In this document: positions 1-64,000 of the stretch, piece by piece
Position numbering within the stretch: position 1 is the first letter of the stretch
Layout of the letters: each line of letters opens with the position of its first letter
Source of the DNA: Laetmonice hystrix
Lineage: Eukaryota
Direction: 5' to 3'
Assembly (NCBI GenBank): GCA_965235115.1
Contig: OZ249441.1
Coordinates: 27,218,001-27,282,000, forward strand
DNA: 64,000 bases
Translations under genes and position numbers: made by a program
Notes under the pieces: generated by a model
Database searches by the model: none
What the model saw: only the letters and a program-made list of their open reading frames with translations
Told to the model about the DNA's origin: nothing

Positions 1-27
1 GTAATATTTGTCCATTTGTACCTACAG

Positions 28-2921
28 GTATCACAGGATATTGCGTAAGGAGAAGTTGAAGACAGAGAAGAAGGAAATGGAGGACCTCAAACAGAAAGAC
101 CCTACTGCATATGCTGATGTGTTGTTACGGATGCACAAAGACCATATCCAGGTCAGTATAAGCAGATGTTAAAAAGGAAAGACGTGGAAAGACTTTTAGT
201 TGAAGAAAAATCTTTAAATGTGTCATACAATTTTTACAATGTCATACATGGTAATAGTCTCAACAAGTGTCATACATTACACATCCCCTAAATGTACTAT
301 CACTCATGAATATCTTGGATCTGTCTCAGCCAACTTTTGTTTTGCATAACACAATGCCAACTAAAGAAGTCAATTTCCGACGAGCTGCAACTCTACAGTA
401 TTGGACATTTCATTCTGACCTGACATCTTCTGAGCTCGATGCTTCTTTCTTTTTTCCCCCATCTCACTCCTAAACTTTTATTAGATGAGTTTTAATTTTT
501 ATTAAACAGGAACGTATGAGCTTGAAACACAGAGGAGGTAGCAAGTTCATGGCACGACAGAAGATCTATGGGAAGTTTGATGAGAAGGTAGGTAGATAGT
601 TTCCAAGTGTATTGAAAGACATGCTCTACACAGCAGCAAAGTTCTTACTGATCAGCTTTTCACAGTTTTGAAGGTTGTGTTCAGAATCATCAATGATCTG
701 AACTGTACATGTTAATTGTATTGTAGTCTAAGAACCAATGTCAGACCTTTGCACTCAAGGTCACACACTGGAATGTTAATTCATATTCAACACCGAGATC
801 ACCAGGAGAAAAAAGTACTTTTGTCAAAAAGTCACGCTCTTAAATGTGAACTGTTGCCAAGCAATACCCAACTTGGTATTACATATGTTGTACACTGTCA
901 CCTTTGCTGTTTCAGAATCGTCAGGCAGTAGCCGACATGTTGGAGAAGAGTAAAGAGTTGAAGCAGAAGGTAGTCCTTGAGAGTAGTAGTGAAGAAGAAA
1001 AGGAGGATGAAGATAAAGACAGTATAACCCAACCCTCAGGATGTTCTGTAGGTACCTCGGAAACTTCTTCCTCTTCCAACAACCCTTGGATGAAAGCCGT
1101 GTCAATAAAAAGAGCATCTAAAATCTCTCAGTATTCCAAACCAAAGCCAGTGAAAGCTGTCCCTGAAAACGATGAGAACAGCTCAGATGGTGAAGACCAA
1201 GAATTGGATGAGATAAGGACTAAATCAAAGGAGAACAATACTAAAACAGAATTTTCTGTAGAAGAACAAGTGGATATGGACGATTCTGATTCAGGTGACG
1301 AACCTTCTAAACTCAGTCACCCACAAATTCAGGACGTTGGAATCGAGGACATTTTTAATGTCATTGAAAAGCCTGAATTAAAGGAAAGCACTAAAACCCC
1401 AACTCAACAGAAAGGTAAAGTGAAACAGAAAAATCGGAAAAAAAAGAAAAGGAAGGAAGGAAAAGAAGGAAAGAAGAGTAGTGGCAGAAACTATGAACAC
1501 AGTGAGAGCGAGTCTGAATTCTGTGATAGCGACTTGGATGGCCAAACTGCCATGGAAGACGCTAGGGAAGAATCTGCCAATAAACAAAAGCAGAGGGAAG
1601 GTTTCAAAGGGTCGCTGAAAAGGAAACAAAAGTTAGAGGACTTTGATGAGGCTTTAAGTGATGACGAAGAAGAAGATGTGCTGAGAGAGTCGAGAAATTG
1701 TGAGATGGCTGAATCCAGTGACATGACAGGTGACGTGGAGGTTGACCCTACCAAGTTCGTGACTGTGGAGACGCGTATCAAGTCAAAGATAGCTCCCGAT
1801 CTTATAACTGACGCTGATGACATGGACGGTGATGACCAGGAACAGCAGAGGTTGACCATAGCGCAGGCCTTTGCCTCTGACGACGTTGTGGAAGAGTTTC
1901 ATGTAGAGAAAGAAAGGGTCCAAGAGGAGGATAAACCCAAGGATATAGACCTCACATTGCCTGGCTGGGGCGAATGGGGAGGTAGTGCGACCAAAGTTTC
2001 AAAGTGGAAAAAGAAAAGGTAAGACATTGTAATCCTGGGAAAGAAATATTTGGAATATTTTGTTGGTCAGCATATAGTCTAACTGGTCTGTGGAGTTCAG
2101 AATACTGTCGTCCTATCAAAAGATAAAGTATAACTGTATTAAAGCATTAAACTGAATGCTTTAAATGGTTGTAAGAAGAGAAACTCCAGACTATGAACAT
2201 GTAACTCGCTCTCATTTTCCAACTGATCGATTTTCCTGATGATTTCAGATTTGTCATCAAAGCTCCAGAAGCTCCACCACGAAAGGATAGAGCTCTCAAT
2301 CATGTTATTATCAGCGAATCAAAGGACAGTGCTATCGCTAAACATCAAGTAAGCAAAACAGAATATTTTCTCATAGACTTCCACCCCCAACCCCATATCA
2401 GCGATTGCTTTAAATTTTATTCTCATTTCAATTAAAAAAAAGAGGCCTGATTTATCAAGGGTGAGATCAATGATTATTAAGTGTATTTAATAGACTGAAC
2501 GTTTAACGGCATGCTAGTCCTCATAATTGTATTTAAACGAGCTATTTCGGCCAGATTCTCTACTACAGGAAAAAAGAGTGATGTGATTTTTTTCTGTCTC
2601 AAGGTGACACAGATCCCGTTCCCGTTCACGAGCGTCCGTCAGTTTGAGTCGAGCGTGCGCGCCCCTATCGGTAAAACTTGGAACCCGGAAACGTCCTTCA
2701 AGACTCTGATTAAACCCCGGGTTACAACCAGAAAAGGAACCATCATCGACCCAATAGACCCTTCTCACGTCTTCAAGAAGAAGGAGAGCACTGGGCTGCC
2801 AGAAGAGGAAAAGACTGGGAGTCAGAAACAGGGGAGTGGGAAGGGGAACAAACGTCAAGGTAGCAGTGGTAAAGAATCAAGAGGGAGTGCAAATAAACCA
2901 AAAAGAAAACGGAAGAAATAG
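28..2921 (+). CDS. UTP14: U3 snoRNA-associated protein 14 (SSU processome), 3' part; 5' exons lie left of the window
   Basis: Exons 28-151, 510-587, 916-2018, 2249-2348, 2604-2921, all GT-AG and phase-consistent. The translation has the Utp14 motifs YHRILRKEK...ERMSLKH, NRQAVADMLEKSKEL, DLTLPGWGEWGG, FVIKAPEAPPRKD, PFPFTSVRQFESSVRAPIGKTWN. AATAAA at 3231. Confidence 0.96.
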
Positions 2922-3759
2922 TACAATGTTCTTGTTAGAAATGTAATTTTTACACAAATATATCTGGTGAAGATAAACTGTTGATTACGGAAAATTGTGG
3001 CTCGTATCGTAGAATCAAACTGTAAAGTATCTGATTATAACTGATATCCATCGTGATTGCTTGTTAGTGATGATGCTCATCATTATTTTGAACAACGGGA
3101 AACTTGTGTGTAGGTATATACAGTAACGTGAGCATTACAATGTTCTTAAAGTCAAGTATATGTACCTACTGAAGTAAGTATTTGTTTCATTTGGGACATC
3201 ATTCAATTGTAAAATGAGAATACGATAACAAATAAATTTTATTAATATTTTATTGTGTGTCAAACTGATGATTATATTCATTCAATACTTACTGTCTTTG
3301 ATACCTACATTGGCCTCAAATTTATTAATTATTTTCTTAAGTGATGGAGACCATTAGTTAGTAGAACCTAATAGTGATACCGTTTAGCTTTTCGTGCAAC
3401 TTGGCTAGCTTGACCGTGTCAGGTTTTCCCCCTAGTACCTTATCTCCCGTCCTTCAAGCCAAATTTTATGGAATTTATTACCAGTTCCCTTAACCTAGTA
3501 ATCTTCGTGAACAGTGCTTCCTCCTGCTTAAAACAATTTAGACAGTAGCCAGAGACGATGGTTTATCTGTCAAGTTGTGCTCTCAAGAGTATCTTGGTTA
3601 AACATACGTAGACCATTTTTTGAAGTAGTAGCTCAAGTCGCAGTGATCCCAAGGCACGTTAGATCTACAAACACCTTGCCGGTGACCGCGGTTCAGAGAG
3701 AGAGTACACAGACAGTTTGGATAGGGAGTGGGGCAACAGTGTCAATACTGTACAGGTCC

Positions 3760-3825
3760 TATAAACGCACCGGCCTTCATTAACTGTACGCCCTTCAAAC
3801 AGATTCTGACCGGTGCCATTTACAG
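3760..3825 (+). promoter_or_regulatory. Candidate TATA box plus short non-coding first exon
   Basis: TATAAA at 3760-3765 and a strong donor CAG|GTAAGT at 3825/3826, about 1.1 kb upstream of the 4987 ORF. Linkage to that ORF is not proven. Confidence 0.4.
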
Positions 3826-4986
3826 GTAAGTTATTATAATGTTACGGTTCTCGCAAGTATAGCGTTATTCTGCCGTGAAACTATGAAAGTGTTAGTATCA
3901 ATACCCTGTGAAATTAGGAATTAATATTCGCTTATAGACTGTTCAACGGGTAGACTTTTACCTCGTAATGACTGTTGAGCTTAAAGTAGCTGACGGCTGA
4001 AGTGGTGACCTGTATATTTCTTTCGTTATGTTGCCCGAAAACTTTATATAAAGAACCCAGACCACCATATTATTACTCCGTGCGTTATTTCGCTGAAGTG
4101 GAAGAAGAAGAAAAGCAAGAAACACGTATAATTTAATAGAGAAAGAGTATCCTGCTCATTATTGCGCGTAGAAGTCTCGTTTAGAAATCTTTGGTCCACA
4201 GAATTCAGTATATTGCTGTTCCCTAATGGCTCTCAGATCGTATCATTCAGGGTTGGAGACTAGAACAAAGAAGGGCTGGGGCACATAGATATCTAAATAT
4301 GAAATTATCCTGATGCGATTATTGGCCTATCTCCCGAATCCTCTCCGTGACCTGCGGAGGCCTTCTGTTACAGTAAAACCGTTTTGATTAATATAGGCTA
4401 CATACACTTGATCAATGCGGCCTATAATCATGTAACACATCAATGTGAACAGCATACACTGAGCAGCTACATAGGCCAGATTGATATCTTTTGATCCAAC
4501 TATTGTTTTTACAAAAACATCAAACCGCACTAGCATGAATGATCAAGACTGTTATCTGTTCACATAACTTGGTTGCTAACACCAATGACCGGCCCATAGA
4601 TAGGCCTGGGTAGGCCTATTTTCACGATCTTGATCTATGATATTGGGGTTACGACACCTCCAGGCTTAACCGACCACTCACATAGGGCGTGGAACCTAGA
4701 TCTGATATATGATGCCTTTATTACGAATATACCAGTAGGCCTATGCATGCCTAGATCTCTATGTACATATTAGGTGTATATCAGGCTTGAGGCGTACTAT
4801 ATAGTGCAGTAGGCAGTACCGTACTACCTGTTCTAACGGATACACTGTAGGCTTATCACTGTATTTCAGGCACATCAGACTGAATTCCCACATATTGCCA
4901 GGAAGGGGTGAGTTATTGAAGATTTCGATCCACTTTTACCAACTGGTCAAAGGGCAGCCTCGGTAAGATCTTACCATAGATCTAAG

Positions 4987-6012
4987 ATGCCTCAAGTGAA
5001 GGGAACAGCCACCTGGTTGACGAACGTCCGCCAAGAGTTGCCTCGACAGAAGGTGTGGATAGATCAGAGCAAGGCCCGCATGGAGAATGCCCGAATGGAC
5101 GACGACCTGAGGGAGGCTGTGGACAGATTACATTTACGAAATCATCGCCACCTCACCGACACCAACTACGTGTTAGACGAGGTGAAGAGGGAGGTTGAAA
5201 AGTGGCAAACTATGCAGGAGATCGTAGCTAGGCGGCGTTGTAAATCGGCCTTTGTAAGCCGCAGTTCTGTGCAGAAGGTGGCCACACCAGACAATTCTGG
5301 AACAAGATGTAAAGGAAATCTCAGACACGCAAGGGAACAACCAGTTTCTTCTTCTGACATGAAAAGTCCTGGGTTCCAGAAAGCTTCAGAGAAGACACCT
5401 CGGCCTAAAACAGCAACTGCGGCAACAGGACAACGTGGACTGTCGGGACAGATTGGCCTGTACCCGGTCCAAGAGGACGGCACACCAGGACGGTATGACT
5501 CACGGTCCTCATCCGAGAAATCAGGGAACCCCCATCTGACATCAGCAACTCTCCGCCTGCCGCCGGGGAGGAGGAAACGCGCCAAAGTTTCCGTCAAAAG
5601 GCGGCACAAATCGCACTCCGCCTCGCTCGTTAGGAATAAATCTGACGAAGATGACCGATCTTGGGAGGGGGTTTCTCAGGGTGGACAGATGCGTAGAGAG
5701 CGTTCGAAAACGGCTGGGCCATCACGGTTACGGGTTCGGAGCACGGGGAGCACCAATGACGTCGGAGACGCGCTACTCGCAGACGAACCCGCGTCATTCA
5801 GTCAGCTGAAAGACAAGGTCCACATTGACTACGTTTCTCTGAGTCGCGAAGACTCTAAAAGGACGGACGCGATGAATCTTAGACACACACAACGTGCGTC
5901 AGATCAGATGGCACTTCAAATAAGGATTGATGCATTCTGTAAACGTATCGACGAGTTTAAAAAACGTTGCTCTCAAAATTCGGCTTCTTTTTCAAAAGTG
6001 CTTGAACTCTAA
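4987..6012 (+). CDS. Uncharacterised 341-aa protein (helical/coiled-coil N- and C-termini, basic Ser/Arg-rich disordered middle)
   Basis: Long ATG-initiated ORF that is GC-richer than its flanks and not repeat-derived. No family recognised. Confidence 0.7.
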   Translation: MPQVKGTATWLTNVRQELPRQKVWIDQSKARMENARMDDDLREAVDRLHLRNHRHLTDTNYVLDEVKREVEKWQTMQEIVARRRCKSAFVSRSSVQKVATPDNSGTRCKGNLRHAREQPVSSSDMKSPGFQKASEKTPRPKTATAATGQRGLSGQIGLYPVQEDGTPGRYDSRSSSEKSGNPHLTSATLRLPPGRRKRAKVSVKRRHKSHSASLVRNKSDEDDRSWEGVSQGGQMRRERSKTAGPSRLRVRSTGSTNDVGDALLADEPASFSQLKDKVHIDYVSLSREDSKRTDAMNLRHTQRASDQMALQIRIDAFCKRIDEFKKRCSQNSASFSKVLEL

Positions 6013-7260
6013 CGGATGAAAAGATCTTCAGGACGGAGGTGCATGCCAAGATTGCGACCCCCGTGTACGAGATTTTTCTATATTAGAAAAAAAACTATAC
6101 ACATCTTACCTACTAGACCCCGAGGGCCCCCCCTATTATAGGCCTATACATTTGTAGTATAGGTAGGCATAGATTCTAAGAGATTTGTTTAACGGTCCGT
6201 TAGAGGAGAAACATAGGCCTACCTAACTCCTGCATTACTAATTAGGCCTATCCAGTTAGCCCCCTAAAAGAAATTCCTTGATCCACCCTTGCATGCAGTA
6301 GGCCTATAGCGCAGAACGTGTAACCTATCTACATCTATGAACTACATGTTGTACTCTAGTGCGGCTAAGCCTACTTGAGTTTGGTGAAGTGTTTGATCGC
6401 AGATTTGATCTCAATTTTATCTCTTGCCTGTAACTCTGAGCTTTTGATTAGGTACATGCAAACAGGGAAGTTATCGGAAGATATAAAGATTTTTAGTCAC
6501 TATATAGCGCTCTCAATATATCATAATTATTTATTATATTTAGGTATTGTGCACGTAACAGAACTGAACAAACTGACTTCAAATCACCCGTTTAACATTG
6601 TGACGATAATTGGTCCTTTGGTAAACATCCACTTTCGCATTTGGAGGGGAAGTCCGAAGGTTTCGATGATGTCCTGCTATAGCTACAATATAGGCATAAT
6701 GTTTCGGTCACGTGAAATGGATGAGTCAGGATGTATACCCGTATACCCGTGCACATTGTCAGCGAGACCAGGGTCAACCACCAGACGGACACGGTGGTCT
6801 GGAGCTGCCATAACAACTTCACAGAACGCTGGGAAATTCCCGCCCTCGCGAAGCTGTTTTCCTCTTAGCCAGCGTAATATCAGTGACGTCACTGAAGTGG
6901 TCCGACTACCTCTCCGGCCAACATATAGAACGCCGTGTTAACAAGTTCACGTGATAAAAGAAAACTCCGTCGGCATGGTTATGAAGCAAAGAGTTTGAAT
7001 ACAACCAGATAGTATAGGCCTACAGGCCCCTACAAGAACGGTGCCTCAGACACGCCAGCATCATTCATGGTAGAGTACCTAGGCCATAGCCTACTCCAGC
7101 TAACTGACTTCACAACGTCATCCTATAATAATTATTAATCGTGCCGGATACAGCATCTAAGAGGAGAGGCTGGAGGCGTTTATAGCACCTACACTAAAAT
7201 ATAGGCTGAAAGCGAACACCACATAATATCCAACTTCTGACGGTGTAGTGTAGGCCTACC

Positions 7261-9937
7261 ATGGGAGCGGACACTGACCCGCCGGCCATCGTACTCGACA
7301 CGGCTGGCGGCACCTGTAGGGCGGGAGTGGCCGGGGAGCCAGCCCCGCGGGTCGTCTTCCCTGCCGTCATTGGATACCCCAAGTTTAAGGTATTGAACTG
7401 CCTTCCAGCGTTCTCTAACACAATACGCTACGGTGGTCAAAGATTTATCTATATACAGCCCCCTGTAGGCCTATATTTGAAAAAGTAGTAGGCCTACATG
7501 AAAATCAAGAATATCATGATTGGCGACATGCATATATGAATAGGCCTACACATCGCATGTGCATGTATATAGGACTAATAAGGCGATTGTTGTGATAGGC
7601 CTTATATCGATGATTGTTAGCCTTACCTTGGAGTTACCATATGAAAGACAAAACTCGCGTCAGATCAAGGCGATATATCGATCGTTGCGCTATGTGTTGA
7701 GATACCTGGGGCTGGAGAATGTCGCGATTAGTTATATCATTAAAGAGCATGGCCTTTAGCATCCGAATTTTCATTGTTTAATGTCCCAATATATCATTGA
7801 ATTCATTTTAACCAGCCGCTGACCGGCATTGATGGGCGACCTTATATCGGTCAGACTGCCACCCGCCACCGGGGGATCCTAACCCTCCACCGGCCCATCA
7901 AGGAAGGCCTCATCACAGACTGGGATCACATGGAGGCCCTCTGGAGCCACGCCTTCCACCATGAGCTTGGCCTCAGCCCCGAGAGCCACCCAGTCCTAAT
8001 GAGCCTCGGACCATTCATGAGCCGGGAGAGCCGGGAGCAGCTGGCTGAGGTGATGTTTGAGAAGTTCCAGGTCCCAGCCGTCGCCCTGGTCACTGAGCCG
8101 GTACTACTGACGGAGGCCCTCGGCCGGACCACCGCGGTCGTCGTCTACGTGGGGTACGACCTATCGTACGTGGTGCCTGTCTATGAGGGTGAGTTGGTCA
8201 GGTATAGGATGGCTAATTTGATTTCACAACGTCATCCTAATGGTACCTAGTTAATTCACTTCTATTCTGATGGGAGGGTTGTTTCGAATGATTCTAATGG
8301 GATGGCGAACTTTTTATATAATCCTTATAGGTTTTCTTTTTAAAACGAGAAGCCTCCATTTTTCATTTGCTATATTCCCTCAGGTTACGCACTGTTACAT
8401 GCAGCGGATCGTCTCGATGTTACTGGAGAAGATGTGAGAGACTTTCTCTCGCGAAGTCTGGTACCGGAGAGAGGCGTTTGGTTCGGTTCTCAATGTGAGT
8501 TGGATTTATAACCTATACATCATTATACTACAACCATGCACTAGATTATAGATCTATACAGTTAGGTCGGTTTAGTACACAGGACCGTAGCCAGGGGGTT
8601 GGGTGTCTGACCCCCCGTGCCAAAGAAAAAAAATCATTGGTCTTGAAATTCACCAAAATGCACTTAAATTTTAACATTTTTCAGGGTGCATGCCCCCGGG
8701 CCCCTTAGCTTCGCACTTGCAGTGCTCGCTTTGCTCGTTTTTTTTTTTATACATAATTATTATTTCTGTAACCCCCTGCAACAATCAACCTCCGGCTACA
8801 GCCCTGCAGCTATTGATGGTATAGGCCTAGAAGTACTAAACGTGTAGGCCTGTATGTCCTGAACTTCTGTTTTCGAATACACCGAATACCAGTAGGCCTA
8901 TACATGTACTAAACCCCTTTCAGTATTCAGAGATTAAAATGATAATTCTGTGGACACAACAGGCAGCGCCAACCTGAAATACATTGAAAGCTCGCTATGT
9001 TACGTGGCCACTGAATGCCAACAGCAGACGATGGGGCCCTTCACTACGCTGTCAACGATCGGCCACGAATATCTACTCCCAGACGGTTCGAAAGTCAGGG
9101 TCGGTGACGAGCTGTTCACCTGTCCCGAGGCCCTCTTCAAACCAAGTCTCATAGGTATGTAACGTGTCTTCGGTATATGGTGATATCCGTGTCAATATTC
9201 TTGGGGCGGGTACAGGATCGTGCATGCAATGCCCAGAGTTGGAACCCATATAGCCTACTATAAGTTTATTTCATATAAATACCGGGATATTTATGGACAG
9301 ATCCCCCCATGGTAACTTCCCAATGGGGGAACTCAATCTGCGACACCATTCCTACAAGCCCTGCCCTCTGTACCTGATGAGACTGTATATCATAGAAGTG
9401 ATCACTAGGCCAACAGGCTGACACGTGTTGATGTGTTCTGTGCTTTCATTCAGGGAAACACGTGACCGGGATTCACGAGTCGGTTTATAATGCGGTCACA
9501 AAGTGTGACCGTGATATCCACCACGATCTGTACAGTAACATACTGCTGTTCGGGGAGTCGTGTATCTACCCCGGTACGTTTATAGTTTCTTTCTTTCTTC
9601 CCCTCTTCCTTTCTCATGTCCTTTCTTTCTTCCCTCACATTTGCTCTTTCTTTGTTTTCTTTCTTTCTTCCCTTCTTCTTTCCTTTCGATCGTGTTTTCC
9701 ATGTGATGACAGGCGTATTTCCATGTTGCAGGGTTGGTGCCGAGAATGTCCAAGGAGGTGGCCGCAGTCTCCTGTCATCCCACTGTCAGGGTAGTTGGTC
9801 CGCCCGAGGTGGCCTCAGACTCGGTGTGGCAGGGAGGTTCCATCATCGCCTCTCGTCCCACTTTCCCTGACATATGTGTCACTCACGCCGAATATGACGA
9901 GGTCGGACCTCGCATTGTTAATGTCAAATGTTTCTGA
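7261..9937 (+). CDS. Divergent actin-like protein 1 (376 aa)
   Basis: Exons 7261-7389, 7816-8188, 8384-8494, 8963-9154, 9454-9573, 9732-9937 total 1131 nt in frame. Actin-fold motifs: VFPAVIG, RGILTL, WDHMEALW, GRTT, VPVYEG, LCYVA, LPDG, CPEALFKPS, SVWQGGSIIAS, EYDEVGPRIVNVKCF. Confidence 0.93.
8580..8806. mobile_element. Non-autonomous TIR element (CAGG..GTAGCC type) in intron 3 of actin-like 1
   Basis: Imperfect inverted ends CAGGACCGTAGCCAGG / CCGGCTACAGCCCTG. No clear TSD. Confidence 0.5.
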
Positions 9938-10635
9938 TGACGTTTATGATAGATCATAGATGTGTAGTGATCCTACACATCTATGGATAGATCTAAATAT
10001 AGATCTATTCTTTTTGTATCAAATTCTCCTGCGAGGCTCGACGAAATGAACAGTTTAAAAGACTACGCTGTGCAATATATGCCTCACAGAAACCTGCAAA
10101 TATACCTTATTTATTTTATGCTGCATTTCCTCATCATGTGTTAACAGATGTACCTTTGTTTTGCCAACCTGCTCTTAAACATGCAGGCCGTGTTTAGGAA
10201 TAAAGGTCGAGTAGACCATCGTTAGAAATCTCAAGTAACTTCAGTTTCGTTTTCTCGGCGTTTTCCTTATCTCTTGAGGTTATCACCAGATAAACATTTT
10301 CAAAGGCACGATACGCCATGAAGAAGATTCTTATCAAGAGGCAACAACCATAAAATATGACAACTGGGAGTTCCCCTCATATTTCCCGTTATCTCGCATG
10401 ATAACACTGCATGGGGAAAGGAAAGTAGTATGCAGTCCGTAAATATATCGTTCAGTGAGATCATATTTCCGAGACGTGTCTGTAAAGGGAAGTACAGTTG
10501 TACGTAATTAAGATGCACTTGATACCACGATGTACTTCTTGCAAGGTATACGGAAGTACTTAACACTATTTTATCACTTATATAAGTGTAAAAAGCTCAC
10601 AGTAGCATTCAGATTGATCCCGACTGGACACTAGA

Positions 10636-13221
10636 ATGGACGAATCTAGACCTACGCTGGTCGTCGACCAGGGGACTAGTGCCTGGAGGGCAGGCCTTTC
10701 TAGTGTTCAGCAACCCGAAAACATTCCCTGCGTCATCGGAACTCCAAAATATCAGGTAAGGGCCGCCTCTTCTGTTCGAGGGAGCTACTTGATCAGCTCT
10801 AGACTGACTTAACTTTGGTATTTACATAGTCTGGTCTAGATTCAACATACTTTATACAACACGATAAAAATCCACACACAAAAGAGAAGGAAAGAAAAAA
10901 GCGAAGAAAAAGAAAAATTGCCTTGTCTTTTTTTCCAGTTGCCCTCACAGCCAACTCATTACGTAGGTCAGGAGACGTGGAGAAACGCCACACTGAAGCT
11001 GGATTACCCGATGGTTTCCAAGGACGGAATCGTTACCAGAGATACCCCCATTGACACTGACCTCCAGCTGCTATGGAGCCACGCCCTGGACACCCTGAAG
11101 TTAGACCCCACCGAAAACGATGTCCTCTTGGCCGAATCTGTTTTTGAAGCCAGGAAGACGGGCGAGGCTAATGTGGAGATTCTCTTTGAAACGCACGGCA
11201 TCCCCCGGCTGAATATAGCTCCTCGACCGTCCTTAGCATTGCTCGGGTCTGGTAGAACGACGGGAATAGTTCTTCATGTTGGTCATAACAAAACAGTTAT
11301 TGCACCAATTTATGACGGTAAATATGAGGTTCAGCTAATCTTTTAGTAACCGGCAGTTCCTATAGATCTACACATTATCTGGTATCACTAATTTTTTTTT
11401 CAGTAAAAATATATACCAGATCCCTGAGGCGGCCTAACCGGCCGGGTGGTAAAAATGCATGGTTACCTTTTAGGGCGTTGTAATGATGATTTGTTTACGA
11501 TAAATGGCTCAGGTGCATGGGAAGGACAGACATTTTGGATCGCATACAGGTATTTCTCAACACCTCTTCCTCTTCTCTTTCAGGATACCTTCTGCGCGAT
11601 GCGATCGTCTCGTTCGTGGTCGGGGGAAGGCACCTGACTGACGAGTTCGTTGACCTTCTCCAGAAGAGAGGGACCGACCTGACATCAACGAGTAGGCTAA
11701 CGATTTAATATTTCTCGTCGTTTGGTGGGGAGACGCTATCATAATTATAGGCCAGGAGTAACATATCTCTGTCAACTTACCGATCCGACTAAACTCGATT
11801 CCGCCAGTCGGTCCACATTGTTTTTATGTTTTGAAAACTATAACGCCTCCGCCCGGTTCCATTCAATGACAATGTCCTTGACTCCATTCAATCTGCCCCG
11901 CCCCGAGGTAACACTACACACATTAAAGGCGCAGACCCCCTAAACAAACAGTTCATTATTTTGTTCTGACAGGCGGAGAGGTGGAACTTGCACGTCGGAT
12001 CAAGGAGTCCCGGTGCTATGTGGCTCTTGACTTCAATCATGAGATCGATGTCCCCGAGACTATTGAAAATGTGGCCGTCTACCGGATGCCGGACGGATCA
12101 GAGATAGACATCGGTCACGAACAGTTCCGATGTCCGGAGGTTCTCTTCCAGCCGCCAATGAGAGGTAGCGGACCTTAACACTGGCTGTCATAAATAGGGA
12201 CAACATATACCGATAGGTGGCCACACCAGTCTATAAGGCTGGATTCCACTAAGCCGATTTACATCCGATCGGCCATCCGATTTTCTTAACTTCTGAAATT
12301 ATTGGTAATTTGTGTCATCAAATCATTAAAGGACATTTAATTTGTAAAGATTAGATATATATTTTTCGTCGGCCGCAAATATCAGATATATTTGATCGTC
12401 AATCGGATGGTCGATCGGATGTAAATCGACTTAGTGGAATCCAGCCTTAACGGCGGTATTCGTTGTGCTGGCCTAGTTGATCGTAAACGCTTGTAGCAGT
12501 GCGAATTAGGCTAAAATAATATGGTAAAAGCCTAAATGGGATTTAAAGTGATAATTTTACTCTATAGATTATTTCAAGACATTTTAGCATAATCAGTGGC
12601 CAGGCCATTGTTGTCATGTTTCCCAGGTTTTGATTCTGACGGAGTAGACAAGATGCTGTTTGCGACAGTTCGAAAGTGTCCAATTGACCTTCGATCAGAA
12701 CTTTCAAGAAATATTATTCTCTCTGGTGGAACAACAATGTTACCAGGTCAGTGCGGCGTTGTTTCTTCTTTCTTTCTATCTTTCTTTTTTATTTCTCTTT
12801 TTTTTAGCAATAGCAAAATAAATGCTAACTGGATCTTCAGTAGAATTAGGCCTACACAGGGCCTACTTATAAAGGCTATGTAGCCTATAAGGCTGATATT
12901 TTGGATGATTTCTTCATCTAGGAAAAGAACGACAAAGAGCAAAATGCCCGTTTGAACTGTATCAACATAATAATGAAACCAAAATGTCTCGCTTTTTGGT
13001 CAGGTTTCGTGGAGCGTCTAACGACTGAAATGGCAGCACTCTCAATGAAGAAAGGCACACGGAACACTTTCCGTATCTCAGCGGCTCGGCAGCCACAATT
13101 CGCCACCTGGCGGGGAGCAGCCATGTTTGCAGGGACCCCATACTTTAAGAATGGATCTATTTCACGCCAACAGTATGAAGAGACCGGGAAAAGTGCAGCA
13201 TACGACCATTTTTGTTTATGA
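10636..13221 (+). CDS. Divergent actin-like protein 2 (378 aa)
   Basis: Exons 10636-10755, 10939-11317, 11584-11691, 11973-12164, 12627-12746, 13004-13221 total 1137 nt in frame. Motifs: LVVDQG, GRTTGIV, APIYDG, IKESRCYVALDF, MPDG, FRCPEVLFQP, KCPIDLR, ILSGGTTMLPG, TWRGAAMFA. Confidence 0.93.
12236..12447. mobile_element. MITE with 47-bp TIRs in intron 4 of actin-like 2
   Basis: The left end AGGCTGGATTCCACTAAGCCGATTTACATCCGATCGGCCATCCGATT is mirrored at the right end with 2 mismatches. TA flanks both sides. Confidence 0.85.
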
Positions 13222-13288
13222 GAAAGCAAGAAACTACGAGTGATTCCGTTTTGAATCAGGCGTTGACAACATTGTTGAATGTGAGCTG

Positions 13289-13383
13289 GTCTGGTTCGCC
13301 CTTCCACCGCTCGATGGCTCTGATGGTCGCTTGCTTGTAAGCGACCATCAGAGCCATCGAGTGGCGGAAGGGGGAAACCAGAC
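13289..13383. mobile_element. Near-perfect ~95-bp palindrome (hairpin MITE) in the presumed 3' UTR of actin-like 2
   Basis: Stem of ~44 bp, GTCTGGTT...GATGGTCGCTT paired with AAGCGACCATC...AACCAGAC, closed by a 6-nt loop. Confidence 0.75.
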
Positions 13384-14460
13384 TAAGCGGACGGTAATAG
13401 ACAAAAATTCAATTGCCTGAATTCTGAATTGATCGGTCTAGAAAGAGCTTTTGAATTACCCGACCATAATTATGATCGAAGGGAAATTTACAGGGAGCCA
13501 ATTTCAAGTTTGTCTTTTCTCCTCATACTACAATAACAAGGCTACAGTTCTGGAACAGTTGTAAACGTCCGAGACGAAAGGGTGGGATTTATTTCTCTGC
13601 AGGCCGGACTTATAAATCAAACTTACAAGGCCCCGATCACGCGGGCCACGTCAAGGCCGGGTAGTGGTTAGGGGGACGGGGTGAGGATTTGGAAGAAATC
13701 CGGGGGCCGGGAGTAGGAGTTAGGGTTAGGTTACTTTAGGGGTAGGAGTTGTGATCAATTATAGTTTTCACCACCACATTACGCGGGAATATTACAATTG
13801 GGGGGGGGGGGGGTCTACATGGATAAAACCATCCACGGGCCACAGGGGAGTGTTCATGCCCCAGGTTGAATAAATCAGTCAGCCATAAGCCTACCCCCTA
13901 CATTACATGTATATGATTTTACAATCAGAAAGCTGCAATAAACTAGTTTCATCAAAACACTTACAACTAGGCCTCCACGACTGTTCTTTCAAGAACATTA
14001 ATATGGCCGTTCCGTTAATAGCATATCGAAATATAGCCTCGCACGGGAAAGACACCATTACAATCATATAGATATTACAAACAAATCACTTCTCAGAAAC
14101 TTCCAGGTAGTTTGGCAACATCCTAACACAGTTCCTAACACAGTTCGTAACCTGTGCTTGTGCTGCCACCTAGCGTATATGTACAGATACAAATTGGCGT
14201 ATTCTTACCCCGAACAGGGCGAAATGCTGCCGATTGGGCTCAACTCAATGCACCTGCTTGCACTCTTACTGCGATACCTCTGATATGTTTAATCTATAGT
14301 AGGCCTACCCATTACCAAACACGGGTTCATCTATCTATATAAAATTATAGACTATTCCAAACGTAGGCCTATTATGTTATGTCAAAAAAATTCTAATGGC
14401 GGTTCAACGGGTTGGGCACTTCAACATCAAACGCAATTTGTATATAGTTCCTAATCACGA

Positions 14461-17400
14461 GGGGAGTGGCGGTGGCCTAGTGGGCATGGATGTCGACACC
14501 TTATGCTATGCGAATGGGTGCAGTAATCTTAGGGCCTGGGTTCGATTCCTGTAGAGGACTATACAACTTTTCTCTTTAGGGACATTGTCAAAGTAATTGG
14601 GTTACCCCTGATGCCCGTGCATTTCAAAAGAAAAATACAGGCAGGTGTGGTATCTAGGTTACTAATCACTACAGGAAGGTGGGCTATATAATGTCCTAAT
14701 CACTACAGACTACAGGGAAGTGGCGGTGGCCGAGTGGGCATGGGCGTCGATACCTTATGCTATGCGAATGGGTGCAGTAATCTTGGGGCCGGGGTTCGAT
14801 TCCTGTAGAGGACTATACAACTTTTCTCTTTAGGGACATTGTCAAAGTAATTGGGTTACGCCTGATGCCCGTGCATTTCAAAAGCAAAATACAGTCAGGT
14901 GGGGTACATAAGGTCCTAATCACTACAGTCTGCTGGGGTACATAAGGTCCTAATCACTACAGTCAGGTGGGGTATATAGGGACCTAATCACTACAGGCAG
15001 GTGGGGTATATAGAGACCTAATCACAAACACAGTCTACGCCAGTGCCAGATTACCTTAACAGTCAATGTTCGGTAGAAATCCTGTGTAGCTCTATCTAGG
15101 AAAATATGGATTCCGTCTCATTTCGGAAGATGTGTGTAGGGGGGAGGGTCCATTGTCCTGCTCGACCACCAAAGCTCCTTTTTTAGGGGAGTGGCGGTGG
15201 CCTAGTGGGCATGGATGTCGACACCTTATGCTATGCGAATGGGTGCAGTAATCTTAGGGCCTGGGTTCGATTCCTGTAGAGGACTATACAACTTTTCTCT
15301 TTAGGGACATTGTCAAAGTAATTGGGTTACCCCTGATGCCCGTGCATTTCAAAAGAAAAATACAGGCAGGTGTGGTATCTAGGTTACTAATCACTACAGG
15401 AAGGTGGGCTATATAATGTCCTAATCACTACAGACTACAGGGAAGTGGCGGTGGCCGAGTGGGCATGGGCGTCGATACCTTATGCTATGCGAATGGGTGC
15501 AGTAATCTTGGGGCCGGGGTTCGATTCCTGTAGAGGACTATACAACTTTTCTCTTTAGGGACATTGTCAAAGTAATTGGGTTACGCCTGATGCCCGTGCA
15601 TTTCAAAAGCAAAATACAGTCAGGTGGGGTACATAAGGTCCTAATCACTACAGTCTGCTGGGGTACATAAGGTCCTAATCACTACAGTCAGGTGGGGTAT
15701 ATAGGGACCTAATCACTACAGGCAGGTGGGGTATATAGAGACCTAATCACAAACACAGTCTACGCCAGTGCCAGATTACCTTAACAGTCAATGTTCGGTA
15801 GAAATCCTGTGTAGCTCTATCTAGGAAAATATGGATTCCGTCTCATTTCGGAAGATGTGTGTAGGGGGGAGGGTCCATTGTCCTGCTCGACCACCAAAGC
15901 TCCTTTTTTAGGGGAGTGGCGGTGGCCTAGTGGGCATGGGTGTCGACACCTTATGCTATGCGAATGGGTGCAGTAATCTTGGGGCCGGCGTTCGATTCCT
16001 GTAGAGGACTATACAACTTTTCTCTTTAGGGACATTGTCAAAGTAATTGGGTTACCCCTGATGCCCGTGCATTTCAAAAGAAAAATACAGTCTACGCCAG
16101 TGCCAGGATTACCTTAACAGTCAATGTTCGGTAGAAATCATGTGTAGCTCTATCTAGGAAAATATGGATTCCGTCTCATTTCGGAAGATGTGTGTAGGGG
16201 GGAGGGTCCATTGTCCTGCTCGACCACCAAAGCTCCTTTTTTAGGGGAGTGGCGGTGGCCGAGTGGGCATGGGTGTCGACACCTTATGCTATGCGAATGG
16301 GTGCAGTAATCTTGGGGCCGGGGTTCGATTCCTGTAGAGGACTATACAACTTTTCTCTTTAGGGACATTGTCAAAGTAATTGGGTTACCCCTGATGCCCG
16401 TGCATTTCAAAAAAGAAAAATACAGTCAGGTGGGGTATATAGGTTACTAATCACTGTTCAATTCCTGTAGAGGACTATACAACTTTTCTCTTTAGGGACA
16501 TTGTCAAAGTAATTGGGTTACGCCTGATGCCCGTGCATTTCAAAAGAAAAAAACAGTCTACGCCAGTGCCAGATTACCTTAACAGTCAATGTTCAGTAGA
16601 AATCATGGGTAGCTCTATCTAGGAAAATATGGATTCCGTCTCATCTCGGAAGATGTGTGTAGGGGCGAGGGTCCATTGTCCTGCTCGACTACCAAAGCTT
16701 CCTACTTTAGGGAAGTGGCGGTGGCCGAGTGGGCATGGGCGTCGATACCTTATGCTATGCGAATGGGTGCAGTAATCTTGGGGCCGGGGTTCGATTCCTG
16801 TAGAGGACTATACAACTTTTCTCTTTAGGGACATTGTCAAAGTAATTGGGTTACGCCTGATGCCCGTGCATTTCAAAAGAAAAATACAGTCAGTTGGGGT
16901 ATATAGGTTACTAATCGCTACAGTCAGGTGGGGTATATATGGCCCTAATCACAGTGGGCATGGATGTCGACACCTTATGCTATGCGAATGGGTGCAGTAA
17001 TCTTAGGGCCTGGGTTCGATTCCTGTAGAGGACTATACAACTTTTCTCTTTAGGGACATTGTCAAAGTAATTGGGTTACCCCTGATGCCCGTGCATTTCA
17101 AAAGAAAAATACAGGCAGGTGGGGTATATAGGTTATTAATCACTACAGGCAGGTGGGGTATATAGGTTCCTAACGCCAGTGCCAGGATTACCTTAACAGT
17201 CAATGTTCGGTAGAAATCATGTGTAGCTCTAACTAGGAAAATATGGATTCCGTCCCATTTCAAAAAGATGTGTGTAGGGGGAGGGTCCATTGTCCTGCTC
17301 GACCACCAAAGCTCCTTTTTTAGGGGAGTGGCGGTGGCCTAGTGGGCATGGGTGTCGACACCTTATGCTATGCGAATGGGTGCAGTAATCTTAGGGCCTG

Positions 17401-17525
17401 GGTTCGATTCCTGTAGAGGACTATACAACTTTTCTCTTTAGGGACATTGTCAAAGTAATTGGGTTACCCCTGATGCCCGTGCATTTCAAAAGAAAAATAC
17501 AGGCAGGTGGGGTATATAGGTTCCT
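14461..17525 (+). repeat. Tandem array of a tRNA-derived (SINE-head-like) Pol III unit with interspersed ~30-bp minisatellite and ~150-bp spacer modules
   Basis: Full heads start at 14461, 14715, 15186, 15440, 15911, 16244, 16710 and 17323; truncated heads at ~16456 and ~16953. Each full head has A box TGGCC(T/G)AGTGG, B box G(G/C)GTTCGATTCC and TTTT about 18 nt downstream. Confidence 0.92.
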
Positions 17526-20500
17526 AAAGACTACACTCAGGCCTATCTTTGTTATTTCATTCCTTACACAGAGCCCTCCGCCCCTCTCCACACCCAACCT
17601 ACATAGACAAGACATAGGAAGTAACACCCCAGGCCGCAGAAAACAATTCTGTATAGATTAGGTCCTATTGCTTCTAGAACCCTCTCATTGCAGTAAGGGG
17701 CATAATCCCTTGCTTTGCACACTGTCCGCTTCCGAATTTTCGAGATACGGTGTTTTATGCAGATTTAACCCCCCCCCCTCCAGAGCACCTGGATCCGCCC
17801 CTGCCCTGTACCCCCCCCCCCCTCCCACCGTCCTCACCCCGGACCATTCCTTTCTTTCTGCATGCTCCTCCTCTCACAATTTTGGACCTTATAAGGATAT
17901 GGTCTGGTGGGTCGTCGGTGTTGGTGCTAAGAAACACCTAAAATATTGACACGGTATAGTGGTGTACCGGAGAACCGACTAAACAACATTTGTCTATACG
18001 GCGGCATCACGACCGGGGGACTGGTGGAAGTTTGTGGCACATGCTGGGGGGAGTATGCATGTTGTGCATGCCAAGTGAAAATCCTTCCTGTTAGCTCTCG
18101 TGGGAGCATGATCTAAACAGTGATTCATACTTGTAAGGAACAAAACGAGTTGATAGGTTGTTTGGATCGTGCCAAGAATGGCCTGACACCCTCCATAAAA
18201 AACGCGTGCTTTTTATTTGACACCCCTCCAAGCACGAGCCCAATCGAGGGGGTACGTTTTTATAGCAACGATTAAACTTTGTATATGATAATGCACATAT
18301 TGGACCTATAGTACTTGCAACATTAGAGACTTCTCAACTTTCTGTTTACAGAATACTGTACATACTATAGTATAAGCATGGATAAGTGTGAACGTACATA
18401 TATATAAGTCATGGAATGCTGAAAGAAACAAAATACTCCACAATATCGACCCCTTCAACCCCTTCATATGAGTGCTGGCCTTGAATCAAAAGAAAGTATG
18501 GACCTGTTAGTCGCAGCACGCTAGTTTTCCTATCGGCCTATTGTCTATATACATTGTATAAATATATTATTAAAGTCGGGAGGGCAACAAGTGCAGCGCA
18601 CCGATTTCGGTTAGACACCTTTCGGATTTCAAGGATGTGGTTTATGGCTAGTTCAGCCAATGACCGTGTTTTTTATACGTGGTCCTTAACCACATCGGAG
18701 ATTCGAATAGACTATAATACACACACTTAGTCTGGCAGGTATAAGGGATGGTTGTCGTCTACGATACAGTGGGGATCATTCTTCCATAAAACAAACCTCA
18801 TGAGAAGCCTCAGGAAGAATTCACACATAGAAGGATCAGTGTCGGTATAGGCCCCCGACCCACCCGGGGAGATATACGGTACGGAAGGTACCAGAACTTG
18901 ACGCTACTATTAGAACGGGTCACTGCGTCAAGATGACATCACAACTTGTCAATAGGCCGAGAGCTATAAAAACACCCAGCTCATCTAAAGTCTTCACATT
19001 GACGGCTACCTAGGCAATGACACGTGCCGAGTTAGATTTTCTCCACTTTCAATTCCATATAAGGATCTCAAGGTATAGGCACGCAGTGTAGGGAATCTAT
19101 GTCTGGAGAAAAAGTATACTACTACTGCATGATAAACTGGTTACATCATAATACATTGTAATATGGATATGAGACGGATAAAACCTGCTGGTGTCAGACA
19201 AGGGATTAAATTGCACATTTTATTGAATTGGATGTATTAGACAGCTATACGTTGGGCCTATATTTACTGTAGCCTTTCTTTTTCTCTGCAGTTGACTTAT
19301 ACTTTATCAAATTCAATATCTATAGGCCTCCCGCCCGGTTCGCGTTCGACCATGTAGATTATCTTTTTTTACGGGGGGTTGACCCCCCCTCCCTTTGCCT
19401 TGGCAGTGACATCACACAGAACCCCCCCCCCTTCCGACCAATCCTGGCTTGGCCCTAGCTGTGGTAGGCCAGGTATCCTGTAAGTATATGAATATACTTC
19501 AATAACTGTCGACACAGAATTCATCAAACCATAAATACTATTTTGGGATACTGTTGGGGACTGGTATAAGTTGCCCTCCGTGTGGTATTGTATTGAGCAG
19601 AGCCGGTTCTAAGCGCCCCATCAACATGTATACTGACGGCCGGCCAACAAACCATTAATACACGCAGAAGAAATTCCGCCCGTCCCCCCCCCCCCCCCCC
19701 ACCGCACGCCAACCCCTGTCTTGGAGGCGATAATAGAATTTTGCGCTCTGCTGGTTACATATATAGATCCTCTGGCAGACAACCTCTGTGTGCTGTCAGC
19801 GTGGGCGAGGGTTTCATCAGGCCACACAAAGCACTGGCCTCTTGTCGATATTTGGTTGCCAGGTGGACGGTATAGAGACAACCGGCCGGCCAATAAGTGC
19901 GAGACTGCCCGCCTCCCGTACTGGATCCACATAAAAACAAACTGTGCCAGACTGTGAATAGACATAGAAAGTGTGTCACCTGGATCTTCCAGATTAAGAG
20001 CGGGAGGGGGAGGGTGCAGCAAACTGATACCAAGACATTTCTGGCTAGCTGACTTTGAATATGATCATATCCATATCGAGGTAAAGTCATGGATTTTCTT
20101 TTATCGTGATCGTAAGGAAATCGTCACGGACAGAAGACACGGCCCCACCCCTTCCTGGCTTCCTCTTCGTGGTGCCTTTTGGAAAGAGGAAGCATGATCT
20201 TGGAATACGTCACCGGACATTACAGGCAAATTGAACCTGGGGATACTTACTGCATGGGAACATTCCCCAAATATAACATTCTCTGTTTCTTGGTTGCTAT
20301 GATTTGCTATATCATCGGCTTATAAATAACCGGGTATCGAGTTACAGGTCTATAAAAGGCCATTTTTATTTTAACGCAGGGTGAAAGGGCTGGGGTAATC
20401 AGACTTTGCCCTCCCCTATCTTTTGAGAGAGGGGGTATGGCCCCTGTGGTTCCAGCCTTTCCTACTCCCTCTATATCATGAAAACACTGTAACCTCGACC

Positions 20501-23500
20501 CCCACCCACCCCACCCACCCTCCCGCCCCCGTCTCCCCGCCCTTGGTTCATCCATGAACTCCCCTACTTATGTCCACGGGGATAACACAAACCGTGATCG
20601 AAAAGTTGAACAAAATGTGCTGATGGCTACACCCTATAGTTCACCGCTTGAGGCGTTCGTATTCGCGGCCCACTCACTGCCTGGTGGCGGTTAACTATAT
20701 ATGGTTGTAAACGGACGTTGGCATCATGCCAGCTTTGGAACGGTCATACACTAATTGTTTGTCTCTCTTCCTCGTTTCCATTTCAGTTGTATACTTGAGT
20801 TGATATACGAGAAAAAGGAGAGAAAAAGTAAGACCTCCCCGTATTAAAGTTTGTCGCGTTCATCGATGTGTAGCTGTGGAAAACCCAGAATCAGACCTTG
20901 CCCTGCAATTAAAGGTGAGGGGCGCCAAAGCCACGCCTGGTCAACTTTTCCACATTATATTATATTAATATGTTCTCGCGAAAAGGAATACCCCAGTCAC
21001 TACCGCTACTTGGGTGCCCTATTTTATTTTATTTGAGCCAATGGACCTCTGGGGTCAACCGTAGCGATGAAAAGAGCAGCCTTTAAGGTTAACGTGTTAT
21101 TGTAGATCAAAATACACGGTCAGAAATACGGCAATAAGCGGTCTATATCATACCCCTGTCCCTTTCTTTCTTTACCATGACGGATCCAAGTAAACAGGAG
21201 GATCACAATATTAAGTTGTGTGGAGCTATAGTATTAACCTATTTCACATCACTGACTTCAACTATTTGTGATTCCACTAGTTCTTTCTTCGCTTCAGTAT
21301 ACACGTGAGAACAAGTCACTGGATGGTAAAATAACACTACCTTTCTCTACAAGAAAGACAACAAAATAGGCGATACTATCGGACAGGTCGAATGGCCAGA
21401 TCAGAGAACTATTAGGCACCGAGGGGTTCGGGCGGGGTTATCCTTTGGGGAGGGGGAGCAGGATTGGTCGAATCTTAGGAAAAGTATTGAACAATGCATT
21501 CAAAGACCATCATCAAAATTATTTACGTTTTGAAATTTATTTGAGTGAAGATGTCTCTCCCGTTTCTTTTTACCAGCTTTTCGTGCTCACTTCTCTTGCC
21601 CTCTATGTCGGTTGTTCCTCGAATAAAGGCAGACCGCACCCGTTTGAAAATTCTTGGGACGCTAATGCCAGGCGACAGGTCGAGATGTCGTGCACTTGGC
21701 GTTGAGGAGTTGGCTGACTTCACCGTGTGATACACCCCGCTGTGTACCATGTCAATATTGTTCCGGATCCGCATCACTCATTGATGCTTCCCGTCAGACT
21801 CGACTTCCTCTGATCAACTTGCTTTCGTAACCTACTTTGATCTACCGACAAGTGCGGAATCCGCGCTTTGTTTGACTAACCGTATTATGCTATTGACATA
21901 CGTTTCTTAGTCGGAATCACCGGGCCAGCCGGAGGCTTGCGTCTCGTATGCCGGAAGAACAGTCAGAGTTTTCCGACCTCAGTTACTGGTGAATCATTCG
22001 GCAGCTACTGACCGACTGTTGCTCAACCAGCCACCGTGGGCTCTCTGTACATGAAAGATACCCAGAGGTGAACATCAGCGCTATACATGGACGCCGGCCA
22101 GTTTTCACATCATCAGAGTACATTTTGTATTAACAATTCCCTATCGAGACGCATGACTAAATTGCACTAATAATCTTGACACGGTTAGAAGGTATAGGGT
22201 TGCATGTGTAGGTCGTAAATTTCTAAAGTCGTGACGAACATGTGAAACGTTCTTTCTGCCCCTCGCCCCCATCCCCTCGAGTGCTGCCGTACCTGATGAC
22301 TATACGTTAACATGTCGTCGGGGATTAATGGAATGTCTGTCTCTTCCATGGTTTGTCGGGCGTCCCAGTGACCTGGTGGGGGTCACGGTCGACTGGTTCA
22401 CCTTGTGTGAATGAAACCATGTTGGAGGCGTGCAGTGTTGGCGGCACGCACCGACCAAGGGAGGAGGGGGAGGGGGCGTCACTGTGGTAAAGGTGGGGAG
22501 GTCGTACCTTCAGCGGGTGGACAGTTCCACTCGATCTTCGTTACCAGCAGACAGAAAGAAAAAATAAAACACAAATTGTATTCATAAATTATAAGTAAGA
22601 GCAACCTTCAGCCGGTATATGCCGTTGAACTCCGGTATATCGAAAAGGCTACATGACGTTAGAAATTCAACATGTGGATTTTATTAGCTGCAGGAACTTT
22701 ATAGCTCCGGTATTATTTACCAACTTGCAAAATGGTTATTTTTCAGAAAGATGTCCTTCTCCTAATAAGTTGCCTTAGTCCTATATAAAGCAAGTGACAC
22801 ATTTTACAGGGAGTGAAGTTGAAACATATCGGCAACAGATATCAGATATCATATGATATATGTGTATATCATATGAAGTTCTGATGTTAAGTGTGAGTAT
22901 TTCGGCCTATAATTTTGTAAATAAACCGTCGATTATTTGGGGGGGGGGGGGGCGGATTTCTGCCAAATTAAGGCGTTCATACAGAGAGTGCCCCATTTAT
23001 GCGGTTGCAGTCTGGGCACGCACGGGGAACCCCTGCTTTGCCTTGAAAGCATTGCCTGTCGGCCTGTCTTCTAATACACCTGCATGCCAATTCCCAAAAT
23101 AGGCACCTCAGATTTGTTGGCTGCGGTAACCCCCAGGGTCTAAACACACTGTGCTGGACGCACGCATACATACGTCCACACACGGCCTCCCTCCTATTAT
23201 ACACATGCCCGGGGTGTCGCTGTCTCCTTCCAGTTAACCATTACTGCAAGGGACGCATTATAAGGCTGATTTAAGTCTTTATAAGTTTTTCGTTGACGAT
23301 ATTCAGTGAATATACCCTTATTGCATGCAGTTCATGTGCCGGTGTACTACACAGGGCAAGTACCCGATCCGCTGTGTCACCCACACTCACACACAGTCAG
23401 GTAGGTAGGTGGTAGCGGCCAGCCTCAGTACAGTGGATAGGTATAGGCACTCGACCAAACTTGGTCACGGAGGCCTGCGTCATTACTCATCCGAAGTTAA

Positions 23501-26500
23501 GGGGCAGCCGATTGCTGAGAGACACACACAGAATGACGCGGTGCCACTCACTCATCAGCTAGTATACACAGACATGTTGTTCATCACACACGAGATGAAA
23601 CCTGGATGAACCACTCGTATACAACAGGATATACAACATCTTACTATATGCAGACGAAAAGGACACATTAAGGAAAAGATTCGCGTACGTCAACAGCTGA
23701 CGGTCATGCAGTATTACGGGCATTGACTGAAATCGAACCGTGGATTTTACGTTCGGATCACCCGGTTGTTTTGAATCCACGAACCTCTGAGAAGAACTGT
23801 GAAGCAGACGTGCTCCTGTTTTCACAATGTTCCGTTCCCCTACACGGAACGTATAACGGATTTACAAACTTCAGTGGAAGTTGATGCCAAAACAACCCCA
23901 TCTTCAGGTAAGGTATAGAGCGAGGGGTGATACCGAGTACAAACGGTGCAGCACCATCCATTCATTCAACTCTCAGCTGGCTACTTACTTATTCATGTCA
24001 TGGGTACTTGCATAACTTGCCGGTGTGTAAGAAATGCCTTTAAACTGTTCTAGAAAATCAGAGAAATAATTTGTTATAGGTATAGGTAACCTACAACCCT
24101 AATAGTTTGGGATCGATAGTCTATAGAACGAAACCTATAGAACGGGGACTGAATGCGTAGGCCTGTATTCCATCTCTGCTTGCATGGTTACTGCTGGCCA
24201 TCTGACCGAATTACCGTTTACAAGTGCAATGGTTACAGTCTGTCTTGGTTGTAATCATATACTTTTTTAAACAGTCGTCACCATCCATTAGGTGAGATGC
24301 TGGGTTTGTCCCATTTCCATCTTAACTGCCCTCCTCCTATAGAAGGAGAAGTAGTAAAAACAATGGTATAGGTAACCTATATGGAACTACCTGTGTATGT
24401 TTTGTCAAGAGTTAATATGTCCCAAGGGTTTAGTCGGTGAGAAAATAATGCCAAATCTTGGCAGCGCACCTGCTAGAAGCCAGCGGTGACAAACTCATGC
24501 CTGTAGGTTGTCATTACAATTGGACCGGTGAACAAAGATTACGTTCACTTCCAGACATCACGGGACTAAACTGGACAGGTAACAACCGCCCCTGTGAATA
24601 ATTTACTTTGAACCGCCCTTGCTCGCAAAATCTCCCAGCCTGACTGTTCCAAGTCAATGCGGGTTGGTAAAGCCCGCATGTCAGACTAATTCTCATCCCA
24701 AATAATGAACTAATGACGGTCCAACATCAAACAGCCGTCACTGTAAGAGAACAGAGAGTCAAACGGTACGTATAGAGATACGGGTAAACAAGAAGATATG
24801 CCTTTGTCACTTCACATTTTCAACTCCGGTCAACAAACATTCCTTCCTTTCAACATGGGAGGGTTAATTACCTGAACACGTGGCATAACCTTACCCATGG
24901 AAACAACTATAGCTAAAGACACCTTACTACCACCTCCTACAGTTGACATTATTCAAAATGGGTGTCGGGAATGTGAGCATGAGAGGAGCCCGGAGGGCAG
25001 CATGTGCTAACGTCATAACATTCACTGAGTGTGAATCCTGTTACTGGGTTCACAGCGGGTCCGTGGTGGGTTGTTATCTCAATAACTAGTATATATCCTC
25101 GTCTGGGTTATAATAATGCCCACCATGAAGACACAAACATCAATATCCCGGTAATTTACACACCAGTGAGTTCAATTCCATATCAGGATGTTCTACCCCT
25201 GCTGAGAGCTCCGGGATCAACGCTGTGCTATTCAAACACGTATACCATTGTTAACATATTGCGAGGATACCATGCAGTATATAATAGGTATGGTTATAGG
25301 GGAACAATATGGGCACTGCAGTGTTATATAGATAAATGCGTGATAATGTAAGATTGATCCAGATATAGGCCGATACAGTGCTCTAAATGAGCAAAACAAA
25401 TGTCCAAATTAATAAAGACACGCTTAAAGTGAGATTAGACCATATAGGCGATCTATAGAATCGGATGTACAATCCATTGTGGTCATTGACACATCATATC
25501 GGGTAATCACTGCTAATTATATATTGGAACAATATACATTATAATGTTGATTTTGCCGAGGTGCATACTGTGAGTTATACATATTTATATAAGTGCTCCT
25601 GTGTATACGGTATACAAGGCAACACATTCTGTCGCATCTATATATGTGCCGATTTCTAAAGGTAGCCCTACATCACCGACAAATGAAAATACTCCACACC
25701 TTACTGATAGATCCATCATTTAACGCCACCGTGTCCTCAACTTCGTTAATGCAGTCTGACGGCCACGAAAAAAGAAAGTTTAAAAAAGAGGAAAGAAAGG
25801 AAAGACAAAAAGAGAGTCTATCAGTAATGCACGTTTCGGTCTCGTTGAGATCATGTTTGATAGATGTACTGTATTCCAGTCACATCGTCTATTCCAAGTT
25901 AAATCGTACCTTCAAAAGCTAACTCGCCTGTCGCCAGCCTTTCAAAAGAAAGGCTATGCTGAAATTTATTTTTATATGGTGGGATTTCAAATACAGATAA
26001 AGTATAAACATTTATTTAGCTTGCTTTGCCCAAAATACCTAACCTTGAACGTATGGTTTTCTGTTGTTTGATGCTGCATGGTTTGTGTATATCCTTACTT
26101 TATTACACAGGCGTATGAATACACAAGAGAGGATAACACAAGATATAGCGACCCCTTGGATTATGTAGAAATCTGTAGGAGGTAGAATATCTTTGTAAAC
26201 ATATGGCGTCATCCTTACATGCGGTTAGCACATCTATCTTTTGGGGTGGGTGGGTAGGTGGGATAATTTTCTCCTGCAGAAAAACTATGCATGAAGCCCA
26301 TGTTGTAACCTGCCGTAAACCTCGTTGGGATTCCTGGCTGTGGGCCTGCAGTAATCCGGGGATTGTTTCAAGTAAAAGTCTACTGCAGTGCTTCCCAAGT
26401 ATGACGTACCTCTTGTGAAGTCCTGCGGCTAAGGGTCCGCAGCACCCTGCTTTTTGTTCATTATGAAAGCATGTGCTCAATCCGCGATCTAACTCCTATA

Positions 26501-27632
26501 TCCACACAAATAATTGTATGTGACCTTCAGTAGTTAAGTTGACTTCATCAGTCTGATTCTTGGATTTTTGAAAATTCGTACAAGTTTGTGCAAGTTTACT
26601 TCTAGAATCGAGCTTCACGCGGACTCAACTCCACACAGGTCTCTACCCCCTACCCTTGGGGAGGTGAAATCTCTCACTGAGTAATCAAACTATTTTAATA
26701 CTTGGACCTCAGTCCTTACTGTCAGATCGGAGGAAATTCATCATTTCTCTTCCAAATAACTATAAATAAATGCGTATAATATGTAATCCCACTGAGTAAG
26801 TAGGAACGCCCTGGCTGCGCACATTTTATGAAAACAAATTCAGAGTCTAGAAAGTTCTCTCTGATGATATTCGAGAACAGAATGACATTCGTAAACACAT
26901 GCTATTCCCCCCATCGTAACATTTCCACCAAATCTGGATTCGAGAGAAGGGGCAGGGCAAGGGTTAGGGTGCGTTTTTAGAGGAGGGTTTGGGGACCGCG
27001 AGCAGGGGTTTGGAAATAGGGTTGGTTACCATGACTGACATATAGACATAGCACATTATGTACTACATCGACCCCTTTTTATATACGCTGCCCGAATATT
27101 ACGCGTTATCAAACCTCAATGTGTTTATTCATATGTTCTGCGTTGTGACATGTGACTTACGTCTTTCCTACAACCATAACATGTTGCTTTTTCATGATAT
27201 CCCGACTATAAGTAGTCATCGACCGTTCTAGAGGCACCCACGCTAACCGCAGACGTACGTAAACATTGAGTTAAATCTGTCCATGCCATTGAATCTAATC
27301 CCGGAGATGGAACCTTCCTACTTATAGACTTCAGCACCCTTGTGATATAGTTGTTTGCTAGAACTAAATTCTGCTTTCTGGAACCCTCCGTTGTTTGTAT
27401 AAGGTGTATAGCGCGCGGTGAAGGCCAGCCTACGACTGCAGTGCACCCCGTGTTGGCCACTACCAGTCGGTTCTTGGTACAGAATCAGTGTCGTTATTTT
27501 GGACTTTCTATGTATCCGGATCGAAAGTGCTGAGGAGTGACGTTTGGTTCTGTCATACCCACAAACATAGTGGGCCCATGATGAATAAATCTATAAGGGA
27601 ACTCCAAACATGAACTTTTCCCCCTTCGTAGG

Positions 27633-27790
27633 ACTTCTCACGACATACATTTTTGTCGGCCTTAAAGTTTTGCCGCTTCGGAGAACTTCTCACGATATTG
27701 TTGTCGGCATTTAAATTTTTTTTAAAGATACTGAAATAAGATACCTGTGTGCCCCTTTAGAAATCTCACGATATACATTTTTGTCGGTAT
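27633..27790. repeat. Three degenerate direct repeats TCTCACGA(N)TTGTCGG
   Basis: Copies near 27637, 27688 and 27764; probably subterminal repeats of a decayed DNA transposon. Confidence 0.5.
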
Positions 27791-29097
27791 AGGCCTACTT
27801 AAAACAAGGTTACCTACCGAAAAAGAGCATTGGACGACTTTTAGGGAGGCACGTGCGCGACCACTTGCATTCTTTAAAATATGAAATAAATTAAAATAAA
27901 TATATTAGACATTTTTAAATTGTAATCGCCGCACATTAATGGCGTTCTCAAACCAACATTACGTAAAAAAGACGTCGAGAGACCGCTTGCCCGGCTTGCA
28001 CGTGTGTTTAGCGTTGTATATTTTCTAACCGTTTTGTGGAACCTTTCGTTCTGGGTGATTTAATTAAAGACACATATCCACATAGGCCATTGTCCTTGAC
28101 GTCCATGAGATTTTGACATCATCCTTTTATTTAAGTGGGATTTTGAGGATGGAACCCATTTCCAGAAACAGGGAAGGCCTTCCATGAAAAATTACAGAGT
28201 GAAATTCCACCATTAAATCATAAATCGTATGGCAGTCGCAAGGAAAATCGCCAATGTGGACATGGGCCGTTACCCTGCGTGTCCTTCAGGTGGAAAATCG
28301 GCGCGTAACGTTCATGGTACCATGAGGCACGCCACACACCCGGGCAACTATCACTTGATATAGATATGACTCATAAGCACACAGTGCCCCCGCTTAACCC
28401 ATTTAAAAAACGCTTCTCTCAAAATCACCATTTGATGGGGAAGCATTTCGTGACGCAACATACAAGATGTATAACTACAAGATGTATCACATATCTTAAT
28501 ATAAATCAGATCAGATTTAAATATACTTGGTGTCGGTGTTCACCATGTGATACTTATAATAAATTGCAAAGATGAAGTTTTGAGGGGCTGAAGACGGGAG
28601 TAAGAGCAGACATGGGCACATTCAGGCATTCAGAATGTGGTCATAGTACAAACGAATGACAAAGGGAACCCATCTCCTGTCGTACTCTCCTAAACCAGCT
28701 CGAACCTAGAACAATGATCACAGATCACAACTACAATGTAGTATGTAGACCACATAGCTTTATGTAATGTAACGTAATGTGCATGAACCTTTCTTAAAAC
28801 CTATCACTTTAAAAAAAGGCACACATACTATTATAATATAGCCTATAGGTAAATGAATCCCTTCCTGCATGGATATGCCACCAGGACCTAAAATAAGCAT
28901 AATGTCTACATTTTTTTAGTGGAGTCATGGTCCATTCTGCATCCCCCTCTTTTTGTAGACTTTCACATGGTACTATATTCCGATACGATCGTCAATATAA
29001 GTGTGTTCATGGATAATCACTCTCAGACCAACAGAACTTATTCCATGTTTTACCGTACATACTTTCAGATTGTTGCGGTTCTCTCCAATAAGAAACC

Positions 29098-30404
29098 ATG
29101 ATGATAGGACTATCATCTCTACACCCACTGATTGCGCTTGCACTCGGTAAGTTAGGTGATACATAGAAAACCTTTTATTATTGTCTAGCGGTAAAAACAC
29201 GCGAGTCTTAATGGAAGCGGTCACCTCACCCGCTGTCCATTGATGAAGTCGTTCTGGGTAGAGCTATTTATATTGAACAACATTCTCCCCTCACGACTCA
29301 GTCGTGGCTGACCGACTCCTCGATGGCAAGAGGCTGTCGATTGACCTGATTCCCCCGCCCTCCGCATGGCTGACCGATTAATTGGCCTTCGCACGAGGGT
29401 CCAGTTTCTGAAAACAGTTTTTGCTTAATCTTATCGCTTCTGCCTGGATGGTTTTGGAAAACCTGGCCCAGGCCGCCACAGTTGGGATGAAACGTTCCAA
29501 ACTTTCTCATCTTCTCGTAACTTTAGGTATATTGTCTGAAAGAGTGGCACGCCTGTGATCGCAAACACATCACGTGCTTGCCTATTCATTGATCCGTCTT
29601 TGTAAAGAGTTGTTTTGTTTTATCGCCAGGTTGCAGCGTCCTATTTGTAACTGGACAAGAAGTAGAGAACTCCCGATATTGCCAGTCACCCCCAGATTGT
29701 AGCACATCTAATGTCACGGCGAGATGGCCCATGCGGGACAACTGCAGGAGATTCTACCGCTGCAATGGTGCAGGGAAATGGAAATCGAGGAACTGCGGCC
29801 AGCAAAAACATTTTGACATTTCAACCATGAGATGCAGGAACCCTACCAGAGCTGTGTGCTTGAGTTGCAATTACGCCGACGCCACGGACCCGGCATGCAG
29901 CCGCCCTTCAACATGTCAATCTAACGATCGACTTCCCGATCCTGAAAACTGTCTGAGGTTCTATGTTTGCACCAATAACCGGTGGTTGATTCGCGACTGT
30001 GCTCCGGGAACGAAATACGACAAGTCGCGATCACGCTGTGACCATATAACTAACATGGCAGTCGTATGTCAACTGCCTTGTCCTGACCTGGCAATGGAAA
30101 CACCGACAACAAGTAATGTTAGTGTCCAACAGGAACCTGAAGTAACACCAACGACGCCCCTACCAACGACGCCCGTCCCAAGGGAAGTGGACCGACGCCT
30201 CGAGTGCAATCTGGGCAGTCTGCCCTGCACCACTGGTACGCTCCTCCCCTACCCTGGAGACTGCAATGCTTTCCAACTGTGCATCAATGGTGCTTGGCAC
30301 AAAGGTAACTGTAGGAACAAGTCCTTTGATTCGGCGACAAAAACATGTCGGCTCCCGCCAGTGGTATGTTCCCCTCCCTGCCGAGGAGTGTCAACTACAC
30401 AAGG

Positions 30405-30440
<36 letters not shown>

Positions 30441-33400
30441 AACAGCAACAACAACAACCACAACAACCACACCAGAACCCCAAAGCCCCATAGCTAAGTG
30501 TAAGGACATCACGCAGACGATGCCTTTAGAGGAATTATGTAACGCCACACATCGGACGGATCACTCGTCGTGTAAATTTGAAGGGGGCGTGGTCCTGGTA
30601 CACACCCACCCAGACAACTGCCGACAGTATTTCGTGTGTGCCGGGGCCAACTTTTGGGGAAGCGGGGCGTGTGCGCCTCGATACCGGTACGACCCCGCGA
30701 CGTGTTCCTGTAAACCTCAGTCGGAGGTCACTTGTAATCTGCGCTGCCATCCCCCCTCCAGTACTTCCCCAACTACCCCGACGACAACTACCACTACTAC
30801 ATCCACAACAACTCCACCCTCTACATCTTCAACGACATCCTGGCAAACTACTGCAGAAACGACAAGTACTACCACAACAGCTCCCGCAACATCATCATCC
30901 ACTACGACAACTACCTCGACGACGTACACGGCACCCACAACTTCAAGTCGGACGACTACGCCTGAAGTCACAAGCCGCACGCCCGAGCCTGACGTATCGT
31001 TTTCGCTGACGTCAAGAGCCACTACGTCATCAACCTCAACGTTCCCTCCATCAACCACAACAAGTCAGCCAACAACCTCGTCATCAACCACATCAGTTGT
31101 ACAACCCACTTCTCCAACAACGTCCGCAGCAACGTTTACACCCAAAGAAACAACTACAACCGTGTCAACTCCTAGCAAAACATCACCATCATCATTATCA
31201 TCATCGACCGCAACAACGACGATGACGCCAACAACAAGAACGACGGAGGGTAGTACGACCACCCCCTCTACCACAACTGGCGCCACCGCCACTGTGACGG
31301 CCGCGACGTCAAGCGTCAGCTCTGGGCCGAGCACAGGTTCTACCCCTGGTGCCACGGCCACAGGTACAACAACCTGGACAACTGGTCGCCTGCTTGTGGT
31401 GGCTACCTCTGCTGGGCCTGCTTGGTTCACCACGCCTAACACAAGTGCTGATAGTAGCTCCCCTCCTCCTACCCCTCCAACATCCCTTCACCCTGCTGTA
31501 GAAAATGCCACTAAAAGCATGCCCCAAGTCACAAGAATGCCTGATGCAGTTTCTCCTTCTGTTACTGGTAGTTCAACAACTGAAGTCGTTCCGACTTCTG
31601 ACGACCAGCCGACCGATATTGATGTAACAATGTCCGACTCGACCACAGGCTCTCTAACGTCCCAAGGCAGGACCAGTCCTGGCGCCACGACTGACACATT
31701 AACGGTAGTTCCCGACACAACTGAAACCACTCTCACCGACATCACATCCTCCACCTTTAGACCTACACCAGTAGGCCGGCTTGACGGACCAGACACTACC
31801 ACAGACATATCCCATCTCACAACATCAGAGACTTCTCATAAGACAAACCAGCCATTCACATCTCAGCCTACCTCCGAAGCAGCTGTAACGCTAACAGTCC
31901 ATCAAAGCACTGCCTATCTAACATCGCCTGACACAACCTCTCCCCCTGCCTCCTCCCCTGCCGTTACCCTCTCGACAGACGAACAGACGGTTTCCTTGCC
32001 TTGGCAGACGACAACCCTGAACCAAACTTCCCGCCCCGCCCATCCTCTGCCTGACGCGCCCTCTAGCGGTAGGCCGACGGCGTCCACGTCTTTGGCTCCC
32101 TCGTTGGTCACCACTAACGTCCTTGAGTTTGAGAACACCGGTGACATGACGAGCACTACCAGCTTCCCTCTTACTACGGCATTAGGTAAGGAAGCAAGTT
32201 AGTGTGAATTCTCTTACAGCTCAGGCTACCGTCATCCCCCTGTGTAAACAGCTCAGCTTTCAAGTGTCGGTAACTTAAAGCAAACGTGCCTCTGGCCCCG
32301 CGGATTTAGAAGGCTATAGCCATAGTACTTAATTTAGGTGCAAACCTGTCTAAGCCTTTACAGCCAGGAACAGGGCAAGCTTAGCGCAGGATCACTATAT
32401 TGTTGCATACAATTAAAAATAGCATGTTAACTTACGTAAATCTATGTAGAATGTATCGTAGGCCAAAGAATGATATTAGAATCTTGAATCCCACAATTAT
32501 CAATTGGCAATTGGGGAATGTTCAGGAGCAGTAGTTGCTGGGAACTTTGCGGGATCGCTAAGAACTGCAGATTTGCAAGTAGGGCTTATTGTTATATGTA
32601 TTTTAAAATCAAAGCACTAACTAAAATAAACCTCTTACAAAGTGGCAGCCTAACACGCTGTGTTGACGTACAGTGTGATCACAATGTGCGAAGGTATGAT
32701 AACATTTGCTATAATTGTCGCTGAACTCATACTACCGGTGTTGTACCTAATCCTATATACCTAGTGTGACGACAATGTTATCCCATATGTCCGTACTAGA
32801 CTATACCTCGTGGACCCTGGGTATAGAAAAGGCTACAATGTAACGCATACTAGCTTTAGACAAGCACGATATCGAGATTTTGGTCCAGTACCTTTTTATA
32901 TGTCTCCGACAATCATTTGGTATCGTGAATTTTGTATGCAACTACTAGTCTATAAATGCTTGGTGAAATGAACAGGCTCTGCAGCTTCTAACTGGATGCT
33001 GACCTCTGTGGCCTTGATGTGTCTATATGGATGCACTGTTTGGTCAAAGCGCGGCGCTCCTGACGCTTTTATTAGTGTATAGGTGTCGCTTCAGTTGACA
33101 CGTGGTTGAAAGTTGGCTGAGTCCCTGAATGTAAGCGCATGTAGTACTAGTACTTTTGTTACTGTACCATCACTGCTAGCAGGGTGAACATATTGTTTTG
33201 TATATAGTTATGTTCTTTTATCTCACTACATGTATCACGGTCATAATACACTTTTAGACTATCGCTTACATGTTATGCTACTGCATGTTTTATATGAGGC
33301 CTGACTTTTCGATGTACCGATCTGGACAAACATGAAACGTGCTTCAGTTCACCTATTATACATGTATAGACAGAGGCATGCATATATTGCGCATGTTTAG

Positions 33401-36400
33401 AAGTATAACTGTGACGATTGCATGGAAGTTTAGATCATGTTCAGGAAAAAGTCGCTGCACCATGAGGCCATATACCAATTGGTGGGAGTATCAAACTATG
33501 TTTACGAGATAAACACCATTGAATAATTTAAACGTCATATCTGTATTCCATAGCCCTAACAAATTTGCAGTCATTCACGTTACCATATTTATGACCTCAT
33601 ACAGTTGGGGTTTCTTTTAAATCGTGAGGTGTACCATATTTCTTTGCATACTTCATTGAATAACAACCGTCATCTTTTGACCTTTGAACTCCTTTCGTAT
33701 TGCCTTAGATAATCTTATTTTCTTTGCGGTGTTTGCTCTGTGAAGACTAATATGAATACCTCTCTGTCGGACAGATTTACCGACCCTGTGCATGTCGGAA
33801 GTGAGGGAAGGCGTCGACTGGCCCGACACACCCCGAGGGCGGACTCATCATCGGAAGTGTCCCGGCGGCAGGAAGGGTAACCTCTCCCATACTTTTCTAA
33901 CTTAACTCCTTGCTTAAGTTTAAAGCTCAGGACCCAGTTCGTAAAAACTTAAGATCTTGCTTAAGCTAAAGCTTAAAGCTTCTGATTGGCTGATCTACTG
34001 AGGCCAGCAAATCAGAAGCGTTATGCTTAGGCTTAAGCAAGATCTTAAATTTTTACGAACTGGGCCCTGATTAACTGGTCCGCTTATACTTAGGTTCCTA
34101 AAAAAGCGGACCCCGAAGGTCAAAGCACGATCCCAAGTATTGAAGAACTGGGTCCAGAACTTCTCTTGAAATTGAATTCTGAATATTTATTAGGGGTCGC
34201 TTAAAAAATCAGCATACTGAATGAGGAGGGGGTTTAGCGTATACAGGGCCCAATGTGACACTGATCCATTACAATTGTACCTTGCAGGAAACATCAGCCG
34301 AACTTGTCGTTTTCGCCCGGGTGTGGGCGCACAATGGGACAAGCCTGATGGCCGATTCTGTGTGGACGTCCGGTATCAACAACTGATGCAAGAGGTGAGA
34401 ACTGCACCGTCATGCCGACCCCAAGCCATTTTGAAATTTGGTCATGGTAAAGTTTGACCCAGAAGACGCAGGCAATAGTCCACACAGTTATATGGGTTCA
34501 GCAGAAAAGATCAGATCAAGGGGTCCTGCCCCCCCCCCCTTGCAGGGCCGTCTTGTCTTGCCTGATGGGGCCCTTGGAAAGCCTCAGTGACAGGGCCAGC
34601 TTAAGGCCTGGTTGAGCCTTGGGCAAGCCTCAGTGATTGGGCCCCCCTGGACCTGGGCCCTGGGCAAGTGGCCCGTTTCCCTATGGCTAAGACGGCCTGT
34701 CCCCTTAGCCTCAATAAATTATTTTCTCATGGAGTATAACTCTCGCTCATATGATTTCCAGGTGGATTCGCTGAGCAATCAGCGGGACGATCCCATGGGG
34801 TCCCAGAACTCGGGTATGAAGGCGTCAGCCCAACTGAACCGGTTGACGGCGACCGAGACGGTCAGACCGAGAGGTATCCAGCCCGGGAACCTCAATGCTT
34901 CCGTTCATATCTTCGATATGCTCACCACGCTGGCCACCAATAACACATCCATGGATAATGTGGAGGTCAGTACCCAACCCTGATCATCACCAAATAAAAC
35001 TTGTTGGAATATTATAAAATATTTCTGCCGATATCTATACAATTATTCCTACACCATATTTCACAAATCCTCCGGTATACAAAGGGATAGACCTCCCCTT
35101 TCAACTGTACATTAGTAGAGACAGTGACGTGTTTTAACACGAACGGTTAAATTGGTATAGGATATTATATGAAGGGACTCAGGAGAACCTAATATTTTGA
35201 CTTATCGTCCACTCCTAATGTGGCATGGCCCATTCCTTCCTTCCCCATAAATTCGACACTGTAGACCTGTGTAAGTAGTGTATAAAATGAGGATGTTTGC
35301 TCATGAAGGCTCTTTGTTCCACAGCTGGACATCCTGACCGGAGCAGCCAGCAACATGTTGTCTCTGAAGAACGAGAACGGTTGGAACACCCTACAAGAGG
35401 TGGGTCTACACACTGGGCCCGATTTGTTGTCTAAACTTAGGTTGTCACGCTTCTATTTGGCTGGTCAAAGCAGACCAGTCAGTTTTTACTAACCATCAAT
35501 TCATGGTAATTTCTAGGCACAAACCATGACGTGAATGAACGTAGCACGGTCAATCTGTGGGGGTTTTCGTTTTGTTTTTTGTTTTGGTAATTCATGCAAG
35601 ATTCTGAATAAACTTGACTGCCAAACTAAAGATCTATTTGATTACCTGCAGCGGGACCCTTCCCGGAGCGTGAGTCTGATGTCGTCCGTGGACCGTATTG
35701 GGGAGGCCGCCGCTCTCAGTATGCCACCTGGCCAACGTATCATCGAGGCTCAGAACCTCCGTAAGTTATCCTTCACCCATCACAGCGTTAACCAGAGCAG
35801 CTTAGGTTATAAGCAGGTTCTTATCTGTAGCATCAGAATAGTGGTTGAAACGTATATGAGATACTGATTTTGTTGTTGTTTGTGTCTGTTTTAAGAAATC
35901 CGAGTTGAGGTTATCCCAAAGGAAGACGCAACCCAGTTAGAGTTTGCACCTCCGAACCAGCATGGCCGGGATACTGGGCCTTCAATGCATGATCGCGTCA
36001 TGCTGGAAAAGGCAACCGTAGACGCCCTGGGAGAAAGTGAGACATTTTCCTAACTCGAATCTCAGAGATATACAGTTGAAAAGAAAATCACCAGTTAAAG
36101 CCGCATGCCTGTATGTCTCTATATATTTTGTCAAATATTCACATATTTAAAGGGATGCTATGAGATTACAATACATTCATTAGAAATGTAATGGGTGCTT
36201 ATCCGATAATCCTTTGACTCCCCTCAGTGGTTCCCGGCGACAACCTGGCCATTTGGAGCACCCACTTCCAAACGCTCCATCAACTTCTCCCAGTAGAAGA
36301 GTAGGTGCTCCTCTCATTCTCATGTCACTGATATCATTAATGTGGCTCTGGTCTTCCGTTTAATTGTTAAAAAAATCAAGGACTCTGACATCATTTCAAT

Positions 36401-39400
36401 AGTTAACCATATTCTCTGAAATGTGTAGGTATAAGTCTAATACTAAGTAATGTTATGGCTAGGTATCAGGACCGAGGCCCCTGCTCCTTGGAATTCACTT
36501 TTCATTTGTTGAGCCCCATTTTTAGATTTCCATCTTGGACTCACTGCCCTGTCCCAAATTCTGGGTCCACCCCGGACGTGTAGTTAACATCTTGATTAAA
36601 TGTTGCAGTGATGACATGATCAACTCGAACATCATATCGGTTAGCGTCAAGAGCCTACCGGACGGTACAAACTTGTCCCCACCAATCAAATTGCAGTTTT
36701 CTTCACTCAACGTAAGAATTAATTCTTTCTAGACAATTATCCAATAGAGATTGCTCCTCAACAATCTCCATCATTATTGAGTGATTAGTCGTCGTATTTG
36801 AGGTGATTTGTTATCACAGACTTTCATGTTTCAGACATCGGCTACAAGTTACGAAGCCGAGTGTTCATTCTGGCAGTTCGCCGACACGGAAAATGAATTC
36901 AATGGGTATGCCTTTTCCATTTTGTCACTTCAATTATAATTGTTTCCCGCATGATGAGAGGCGGTCAGGTCGAACTCGGATAGATAATATACGACACGAA
37001 CGCTGAGAAACGTTTTGACATAAACCTCACCGTCTATAATTGTCAAGTTGTGATTATCAGTGGGTGTTATGCTCCCATAGTGACTAAGTGTTGAAGGCTG
37101 ACCACGTTGTTTGCCTTGCTTCCTGTCAGGGGCCGATGGTCAGACATGGGTTGTGAAACCGTCTTCAGTAATTCCACCACCACCCTGTGTGCGTGTAACC
37201 ATCTCACAAACTTCGCCGTTCTTCTCAGCCCCCACCAAGCCGTACGTATAGCATGACCCCAGGCCCAGTTTTGTAAAACTTCAGTTATTGCTTAAACTTA
37301 TGCTTAATATGACGCCTCTGATTGGCTGGTCTGGTTAGACCAACCAATCAGAAGTGTTAAGCTTAAAGTTAAGCAACAACTTAAGTTTTGAAAAACTTGG
37401 ACCAAAACTATTTAACTGTTCTAATCAAATCCGCATTTTGTGTTCCTCTCGACGAATGATTTGTTTGAAGGCCGAGACGTCTGAAGGTTTCTCAGTGTTA
37501 TATTGTTGTCCCACAGACTGGCCTACACGCCACCATTCTGACCATCATCTCGGTCGTGGGCTGTCTGATTTCAATCCTCGGTATGATTGCAACCATCTGT
37601 CTCTACATCGTCTCATGGAAGTAAGTATACGGTCCACTTATAGAAACAATTCTCTTTTCCATGGAAGTGCCAGAACATTTTGTTGTAGCAATATCATAGA
37701 AGTAAGTCCGACTCTCCTTCGAAATAATTATTCTGTATACCCTCTCATGGAAGGTGTCAGTTCGCATGGACTTCTGCACACATGATGTCCTGGAAGTGGG
37801 TATTGCTTCATTCAGCGCCCCACATGACCAATGCCCAACTCTCTTTACAGGAGAATCAAGTCTCACCACGCGGCGGTACTGATCAACCTTTGCGTTGCAC
37901 TCATACTGGCCAACGTAACCTTCCTGGCTGGCATCGATAGGACTGAAACAAAGGTGAGGAACCCACCAAACTGTTCAGTAGCACTGAAGTATACGGTCCC
38001 CTTCATATCTATCATAACTGCAACAGGCCTGAAATACAGTTTCCCAAAGGCATAGCTGTATTTAGTACAAAGTCGTGCACAGCATAGATTGAGATATCTT
38101 CTTCCATTCCACACAGATGATCTGCACGGTTGTTGCGGCACTACTTCATTTTTTCTACCTCGCCGCCTTTTTCATCATGTTCGCTGAAGGCATCCAGTTT
38201 ATTCTCTACGTCGTACAAGTGTTTCACGTTCGTCGGAAGAGGGAGACCTTGCTACTGCTCATAACGTCGTGGAGTAAGTCATGTTTACACAGCTAGCGGC
38301 CCAAACTTTAAATACTTAATATCGCTGAAGCTTAGAATAACGCGTCCGATTGGCTGGTTGCCCTGGTCAAAGGAAATTACCATGTGACTTGCCATTGACA
38401 AAGATTTACAAAGATAGATGAACATATTGTAAAAGAATTACTTTCCACCAATCATTCTGGTGTACCCACTTACACCGAAGATGATGGCCGTACAATGGGA
38501 GGATTGTTACTTGTGTTCACCATTGTAAAACTGATTTTGACTTGGTACAGTTCTTCCTGGCGTGATTGTGGGCGTCACCATGAGTATAACTCGTGGCGAG
38601 GGTTACGGTACAGAGGATTAGTGAGTATCAAAGTCCGGAGTAGACTTTCTCTCCTTATCCTAACATTGTAAGTTCAAATAGTAAGACTTAACAGCCAATT
38701 GAATCACTGTGATTCAGCGCTATTCAACTTTGTTCGATAACCAGTCTTATAAAGGCAACGATTATACCATTATCATAGCTAAATGGAAATGGATAAAAAA
38801 ACAATTGATCAATCTATATTGTATGAAATATTCCCGTTCTCTTGTTCCCAGTTGCTGGCTTCGTAAAGATACAGGTCTCATTGCTGCGTTCGCGGTGCCT
38901 GCCATGGCTGTGATCATCGTAAGTTTAGAACCAACAGTTCTGATATAGCGTAGAAGAGCATTTATTCACTCACTCAGTATTCACAACCCCAAACCTTCGA
39001 CCCCCCCCCCCTAAAAAAATATTTTTGACAGTAAATTATCCCTGACCGATCAATAACTAACAAAATGTCACCTAATTGCAGGGCAACTTCGTCATTTTAT
39101 GCAAGATTCTACATACTATTGCAAATTCTAAAGGTTCTGAAAAGACCAACAGAGTCAAGTAAGTAGCATTTACGCATAGAATCGAACTTAAAAAACCGAA
39201 TGAAATTACTAAAGCTTTAAAATCTCTTTAGACAATTTAACATATTTTTATGTTAAATTTTCCTTTGTTGTTTGCAGGGCAACAATCTGGAACATTGCCG
39301 TCATGATGCCGCTGCTTGGTTTGACATGGGTATTTGGCCTATTCTCAGTCAGCGAAGCAACTATATCTTTTCAGTACATTTTCGCCGTATGCAACTCTTT

Positions 39401-42277
39401 ACAGGTACAAGGTTTATCTAATGTTGTATTAATTTTTTTTTCATCGTACAAACTCTCCCTTTTTATTGCCCCACAAGCGCCTATACTTCTCTCTATATAA
39501 ACTAGACTATTCTCACGTTCATCCCGACATAGACTGCCTTTTTTCATAATTTGAAATAATCACTTTAGATTTCTAAACATCCTGACCGTTAAGTCAAGAT
39601 CCGTGTCACTGATCAATATGATTTGCTTTTTCTAGTATTATTGATTTAAGCCTGCTTCCTTACGCATGTTTCATGCGTAAGAAATCTATTACAGTATAGA
39701 ATATATAAGATATAACATTTACATGTTACTGTTTATCTGAATTGCAGGGCTTCTTCATTTTCTTCTTCCACTGTGCCCTAAACAAGAAGGTACACCCATC
39801 TGCATACTCTATTTGATTACCTTCAGCTAGCTGAATCAACAGTTATTATCAACACTTCCTACATCGTTTAGATGGGAATACCTCACAACACAATCCTCAT
39901 AGCCTGATAACATGATCAGGGTTATTGCGTTTCAATTAGAATAATGGCTTGAAATATCATCACTACCCACTTTGTTTCAGATGCGAGAGGCAGTGGCCGA
40001 GCGTTTTAGTTCGCGCTATAGTCAAAATTCAAGTCTTCGTAAGTCTGGTGGGTGGAAATCGAATAAATCACAAAAGGTACGCTTTCTGCTTAAATCTAAC
40101 AATGTACCTACTCATTCATCGCGGTGGAGGGGGGGGGGGCTTAAAAAATCAATAAATAAATAAATATATAAAAAAATCAATCAATTAAAATAAAATAAGT
40201 TTTAGTCATTTTTAAAAGTTAGTGACATACGGGTAGCGTGTCGCTAGACATAAAAGTATCATTATAAACTAAAATGTCAACAACTTTCCTCAATCAGTCA
40301 TCCTAAATGACAATAATGACACTTTTACTTAAATGTATGGAAGTAGGCATAGATTGCATAAAAAAAATCTATTCAGAGTTCCAATAAGGGAAAAAGACAA
40401 TACAGAGGTTCGTATTAGTCTATTCTACCGAACTCCAAAGCGCTTGTAGTTAACCATACTATACCGGGGTATAGGTTACAGGCGCCTTAGTGCTTATAGT
40501 ATATCGGTACCGGATTATATGTTTTCCACATTATTATGTCTAAATACCCCGTACCAGAGGGACCCGACTGAGCATATTAGATGTCTAACAACTGCTTCTC
40601 GTTTAACATCATCTATAACTCTAACAAACCAACCATGGAGGAGGAATTTTGTTTAAACCTAGAAGCAAAACAAAATCTTACAAATTCAACAAAATCAGTT
40701 GTCTTCCAAGGCAAAAAATAGTGTGAAAGACGTATTAATTAGCAACTTACGGTTCGGGTGATCCATACAGGGAAGTCCTCGTTCGACAAGTCGGCACCGT
40801 AGTCAGTTCGACTTAAGTGCCTATAGTCAACAGCGACGCGGAGAACTGACTATAATGTCCCAACTTGTCTAACTAGGAAATCCATCTCATATCTTCTTTA
40901 ATAGCAATCGTAGATTGTCTTAAGGCCGGCTGTGGTGTTACTTCTGGAATTCATTAGAGAAAATAGTTCTGCTTTAACGGGCTGGTATTGCAGGGTGACC
41001 AGAGCACAAGAAAAACTTGACTTTAACCAAGAAAAAAAAAAGGTGCGTTCAAATGATTGCGATCTGATTCAAGATGGCTACCTGGCCGCAATATTTGACT
41101 ATATCACTGATATAGGCCTATGATCAAAAGGAAAATCTATGAAGGGGCAGGGAAAACACAGGGAATTTGAAAATGAAATTTGTGTGGTCACCCTGTATTG
41201 TTTATTTTGCAAATGTTACTTCCGCTTTAATAGCACAAACATCAATATGAATATTTTCTACCTGTCATAGCCTACCTGTAATTATTACTTAATATGCCTT
41301 CGAAATAAATACTAAAAAACATTTGACAGATGCAGTATCGAAAATGTACAAATGAAAGGCCTGATAAATCCATGATACTAAAAAATTAAATTATTCTAAA
41401 ACATTGTGTTGTCTAAAATTAAGTCTAAATCAACGCTGAAAGAAGGTGCATTAAGAAGAGTGCTTTATGGAGGGAGAGTGTTTGTCAGTAACAATCAACA
41501 TCCATCCATTAACGCTTCTTATTGGCTGGTCTGCTTCGGCCACCTTAAGCTAAAACAAGATCTTGAATCTTTTAAACGCGGGCTCTGGTGATACGAGGAC
41601 ATATATTCTGCTAGGACTACAATTATTGTGCTCAGTAATAGTTATAAACAATTCTAATGATGACTTGTAATGATGACAGAATGAAGAGGGTTTCCTATCA
41701 GACATCTGATCCATTGTTTGCATTCTTTCAGAAGAAAGGAGACGACAAACCATTCAACAAAAAATCGACCCAGAAAAAGAAAATGGGAAAGCGAACTCAA
41801 AAAGAAATGGAAAGCTTAAACCATCAATCGCATTACCCTCGCATTACTATGGAGCAGCAGACCCCGTTCAACCCAATGGAAACGCCGAATACCTACGATC
41901 AGACGAACTTTACCGATCCAATGCACAATTTCAACTACTCGATGAGCCCTACAGCGACAAAGAAACCGTGCCACTACCAACAAAACAGTCCAAAAGTGAC
42001 CGGAAAAGATCCCAACAGAAAAAAATCAAACCAATTAAATCATCAAAGACGGTCTGAGACATCCGAAGGTAGTAGATCCAGTTTATATAATTATAAATAT
42101 AACACGAAGGAGAAAGGCAATGCATACATTGTATTCGAGCCGGAATACATGGAAATCGGCCCCACGACGCCCCCTGTCGATGAAGAGGGGATTTACATGT
42201 CAATAGACAACATTACTCATCCGAGTTCCCAATATACCCTGCGACCGGAGGACGACTGTCAATCAGGGCTGGCATGA
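29098..42277 (+). CDS. Adhesion GPCR: signal peptide, 4 chitin-binding type-2 (CBM14-like) domains, Thr/Ser mucin stalk, HRM, GAIN/GPS, 7TM, cytoplasmic tail (~1696 aa)
   Basis: 22 GT-AG exons: 29098-29146, 29630-32185, 33775-33876, 34288-34394, 34762-34965, 35325-35399, 35652-35760, 35896-36036, 36228-36300, 36609-36711, 36835-36905, 37130-37241, 37517-37620, 37851-37953, 38117-38273, 38551-38620, 38852-38918, 39082-39158, 39278-39404, 39748-39789, 39981-40076, 41732-42277 (5091 nt, in frame). GPS: CSFW...WSDMGC...CACNHL|TNFAVLL. Family-B TM motifs: LINLCVAL, HFFYLAAF..AEG, CWL, PLLGLTWVFG, NSLQGFFIFFFHC. The last exon link is the least certain. Confidence 0.92.
30404..30468 (+). repeat. (ACA)n coding microsatellite giving a poly-Thr run in the mucin stalk
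   Basis: ACAACAACAACATCAACAACA... inside the large exon 2. Confidence 0.85.
33927..34070. mobile_element. Palindromic MITE with paired CCAAT-like cores
   Basis: TIRs TCAGGACCCAGTTCGTAAAAACTTAAGATCTTGCTTAAGC / GCTTAAGCAAGATCTTAAATTTTTACGAACTGGGCCCTGA; internal CTGATTGGCTG...CAGCAAATCAG. Confidence 0.85.
34543..34699. mobile_element. hAT-like non-autonomous element
   Basis: Ends CAGGGCCGTCTT / AAGACGGCCTG, similar 8-bp flanks CCCCCTTG / TCCCCTTA, and an internal direct repeat AAGCCTCAGTGA. Confidence 0.6.
37260..37403. mobile_element. Second full copy of the CCAAT-core MITE family
   Basis: CAGGCCCAGTTTTGTAAAAC...CTGATTGGCTGG...CCAACCAATCAG...GTTTTGAAAAACTTGGACC. Confidence 0.75.
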
Positions 42278-43060
42278 CGTCAGTTGTAGCAGCCGAGGGA
42301 CCTTCCGGTTTGACTATCATAGGTTACACCACTCAACCGTGATATAACCTACGCTTTCTTCAGAGGGGTCCGAGGGGCCCATGAATGTGTGAGGAATGAT
42401 ACGTCCAAAGCAACGTGTACAGTGCCCACTAGTATAGGCCTAATGGATAGACCGAGTATTCCTCGTTGGGGGGTGCAATTCACGTCTCCTGTGATTGCAC
42501 AGGCGGAACCGCGGATTTGGAGATTGTTTTTGTCAGCCTCCATTCCTAGAAATGGGTCTGGGTAGGCCCTATAAGCATAGGACTGAAAGTGGTCGCGCCA
42601 AGCCAAGCCCAAAAGGTCGTTGGCTGGTTGTAGGGCCAGGATTATCAATGCCTTGGTGGATTCAAAGTTATAGGCCTACAGCCCTACGCCCACATCCAGT
42701 GCCGTCGGCGTAAGGGGTTAGAAGCAGGGGCATCTCTAAAGCCCTATCGGCATGGGTCACAACGCGCTGTTCCCGGAAGCCCATGCATGCATAGCGTGCC
42801 TATAAAACAATGACTGATCGATGCTGGGCGCCGGGAAGAGTGTCTTTTTTTATAGGCTGTGTAAATATAGGCCTAATTCTCCCTCCGACTGGATGCTACA
42901 ACAATCAGTAGCATCGACTTGTTTATAATTACATGTATACTATGGGAGGGCGTGAATAATGCTGCATCCAGGAGAAATTGTATTAAAAATGTTCTGTGCA
43001 TGGTTCCTCAGTGTCGAGACCTGTCCAGACCCAAGATTATTGTGCATGGCATATCTATAT

Positions 43061-43349
43061 CACTGGGGGATCCAGGGGGCACAAGGGGCCCGCCCCCCGC
43101 TTAAATGTTCCTTCCCCTTTTTTAAGAAGATGCATTATTCGGACCCTGAAACCAGGATTCCAATATAATTCTTTTTAAAAAAGCCTCCTATATTGTCCGT
43201 GATCGCAACATCGGGTCGAAAAAGTCCTCCTTAGTCATCCATAACTCCGGGCCATGCAGCATTGAAATAGACTAAAAGGGGCCCAAAATCGCCCAATAAC
43301 AATTTTTTTTTAGGTGGACCCCCTTATCAATGTCCTGGATCCCCCACTG
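43061..43349. mobile_element. Non-autonomous TIR element (CAGTGGNGGATCCAG type)
   Basis: Ends CACTGGGGGATCCAG / CTGGATCCCCCACTG, with TATAT on both flanks. Confidence 0.7.
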
Positions 43350-43859
43350 TATATGGTTTCTTATGAATGCAAGGCGGACTGGTCCTAAGGACTAAAGTGC
43401 AATATATATAGGCATGTTCGGGGCAATACAAACTGATTGTGTCACTCGTGACACAGGGGACAGTCCCTGAAACCATATAATGAAGGGCCAACTGTGTATA
43501 AACTGTGGACGGCTAGTCTCAGTGGAGAAGGCGTACTTAAATTACATTGCATGTACCCTGTACTATGTTCCGACGCCTAGTAGCAGTAATAGTAGAAGAA
43601 TAAAGTAAAAATAGGAAGACCATTGTGCCGCAGCGCCAACCACTACGTCGCCTTTTGCCGTGTGTCGATTGTCGGCGTGCATTCTCTATACTTAGTGCGT
43701 CTCGTCTCAAATAAAATCATTGCAAAGACCGTCATTTCCTGCTCTTTTGTTTTAAATTGTGCAATGACTGATGAAGGTAGGTATACGTGAAGTCACAAGA
43801 GTACTGCGGCAACTCACCTGTTGAAAAAGTCGCCCCGGCCATATATGACATACTTCACG

Positions 43860-44180
43860 ATGCACGGGCATCAGGCCTAAAGGCCGGTTGATAGTCCGTC
43901 GGCCGACCATCGCTCGACGTCAGGTCAAAGTTCACGTAGACTTAACTCTCAGTGATCGGTCGGCCGACGGCCGGATCGCTGCAACTATAAACGTTCAGCG
44001 ATGGTCGGCCGATGGTTGGCCGACGGACTATAAACTGGGCTTAACTTATACACTTTCAGAATGTCCGGAAAGAGAAAATTGTAGGAATCGAACCCTGGCC
44101 CCAAGATTACTGCACCCATTCGAATTATAGATCTAAGCTTCTAAAGTATCAACGACCATGTCCACTGCTACTTCCATAAA
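43860..44180 (-). mobile_element. Decayed solo copy of the tRNA-derived array unit (SINE-like), interrupted by a MITE
   Basis: The reverse complement reads GGAAGTAGCAGTGG..CATGGTCGTTGATAC..CGAATGGGTGCAGTAATCTTGGGGCCAGGGTTCGATTCCTACA..TTTTCTCTTTCCGGACATT..[MITE]..GCCTGATGCCCGTGCAT, collinear with the array unit. Confidence 0.85.
43881..44041. mobile_element. PIF/Harbinger-type (Tourist-like) MITE with TAA target-site duplication
   Basis: TAA at 43878-43880 and 44042-44044. TIRs AGGCCGGTTGATAGTCCGTCGGCCGACCATCG / CGATGGTTGGCCGACGGACTATAAACTGGGCT. Confidence 0.85.
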
Positions 44181-47115
44181 GGGGGTTAAGGTTTGTGTGT
44201 GCGTTGGGGTGGGTGGGGGGTTCCTTTTACTTCAGAAGTTTGTTTTAACACAAAATTTTTCTCATCACACGTGTAGCAAAATAAAAATACATATTATAAA
44301 GGGACCAATTTTGATGGAGGTACAGGCATACGTGAGGCATACGTATACTGGCATATTGGTTTGGCGAATAAAAAAAGGAAAAGGGTTGCGGCGCAAGAAA
44401 GACCATAACAATGTTCTATTTAACAAATGGTCCGTCCCTTTATGAAAGACAGCAACGTACCTTCATGCATTTATTAGGCCTATAGATCTCAAGGACAAAG
44501 TAATTAATGCACCAAATGATTTATCTAATGTCGACCTCTACATGGCATGACCTTTTGCTCGGTCATTTCCGAGGCAATATCCCGTGTAAATACATCAACA
44601 CTGCTCACAAGTCAACGGATATTTTTGACGCGTCTTCACCTGTCTTCAAGTCTGTACGATTGTACTCTCCAAAATTGATCGACATTATCAAGAAACTGCA
44701 GAAAGTGCGAGCTAGGAGGAAAGTTAGTCCTGCACCTGGAGATGCCCAGGCTGAAACGGTGCCACCAGCGCTCATCCCCGACACGCTATACCGAACGATC
44801 CGAAAGTTGGCGAAACCTTCGACCAAGAAGCGTTCCTGGTTTTTGATCGAGCAGGTTAAACTGCCAGCGTTCCAGTTAGCCGCAAACTTAACACATTGAA
44901 GCTCCAGCCGTCAAGCCATCATCGAGTGAGGAGAAACCAAAACGTTTTCGCTTCCCAAATCATTGCGACCTGGGCAGCTGGCCTGTGCTGCTTTGTCGAC
45001 GTTGAGCAGCCCCCAGCAGCATCGACCAAGTCGACAGGAAGCACGGCGTCGAACCGAGAAGTCATTGACCCTACCGCCACGTCCAGCTTTTCTCGAATAC
45101 CTCAGGCGTCATCGAGCAGACAATAGGGCCTACTTTGTTCAGTCTTGGCGGCTTCGCATACATGATATCTTACCAACGGCAGCATTCAGCGCATTCACTC
45201 CGGCTGGAAACACCAGAATTTAAGGCCGACAAACGTTGACCTGCTGAAGCTGAATCTTGCGAAGGAAAGAAGAAATAGCTCGAGGTCGAGCTTAAACGGC
45301 CTGAACCCACTGTCGCGGTTTAGCCACCGCGTGGATTTCCGTTCGGTGATCCAAAAGATCAACAGAAACTATAGATGTATAGTCTTGTTATAGTAACCTG
45401 GATTACGTGCATTTCCAGCACGCCAAACGGGAAAACGCGCGGAAAAAACGCGGCAGTAGGTCCACGCCTAAAGTTAGAAGAACGACGTCCCGAACGAGTG
45501 CTGAAAAGAGGAACGCCGGCCGGGACGCGAGACAGTGCCGCCAGCAAGAACGTGGAAACCAGGTAGGCCTACTATACTATAAAAAAAAACATAGGCACGG
45601 GCAAGAAATGTTACCATAATGAAGGCCGACTTAATAATTAAGTCAGAGAATGGTTTTTACCACCGTTACCAGGTATTTTACGGCAGGCAGCTGACAGTTC
45701 CCTTGCCCAAAAGTACTAGCATCTACACAATGTAAGTTCAAAAATGGACCTATAGGCCCATCTAATTGAAGAGGGGGGTTATGTTGATAGGCCTATCTAT
45801 TTAGCATTAATGGTTTCATATTTCGGTCAGGAGAGCTAAGATCGCGACCGAGAAGAAACTCCGTGAAGCCGAGCGAAATGAAGCGGCAGATTGAGAACAA
45901 ACTGTGAAGACCACCTGCCCCCCCCCCCCCTGCAAGACGTGATTTGGGGTCGAGCCTTCCCCATGGTCTATGGCGAATGACCTGTTACCTTCTTTGAGTG
46001 GGCACTGAGCCTCACGATCCATCGGTACTGGATTAGGTTTCATTTACTGACAAATTGTAAGTTAGGCCTACTCCATGTAGCCTAGGCCTACATGCATGGA
46101 CAAATCGACCGTCTCCCATGAACGGCATGGGCCACACGGTCGAGATGCGGCAGCGCCTGCTGGCGGAAACTTTGATAACTATGGCATGGGCATGGCCCAG
46201 TTCGCCAAAACACATGTTAATATCGGATTAGTTGTCGATTCTCTTACAATCTTACAAGGTACTAAAATATTATGATCATTTCAGACTTTGATACATTATC
46301 CCTGCTTGATATATGATAGTTTGAAGTGCCGATGGGGAGCGCAAGACGGTAAGCCGACTGGCCACTGGCACTGAATTGGGTGCTGCCATCTATCGTTTTA
46401 ACTCTAAACTAATATGGAGTTCCAAGTCAAAAGGATAGATGGCAGCACCCTTTTCCGTGCAATCTAGCGGGAACTAATGGAACTAATTACGATTCACCGG
46501 CAGCGATGAAACTTCACTTCGGTTCGGCACTTCAAACGTTCATAGCGATGAACGAAATAATGCTTATCGCGTGTCAAGAGGGAGTTAAGAAGTCAAATTG
46601 AAATGATGATTGGATTTCCTGCAGATTCTAAGTGAATTGTCAAAGGAATCGTCTCGAAGATGTAAAATCAGCTTTCAAGGCTTCATAAAAGTGCCGCCAG
46701 CAGGCGCTGGTGTATATTGACCGTTCCGAGGATGGGTGGCACGTTGGTGTTCCATGACTAGTAACGACCCGGTTAGGGAATCCACAGCGTCAACCAGATT
46801 AGGTACATACGGTAATGAGCACGGCATAACTTTGTTATCGCCTTGATCAAATTAAATCTGTGTCTTAATAGCAGAAAGAAAACGCATCAAGGCCTAACTT
46901 TTTTATGTCCCCTAGGGGTGACTGTGGGGTATCTGCCCCCACTGGTGACCAAAAGGTAGGCCCACGACCTTGCCCCCCCCATCTAGGCCCATTCCATATC
47001 TAAAATAGCCCGGTAGTCCAACTGTTGATCTGGTTCCACCCCCGCTTGTTCCACAGAGGATGCCAATAGATACGATAACAAAATCCCACGAAATAGGCCT
47101 GCTGTATTAAAGATC

Positions 47116-47280
47116 GGCCCCGGTTTTTAGTTTGCAAACCGAGTCTTAAGATTCAAATCTTAAGACTGAACTCTTGTTTCAGAGCTTCTGATTGGTCCCT
47201 CAAATGAAGTCAGCCAATAAGGGACCATAACACAAGTCAGTCTTAAAACTGCAGTCTTAAGATTGGTAAAACCCGGAACC
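47116..47280. mobile_element. Related palindromic MITE (CTTAAGA repeats, paired ATTGG/CCAAT)
   Basis: GGCCCCGGTTTT...AATCTTAAGACTG...CTGATTGG...CAGCCAAT...CAGTCTTAAGATT...AAAACCCGGAACC. Confidence 0.7.
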
Positions 47281-49973
47281 CCCCTGGCTACACCCTGAGT
47301 AGGCTATACCAATGGCAATGTAGATCTGTCAGGATCACACAGTCGCCACTGTTCTGTATCAGCGGCACAAGTCTACAGCTATCTTGGACATTTTCAATTT
47401 CGACTGTATCGTCGCGTCGTACCAAGTTAGTTTCAAACTGAAAATGACATAGAAAATTAAAACAAAATCGTAACAAATTTTATCGTTCTAATTGCGACCG
47501 AGTAGGCTACTGTTATCATTATTCTAGTAAATTTGTCAATATCGGCAATTCAATTAGCGATATGGCTAATTGAATTATCCACTGAAACCTGGGTTGTCAC
47601 ACCGTCTGAGAGTTCTCCCTGCCCGAAGTGTTGCCTGTTCCAGCTGTTCCTATCTCCACAGTTGCCCCCAGTCAACCATCCTCCCACGGTCGGGCTTGAA
47701 TCCCTTCCAGTGCGCGATATCGCCCCTCGACACCTCTTGATGCCAGTCAACGTCAACGGGATAAGCTCAAGCCGTCTTATTACCTTAAATCCAAAAAATC
47801 TCTTCAGGCCAAAAACCAGTTTATATTCTCATCAATATAGGGCATTCAGAGGCGGATCAAGATCCCCTTAGAGGGAGATTTAGATTGGTCTGGAGCCATG
47901 GAATTCTTTCAAGTAAAAAATCGACTGCACTTGGTGTATAGATCTATTTTCTATTTTAAAATTGTTAACGTATTTGAATTTGGCAATTTATTTTGTACTG
48001 GGTATATTGCTTTTTGCCCTGGAGTTACATTATGGCATTAAAGAAAATGTCCATGTATCGTTTCGGGTTGTATCTCGGCGTTTCCCATCTGACCGCGGAC
48101 ACAATAAAAGGTGGAAAAGGGGCACGCTTACCGACAGGCGGCACCACCACTGTCTAATTACAGCATTCACTAATGGGAATTACCTCACCAAACTATTCGA
48201 AACATCGCTTGTAGCTTTCAGAAAGAAATCTGCTTAAAGCCTATTTGTTTGTTTCGCTGGCCTTCAATGGGCCAACAACCATACCGCAGTACTAACGCCA
48301 TCTGTTGGTGGACGTCCCATTTACCGAAGTGGCTCAATCCAAACTTGACCGTCACATCATTCTATGGCCAACATTTAATTGAAATTGAACCATAATGTCC
48401 TAAGGTAAGGGACCATTGGACACAAGATGGCACGCCACCAGAAATTGGCCATTCTTTCTCCATCAATGGAATAAAGGCGGTTTATCTGCCTGAATGACCA
48501 AGGAACATGAAGGAAAATATCTACACATATCAGTGACACTGGCCCTTGTCCATATTCAGGACACTGAAATAATACAACCTTCATTCAAACCGTCAACGTG
48601 CTCAAAGGGGAAAAGACAAAGATTCAAAATGAAAATTCAGAGACAACCTTTTCCGGGGATCAATGATTGTCTTTATTGTCGACTACCAAGTTTTTATAGA
48701 TTCCGTATCTAAATAAAGCATGGATAGTACATATGCATGGAGAAAATAACAGTTGCAAAATCACTGCGAGGCCTCAATTTGTCACACAGTTTGAGCTATG
48801 ATCCAAAGAGTATCGTACAACGATACCAGCCGCGGTTCACCTGAAAAACAACTGTCCACAGGGGAGACCTATTGGATGTCAATCAATAAGCCGGACGAGG
48901 GTTCAGAGTTTCGATCCTCTCAAATACTCATCTTTTCCACCCAAGCTCCTCATTAATTGCCTACGATTAATTTTACTTCAAAACCAAAGAGTCACAAAGA
49001 ACACTACTGACTACATGTGGGGAGTGCAGGATCTGAAGTGCTCAACTGCCCTTGGATTACCACCACCTGGTAGTCCGTGGTGCAATATTAGGAGAGATTT
49101 CAGACTTTGCCTGAAGATGACAACGCTTGCTTCAAAGCCAACAAATCTTTGAAGAGGAAATCTTTCTTCTTCGTAGCACTACGAAATCATGAAAACCAAT
49201 CTAGTGACATCAATATTCTGACCGGGAGTTACATGGCCACGAGTTTCTGCCTTCTACTGGTAGAAGCAACTGCTAGAAAATGACTACGGAATGTTTCTAC
49301 TGCCATCAATACTAAACAGAGGGTATTTCCAGCGACCAACGCCCACAGGCAGCCGATAGCAAAGCCCAAGACAACAACCAATCTTTGAATGTTCAAGAAT
49401 TCCAAACGACCAGAACTGTTTACGTGTAGAAACATCTGCCATGTGGATACACAGTGATACGTCTCTATCGTGTACTCACCGAACACAACATACACTAATG
49501 TTGTTAAAGGATCACGTTATTTACTACTTTCCTACTTGAAACACTCTAGAACACACCAATTTTTGGGTTGGTAATACCATTGCCCTATTTCTACAGCCTT
49601 AATCCTCTATTTAAGCAAGAATCCGCAGATTGAAGATACCAACTAAGCAACAAATCTATACCAGACGGGAGACTGACCAAGTTAGAGAGATTCATAGACC
49701 AACTCTTGAAACCAATTAAAATAAGAAACCACTCTACTCACAATCAATTCGCTGGATACAACCACAACCCACAACCTCATGGGTATATTGTGTACAATGG
49801 ATAATAACTACCCAAATCTCTCCACTGAAAGCCAGGAAACCAACTCGGTACCACTTAGATGCATTAGACATAAACCAACTAATAAGACAATAATCCTAAG
49901 AATGACGCCTCTTAAATTCTACTTCCCTGGTACCAAAGTACCGGTACCTATGACAGGGCGTTCTACATTCTAT

Positions 49974-50459
49974 TCACTTCTTTGCCTTGTCGAAGTTGGG
50001 CGGTTTTGGCGGAGCTTTGCCCACCTGCTTGCCTCGCCAGTTGCCCTGCCAATCTGCCTGTTTACTTTGCCTATTTCGGGGCGGTTGGCGGATAAAGTTA
50101 CGGGCGTGCCGTGACGCCAGCAGTGGAGACGCCCTGTAGCCTACAGGAAACCCAGGCCTGGCCTGGCGCTGTTGTAACGGGACACCTACAGCTCCTCCAA
50201 CCTCGCAGCTCGCCTGAAGCTCCTGAACCAGGTTCTGAATGGCCTCCATCCCTGACCCCTGATTCTGCATCAGTGTTTGCTGCACAGCCGCCTGGTCGAG
50301 ATGTAGTAGGTTCTGAAGGACAGATGGGTCCATGCTGCGGAGGGTGCCCATGGCCGAGCTGATGACATTCAGGTCAGTAATTGAGGTGAGGTTCTGAACC
50401 TGCAGCGCCAAGAGTCTGTCATCAGGAGACATTCCGGCCAGGGCATTGAAGTTCGTCAC
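49974..50459 (-). CDS. Probable terminal coding exon (Gln/Asn/Leu-rich helical segment plus basic tail), most likely part of the zinc-finger gene
   Basis: Strong acceptor GTTGGTTTTCAG, then 161 open codons (VTNFNALAGMSPDDRLLALQVQNL...KPPNFDKAKK*). The upstream donor is not resolved. Confidence 0.55.
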   Translation of the reverse strand: MTNFNALAGMSPDDRLLALQVQNLTSITDLNVISSAMGTLRSMDPSVLQNLLHLDQAAVQQTLMQNQGSGMEAIQNLVQELQASCEVGGAVGVPLQQRQARPGFPVGYRASPLLASRHARNFIRQPPRNRQSKQADWQGNWRGKQVGKAPPKPPNFDKAKK

Positions 50460-52375
50460 CTGAAAACCAACAGAGTTAGAGCATACAATAATACCATAGT
50501 TCCACCAACACAAATTGTACAATGAATATCACTGTGGCGAGAGAGAAAAAAACCCGAGTAGTTCACTAAACTAGTGAACTATTGGTTCTTCCTCGTTATC
50601 CTGAGACTGACATATACCGTTATTGCTGAGCCATGTTGGCAACATAATCAATGTAAGGCATGTATAGGCTTGAGGTTTAATAGATTTATGTAGAGAAAAA
50701 TGCCAATAAGACACCACCAAGAAAACATCCAAGATGCAGCTAGAACACATGACGATCTTATGATCCAATCCTCTTTTCAAAGACTAGAGAGGTAACACCA
50801 CCATTACTTGGTAGGCTCGCAACACGAGATTCGTTGAATTTGTAGCAGCCTTTCTCTAATGACTCATTGCAAGGACGGCACTGAAGTCAAAAATAAAAAT
50901 CTGCTTTCCATTTGCAGCAATATGCAATCGGAAAAGCGGCAGGATACTCATCAAGCCGAAGAACACATAAAACCTCAATCTCACATGCACTCGAAATGTT
51001 TTGATCATCCGCCATTAGAAAGTATAGTGTCCAAGAAAGATTAAAATAAATAAATAAATAAATAAATAAATACAAGTCAGTTAGATTGTCTCATTATGTG
51101 ACCTTGGGAACAGAAAGCAGAATCAAAACCCGGGCCATTGAGGGCGAACACAGAATCAATCTAGCCTGGCCATGTCCTGAAACGGCTTCCATTGTCACAA
51201 ACCAAAGGCCCTTCCGTCACCTCTTTATCCGACATTTCATCCCCGTATCTCCAGGACCAGGTGAAATGTTCTTCTAGCGTATTAAACGAGGTAATCAAAG
51301 ATAGCATTCTCCGGAGTTCACTCCAAAATAGTTGCAGAATGTACATCTTGGTCGTTTTCCAGTACACTCCTTGGATTACATGTAACATGTACATGTAAAA
51401 ACCTCAAACTCCATGGGCACACCATACTGTTCAAGAATGGTTTAATTACCGTCCAACACTTTTGCGAATCAGAATGCACTGTCATTAAAATTGAATCATC
51501 TGATGAAATAGCTGCCACTTGATTCAACCTGCCCAGCATAAGAACCAATTTAACGACGGGGGTCATGAATGTGTGACCACTAGACAATAGAGAAAACATT
51601 AGTGGATGGTGAAATCGATTTCTCCGAAGTGCGACATGAAATCATGGTCTATTTCCTGAAGAAGAATGAAGAGATCCAAACAAGAGGACAAGACAAAGGA
51701 GGACACAGCGACCTTAACGTACCGTAATGTGGAGTGGTGGAATAAAAGGAAATGAAAACCCTTCAGTTCCAGGCTTCATCTCCTCCTTAATCATGAAATG
51801 CTAAAACAGATCCAGCACATCCAGAAGAGGTATACATTTGTACCTGTCCGGCCAGGAGACCCTTTGTGATCTAAAAAGGGGGAGGGGGCGTCCAACAAAA
51901 CTCACAGCACACACCATAGTCCTTAGCTCCTGGACAAATGAAGCTTTGACATTGATGGAAATGATCCTTGAATCTGTCACAAGATTCCCATATCATTTCC
52001 GAGCGTTACACAAACAATATTTGGAATAAACCACAGCTGCCCCTTAGAATACAGTTGAGTTGCTTGGAAGGAAGAATAATTCAGCTGAAATCCAAAAGGA
52101 TATATTCAGACTCAAGAGTTCGAAATACTTTAAGGCAAACATGACATTATTTATTGGCACATTTCTTTTGAGAGAGATATATCATGATATATCAGTATAT
52201 GTCACAAGCCAAGCCAAGTATATATCACAGACATTCATGAGCCATTCAACCTTACCTTACCTTATATCCACAGGGGTGATAACATATGTCTGTATATTAT
52301 AAGAAGACAATCTACTTGTATTTCATTTTACCATAATAAATGTGCAAGCCATCTGAAATACTATTTTCCACTGGG

Positions 52376-55300
52376 TCATGTACCCCGCGGCCAGCGCGGG
52401 TATGGATGCAGCCATGCTGGCTGTGAAACATTGACATGGTGGGACAGCCGAGAGTGGCGTTTGAGCCAGGGTGGAAGCGGTGGGCTCGGCACCAAGTTCT
52501 GATGAAGTGGGGGCCCCATAACATGACGGAATGGCACAGGACTAGTGGTCCTTGATCCACTCCCTAGCGTTCCAGTCCTCAGTCCCCTTCCAATAACACT
52601 AGGGTTTAAAGTTCTTAGTCCCCTTGCCATAATACTAGAACTAACTTGGCCCTTCCTTATTGCACTGGGACCCAGCGGCCTAATTCTTTGCATCATTGGT
52701 CCTATGGGACAAGGAGCTAGAGGGACAGGAACTGGGACGAAAATTATCGTGGGACGTTGATGCAACTGAGCTGGTCGTGTGTGTTGATGATGAGCATGGC
52801 TAGCTGTTTCACCTGAAGTCGAGCTATTTTTGATTCCTGAGTGAGGGGGACGTGAAAGGGAATAATTCTCCCCTTTTGGTGGAAGTTCGGATTGCTCCTT
52901 TGTTTGTTGGTCGGATGAGACACCCACTTTATTCAACACTGTGATGCAGTCACCGTCAATGTCGTCCCCACCATCCTTTAACCGTCTGAGGTCGGTATTA
53001 TCCGGCACTGTTGCAGGACTGTCTACAATTTCAATGTCCCCCTCAGGACGCTCGAGCCCTTCTAGCCTACCGTTGGTGTTTTCTGGTTCATGGTCATCCA
53101 CAGCTTCAGCTATAGGTAATGCTGAAGAGCATGAGGGAATGGGACTGGTTTGTAAATTAACTAATTGTGATAGACTGGAAGGTGAGGGGTTGTCATCCCT
53201 GACTTCCACAACATCACTGGATGATGGAATGCCGGTATCCTCTGTCCCTGGATTACCCAGTGATGTTGGACTGCTACCAACTGAGCTGGCCTCACTGAGG
53301 TCTCCAGTTCGAAGCAGAGGGCCAGGCACTGCCCCTTGGTCTGCATCAGGGGTTCTCACCTGACTTAAAGCCTGGGGGGCTGGCCCGAGCAGACCCTGCC
53401 CAGGGTTAGGACTCGGGCCAGGCTGGCCTAGGCCTTGGCCCATTACTGGGTTTAAACCTTGGCGCTGCCTCGGAGCCTGGTTCAGGCCCTGTGACACCAT
53501 CCCACCAGGTGCCATGACTTGGTTGGTTGGATTCCCGCCAGGAACTGTAGGGTGGAGACGTGGGATGTCCAAATCATCAACAACAGCTGAAACACAGGGA
53601 AAAAACAGCATAGAGCTCAGCTCAAATTCTCTACCAATCTCTGTTTTTCCATAAAGGTGGAATCAGGAAAAAATTAATTCATCATAAATAAATAACAATT
53701 CGACTTAGATAATACTTGACACTTAAAAACTAACATCTGCGAGGTGGTAACAAACATATGGGGATGACAAACTAAAAAATGGACGTCACGCTAATAGGCC
53801 CAAAATGTGAATGAAGATGTAGAAAATGCAATGGATCAGTGGCACTCGAGGGCAAACCTACCCGTGGCATGAGTGGGTGGAGGCATGGGGATATGAGCAA
53901 ACTTCTGCACGTAGTTCTCCCAGCCCAGGCTCAGCAACTCGCTCACACAATTCTGGGCACAGGGAAAAAGGTACGTCAGTAACACTGAAATTTACCTTAT
54001 GCACAGGTGAACAATTCTTGTATCCTTGACATTATCTCATTTTAAACCTAATTACAAATTTGAATACTGCTGATTATTTCCAGTAAGCAAACCAAATTAT
54101 GCCTTGTCTTACCCTGGTGTGCTTGTTGTTTGTAGTATGCTGAATCCATTGATGGAGAGATAGTGCCTTGGAATCACAAATCTGGACAACAGATATTGTT
54201 AAAGATCATTCTCAGTGATTTAAAATAACAGTAATTATAGATCTTTACTGTAAAGGCTTATCAAACATCCCAATAAATCAATTCCTGAACCAGGGGCCAA
54301 ATGCAGCTCTTCGTCCTATATTCTACAGAAATTTTACAATTTGATATCATTTGAAAGTCATCTTCTGTTTCAGTAATGTAGTTCATAGTCACTTACCGAA
54401 CATTTGTAGTCAAGGTAGACTCCGCTGACCACCAAGAGCTCTTTGTAAGTCTCCTGAAAACAGTAGAAGATTCCTACTTGAGTAATCAGTCCACTTGTAT
54501 TACATAAACTGACATCAATGAAGCACTTGTGAATCACGTCACTTTAGTTTCAATGTAGAACGAAGGACAAGGAAACATACCCTGTGTTCCTCTGGAAGAC
54601 ATGGTCCAAATGGAAGGGCGTCCAGGGCCAACAATCGGCCACCTGTACACAAAAAACATCTATCAACATCTATTAAAAAAAACATCTATAATGGCTCACG
54701 TGAACAATTAAAATAAGATAACCCTAGGTCCTCAACTATGCCACTGTCAATCACTCATTTGGCACACTAGTGCGGGCAGCAGCATGGGAGAAAATCAGCA
54801 GCCATAAGAGCCGCTTGTGATCTACACAGATGTGACATTGCAAAGAACAACAGGTGCTCTATTCTCCAGCAGATCCAAACATGTGCAGAAAAGCTTTGTT
54901 TCAAATCTTAACTATCAAAAAATGAAGTCCTAGGTGCCAGTCAATGTTAGGGGGTTATTGTATACTTACCATTTGTGAAAACCTTAGGCAGAGGGACATC
55001 TGCGTAGTATCGCATGAAGTCTTCAATTCCCATCTGGATCTGTCTGAGGACATACTTTCGACCATGGGCTCCACTTGTGAGATGGCCCCTCATGTCATCA
55101 AACTCCATTTGGCAAAGCTGTAGGTTAGAAAGGTGAAAATGGTATTAATTCATACTGGGTGCTTACAGTGATATAATGCTTGATTAAACACCAAATTCTT
55201 CAGCAATTGTTTCAGAAGAAAAAAGAAGCAATTTTATCATTTACATAAATAAGTACGTAGGATGTATATGGGGAACACAGCCTAAAAAATGTTATTTGAT

Positions 55301-57545
55301 TCGTCATATGTGCAGTTTCTGCAGCACTCGTCTGACGACTACCTGTTACCCGGTATCACTCCGATTACCCATCACATATCTATTAAATAGCAGAGTAGCT
55401 TTGCACACCAGTTACCTTGCAGACAGTATTGGAGTGTGGCCCCTGTGGCAGGAGACTTTTATCCTTGTAACAAAGCTTGCGGACCTGTGTATGAAGATTT
55501 GCCATGGCTGTTGGTTCAAGTTGGGTCCTCATCAACTTTTTGCTGTAGACGTACACCCACTGGGCCTGCGTCAGGGGGCCTCCATTGTATTCTGTGCATC
55601 AAAACAAAACTTCTAAGGTTCCAGACGCTTTAAGCTTACGCTTACTCAGATATCTAGTCAAGAAATAATGGCATGGTTTAACCAAATAGGCATTTATCAG
55701 TTATATATATTTGATAAACCAATGCATTTTATGAATTTTCCAGGAGTGTGACAGGTTTTCTAGGTCTTTCCAGCACCAGAAAAGCGATTTTTGATTTTTC
55801 AGGACTTCCCCGGAGTTTTACCATGTCTGTGAACCCTGTAACTGCAGACATCAGGGAAACACTGTGATTTCATTAAGTACTACATAGTTGACAGCAGACT
55901 CAAGGGAGTGAGCGAGTAATGTCGTTTTTACACCGTGCCGAAATCTAAGGCTATCTTCATGGTGAAAAGTAACAATACTGAAGCAGACTTAAGGGCACAA
56001 GGAACATTGAATTTTAAATAAACTTTGTTATTTCACTGACTTGGAGGCAGATCATCATCAGGTTTTGGCATGACCTCTGTGCCACCGAGCCACTCCCCTT
56101 TATCCTCATCCATTTGGCCTCCCTCCTCAGATTCACTGCAAATAAAACATATAAGACTCAGTTTGCCAATCTCCCTCGACAGTCACATAAGATAACATCA
56201 AGTCACCTGAAACGTGTACAACTGAATCAGTCCGTATGGAACGCGCATTATGGACTTCCCCTGAACGACACTGACAGATGGAATGTGCATATATAATAAA
56301 ATGGTGGAGGTGCCTACCTTGGTGGGCCCTCCCAATGAGTCCCTCCGATCCAGTCTCCCTCCGGCAGATTAGCTCTTTGATCTCTCCTCAGACTTTCACT
56401 CTCGGCTGTCAGACTGGGCTTCCTCTTCGCCTCTAATTCTCTCAACTCCAGCTCTCCCATCTCATGGGGCCTGCTGCCCCCACTTCCTCCTCCTCTTCTC
56501 CCCCCTTGGAACCGGTTCTCATCATCTCTCCTTTCTCTCTCTCCTCTCCTGTAAAGACTTTCCCTGTGTTCCTCCATCTCAGCTCGGTTTTTTTCAATCA
56601 TCTTCTGTGTATGCAGCAGTCCCTTGCAGTGTATCTTGTACATCTGCAATGACAGCATTTCCCTTCATGTATACCGCATGTTTCAGCAAGCTTACTTTTA
56701 TTTACATTCTTACTTCACATGTACCAGTTAGTAACTGTATTATCTCTTACATACATGCATGGGCCCCGGTATCCAGTTGATATTCCAATGAGCGATATTA
56801 CCCGACATTTCCCAAAATTCTCAGGGGTAGTCGCGGTGATAACGATTCTCAGTTTCGCTCAATCGGTTACCACCTGCGGCCACCCCTGGGATCTTGTTGA
56901 ATAACCTTTACAAAATCTATAAATAATCTGAATCTAAAGCTATACTCAAGTGGTATACCTCTTTACTCGGGCAGTGTATATCACAGAGCACACAGTACAT
57001 AAACTGGCCTGCGTCATTCTGCCTGCTGCTGTCAGCGGATGTTGTGGCTGGCGGTCCCCATCTTGTGCCTCGAGTCCTCTCTGGTTCTGCCCGAATGGCC
57101 GAATACCTGAGGAAAGGGTAAATAGAAATACAACTGTTGGTTCAAAGTTTGGAGCCCTCACAGCATTACATCACATTTTGCCAATTATCTCAGGAAGGGT
57201 TCTTATGAAGGTTATTATCCTACTGACACCACTATGCCAAAGCATTTTTCTTTCTGGTAGTTCGTTTACCTTCCGTTTACTAAGTTACTGGTATGCTGCC
57301 TAATTTAGAAGAATCGATGTCAATATGATTACCAGGACTTAGTTTTCACTGATTAATGATAATTTTTGCCCCCCTCCTCCCCCATTCCTCTATGGTTTCT
57401 AGTCCATCAAGGGAGTTTCATCTGGTGGTGATCTTGTTTTACCTGTCCGTCTCCTCATAGCGGTAACCTTCAATATCAGGCTGCTTGCGTACCCGGCTCC
57501 ACGAGCTGGCTTCATCATACCTCAGATCTCCTCTTCTCTCGCTCC
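52376..57545 (-). CDS. Multi matrin/U1-type C2H2 zinc-finger protein (3 fingers) with Pro-rich disordered C-terminus; start not resolved
   Basis: Phase-consistent exons 57545-57443, 57106-56959, 56643-56318, 56135-56041, 55591-55416, 55117-54970, 54642-54581, 54453-54397, 54181-54113, 53952-53862, 53586-52376. Fingers: YCVLCDIHCPSKEMYKIHCKGLLH, VCKLCQMEFDDMRGHLTSGAH, YKCSICDSKALSLHQWIQHTTNNKH. Confidence 0.85.
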
Positions 57546-60500
57546 CTGCATGATTAAAGAGAATACTTTCACCTTAGCACTTGTTACCAGACATCACGGG
57601 CAGTAGACAATGTCAAACACACATTGCTAGAAGTACACAGCAGGTGTATTTCTGTCAGACACTGATATACTCGTACAGGGGGGGGGGGGGGGTGATTGGT
57701 TTACTCCCGTGCTTGATCATAATGGCTGTAGATAAACAAAGTTCAGTGATTTCATGTCAGCTATTACTGAATCACAGCCGAGTAATGAAACCCGATAAGG
57801 AGATGAATGGTACAAGACTCTTCTGCTCTGGACATCAGTTACACCCATTAACATTAATGTGCATGTTTAAGAAAAAATTCTGAAACAAAATTATTGTGCT
57901 TTGGGTAAGAGCTCTGATGTCCAGTTAGAGTATAACTGTTAAAAAGTCACGGAAATAATGGCAACTTTCATTTAGATTTATTCAAACGGAGTGTCGCTTA
58001 ACAAATCCTCATTTAATTGATAGGGTTGGTTTCTTCTAAATGAATTTACCAATGCTAAAAAGAAAACACTCATTGAAGTAGATGCACTTGATGAAGGAAG
58101 TTACCTCCATAAGTACACTTTTACCAATACTTTTCATTGCTACACATGATGATAGTAACTGCACATACTGTAGTTGGAAGAAAGGTGTGCTTACTGCAGG
58201 TCACCAACCGTCACATCTATTTAACAACTACTGCTACTACCACACAACTATTTTCTATCTTCTCACTGCAAGACATTGGACGGACTTTGCAGTTTGACAT
58301 AATTTTCTGTAGCTAGACGCAGCTACAAATTTCAACAATCTTTTACTTTCAACACTAAACGACCACCTTCCAAGAACAGATTACCAGGCACTCGATGAGA
58401 AACGCATGATCCAGGTTATACAACTGAAGAAATTTGAACAGGCCATCCTGATCATAACTTTGATTCCCCTATGGTAAAAGTGAGTGCTAATGAAATCTTA
58501 TATGGACATGAACGTTTCTTTCTAACCATTTATTGCTTTATTGCAAAGGTGGTCTTCTAACCCATACTGGCACCTAAACCTACACGACAGGGTGACACTG
58601 CAGTACCACATATCCTTTCCACTTGTTACCCTGTCGCAGATCTGCCTACACAAAACTCGACTATCAACGAAGATTAACAACATTACACGGTAAGCCAAAA
58701 TCGTAAAAGTAGGCAGCTCTGCTATAGGTACAGTGTACATAGGTACAGTTCTTTACCTTACTTACTGCAGTGGCATCATGTTAACTTGTAGTCTAATTGC
58801 GTTAACCAGAAGCTTTCTGGCAACTCCATGCATTAGGCTTAGCTTCCGGTAGGTTCAGTACAGGTGGTTTTGTCCTGATTCAGTCACCTCGCCATCTAGA
58901 TGTCAAAACGCCGGGCCAAAGTCCTCACTCTGCTCCCACTCTCTTCATCATGTTGTCGCTTTTCACACTCCTGACGTTGTCGTTGTTGGCAAAAATCTTA
59001 GAAACTCTCTCTAGCTGCTCTGGTTGGTCATCTCGTATCTGGGTGCCAGCTACTTTCAACATGTCTCCAGAAGTCTCCGCAAACAATCCAGCGAGATCGA
59101 CTTCATTTTTGGGAACCTCTTCCGTGTTTTACATTTCACCATACTTGGCACAGATGTACTTAACCTCATTTGCTAATAGCATCGAGTCATATAATCCATA
59201 AACAATCATGTACGTGGGCATGCCTTCACAAGCGTACACCAGTTTATTAAAAACTAGAAACCAAGATATTGACTCAGAACTAGAACTATTCATCCAACCA
59301 CAGACCTCTATCAGAAAATACAATGCTCAGGTATCGCTGCAACTGTATGCAAATGAATAAATGACAGGAAGTTCTGTCACATATGCTGTGATACCCTTAT
59401 TGCAACGATTCACAATAAATTTCCTTTTGCAAAAATAATTCATTAGGTTAAATGACTTCATTTGTAAACTGTGGATTTGATTTAACTAAAAACGTAAAAG
59501 AAAGTAATGCAGATAAGCTACTACAACATGAAACACTCAATCAAATGGGAACCTTAACTGTTATGCTTAACCAGACTGTGAAAAGTAGACATTGCCGACT
59601 GCAACACGAGTAGGTGAGTTTGGTTGGGGGGTGGTTGGCTACACATGCACCTGCACATGTATTATGCCTAGTGAAACTCACATAGTTAAAACAATATGGA
59701 GAACCTTATCCATCATGAAGTTCGGTCGTGGTGTAGCAGTATTGTTATGTTTCTGCTATGTGGGAAAGCCGTCATATTCACCTCGTATTCCATTGCACTA
59801 TAGGGAAGTGATGAAGGAGGCCTTACCCAAAAGACGGGGGGGGGACGCTACATGTAGGGAGGATTTCCTTCTTTGAGGAGAGTAGGATTTTATTTGCCGG
59901 GGGGGGGGGGGCATCAGAAAAACCCTGACGTACCATAGCTGTACTCACTACTGAAAGGTAGGGTAGGCAAGGCGTGTCCAAAGTTTCCAGCATGGCTCCT
60001 CCTTCTATTCCTTGTGAGAACTTTGGATCCAATTAATACATTCTGAACCAATCAATAAAACAACCTACTCGTCGGTAACAACCAGACAGTTTCTCATTAG
60101 CAGTCATTGAGACCGTATTTACTTTAAGTATCACATAATACTGATTTCTTAGACACAATTTATTGAATGCAAGACCAATATTTTCAACAAGAAATTGTAG
60201 TACAATCACTACCACAAAACTACAAGCGAGGTCCGATCACATCCTAAATTATCTGTACTACGTCGATTTTTCTCAGAAATAGATATGATCATTCTTCAGA
60301 AGTAGAGTTGACTGATGTAAACCTCTAGACTAAAGTAATCGTGTTAAAGAGAACATAATATGTCAAAATCATGTGAAAACCTTCAGCCAACTTCACCTTT
60401 TCCGTTATAATATGCAAAATACATTTCAACACTAACATTATACCACACTGATGGTACTTCATCCAAATACTTCATTCCTCCATCCACGTTGATTCAACAT

Positions 60501-61487
60501 CACGCGGACAATATCCATAAAGACTATACAAGCTGTATTCGTCTCGAAATACACGTATACAACAGGCGTTAGGCCTTTATGACATAGTTACCCTTCCCCC
60601 GCCCCCTCATTTTCCTGGACACACACTGGTACAAACTGCTACAATATTCCTAGCCAACAGCAAGTATTTTAAAGCACACGAGCTCACGCACACCATATGC
60701 CTAAATTACTCTACAAGCTGGCTCTCTTTATGGACATTGACAACGACAGTCAGACGAATGAGCTGTTATATATACAAGATACCTTATTTCTATCGAAAAC
60801 GGACCATAATAATCAATGGTTATCATACGCTTGTGATTGTAATTGTTTACCTCCAACTAGACATTTACAGGTTAATGACCTATGGCTGTAAACTTACTGG
60901 AGGCGCAATGCTGGATACAAACCTCCATACACCGAGTTGCTGCGTTTTCGGGGAAAAGCATTGATAAAGGACAGCCATAAAAATTCTGCTTTGTTGAAAA
61001 AGAAAGGGACAAAGAGAACCCGAGAATTCACCAATTACATTAAATAAACCTTTTTCTTGGGGCGGGGGGCACTATACACGCACCAGGCTTTGCTCAGCGC
61101 AACGACCTGCGTCTAATGTCATTCTTGTGTTTCCCCCCAGTCTGGGAAACTTTTTCCAGCTAGAAACATGATACTGTACATCTTAAAACCTAAAGAAGTA
61201 TCTGCTGATTTATGTGGACATTCCACATTTCTTACCCTAGATGCCAACATTGCATTTATAACATCGACTTTCAGACTTTATTGGCTTGCTAACTATCATG
61301 CACCATACGTAATAAAACGTTACAGCTATACAAGCAAACATCATATCAGGACAGAGGCAACTCATTTGTACTCATCACAAACATTCCTACAAATTACTTG
61401 TAGTATACTTTCATTATCTTATGTGGCAGCAATTTCTGCATCCTAACATAACGCAATATCGCTGTTTGATGCAAATTAATCACAATT

Positions 61488-64000
61488 TCACGGTGTAGTC
61501 ATTTTCTGAGGCTTCACATAGATCAGGTTAGAAGAGCCCTTTGTCGCACTTTGCATCTTGTTGCTCTGATCGGGAGGGGTTCTGTCCTCAGTTTTCTGTC
61601 CCTCATTCTCAGGCCCCTGATTTGGAGGGTCTTGCTGGGATGCACTCTCAGCAATTTTCAGACTCTGATCAAACAAACATTCTGGACGCTGGATTCTGAT
61701 CAGCAGTTGCCAAGATGCCAACAGACACATTGCACCAGTATTGTTCACATGGACCCCATCACGCCTATAAAGGCAACTGTCGTGCCAATTGGTGTTAACG
61801 TCATGATCAATAATGAAATACTTCAGCCCACTCTCGCGCAGATAACGTTCCACTAAGCCATTTGCCTCTAAGCGAAGGTGTTCTGTCTTGTCAAACGTTG
61901 GGTTGACACCAAAGTTTCCGTGACGAACTAGAATATTGGACCAGACCAGCACGACCTCTGGTACCAACCTAGAGATGTCTTTGATCATCTGCTGAATGCT
62001 TTGATTGATCTTTTCTTGATCAAATCGTACCAGGTCCTCAGTTCCTACATGAAGGATCATCACTTCTGGTTTCAAGGGCTGGAACTTTTTTAGGAGGTCT
62101 TCCAGAGTTTTTCCCACAGATGAGAACTGCAGGGTTGGGTACGCTAAATAACGGATGCATGAATTGGATGCATTTTGGGTGAGACCATTTTGGCTGGTGG
62201 CCGCCATCTGGGTAACGAGATATATCGTGGCATCACCAAGAATCCACACCTGACGTCGTTCACTGGCTGTTTAAGTGCAAAAAAAAATCATTGATTATAA
62301 AGCATTGCCAAAAATTGCGATTAAAGAAAAACGTATACGCTCACAAGGTCACTCAATGTAAACGGAAATAGCGACAAATGAAACTTAATATGACTACCTT
62401 ACCTTAGTTTATAGACAGTATATGGTTACCTTATATTTAATCGGAACATTAATGTTTTTGAGATATCGCTGGGGTGGGGGCTAAAAACTTTCTATCCAAC
62501 ATTCATTGCAGGTATTATTTTCAGAGTTTTGGAGCCAGGACTCATTATTATATAATATGCAACCTTCACTGACCTTTCAAGGTCACTGAAAGTAAAGAAC
62601 ATTAGTTTTAAGATAAATATCTCATACGATTTCTAATTTGTGAATTACAGTATAACCTGCACCCTCTTGTTTTTTTTCAAGCTATAGGCCAAAATAGCAT
62701 GCGTTACATATTATGGAGAGGAAATAGAACAAATATGGCCATAAATTAGTGTAAAATGTCAACGTTGTATACACTTCTAGGAAATCACTGACCATGGCTA
62801 TACAGAAAAACGTAAGTCCAAACAGATGGATGTACGGATCGAAGACAAATCGTACTCCCCTTGAAATTGATGGCTGACAGCAAATCCTTATTAGACAGTT
62901 TCCCACATGAACAATAACATTTCCTGAGACGTCAAATTATATTCTGTATTCCCTCTTTCTCAAAAAGATGCCATACAAAAATGTTTCCTTACGTGTCATA
63001 TAATCAAAGTTACAACACATGTCCATAGAATTATATTATATACTTACAACCCTTTCCATTCCAGAGCAGCAGTGGTGGCGGAATGTCGCTCTCATCAAGC
63101 CTCGTCAGGGCAGTTTGTAGTTTTCCACCAGTCCAACCTGGCTTTTTATTTTCCTTAACAGGCCAATCCTTTTCGCGCGTATATTCCACCTTCTCTTTTA
63201 TCATGGCTCTATATGCTGCAGGATTATTCAGTTCCTCCGCAGATATACGCGACGTCTGAAAAGGAAGCATTGCTTGCCTTTCTTTTCGACTAGGCTTTGA
63301 TCCTTGGGAACCAGGCATTGGTCTTTGTGGTCCGGGTCCTTGTGGCATTGGATCTTGTTTTCTGGTCTCATGTGGCAGTGATCCTTGTGGACTGTCCCCA
63401 TGTGGCATTGGCCCTTGCGGACCGAGCCCATGTGACACTTGTCCTTGTGGACCTGGCCCATGTGGCATCGGTCCTTGCAGACCTGTCCCGTGTGGCATTG
63501 GTCCTTGTGGGCCTGGCCCATGTGGCATTGGTCCTTGTGGACCTGGTCCATGTGGCATTGGTCCTTGGGGACCGGGCCCATGGAACATTGGTCCTTGTGG
63601 ACTGGGCCCATAGGGCACTGGTCCTTGTGGACCAGGCCCATGGGGCATTGGTCCTTGCGGACCAGGCCCATGTGGCATTGGTCCTTGGGGACCGGGCCCA
63701 TGGGGCATTGGTCCTTGGGGACCGGGGCCACATGGCATTGGTCCTTGTGGACCGGGGCCACCTGGCATAGGTCCCTGGGGACCGGGTCCATATGGCATTG
63801 GTCCTTGTGGACCCGGCCCAGGTGGCATTGGTCTGGGTGGCATAGGGCCACGAAACATTGGTACAGGTTGCATAGCCCAAGGTGGCATAGCCCTAGGAGG
63901 CATTGTTCCTGGGGGCATGGAGCGAGGTGGCATTGACCCAAGTGGTATAGCCCCAGGCGGCACAGCTCCTGGGGGAAAAGCCCCTGGTGGCATGGCTCCA
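61488..64000 (-). CDS. Pro/Gly/Met repeat protein with C-terminal SGNH/GDSL hydrolase-like domain; 5' end beyond the window
   Basis: Exon >64000-63048 (donor T|GTAAGT, phase 1) joins in frame to exon 62266-61488 (acceptor TTAAACAG). SGNH blocks VWILGDAT, ILHVGTED, VWSNILVR, DGVHVN. AATAAA on the minus strand at 61277-61282. Confidence 0.85.
63310..63993 (-). repeat. Coding tandem repeats: 17 x 30-nt GPGPQGPMPH units (63310-63819) preceded by ~11 MPPxx pentapeptides
   Basis: Read directly from the translation; the repeat explains the overlapping ORFs called in the other frames. Confidence 0.9.

Follow-up and report, generated by a model that had tools for sequence, protein, structure and literature searches.

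The tRNA-type SINEs that rely on sequence-specific (stringent) LINEs are elements of about 180 nt whose 5′ part contains internal A and B boxes; they occur in thousands of copies in both orientations, and combine a fixed 3′ end with 5′ truncation, target-site duplications of variable length, subfamilies, and a tail of 2–8-nt repeats. In the blood clam Scapharca broughtonii, SINEs also form tandem-like arrays, TSD1-(SINE-TSD1)n, in which up to ~15 head-to-tail elements are parted by the same short duplicated sequence at many loci; these arrays have been credited to unequal recombination between target-site duplications (PMC11481361). Non-LTR retrozymes are tandem multimers with units of about 150–450 bp, each with a type I hammerhead, and have a unit-length circular RNA; in metazoans their arrays of ~300–330-bp units run from dimer to multimer, are dispersed, near-identical within an array, and free of LTRs, and a reverse-transcription origin of the tandem copies has been proposed (PMC7229834). 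Elements of the Helenus/TRIMp3 type are recognised by two precise LTRs (TG..CA), a primer-binding site, a polypurine tract, and 4–5-bp duplications; a short internal segment is bracketed by two copies of a tRNA-like Pol III module, and the elements are found as chains and as solitary copies (PMC10886601). PcH-Sat of Patella, finally, consists of SINE-derived repeat units in long pericentromeric tandem arrays that account for up to 10% of the genome (PMC11121367).

Here we analyse a 64,000-nt stretch of the Laetmonice hystrix genome, referred to as the window, in which positions 14461–17527 hold eight full-length and two 5′-truncated copies of a ~183-nt unit that we call S. Besides S, two further modules build the cluster: T, a tail/target unit of 34 nt, and B, a spacer of 152 nt. 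The first 90 nt of S contain consensus A and B boxes, and a body of ~90 nt follows. We consider it probable that the cluster is a nest of copies of a young, high-copy SINE, a short retroposon with an internal Pol III promoter like that of tRNA genes, and that it arose by target-primed insertion of the family into itself, combined with local duplication. S resembles the stringent-LINE tRNA-type SINEs in each of the features listed above, but its tail unit is 34 nt rather than 2–8 nt long, its head has diverged too far to be scored as a tRNA, the element contains a T4 run, and the family strongly prefers to insert into its own tail units.

All modules of the cluster lie on the forward strand, and the S heads (GTGGCGGTGGCC, n = 8) begin at 14466, 14720, 15191, 15445, 15916, 16249, 16715, and 17328. 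The 5′ flank (14440–14460) is a degenerate T-like unit (GTATATAGTTCCTAATCAC followed by GA) whose first 16 nt are found again at the 3′ edge of the cluster (17512–17527), and this repetition probably represents a target-site duplication. The first copy (14461–14640) is full length, spanning unit positions 1–180, with an A box at 14473, a B box at 14539, and T4 at 14568; it has haplotype GTATCATC and shows no differences from one copy on C1, another chromosome-scale contig. After 2.2 units of the 34-nt repeat (14641–14714), each ending in ..AATCACTACAG, comes a second full-length copy (14715–14896) of haplotype AGGCTGGG (GGGAAGTGG.., CGAG, CGCC), and then a run of four T units (14897–15025). 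Directly 3′ of the terminal ..AATCAC of this run lies a 5′-truncated piece (15026–15185) that starts at unit position 173 and consists of the final 9 nt of an S and the 152-nt B module with its T6 end, joined to the third S copy. The whole of this arrangement is then repeated: 15186–15910 (S, T, S, T, B) is an exact copy of 14461–15185, a 725-bp duplication with no mismatches.

The right part of the cluster is more heterogeneous. A single canonical 333-nt [S-B] unit (15911–16243, haplotype GTGTCGGC) is followed by a full-length S (16244–16427, haplotype GGGTCGGC) that has an identical copy on contig C1, and by one T unit (16428–16455, ..TAATCACT). Immediately after this T unit, a 5′-truncated insertion of S and B (16456–16709) starts at unit position 80 and has no A box. 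Another full-length S of haplotype AGGCTGGG (16710–16891) precedes 1.8 T units (16892–16952) ending in ..CCCTAATCAC; right after their ..AATCAC, a truncated S (16953–17114) starts at unit position 19, has a truncated A box, and is followed by 1.7 further T units (17115–17172). The last insertion (17173–17502) is a 5′-truncated [B-S] piece that starts at unit position 184 and whose S has haplotype GTGTCATC, and the cluster closes on a partial T unit (17503–17527; GCAGGTGGG + GTATATAGGTTCCTAA) that repeats the 5′ flank, with unique DNA from 17528 onwards. The truncated copies at 16456 and 16953, the B module, the T units, and the exact 725-bp duplication go beyond what had previously been described for this locus. 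Elsewhere in the window, the decayed dispersed copy proposed near 44 kb is indeed an old, diverged relative of the S family (44052–44125, minus strand) with 77% identity over unit positions 48–134, although its head and tail differ. Near 45,050, a minus-strand match to the B box has no SINE around it and was set aside as chance.

The S family is large and young. We counted copies in the 627-Mb genome with exact or degenerate patterns on both strands, alongside a control pattern. A 36-mer of the S core that spans the B box and T4 gave 5,671 matches (2,971 forward and 2,700 reverse) and the control none; the S head pattern matched 4,429 times and the T pattern 2,433 times, and at least 1,016 copies of B are present, as counted from one B 35-mer. 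The first 23 Mb of contig C1 alone contain about 53 S loci. Copies diverge from their consensus by 1.4% at non-CpG sites, with a CpG decay of 1.6%, and those in the cluster differ at 0–3 positions from copies on contig C1, which bears out the earlier description of near-identical, CpG-intact units. The variants that had appeared to be shuffled among the units are real and correspond to genome-wide subfamily haplotypes: at least four haplotypes of the cluster are also present on contig C1, two of them without a single difference, which indicates separate insertions rather than divergence in situ. A full-text literature search with three diagnostic 21–24-mers matched no paper. The identification of S as a young, high-copy SINE family is strongly supported, and the SINE ancestry suggested by the original prediction follows from the thousands of dispersed copies, the fixed 3′ end, the 5′ truncations, and the target-site duplications.

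Each full unit had been described as keeping an A box, a B box about 55 nt later, and a T4 terminator. All eight have the A box and T4, but the exact B box is present in only seven, the exception being the unit at 15911, in which the first G of the box is replaced by C. The A-box consensus TRGCNNAGTGG has eight exact matches in the cluster against 0.65 expected by chance per window, and the B-box consensus GGTTCGANNCC likewise has eight against 0.32; in the seven full units with both boxes perfect, the B box lies 55 nt past the end of the A box. T4 follows 18 nt 3′ of every exact B box, and the proposed ~105-nt transcript (14466–14571) is thus correct as a matter of geometry. A reading of T4 as the end of the RNA that propagates finds no support, as the ~70 nt 3′ of T4 are present in every copy and some truncated copies begin 3′ of it.

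A census of the ends of 81 independent insertions, drawn from 62 loci and the window, defines how copies are delimited. The 3′ end falls at unit positions 176–185 in 69 insertions (85%), with the sequence ..AAATACAG[TCT]; this fixed terminus, ..AAAAGAAAAATACAG(TCT), is often followed by one or more T units, which themselves end in ..CCTAATCAC before TACAG. The 5′ end is variable: 20 insertions (25%) start at unit positions 1–5, where 1.2 would be expected if starts were uniform, and the remainder are 5′-truncated anywhere along the unit. From the favoured start to the A box it is about 12 nt, which is the distance at which Pol III would be expected to initiate. At unique sites the insertions are flanked by target-site duplications of 13–48 nt (exact repeats of 13 nt at L039, 24 nt at L035, 27 nt at L042, and ~45 nt at L031 and L048), compared with a longest shared word of about 5–6 nt expected by chance. 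These duplications open with the (T)ACAG that is common to the S end and are positioned downstream of ..CAC, and CAC lies within 3 nt of about half of all 5′ junctions. Helitron and MITE readings were rejected on these ends, which have neither terminal inverted repeats nor 5′-TC/CTRR-3′ termini and show long duplications and 5′ truncation instead.

The T units occupy a particular place among the targets. In the window and at six other loci (L021, L041, L047, L052, L055, and L060), the ..AATCAC of a T unit is followed after 0–1 nt by a truncated S or B+S piece, and S 3′ ends adjoin T with no gap at all; the truncated pieces start at unit positions 9, 12, 19, 33, 80, 108, 134, 173, 184, 236, and others. 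Minisatellites surround some copies (for example, a 38-mer repeated 71 times and a 45-mer repeated 49 times) and exceed the length that a by-product of insertion could have. The idea that such flanking minisatellites are built solely from iterated target-site duplications is weakened by their length (several have 30–70 units), by their presence on both sides of the insert, and by the recurrence of the same 34-mer and 52-mer at many loci. The T-like repeats may be either pre-existing targets or derivatives of the element tail.

Truncated copies that start right after the ..AATCAC of a T unit, together with at least four subfamilies in one cluster, indicate growth by repeated insertion in the same orientation plus one exact 725-bp duplication. 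The self-nesting model that we favour builds on what was observed of copy number and subfamily mixture, of end structure and junction positions, and of duplications, among them the exact one, and from these we infer an enzyme, a nick site, RNA templates, and Pol III transcription. A LINE-type endonuclease/reverse transcriptase would nick DNA at CAC^(T)ACAG-like sites, and the nicked strand would pair with the 3′-terminal UACAG of S RNA and prime cDNA synthesis. Frequent early stops of the cDNA would yield 5′ truncation, and a second nick 0–48 nt away would yield the target-site duplication. Since the target would be re-created both by each T unit and at the 3′ end of each resident copy, new copies would land beside old ones in the same orientation and give S-T-S-T clusters. 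Some templates may have been longer RNAs from arrays in which S alternates with the 152-nt spacer and its T6 end ([S-B]n), whose cDNAs would have left B-containing pieces in the window as well as arrays of 334-bp period elsewhere. As the conserved T4 at unit positions 108–111 and T6 at the end of B should halt Pol III short of any RNA that is multi-unit or competent for retroposition, the templates of the model would need terminator read-through or another polymerase. A recent DNA-level duplication of 725 bp then doubled the left part of the cluster. Just one RT-like ORF lies close to a copy, 0.8 kb upstream of that at L001; it carries a FADD motif, has no Pfam match, and is part of another element, which ends in an (AAACTC)n microsatellite tail.

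The [S-B]n arrays bear on an alternative that would refine the SINE reading rather than replace it. Arrays of ~334-bp units, 1.3–6.3 units long and flanked by duplicated target sequence, are present at many loci, and in the canonical ones the four to five full units of an array show no mismatches while different arrays differ at 1–4 positions. Perfect identity within an array is not a specific prediction of the self-nesting SINE model, and the ~334-bp [S-B] unit may instead spread through a unit-length circular RNA, or by template jumping on a linear B-S RNA, with rolling reverse transcription from the TACAG priming site and with the Pol III/tRNA-like module taking the place of a hammerhead ribozyme. 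This proposal, whose scope is the B-bearing stretches of the window together with canonical arrays at other loci, is consistent with the observation that arrays always end at unit position ~181 and start arbitrarily, with chain numbers that fall roughly geometrically by rising size class (41, 25, 10, and 5), with the ~30-nt duplication around an entire 6-unit array at L008, and with the rarity of multi-unit arrays that begin at the Pol III start site; four starts at unit positions 182–186, against 1.2 expected, would fit the linear B-S form. Dispersal of ~300-bp multimers over many loci is also seen in metazoan retrozymes (PMC7229834), and the S-B arrays share with them the size range from dimer to multimer, the close similarity of units within an array, and the lack of LTRs. 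The differences are that the S-B unit carries Pol III boxes, that neither the unit nor a 541-nt stretch of 1.6 units matches a hammerhead, twister, or other self-cleaving ribozyme at E ≤ 10, and that the predicted 333-nt RNA shows no unusual degree of self-pairing (z −1.05 relative to shuffles), unlike retrozyme circles. Furthermore, recent unequal crossing-over or gene conversion also homogenises repeats, and an exact DNA-level duplication is present in the window itself. On balance we think this route unlikely, and only tentatively, from sequence, might the identical arrays be read as the footprint of rolling reverse transcription on a unit-length circular or re-used linear RNA, retrozyme-like but without a ribozyme. 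In that retrozyme-like reading the unit RNA would be set by the tRNA-like Pol III module and the T6 terminator, with tRNA-processing enzymes possibly cutting and joining it. A view of B as a decayed second tRNA-like module can be dropped, since local alignment of S with B scored 17 where shuffled sequences averaged 18.8, and thus detected no similarity between them.

One may postulate a second scenario in which a single SINE insertion was amplified in place when its target-site duplications or tail repeats crossed over unequally, with gene conversion subsequently shuffling the variants. The exact 725-bp tandem duplication demonstrates that DNA-level amplification has acted here, units are identical within canonical arrays elsewhere, and unequal recombination between duplications is the published explanation for the bivalve SINE arrays (PMC11481361), which share with S the head-to-tail arrangement around a common short sequence. 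Yet the ten S segments of the cluster have four different 5′ ends (unit 1, 19, 80, and 173/184 via B), each adjoining T, and recombination between equal repeats does not generate differing 5′ ends; moreover, the haplotypes represent subfamilies of the family as a whole and recur on another contig, in two cases base for base. Copies truncated at different points and drawn from several subfamilies suggest that insertion took place repeatedly and independently; this sets S apart from the Scapharca broughtonii arrays, as does the second array type with its 152-nt spacer. We therefore consider in-place amplification improbable. The earlier label of a satellite SINE fits only in part, as the cluster consists of separate insertions of several subfamilies, with one local duplication added, rather than of a satellite amplified in situ. 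Nor is this classical satellite DNA: the largest arrays have about six units, arrays are found at hundreds of loci, and the array in the window is a mosaic of modules and subfamilies; S arrays share SINE-derived tandem units with PcH-Sat, but are short and lie at hundreds of euchromatic-looking loci.

The original prediction also raised the possibility that the units are genes for a functional ~105-nt Pol III RNA, either vault-like or SINE-derived as in mouse 4.5SH, or that they form a TFIIIC boundary array. Most copies do keep an intact A box, B box, and T4 (T4 at unit positions 108–111 is intact in 89 of 93 copies), subfamily-diagnostic changes either avoid the boxes or hit the A box only at its N positions, and genuine tandem Pol III gene arrays, in the form of tRNA clusters, are present in this genome; the integrity of the boxes can be attributed to the youth of the family at 1.4% divergence and to selection on source copies. 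Against a dedicated gene array stand more than 5,600 copies of the same cassette with retroposon hallmarks and two array units without an intact A box. The suggested Infernal comparison with Rfam returned no tRNA, vault, 7SL, or ribozyme match at E ≤ 10 (with 3.4 kb searched for ribozymes); RF00005 (tRNA) on one S unit and RF00006 (vault) gave nothing at this threshold, compared with 60–73 bits for genuine tRNAs of the same genome. ARAGORN called no tRNA in the window or at 36 related loci, covering about 100 copies. The acceptor strands GTGGCGG and AGAGGAC do not pair, no terminal stem joins the 5′ and 3′ ends of the unit, and the predicted folds are no better than those of shuffled sequences (z +0.83 for the 111-nt RNA and −0.31 for the 182-nt RNA), in agreement with the earlier remarks that the unit cannot fold as a tRNA and has no terminal stem. 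As neither Infernal nor ARAGORN recognises a tRNA in the head, the term tRNA-derived refers to the two boxes, which fit the tRNA-gene consensus; the S head may resemble the D-arm of class II tRNAs. The small-RNA gene, vault-type, and TFIIIC-boundary readings are very unlikely, and this locus is ordinary repeat DNA, one of many such clusters, rather than a dedicated small-RNA gene array.

It is similarly hard to credit that S-B-S units belong with the Helenus/TRIMp3 miniature LTR retrotransposons. On that reading S would be the LTR and bear the tRNA-like Pol III promoter, B would be an internal region equipped with both a polypurine tract and a primer-binding site, each solitary S copy would be a solo LTR, and the arrays would be LTR-internal-LTR-internal chains. 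The S-B-S order, arrays that always end in S, plentiful solitary S copies, a possible TG...CA reading of S, the polypurine-tract-like end of B (a T-run, then AGGGGAG, then TG), and the presence of Helenus in molluscs, brachiopods, and nemerteans (PMC10886601) are suggestive, but the proposal is already contradicted on two defining features, as ends are imprecise, with starts scattered across the whole unit, full-length solitary copies start with GGGGAG, the supposed polypurine tract, rather than TG, duplications are 13–48 nt with 3′-end microhomology rather than the 4–5 bp of Helenus, and no TGG-type primer-binding site follows the S end.

The consequence for annotation is to mask S cassettes as a SINE family instead of calling small-RNA or tRNA-like genes from them, as thousands of copies with intact boxes would mislead gene finders. 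Young, near-identical copies could in addition act as presence/absence markers in the species. More broadly, the junction details indicate that SINE clusters can grow by same-orientation insertion into their own tail repeats, besides unequal recombination, and that composite units of a SINE and a spacer also spread as multimers. Should unit-length RNA templates prove to be the source of these multimers, the family would form a link between SINEs and retrozyme-like tandem retroelements; and if both the retrozyme-like reading and homing into the 34-nt tail repeats are true, the family would be a self-sustaining generator of tandem repeats.

The cluster at window positions 14461-17527 is composed of three modules, all on the plus strand, which we refer to as S, T, and B. 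S is a SINE copy of ~183 nt that starts with GGGGAGTGGCGG and ends in ..CATTTCAAAAGAAAAATACAG(TCT); its A box (TGGCCKAGTGG) is exact, as is the B box (GGTTCGATTCC) 55 nt past the A box, and a T4 terminator lies 18 nt beyond the B box. T, a 34-nt unit (..AGGTGGGGTATATAGGnnCCTAATCAC TACAG), stands behind many S copies in runs of one to four, and B is a 152-nt spacer that follows the S end and closes with CTCCTTTTTTA immediately before the following S start. Using BLAST with one canonical 333-nt S+B unit as query, we defined eight full-length S copies, two 5′-truncated S copies, and five B segments in the window; eight A boxes were present versus 0.65 expected, and eight B boxes versus 0.32 expected, the B box being mutated in one full unit, at 15911. 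The truncated S copies at 16456 and 16953 begin at unit positions 80 and 19, and further pieces at 15026 and 15751 begin at position 173, in each case immediately past the ..AATCAC of a T unit; a position-184 piece at 17173 is preceded by a partial T unit ending ..GGTTCCTA. All S 3′ ends in the window continue directly into T or B, 725 bp are identical between 14461-15185 and 15186-15910, and GTATATAG(G)TTCCTAA brackets the whole cluster at 14440-14455 and 17512-17527. The original prediction of tandem Pol III cassettes was accurate as to the boxes and T4, and incomplete in omitting the truncated copies, B, and T. Upstream of the cluster lie a 12-mer (TCCTAACACAGT, 2.6 copies at 14121-14151, 300 bp away) that resembles a shortened T unit (CCTAA..CACAG) with a target-like motif, and a run of 14 Gs (13800-13813, ~650 bp away).

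The window, at C6:27,218,001-27,282,000, holds a single locus of what is a very large family. In the genome-wide copy search that had been suggested for it (627 Mb in 35 contigs, up to two mismatches, reversed-pattern controls all 0), a 36-mer of the S core spanning the B box and T4 gave 5,671 matches on both strands, a 32-mer of the S head 4,429, one 35-mer of B at least 1,016, and a 28-mer of T 2,433, almost all next to S or B positions. The 100 core matches listed, which cover contig C1 up to 23 Mb, represent ~53 loci, with about two-thirds of the matches in multi-copy clusters and frequent 334-bp spacing. The family is also young: as originally noted, copies are near-identical and CpG-intact, with 1.4% divergence of full-length copies from the consensus across sites that are neither CpG nor diagnostic, and with CpG decay to TG/CA at 7 of 425 sites, and this youth is sufficient alone to explain the intact cassettes. 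The decayed copy noticed at 44 kb was found at 44052-44125 (minus strand); together with a relative at sampled locus L036 (7559-7646, minus strand), it shares 77-82% identity with S over unit positions ~48-136 and has a head and tail unlike S, which suggests an earlier SINE family with a common B-box region.

Matches at 62 loci were chained to 81 independent insertions, window included. The 3′ end falls at unit position 176-185 in 69 of these (85%), and the 5′ start at position 1-5 in 20 (25%; 1.2 expected under uniform starts). Such a start precedes the A box by ~12 nt, as would be expected of initiation from a type-2 Pol III promoter. Remaining starts lie anywhere, with small excesses at 182-186 and immediately 3′ of a G-run at ~287-296. 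Truncation points also bunch at 292-308, just 3′ of B's G-run GGGGGGAGGG (L024, L025, L033, L043, L054, L060), as might be expected if reverse transcriptase stalled on a G-rich structure. Exact flanking duplications occur at unique sites (13 nt at L039, 24 nt at L035, 27 nt at L042, ~45 nt at L031 and L048) and around an entire six-unit array (~30 nt at L008). They start with (T)ACAG, which is the end of S as well, and the usual upstream target sequence is ..CAC; by analogy with established LINE/SINE biology, and with the enzyme presumed, this pattern probably reflects target-primed reverse transcription in which the RNA 3′ end shares microhomology with the nicked target. At L037, an ORF with ZNF598 PAH and C2H2 domains (4103-4999, minus strand; E 6e-24) lies ~1.6 kb from a solitary S and is an ordinary host gene exon adjoining the insertion.

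Of the insertions examined for repeats in their flanks, ~40% sit within minisatellites of 22-52-nt unit length or at their margins; every unit closes with ..CAC(T)ACAG, in register with the S end. Outside the array, such repeats occupy just ~1.3% of the window. Five long minisatellites each host an S insertion exactly in phase: L002:318-3036 (38-mer, x71), L048:1804-4024 (45-mer, x49), L036:4348-5957 (52-mer, x31), L033:2661-3598 (22-mer, x43), and L032:1563-2973 (29-mer, x18+18). The 52-mer family is present at at least five loci. Some minisatellites are long (x30 to x71) and recur across several loci; it is more probable that they served as targets, either already in place or derived from tails, than that insertion produced them.

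The propagating RNA is not delimited by T4: ~70 nt downstream of it are present in every copy, and several truncated copies start downstream of it (units 112, 123, and 134). Even so, 89 of 93 full-length copies retain an intact T4. Either T4 is a leaky terminator in this species, then, or a different polymerase supplies the templates; T4, and T6 at the B end, are weaknesses of the SINE model. The alternative of a dedicated small-RNA gene array is without positive support, whereas the SINE reading draws on the genome-wide core matches, the fixed 3′ end, and the duplications. That the unit is not a tRNA was borne out by ARAGORN, which called no tRNA gene either in the window or among 36 related loci (~100 copies), and Rfam at gathering thresholds gave no match across the whole window. 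At E<=10 only noise was returned on the 3.4-kb region, a single unit, and a 541-nt stretch (1.6 units), so no tRNA, vault, or 7SL family was matched; real tRNA genes of this genome reach 60-73 bits with the same model. Predicted RNAs folded no better than dinucleotide shuffles (z +0.83 for 111 nt, -0.31 for 182 nt, -1.05 for the 333-nt unit), and the suggested likeness to vault RNAs is unsupported. True tandem Pol III gene arrays do occur in this genome, in contrast to the SINE clusters: dozens of tRNA genes of equal score stand at regular 2-8-kb spacing at 27.26-27.46 Mb of contig C7 and 71.03-71.23 Mb of C1.

Outside the window, arrays of 334-bp period span 1.3-6.3 units, always ending in an S and starting at an arbitrary unit position. 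Full units within each of five [S-B]n arrays are identical (0 mismatches), with 1-4 positions differing between arrays. B does not vary from place to place, so what spreads must be array pieces longer than one unit. Their templates could be linear multimer RNAs read off existing arrays, a B-S RNA copied by end-to-end template jumping, or, as proposed for retrozymes (PMC7229834), a circular unit RNA. We regard a rolling-template origin as improbable and retain it only as a rival, since no ribozyme was matched in Rfam at E<=10 in the 3.4-kb region or the 541-nt stretch, and recombination too can homogenise arrays. Segmental tandem duplications also carry whole SINE arrays, as shown by identical 5.3-unit arrays at L038:2446-4205 and 5045-6804 (2.6-kb spacing) and by a trio of 3-unit arrays at 9,478-bp spacing on C1 (19,974,028-19,993,687). 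A miniature LTR element of Helenus type (PMC10886601) would account for the S-B-S order, but this reading fails: the ends are imprecise, the duplications measure 13-48 nt rather than the 4-5 bp of Helenus, and the would-be polypurine tract is included in solitary copies.

For the window cluster itself, the simplest history is one of insertions followed by duplication. An initial insertion with a long duplication would have been followed by repeated same-orientation insertions, at target motifs that every event would re-create, and then by one exact DNA duplication of 725 bp. The placement of truncated pieces after T, and the continuation of S ends into T or B, recur at L021, L041, L047, L052, L055, and L060. 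At least four haplotypes (GTATCATC, GGGTCGGC, AGGCTGGG, and GTGTC..) are distinguished at eight diagnostic positions among the ten S segments; these are subfamilies that C1 also carries, two of the window copies having exact counterparts there. The shuffled variants originally noted are real, and under this history they represent subfamily differences rather than local gene conversion. Pure in-situ satellite amplification is contradicted by the differing truncation points and mixed subfamilies. The cluster is an ordinary SINE nest, legibly preserved, and S is a new, undescribed SINE family of a known kind, whose points of interest are its self-targeting and its composite arrays.

Follow-up and report, generated by a model that had tools for sequence, protein, structure and literature searches.

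The latrophilins (CIRL, ADGRL) are adhesion GPCRs in which an N-terminal lectin-type module, a Ser/Thr/Pro stalk, HRM, GAIN with an HL|T site, and 7tm_2 follow one another. The same order of parts is found in a gene of Laetmonice hystrix, and the tethered agonist TNFA[VI]L is shared. However, the position of the rhamnose-binding Gal_lectin/RBL (or olfactomedin) domain is taken here by four CBM14 modules. Peritrophins and invertebrate intestinal mucins have CBM14 domains interleaved with Thr-rich linkers, as in this gene, and are the nearest database proteins to its exon 2. They are matrix proteins, secreted and devoid of HRM, GAIN, and 7TM, whereas here no terminal CBM14 closes the Pro/Thr/Ser region, which shares its reading frame with a receptor core. 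EGF-TM7 receptors (ADGRE: EMR and CD97) also have a mucin-like stalk before GAIN that bears small repeats rich in disulfides, but those are EGF repeats binding protein or glycosaminoglycan ligands, and there is no HRM. The closest solved multi-CBM14 protein, by sequence and by fold, is Aplysia EHEP. It has three CBM14 domains and binds a polyphenol (tannic acid), not chitin. Thus, the CBM14 fold is no guarantee of chitin binding.

The gene is real. It occupies positions 29098-42277 on the plus strand of the window, the 64-kb stretch of DNA that was analyzed. The built model has 22 exons over ~13.2 kb and encodes 1,696 aa; each of its 21 introns has GT-AG ends and keeps the frame. The product is most likely a latrophilin-like adhesion receptor with four chitin-binding-type modules placed distally on a long stalk that is predicted to be glycosylated. 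Its layout is a signal peptide, four CBM14 domains (peritrophin-A type, 8-Cys), an O-glycosylatable Ser/Thr/Pro stalk of ~480 aa, HRM, GAIN, 7TM, and a tail. The start codon at 29098, the stop codon at 42275-42277, and every other sequence feature listed in the initial annotation were found where it had placed them. No paralogue of the gene was found inside the window. The parts of the gene are as follows.

29098-29146, plus strand: exon 1, start codon ATG and first 16 signal-peptide codons; donor GTAAGT, phase 1
29630-32185, plus strand: exon 2, 2,556 nt, phase 1-1; remainder of the signal peptide, four CBM_14 domains with Pro/Thr/Ser linkers, 476-aa stalk; donor GTAAGG
29680-29865, plus strand: CBM_14 domain 1, 32.1 bits, E=1.3e-7; 8-Cys unit
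29896-30081, plus strand: CBM_14 domain 2, 45.6 bits, E=7.8e-12
30205-30381, plus strand: CBM_14 domain 3, 30.4 bits
30538-30747, plus strand: CBM_14 domain 4, 24.9 bits
30757-32185, plus strand: mucin-like stalk, T 32%, S 18%, P 11%; non-repetitive; no Pfam family
32186-33774, plus strand: intron 2, with a stop codon at 32200-32202, ATTAAA at 32412, AATAAA at 32625, and RNA-like contigs
33775-33876, plus strand: exon 3, first half of HRM, phase 1-1; HRM E=2e-4; boundaries identical in the paralogue
34288-34394, plus strand: exon 4, second half of HRM; joined to exon 5 in run X4
34762-36905, plus strand: exons 5-11, GAIN subdomains A and B; the joint of exons 4 and 5 and the continuation from exon 5 to exon 6 are in run X4
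34762-34965, 35325-35399, 35652-35760, and 35896-36036, plus strand: exons 5-8, GAIN
36228-36300, 36609-36711, and 36835-36905, plus strand: exons 9-11, GAIN
37130-37241, plus strand: exon 12, GPS motif (E=1.1e-12), HL|T at 37200-37208, tethered-agonist sequence TNFAVLLSPHQ; best match ADGRL3
37517-39789, plus strand: exons 13-20, seven-transmembrane domain of 7tm_2 type
37517-37620, 37851-37953, 38117-38273, and 38551-38620, plus strand: exons 13-16, 7TM
38852-38918, 39082-39158, 39278-39404, and 39748-39789, plus strand: exons 17-20, 7TM
39981-40076 and 41732-42277, plus strand: exons 21 and 22, cytoplasmic tail and stop codon

The receptor core can be recognized from single exons. Pfam detected HRM in exon 3, GPS in exon 12 (48.7 bits), and 7tm_2 in three exons, with 29.8, 25.1, and 19.8 bits (E=4.5e-7, 1.3e-5, and 5e-4) against a cut-off of 20.6. 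The GPS of the model reads C..FW...W..GC...C.C.HL|T and so contains the H-x-[ST] site, four Cys, and two Trp of this motif. As had been claimed, the HL|T site and the TNFAVLL behind it are both intact; they are followed by a seven-helix domain of class B2 and a tail of 200 aa. Self-cleavage and activation by a tethered agonist are predicted from these two elements. HRM lies directly ahead of GAIN, about 283 aa from the GPS, and the Stachel is of the latrophilin (TNFAVL) type. ADGRL3 is the best solved-structure match of the TM3 and GPS exons, and the best solved matches of the 7TM exons are adhesion GPCRs in all cases. The proposal of a latrophilin-like core is thus backed by Pfam, by the ADGRL3 structure matches, by the Stachel, and by a paralogue in the same genome. 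The tail exons, 21 and 22, gave no family match by Pfam and are modeled with the least certainty.

Each of the four Cys-rich repeats passes the Pfam CBM_14 gathering score of 22.1 bits by itself, which bears out their assignment, and the entire exon 2 matches the family with E=1.3e-25. No other Pfam family was found in the ectodomain upstream of HRM, and no Gal_lectin/RBL. In each unit, a further pair of Cys flanks the six core cysteines, giving an 8-Cys variant. By inspection, none of the four domains has lost any of the core cysteines or of the aromatic positions (FY.C, W, [FY]D), which are typical for chitin-binding CBM14. An AF2 model of domains 1-2 reached a pLDDT of 86.4, and its Foldseek matches were EHEP, Der p 23 (TMt 0.80), the CBM14 of CHIT1, Avr4-chitin, and tachycitin. 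As modeled, the domains have the tachycitin/CBM14 fold. In a search of the animal's own genome, they matched only themselves at E<=0.001 and have therefore diverged from the other CBM14 domains encoded there. With at least 88 CBM14 matches in its genome, the animal seems to have an active chitin biology. We infer from sequence that the four modules may bind chitin or GlcNAc.

The stalk has 476 aa, of which 61% are Ser, Thr, or Pro. Together with the two inter-domain linkers it exceeds the 500 aa of Thr/Ser/Pro originally put forward. TRF found no tandem repeats in it except a 67-nt (AAC)n run, and run X4 contains an allele with an in-frame 3-nt indel at 31705. The stalk ends without a C-terminal domain or anchor, which fits the role of a linker. 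The same is true of P0006, an ORF of a different assembly; it runs collinear with exon 2 and is likely its homologue. P0131 and P0053 are on contigs shorter than 1 kb, which offer no context.

The architecture does not appear to be widely annotated already. HMMER searching of 1.84 billion representative proteins with the CBM14 query gave 444 matches with a best identity of 36%, and the best 150 of these included no relative with CBM14 on a GPCR. Local phmmer of the receptor core against 151 retrieved CBM14-match proteins returned nothing, and the five longest CBM14 matches contained no GPCR parts by Pfam. A word-based protein search with the CBM region found only two insect CBM14 proteins, probably because words from Thr runs swamped the candidates; with domains 1-2, it found one mollusc peritrophin. 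The ESM Atlas search gave peritrophin and mucin clusters only. The architecture is not mentioned in the literature searched on adhesion GPCRs and chitin-binding or CBM14 domains, GPCR-repertoire and review papers included. The frame is the known adhesion GPCR/latrophilin layout, and the CBM14 modules at its outer end appear to be new.

The closest paralogue is the best support for a fused CBM14-receptor architecture. It is on the minus strand of the same chromosome (C6:10.446-10.468 Mb), 17 Mb away, with identities of 59% in TM3, 56% in TM6-7, and 46% in the GPS exon. It too has N-terminal 8-Cys CBM14 domains, HRM exons with identical boundaries and phases, GAIN, and 7TM; its H-x-T cleavage site is HM|T and its tethered agonist is TNFAIL. 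The paralogue differs in having three CBM14 domains instead of four, each split by a phase-0 intron, and two Ig-like domains in place of the long mucin stalk. Its CBM14 domains are joined in frame, via the Ig-like and HRM exons, to GAIN/7TM by introns of ~100 nt. No further CBM14-bearing receptors were found beside four other GPS loci in the genome. At C2:44.57 Mb lies another gene, a canonical latrophilin-like one whose exons include one of Gal-lectin type, so the CBM14 gene is a paralogue and not the latrophilin orthologue. The initial annotation had suggested that a peritrophin exon was shuffled onto a latrophilin-like core. This is plausible in that exon 2 is symmetric (phase 1-1) and intronless. 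However, it may not be an event private to this gene, since the paralogue also has CBM14 domains. In domain trees the two CBM14 arrays group together, weakly. The fusion may therefore predate the gene rather than result from a recent insertion of a peritrophin exon.

Exon 2 ends in TTAG|GTAAGG at 32185 and exon 3 begins at 33775, preceded by GGACAG; the phase is 1 at both boundaries. The large exon fits in frame between the signal-peptide exon and the HRM exon; the latter requires a phase-1 partner upstream, for which exons 1 and 2 both qualify. The claim of an in-frame splice from exon 2 to the receptor is therefore consistent with the phases and the GT-AG model, but no read or contig crosses from 32185 to 33775. 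This join is unconfirmed because X4, the only RNA-like run, leaves 32000-32199 and 33200-33799 uncovered. The same run has the GT..AG joint from exon 4 to exon 5, continues into exon 6, and has patches over exon 2. No run that is registered as RNA contains the locus, and the type of X4 is not recorded; taken as RNA, X4 shows that exon 2 and the spliced exons 4-6 are expressed. RNA-like contigs of exon-like depth are also present within intron 2 (32253-32403, 32501-32650, and 33000-33183). Since the first two are just upstream of AATAAA at 32625, a secreted short isoform is possible, and this stretch of the intron may be its 3'UTR; an in-frame stop is reached 5 codons beyond the exon 2 donor.

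These contigs could also mean that there are two genes, the first a secreted peritrophin-like mucin (exons 1-2) that ends at the stop at 32200 with poly(A) after AATAAA, and the second a GPCR with its own first exon inside intron 2. The missing junction read and the resemblance of exon 2 alone to genes for CBM14-mucins in arthropods and elsewhere in this genome agree with such a division. However, exon 3 has no in-frame upstream ATG and cannot start a secreted protein, and a scan for another first exon with a signal peptide inside intron 2 gave weak candidates only, with no convincing combination of ATG, signal peptide, and phase-1 donor. A stalk without a terminal domain and the union of CBM14 with the same receptor core in one paralogous gene also speak against two genes, which we consider very unlikely. 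A single unit in which exon 2 serves mainly a secreted isoform, made by intronic polyadenylation, is quite unlikely as well. Here the receptor would mostly be spliced from exon 1 to exon 3 as a minimal HRM-GAIN-7TM protein. Isoforms without exon 2 are possible since its symmetry preserves the frame on skipping, the poly(A) signal and RNA-like cover in intron 2 are in keeping with early termination, and the ectodomains of adhesion GPCRs are well known to be extensively alternatively spliced. Yet the signal peptide has its h-region divided between exons 1 and 2, and skipping would leave a hydrophobic core of only ~9 residues. In the paralogue, moreover, the CBM14 exons are a constant component of the receptor, and contigs do not reveal the ratios of isoforms.

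A full-length receptor might also bind something other than chitin, such as polyphenols, glycoproteins, or another protein, and act as a cell-cell or food-chemical receptor. The tannic acid ligand of EHEP, its best solved relative, and the divergence of the 8-Cys variant within the genome are consistent with this. The conserved core cysteines, the chitin-type aromatics of all four domains, and the apparent chitin biology of the animal are against it, and we regard it as unlikely. The explanation that we prefer, and to which we give slightly better than an even chance, is one gene for a latrophilin-derived adhesion GPCR that would sense chitin matrix or force. More tentatively, at perhaps one chance in three, the gene and its paralogue would belong to a small spiralian family, with two genes on one chromosome here, that is latrophilin-derived and couples chitin matrix to G-protein signaling via CBM14.

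Under the preferred explanation, the receptor would cleave itself at HL|T, and its N-terminal fragment would grip an insoluble chitin- or GlcNAc-rich matrix, possibly chaetae, cuticle-like layers, the gut lining, or food. The stiff, glycosylated stalk would transmit pull or shear until the fragment is loosened or removed. This would expose the tethered agonist and lead to G-protein signaling. Mechanosensing by the receptor is thus proposed from its predicted parts.

For most adhesion GPCRs, the ligand of the outer end and the route from pull to signal are still not known. With outer modules for an insoluble, chemically defined polymer, a long stalk, and an intact site and agonist, this receptor could provide a simple test system for mechanical activation. 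If the proposal is true, it would be the first known GPCR with a carbohydrate-binding module for a structural polysaccharide. Such receptors might sense the force on, or integrity of, chaetae, cuticle-like layers, or the gut lining, with a secreted decoy isoform as an option. This would point to an unknown route for the sensing of chitin by animals, be it in their own structures or in the diet. In terms of evolution, the gene shows how another module can take over the place of the lectin in the latrophilin layout.

The adhesion GPCR gene reported in the initial annotation (29098-42277, forward strand) is real, and its description was correct. The gene model, obtained by manual reading of the DNA and a script check, has 22 exons, GT-AG introns throughout and a single open frame of 1,696 aa, which carries exon 2 in frame into the HRM, GAIN, and 7TM exons. 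The hydrophobic core of the signal peptide straddles the exon 1/2 junction.

Exons of the receptor gene model (forward strand)
Exon 1, 29098-29146 (+): ATG and 16 codons; donor GTAAGT, phase 1
Exon 2, 29630-32185 (+): finishes a normal signal peptide; exits in phase 1
Exons 3 and 4: HRM domain
Exons 5-12: GAIN domain, approximately 283 aa, with C.C.HL|T (37200-37208) at its end, then TNFAVLLSPHQ
Exons 13-20: seven helices; TM6 with PLLG.TW, TM7 with NSLQGFFIF
Exons 21-22: tail

In the exons downstream of exon 2, single-exon Pfam searches found HRM (E=2e-4), GPS (E=1.1e-12), and 7tm_2 (E=4.5e-7, 1.3e-5, and 5e-4). No family match was found for the tail. The HL|T site and TNFAVLL are intact in the model. 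The nearest solved relative of both the TM3 and GPS exons is ADGRL3; for TM6-7, ADGRD1 comes first and ADGRL3 next.

Intron 3 contains a MITE-like element (33925-34075), with copies at approximately 37290-37400, 38300-38380, and 41500-41590. The element's inverted ends are about 32 nt long with a GCTTAAGCAAGATCTTAA core, and a CCAATCAG motif is also present. Its DNA depth is approximately 15,000x versus 70x in the flanks, and it is therefore a very high-copy repeat. Upstream of the receptor gene, 850-2918 (+) and 7801-13382 (+) hold UTP14-like exons and two divergent tandem actin-like genes. A long Pro/Gly-rich repeat open frame (GPGPQGPMP-type) at 63034-63999 (-) continues past the window end. 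Elsewhere in the genome there are two large histone H1 tandem arrays, C4:36.09-36.20 Mb and C20:6.82-6.94 Mb, repeating about every 4.1 kb and 4.5 kb. The best named relative of H1 is from a nemertean (72%), with closer ENA sequences at 83-90%, and TGA is read as Trp in the mitochondrial code; both results are no more than compatible with a polychaete annelid.

The CBM14 domains and the mucin-like stalk lie in an 869-codon open frame at 29593-32199 (+), in which Pfam finds CBM_14 four times (E=1.3e-25). Taken singly, the four peritrophin-A/CBM14 repeats (approximately 29680-29865, 29896-30081, 30205-30381, and 30538-30747) score 32.1, 45.6, 30.4, and 24.9 bits, each above the gathering score of 22.1 bits. 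Every unit has the six standard cysteines and an additional flanking pair (C-x5-7-C ... C-x2-4-C), and the aromatic positions FY.C, W, and [FY]D are kept in all four. An AlphaFold2 model of domains 1-2 (mean pLDDT 86.4) matched only CBM14 proteins in Foldseek: Aplysia EHEP, Der p 23, the human chitotriosidase CBM14, Avr4 with chitin hexasaccharide, and tachycitin. A PDB sequence search of the region was consistent with these matches. The stalk after domain 4 has 476 residues (Thr 32%, Ser 18%, Pro 11%), in which neither a Pfam family nor a tandem-repeat structure was detected. One haplotype has an in-frame 3-nt deletion at 31705 in the stalk. Intron 2 has haplotype indels of 2 nt at 32951 and 1 nt at 33526.

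The whole genome (627 Mb, 35 contigs), in which the window is C6:27,218,001-27,282,000, was searched with the TM3 exon, which gave two relatives, at C6:10.446-10.468 Mb and C2:44.56-44.59 Mb. The closest paralogue, at C6:10,446,000-10,468,000 (-) (loci L004-L008), is on the same chromosome as the window gene, with identities of 59% (TM3), 56% (TM6-7), and 46% (GPS). Its cleavage and agonist sequence is HM|TNFAIL. With the window gene model as query, tblastn placed CBM14-like sequence some 8 kb upstream of the paralogue's GPS. Reading of that stretch gave ten successive in-frame exons with canonical splice sites. In order, these encode the signal peptide end; three 8-Cys CBM14 domains, all with a phase-0 intron after a Y.Q motif; two Ig-like domains; a two-exon HRM with phases and boundaries identical to window exons 3 and 4; and a GAIN-A exon that has PGNLNASV in common with the window gene. 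Pfam recognizes the pieces as CBM_14 halves (E=3e-5 to 4e-3), Ig_3 (7e-4), and HRM (2e-4). The introns from the last CBM14 exon to the first Ig exon and from the last Ig exon to the HRM are only about 100 nt each, and thus the CBM14, Ig, and HRM parts form one gene. As read from these gene models, the combination of CBM14, HRM, GAIN, and 7TM is present twice in the genome.

The relative at C2:44,560,000-44,590,000 (-) (loci L009-L012) has a Gal-lectin-type exon, a Thr-rich stalk, an HRM, and CKCNHL|TNFAILM. By its exon content it is a canonical latrophilin-like gene, and therefore the window gene can be placed as a latrophilin-family paralogue. Latrophilin has a Gal-lectin-type module in the lectin position, whereas the window gene has CBM14 there instead. 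Within 20 kb of four other GPS loci that share the intron position, CBM14-like sequence was not found. Genome-wide whole-domain matches to CBM_14 (at least 88) and GPS (18) fall together at the window locus only.

It is likely that exon 2 is joined to the receptor core in the window gene, mainly because the combination occurs twice in the genome. Four sequencing runs from one sample contain the locus, none recorded as RNA. When mapped on 29000-34990, three behave like genomic DNA and one, X4, like RNA. X4 has the GT..AG joint 34392/4 to 34760/2 (exon 4 to exon 5), and its loose end at 34965 runs on into the first bases of exon 6. Its depth over exon 2 patches (30231-31852) is about that over exons 4-5. 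It is empty over intron 1, intron 4, and the unique sequence of intron 3, and it is without cover at 32000-32199 and 33200-33799, around the 32185 to 33775 junction. Within intron 2 it covers 32253-32403, 32501-32650, and 33000-33183.

Because of this cover, with RNA-like contigs at 32253-32650, the poly(A) signals ATTAAA (32412) and AATAAA (32625) in the same intron and a stop five codons beyond the exon 2 donor, a transcript stopping after exon 2, with a secreted CBM14-mucin ending in GKEAS as its product, is a real possibility. A receptor gene fully separate from exon 2 is argued against. Exon 3 has a stop directly upstream and requires a phase-1 partner, intron 2 has no convincing combination of ATG, signal peptide, and phase-1 donor, and a terminal domain is absent at the stalk end. 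Haplotype indels are in-frame 3-nt in the stalk versus 1- or 2-nt in intron 2; this difference shows no more than that exon 2 codes for protein.

The joined gene was initially attributed to a peritrophin/mucin exon shuffled onto a latrophilin-like core. With its symmetric phase (1-1) and lack of introns, exon 2 resembles the CBM14-mucin genes of the genome, which fits exon shuffling. However, in a comparison of 47 CBM14 domains from the genome, those of the window gene and paralogue are repeatedly mutual near-best matches, and window domain 2 clusters with the three paralogue domains in a tree, not decisively (UFboot 90, SH-aLRT 81). A recent insertion is no more likely than a shared CBM14-bearing ancestor that was restructured later. 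Two large single-exon CBM14-mucin genes are at C2:25,651,800-25,655,700 and C2:45,511,000-45,513,000; one has very regular ATTEQSTPTAATDT repeats between its CBM14 domains and the other Gly/Tyr/Gln-rich repeats.

Neither the best matches to the CBM array nor the literature searched showed the architecture as already annotated. In a library of 1.84 billion representative proteins, identity to the CBM array never exceeded 36%, and the receptor core was present in none of the best 150 matches. No mention of a chitin-binding adhesion GPCR was found in the literature searched. The most collinear match to exon 2 is P0006, a 1,526-aa ORF on a 423,692-bp contig (ENA ERZ26052378). Its start resembles exon 2, PTS linkers accompany its nine 8-Cys CBM14 units, and its tail of about 470 aa of PTS is without an anchor, as in exon 2. 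It is likely a homologue of exon 2 from another species.

Latrophilin/CIRL and the general adhesion-GPCR model serve as the template for a probable mechanism, of which we infer every step beyond the domain architecture. The CBM14 fold may be for ligands other than chitin, as in EHEP. The receptor would cleave itself at HL|T (for the H-x-S/T motif of adhesion-GPCR cleavage, see PMC13062082). The CBM14 array would fix the N-terminal fragment to a chitin or GlcNAc-rich matrix, and force would be passed on by the glycosylated stalk. Displacement of the N-terminal fragment would then expose TNFAVLL to the seven-helix domain.

Follow-up and report, generated by a model that had tools for sequence, protein, structure and literature searches.

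The window analyzed here is a stretch of 64,000 nucleotides. Near its right-hand end, on the minus strand, lies the 3' part of a gene in which a disordered exon (A1) is spliced to a terminal coding exon (B1) for an SGNH-hydrolase domain (Table 1). The frame of exon B1 is intact in the minus-strand open-frame list, where 259 codons are followed by a stop at 61488-61490, and the residues of its product were numbered with the split codon as residue 1. The acceptor opening exon B1 reads ..ttaaacag/CC in phase 1 (slashes mark splice points). Exon A1 reaches the window-equivalent position 66200 (G000:C6:27281048-27284200), with a full length of 3153 nt, and is bordered by the acceptor tatacag/GA and the donor GGT T/gtaagt, both in phase 1. 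The exon contains a 12-residue RS repeat present 14 times, a K/S-rich stretch, and a Pro/Gly/Met repeat. The RS array comprises 14 copies of a 36-nt unit, with SRNRLRSRSPEQ-type units, and a similar array occurs in A2; this extended Arg/Ser dipeptide-rich region is of the kind that characterizes SR-related proteins. A short repeat of high copy number lies in the intron between A1 and B1, at about 62340-62421. When the protein of exon B1 was searched against the 627 Mb genome, only two matches were obtained, itself and a paralogue in tandem some 6 kb off.

Table 1. Features of the 3' part of the gene, in window coordinates.
Feature	Position	Strand	Remarks
AATAAA polyadenylation-type signal	61277..61282	minus	about 205 nt past the exon B1 stop
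Exon B1, terminal coding	61488..62266	minus	2 nt of split codon, 258 codons and stop
Polar, low-complexity C-terminal tail past the fold, residues 196-259	61491..61682	minus	
SGNH-hydrolase fold, exon B1 residues 5-195	61683..62254	minus	AF2, Foldseek, VIA, Pfam PF13472
Block V, D170-G171-V172-H173	61749..61760	minus	triad Asp and His kept; codons read from sequence
Block III, G75-T76-E77-D78	62034..62045	minus	Glu77 replaces oxyanion-hole Asn; codons read from sequence
Block II position, Thr45	62133..62135	minus	replaces oxyanion-hole Gly (ZfL2-1 G165); alignments to 4C1B and the family
Block I, G11-D12-A13	62229..62237	minus	codons ggt gat gcc; Ala13 replaces Ser nucleophile
Intron A1/B1, phase 1	62267..63047	minus	781 nt, GT..AG; X4 joint, CT..AC on the plus strand
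Pre-domain segment, conserved, end of exon A1	63049..63147	minus	KKPGWTGGKLQTALTRLDESDIPPPLLLWNGKG
HGPGPQGPMP array	63314..63833	minus	17.3 copies of a 30-nt unit; TRF, 81% matches, score 606
Exon A1, 3' part (disordered)	63048..64000	minus	1111-codon open frame in L005

The splicing was read from X4, a small run whose coverage is restricted to exons; it was therefore taken as RNA, and no other run behaved like RNA. In one X4 contig, position 1266 of L005 is joined to position 2048, which corresponds to a joint between 62266 and 63048 of the window that skips 781 nucleotides, and this RNA-type joint terminates precisely at 62266, the right edge of exon B1. Both bins located wholly within the intron had zero depth in X4; the DNA-like runs X1-X3 covered the intron. 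The exon-only run also covered the region 3' of exon B1. Additionally, a second RNA-type contig joined an upstream exon straight to the SGNH exon: its loose end of 30 nt at 62266 has a unique match 13.6 kb upstream, in an exon ending in a phase-1 donor. Each splice join is documented by a single contig, whose shorter arm spans 30 letters. Given the direct joint of the upstream exon to the SGNH exon, one gene appears to use the two cassettes as alternative 3' ends. As all exons are in phase 1, both cassettes, and the SGNH exon alone, are attachable to shared upstream exons. The initial annotation had placed the whole domain in a single exon and had assumed splicing to the exon with the low-complexity repeat, and both statements agree with the A1 to B1 joint seen in the X4 contig.

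The KH_1 genome scan and searches for motifs in 14.6 kb of upstream sequence revealed no RNA-binding domain in the gene. The genome-wide PF00013 scan gave no match near the locus, and the search of the same 14.6 kb for GxxG-type motifs, which short split exons could escape, resulted in no plausible exon. The upstream part of the gene was also considered as a CIR1/Surp orthologue, by comparison with Mytilus CIR and P0041. This candidate was rejected: the CIR1 exons are on chromosome C12, and there was no Surp match.

The SGNH fold, residues 5-195, is wholly confined to exon B1. The AF2 model of the domain had a pLDDT of 93 and a pTM of 0.89, and it agrees with the three-layer alpha/beta/alpha fold of the SGNH/GDSL superfamily, which is built on five parallel strands and in which blocks I, II, III, and V follow one another. 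Superposition on more than 50 solved SGNH entries yielded Z scores of 16-18.6 and an rmsd of 2.4-3.0 Å over about 175 residues, and Foldseek matched the model to SGNH enzymes with a probability of 1.00. The Pfam profile Lipase_GDSL_2 (PF13472) matched exon B1 at E 3.7e-6 with 28 bits, under its gathering cut-off of 32.9 bits. Over all searches, the resemblance to SGNH hydrolases lies well outside what chance would give. The pLDDT falls to 61 across the last ten residues modelled, and the tail of the paralogue reads very unlike that of exon B1. A homodimer prediction for the domain scored 0.03, which is informative neither for nor against oligomerization.

The catalytic residues were compared with those of the family alignment and of the ZfL2-1 esterase. 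The nucleophile of the GDS motif is replaced by Ala13 (codon gcc, 62229-62231) in a column occupied by Ser in 60 of 73 relatives. The oxyanion hole is altered at both of its positions, with Thr45 and Glu77 opposite G165 and N195 of ZfL2-1; the paralogue has Ala at the block II position, and block III carries Glu or Asp across a "dead" clade of relatives and Asn in 61 of the 67 others. The Asp and His of the block V DxxH motif, D170 and H173, are present. The full S-N-D-H set is kept by 57 of the 73 family members, and A-E-D-H occurs only in exon B1 and its paralogue. With the nucleophilic Ser lost, together with the Gly and Asn of the oxyanion hole, the domain is most likely unable to hydrolyze esters, as far as residue identity can predict. 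The residue readings of the initial annotation (GDA in block I, GTED in block III, no block II Gly, DGVH intact) were all recovered from the codons and alignments, and its prediction of a pseudo-esterase is supported by the replacement of Ser, Gly, and Asn in the tandem pair as well as in its nearest relatives.

The tandem paralogue is 46-48% identical to exon B1. A profile search of the genome resulted in 38 family matches, hence at least 36 besides the tandem pair. Eleven of these other copies were translated: all 11 were intronless and kept Ser and His, and 10 kept Asn. Several of them sit within a LINE ORF1 or adjoin a frame resembling gag or RNase H. The open reading frames of the window and of L005 include no transposon ORFs in the flanks of exon B1. 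Thus, the exon B1 type has none of the marks of a mobile element (adjacent reverse transcriptase, YR or gag, many copies, lack of introns); it exists in two copies and is spliced to host exons. Over 197 codons of the paralogue pair, dN was 0.46 and dS 1.58, giving a dN/dS of about 0.29, a rough value with dS near saturation. Within the sample, exon B had a single variant, which was synonymous, and exon A had eight synonymous and six replacement variants. Exon B1 belongs to a host gene and is not a transposon insertion, and its domain is under purifying selection.

A word-indexed protein search with the 259-aa product of exon B1 resulted in nothing at E<=1e-3, and the exhaustive phmmer search with the same product resulted in 196 relatives at E<=1e-3. 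The closest were at most 33% identical, and the nearest also lacked Ser. The nucleophile Ser is missing from four relatives in other assemblies (P0004, P0005, P0010, and P0042), with Thr in its place in P0010 and P0005, and the block III residue of all four is Glu or Asp. In the members of the dead clade beyond the window pair, the block V His is replaced by Tyr. These four and the window pair formed one clade with an SH-aLRT of 92-93, a grouping that is not strongly supported and to which long branches could contribute. The three dead loci that were read share the layout of the exon B1 gene: a disordered exon rich in charged residues (RS, RD/RE) ends in a PG[WM]..L..L segment and is followed by a phase-1 intron placed 5-8 residues ahead of strand 1, and then by the SGNH exon. 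A segment matching the pre-domain end of exon A1 closes the upstream exon in the paralogue, L003, L004, and L036. It was not found upstream of catalytically intact relatives, with the sole exception of a faint echo in Mytilus CIR. The P0010 protein terminates in an RGG tail. At least one relative, P0116, apparently carries a recombinase-like motif directly upstream; it was read from the sequence by eye, without confirmation from Pfam.

The best PDB sequence match of exon B1 was the ZfL2-1 ORF1p esterase, 4C1B, with a single-sequence E of 6.7e-4. The family profile matched 4C1B at E 1.1e-18, and the next natural cellular or bacterial enzymes at 2e-6 or weaker. The closest kinship is thus to retroelement esterases rather than to ordinary cellular GDSL enzymes, in line with the retroelement-type sequence first noted for this domain. 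Each of the four conditions that the initial annotation had named as refuting it turned out in its favor: the copies number two and lack transposon flanks, the splicing is seen, the nearest relatives lack Ser, and the domain does not group with ordinary cellular GDSL enzymes. The domestication proposed in that annotation is one possible origin; its direction, as against common ancestry or reverse capture, does not follow from the tree, which gives no proof of an old origin; the grouping of the window pair with the transposon copies of its own genome was not rejected (AU p 0.29).

The zebrafish ZfL2-1 ORF1p esterase is active and has the full set S143/G165/N195/D279/H282 (PMC3905857). Its fold, block spacing, and HxGxxD and DGxH motif styles recur in exon B1, and both this type (CR1/L2/RTEX ORF1p, Ngaro) and the exon B1 domain travel with RNA-associated protein parts. 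Unlike ZfL2-1, exon B1 has S, G, and N replaced, is near neutral where relatives are basic, and is part of a spliced, two-copy host gene whose surroundings contain no reverse transcriptase, recombinase, or gag. The alpha subunits of PAF-AH Ib share the fold (Z about 17.6) but match the profile more weakly (E about 1e-5 versus 1e-18 for 4C1B), have no disordered region, and differ in gene structure; inactive insect PAF-AH homologues are a precedent for activity loss among SGNH proteins (PMC3905857). A similar architecture is seen in predicted animal proteins with a C-terminal SGNH domain of the same family: the Xenopus and Megalops "SRRM2-like" proteins, the Mytilus "CIR", Tubulanus LOC141903815, and fish cold-shock-domain proteins. 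Like the exon B1 gene, they begin with a long portion that is disordered or binds RNA, and catalytically intact relatives bear the SGNH domain at the C-terminus of SAP+RRM, Surp, Cir_N, cold-shock, zf-JAZ, or RS-rich proteins. However, those examined keep S-N-D-H, none is more than 33% identical to exon B1, and they do not have the PG[WM]..L..L segment, bar the Mytilus echo.

We favor, with moderate confidence, the reading that a host gene, with exon B1 as its terminal exon, keeps a dead, retroelement-type SGNH domain as a non-catalytic module on an SR-type disordered protein with tandem alternative 3' cassettes. An SGNH fold of the L2/CR1 ORF1p or Ngaro hydrolase sequence type would serve as the terminal module. 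Ester hydrolysis would have gone with Ser and the two residues of the oxyanion hole, and purifying selection would retain the domain for a binding or structural role that needs no catalysis. The domain would cap the C-terminus of a very long SR-related protein with RS repeats, K/S-rich stretches, and Pro/Gly/Met repeats. The two-exon cassette, consisting of the disordered exon and the dead-SGNH exon, would have been duplicated in tandem, and the phase-1 exons would let the shared upstream exons take either cassette or the SGNH exon alone as a 3' end, with isoforms differing in the disordered region and the SGNH module. The protein may act in a nuclear RNA-protein assembly, in which the domain would give a specific protein or small-ligand contact and would not itself bind RNA. 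The RNP-granule role suggested initially is consistent with the RS array, a candidate Q/N-rich upstream exon at G000:C6:27302934-27303485, and the RNA-binding modules fused to relatives; nothing in the domain itself points to it. The module may be derived from retroelement esterases or share a pool with them. Since these are its closest known relatives, the domain probably represents a non-enzymatic module that the host has long kept, as opposed to a recent transposon insertion.

In Oskar, the OSK domain has a LOTUS domain as its partner and uses a basic surface for RNA binding; a bacterial origin has reportedly been proposed for OSK. By comparison, the dead SGNH domain of exon B1 could itself bind RNA via a basic surface and nucleate RNP granules, which we consider unlikely. 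Insect OSK does provide the precedent for an RNA-binding non-catalytic SGNH fold (PMC3905857), and exon B1 resembles it in joining a non-catalytic (here predicted) SGNH-like fold to other protein parts, on a host protein that bears RS and repeat regions. Nevertheless, the exon B1 domain is near neutral, with a pI of 6.66 and a net charge of -1 (paralogue pI 6.4), against a median pI of 9.6 for catalytically intact relatives. Thus, a basic RNA-binding face is not evident and Oskar-like RNA binding is unsupported. OSK was absent from the PDB sequence matches of exon B1 (to E 10) and of the family profile, as well as from the 50 best structural matches listed in each fold search. No LOTUS-like partner domain was seen in the gene, where the partners are RS/Pro-rich disordered regions. 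OSK belongs to a protein of RNA-protein assembly, an assembly that we infer for the gene of exon B1, and the parallel drawn in the initial annotation is left as an analogy only.

Very unlikely, in our estimate, is a domain that is still an enzyme with an unorthodox catalytic set, e.g., Thr14 or Asp12 with Asp170-His173. Asp12, Asp170, and His173 are kept in both tandem copies, so some residual or altered chemistry is possible. Thr follows Ala in both copies (GDAT), a residue found at the nucleophile position itself in P0010 and P0005. On the other hand, three of four S/G/N positions are replaced together, a Glu in the oxyanion hole would repel the tetrahedral intermediate, and the Tyr for His in the remaining members means that a clade-wide function cannot rest on the triad. 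The least probable of the alternatives is a neutral leftover, that is, a retroelement esterase ORF exonized as a 3' end and drifting without function. A retroelement-type domain confined to one terminal exon, which brings a stop and poly(A) signal of its own, fits this idea, as do the many transposon-borne copies in the same genome, a kinship that the AU test leaves possible. It is contradicted by the 259-codon frame, which is intact in both copies despite their divergence and at the low dN/dS, by the confidently predicted fold, by the exon layout and pre-domain segment repeated at loci from other assemblies, and by flanks without transposon genes.

To our knowledge, non-catalytic SGNH domains occur in very few proteins, chiefly Oskar and insect PAF-AH homologues, and we know of no settled biological role for the esterases of L2/CR1 and Ngaro retroelements. 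Under the favored reading of a host-kept, non-catalytic terminal module, the locus is a tractable case for asking what a retroelement-type esterase fold binds after the loss of its catalytic residues, and it would connect this fold with RNA-protein assemblies without involving transposition. How a pseudo-enzyme module and its disordered partner co-evolve can be followed in the two diverged cassettes, which form a natural experiment. We also suggest, tentatively and with considerable doubt, that the esterase module was acquired on repeated occasions, or a single time very early, by animal genes for nuclear RNA-binding or disordered proteins, and became here a non-catalytic adaptor in alternative C-terminal cassettes. 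If so, there would be an unrecognized class of RNP-associated esterases and pseudo-esterases, and the substrate of the ORF1p esterase might be sought in RNA-protein particles rather than in membranes.

The minus strand of exon B1, the SGNH exon, translates into 259 unbroken codons with a stop at the end. Its acceptor is good, with a polypyrimidine tract and ttaaacag/CC (slash, splice boundary), and the first two bases finish a split codon (phase 1). We took the codons directly from the window sequence and numbered the residues from this split codon. The codons agree in every detail with the motifs described in the initial annotation (GDA, GTED, and an intact DGVH), and Thr45 stands where it had found the block II glycine not evident, opposite G165, one of the catalytic residues of ZfL2-1 (PMC3905857). 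Because Ser, Gly, and Asn are all replaced and a carboxylate occupies the oxyanion hole, the sequence makes ester hydrolysis very unlikely, as expected of the predicted pseudo-esterase.

For the fold, Pfam Lipase_GDSL_2 gave a marginal match to the exon B1 product (E 3.7e-6, 28 bits, under the 32.9-bit cut-off). An exhaustive phmmer search over 1.84 billion representatives resulted in 196 relatives at E<=1e-3, all with identity <=33%. The AlphaFold2 model, built from a 73-sequence alignment, reached pLDDT 93 and pTM 0.89; its strands and helices follow one another as in SGNH hydrolases, and it superposed on dozens of solved SGNH enzymes (Foldseek, VIA-align) with Z 16-18.6 and rmsd 2.4-3.0 A over ~175 residues. 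As modelled, exon B1 encodes a real, folded SGNH domain.

Features of the SGNH gene and its surroundings (window positions unless stated; G000:C6 is the same contig, and L-numbers are loci read)
Feature	Position	Strand	Remark
Exon B1	61488-62266	-	SGNH exon
Block I, G11-D12-A13	62229-62237	-	codons read
Block II position, Thr45	62133-62135	-	pairwise and profile alignment agree
Block III, G75-T76-E77-D78	62034-62045	-	codons read
Block V, D170-G171-V172-H173	61749-61760	-	codons read
SGNH fold	residues 5-195 of exon B1 product		
Tail after SGNH fold	last 64 residues of exon B1 product		polar, low complexity
Intron repeat	~62340-62421		
HGPGPQGPMP array, 17 copies	63314-63833		exon A1
Tandem cassette A2+B2	G000:C6:27286242-27290036 = window-equivalent 68242-72036; L002, L005/L006		between shared upstream exon and A1-B1 cassette
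122-nt upstream exon (..DRDRFKDNRQDTNRDQYSYEDGPRFSRLYSSASREPESLG)	G000:C6:27293826-27293947 = L006 4826-4947	-	phase 1, X4 join to B1
Small upstream exons, ..VQEEYQEWKEKEQLRQLTL and DRDRFKDNRQ..REPESLG (the second joined to B1 in X4)	L006 4826-4947 and ~5250-5310		phase 1
Q/N/S/G/Y-rich segment	L028 3934-4485 = G000:C6:27302934-27303485	-	putative part of gene
Gln/Gly/Pro-rich open segments	49974-56658	-	

Searched in six frames, the 627-Mb assembly matched the exon B1 product at its own locus and at one other place only. This paralogue, B2, lies 6 kb further along the same strand, with 48% identity to the exon B1 product, the motifs GDA, G-A-E-D, and D-G-C-H, and the acceptor aaacag/CC as in B1. 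The exon upstream of it, A2, ends in a motif and a phase-1 donor matching those of A1, the disordered partner exon of B1. No transposon ORFs were found beside the A1-B1 cassette in the flanks examined. With two places genome-wide and such flanks, rather than the many near-identical copies with TE flanks by which the initial annotation would have recognized an insertion, the exon B1 locus is a host gene.

A profile search found 38 members of the SGNH family in the L. hystrix genome. Eleven others were translated, and all are single ORFs, with Ser and His in 11/11 and Asn in 10/11; several near-identical copies among them adjoin a gag-like ORF, an RNase H-like frame lies beside one, and two belong to LINE ORF1s that also encode KH or NADAR domains. 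Loci L012, L013, L015, and L017 (C20, C6, C8, and C5) hold a multi-copy element whose intact SGNH ORF (GDS, GGND, DGVH) adjoins a gag-like ORF of ~450 aa that has a Cys-rich motif at its end; this element family is young, because L012 and L013 are near identical. Two ORF1-type proteins were also observed, one of 568 aa with coiled coil, SGNH, and KH (L030, C1:22453000-22457500), whose KH type has at least 8 near-identical matches in the genome, and one of 324 aa with NADAR-like and SGNH domains (L031, C3:963500-967000).

The locus is present in four public runs of one sample. Three are DNA-like, with even depth, intron included. In the small run X4, the exon parts are covered and depth is zero in the two bins wholly inside the intron; its recorded type is absent, and we read it as RNA on this exon-only coverage. 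One X4 contig joins window 62266 to 63048 (L005 1266 to 2048), skipping 781 nt with GT..AG on the minus strand, so that the SGNH exon is indeed spliced to the repeat exon, as initially proposed. The join falls exactly on the sequence-predicted acceptor and donor (GGT T/gtaagt), and its split codon T+CC reads Ser. A second X4 contig runs from 62266 into 30 letters foreign to exon A, whose single genomic match lies 13.6 kb upstream (G000:C6:27293826-27293855), where they close a 122-nt exon (..DRDRFKDNRQDTNRDQYSYEDGPRFSRLYSSASREPESLG) at its 3' end, just before a phase-1 gtaagt donor. Joined straight to B1, this exon gives a transcript that skips A2, B2, and A1 and is still in frame; one isoform is therefore without the whole disordered exon.

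Exons A1 (3153 nt) and A2 (2652 nt) both begin at tatacag/GAGTG, and each has phase-1 boundaries on either side. B1 and B2 each terminate in a separate stop, with poly(A)-type signals downstream. Most simply, the locus reads as a single transcription unit whose shared 5' exons connect with A2-B2, with A1-B1, or with B1 alone; the A1-B1 and B1-alone joins were the only ones observed. A short repeat in the intron stands out in the DNA-like runs by a depth excess of ~20-fold and by numerous divergent loose ends, and probably represents a small mobile element of high copy number.

Exon A1 has 1051 codons of low complexity, in which a 12-residue RS unit (SRNRLRSRSPEQ type) occurs 14 times; it also has K/S/E-rich stretches, followed by the HGPGPQGPMP array and a final 33-residue segment, KKPGWTGGKLQTALTRLDESDIPPPLLLWNGKG. 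Exon A2 has an RS array and the segment TKPGWTGKKLLTALRTNKDSIPPLHMW. Further upstream, on the same strand, the Q/N/S/G/Y-rich open segment is prion-like, with repeated 'LGY' motifs. Downstream, the long Gln/Gly/Pro-rich segments include an RGG-like stretch (..FQGGRRGGGSGGSRP..), which suggests another gene with disordered regions.

The A1 and A2 exons are alignable at their ends only. For the B1 and B2 domains, dN was 0.46 and dS 1.58 over 197 codons, a ratio of ~0.29 with dS near saturation. Between contigs of one sample, exon B had 1 synonymous variant, and exon A had 8 synonymous and 6 replacement variants. These comparisons indicate that the SGNH fold is kept under selection.

The initial annotation had likened the domain to SGNH domains of retroelements and taken this to suggest domestication. 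The best solved sequence match is the ZfL2-1 ORF1p esterase of a zebrafish L2 retroelement (4C1B, E 6.7e-4), and the family profile gave 4C1B 1.1e-18, against 2e-6 for the next natural protein and ~1e-5 for PAF-AH Ib. Because 4C1B leads by a wide profile gap, assignment to the retroelement-esterase family is supported; this support does not extend to the direction and date of any transfer. Structural scores did not single out 4C1B among SGNH matches. The poor superposition may be due to domain swapping, since 4C1B crystallized as a domain-swapped dimer (PMC3905857). Retroelement SGNH ORFs occur in CR1/L2/RTEX LINEs, Ngaro, Penelope-like, and some LTR elements (PMC3905857, PMC9210276, PMC5408684).

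S-N-D-H is kept in 57 of the 73 aligned sequences, and the Ala-Glu-Asp-His set occurs only in B1 and B2. The next closest full-length relatives, P0010, P0005, P0004, and P0042, are unnamed ORFs from other assemblies; the nucleophile position is Thr or Met in the first three and falls in a part that the P0042 sequence does not include, block III has Glu or Asp, and the block V His is Tyr. Because the block III Glu/Asp is common to the dead relatives (catalytic residues replaced) and the other replacements are varied, the pattern fits an old activity loss, followed by drift of unneeded catalytic positions. The loci of three other dead relatives (L003, L004, and L036, other assemblies) were read. 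Their upstream exons are strongly charged and repetitive, with RS dipeptides in L003 and RD/RE-type in L004 and L036, and end in segments alignable with that of A1: FVPGMHQGELEKVLEDQDFDRLNPIFVVRK; FIPGMRGKPLQDALEKRDFSRLVPIFVVKK; HMGLPESQVKGLVAKQDWNELGEVFVTRTNP. A phase-1 intron lies 5-8 residues ahead of strand 1 in these loci, directly read in L003 and L004, and P0010 has an additional tail rich in RGG. The six dead sequences cluster together in the tree, separate from the L. hystrix transposon copies, with moderate support (SH-aLRT 92-93), and placing B1 and B2 with the local copies was not rejected (AU test, p-AU 0.29). For this reason, the shared intron and pre-domain segment are a stronger argument than the tree for an old gene family over local capture.

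We favoured a non-catalytic adaptor role, because the fold is under selection and, when dead, always terminal to charged disordered regions. Such regions are typical of splicing-related and other nuclear RNA-protein assemblies. The SGNH domain would give a multivalent disordered scaffold one specific contact, with either a protein or a small ligand, and the two diverged cassettes would be alternative adaptor versions. Direct RNA binding in the manner of OSK, the precedent named in the initial annotation, is not favoured: the exon B1 domain has a pI of 6.66 and its paralogue one of 6.41, both close to neutral, against a basic median pI of 9.6 for catalytically intact relatives. Oskar is already an example of a modular protein with a non-catalytic SGNH domain. 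Full-text literature searches found no paper on a catalytically dead SGNH domain of retroelement type that is host-encoded and set on an RS-rich protein.

Giant 'uncharacterized' proteins of gecko and clupeid fish (P0001, P0002, P0003, and P0006; 1900-3100 aa) repeat the N-terminal half of the SGNH domain 4-6 times in tandem, with block I or III altered in many of the copies (GDS, GHA, GQS; GEED, GEKD). In a partner survey of proteins with mostly intact catalytic residues (P0026, P0041, P0049, P0038/P0044/P0065, P0008, P0018, and P0053), SGNH members were C-terminal to RNA-associated or RS-rich partners in nemertean, mussel, fishes, brittle star, and frogs. The partners were SAP+RRM (Tubulanus XP_074648247), two Surp modules (P0041, possibly transcript contigs given the uniform size of ~5 kb), Cir_N (Mytilus CIR), CSDE1-type cold-shock domains (three fish), a dsRNA-type zinc finger (zf-JAZ; Amphiura), and RS-rich regions (Xenopus and Megalops 'SRRM2-like'). 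Some of these fusions may be gene models joined to transposon ORFs; should they be genuine, the SGNH module would be recurrently tied to RNA-binding proteins, in hosts as in ORF1 proteins.
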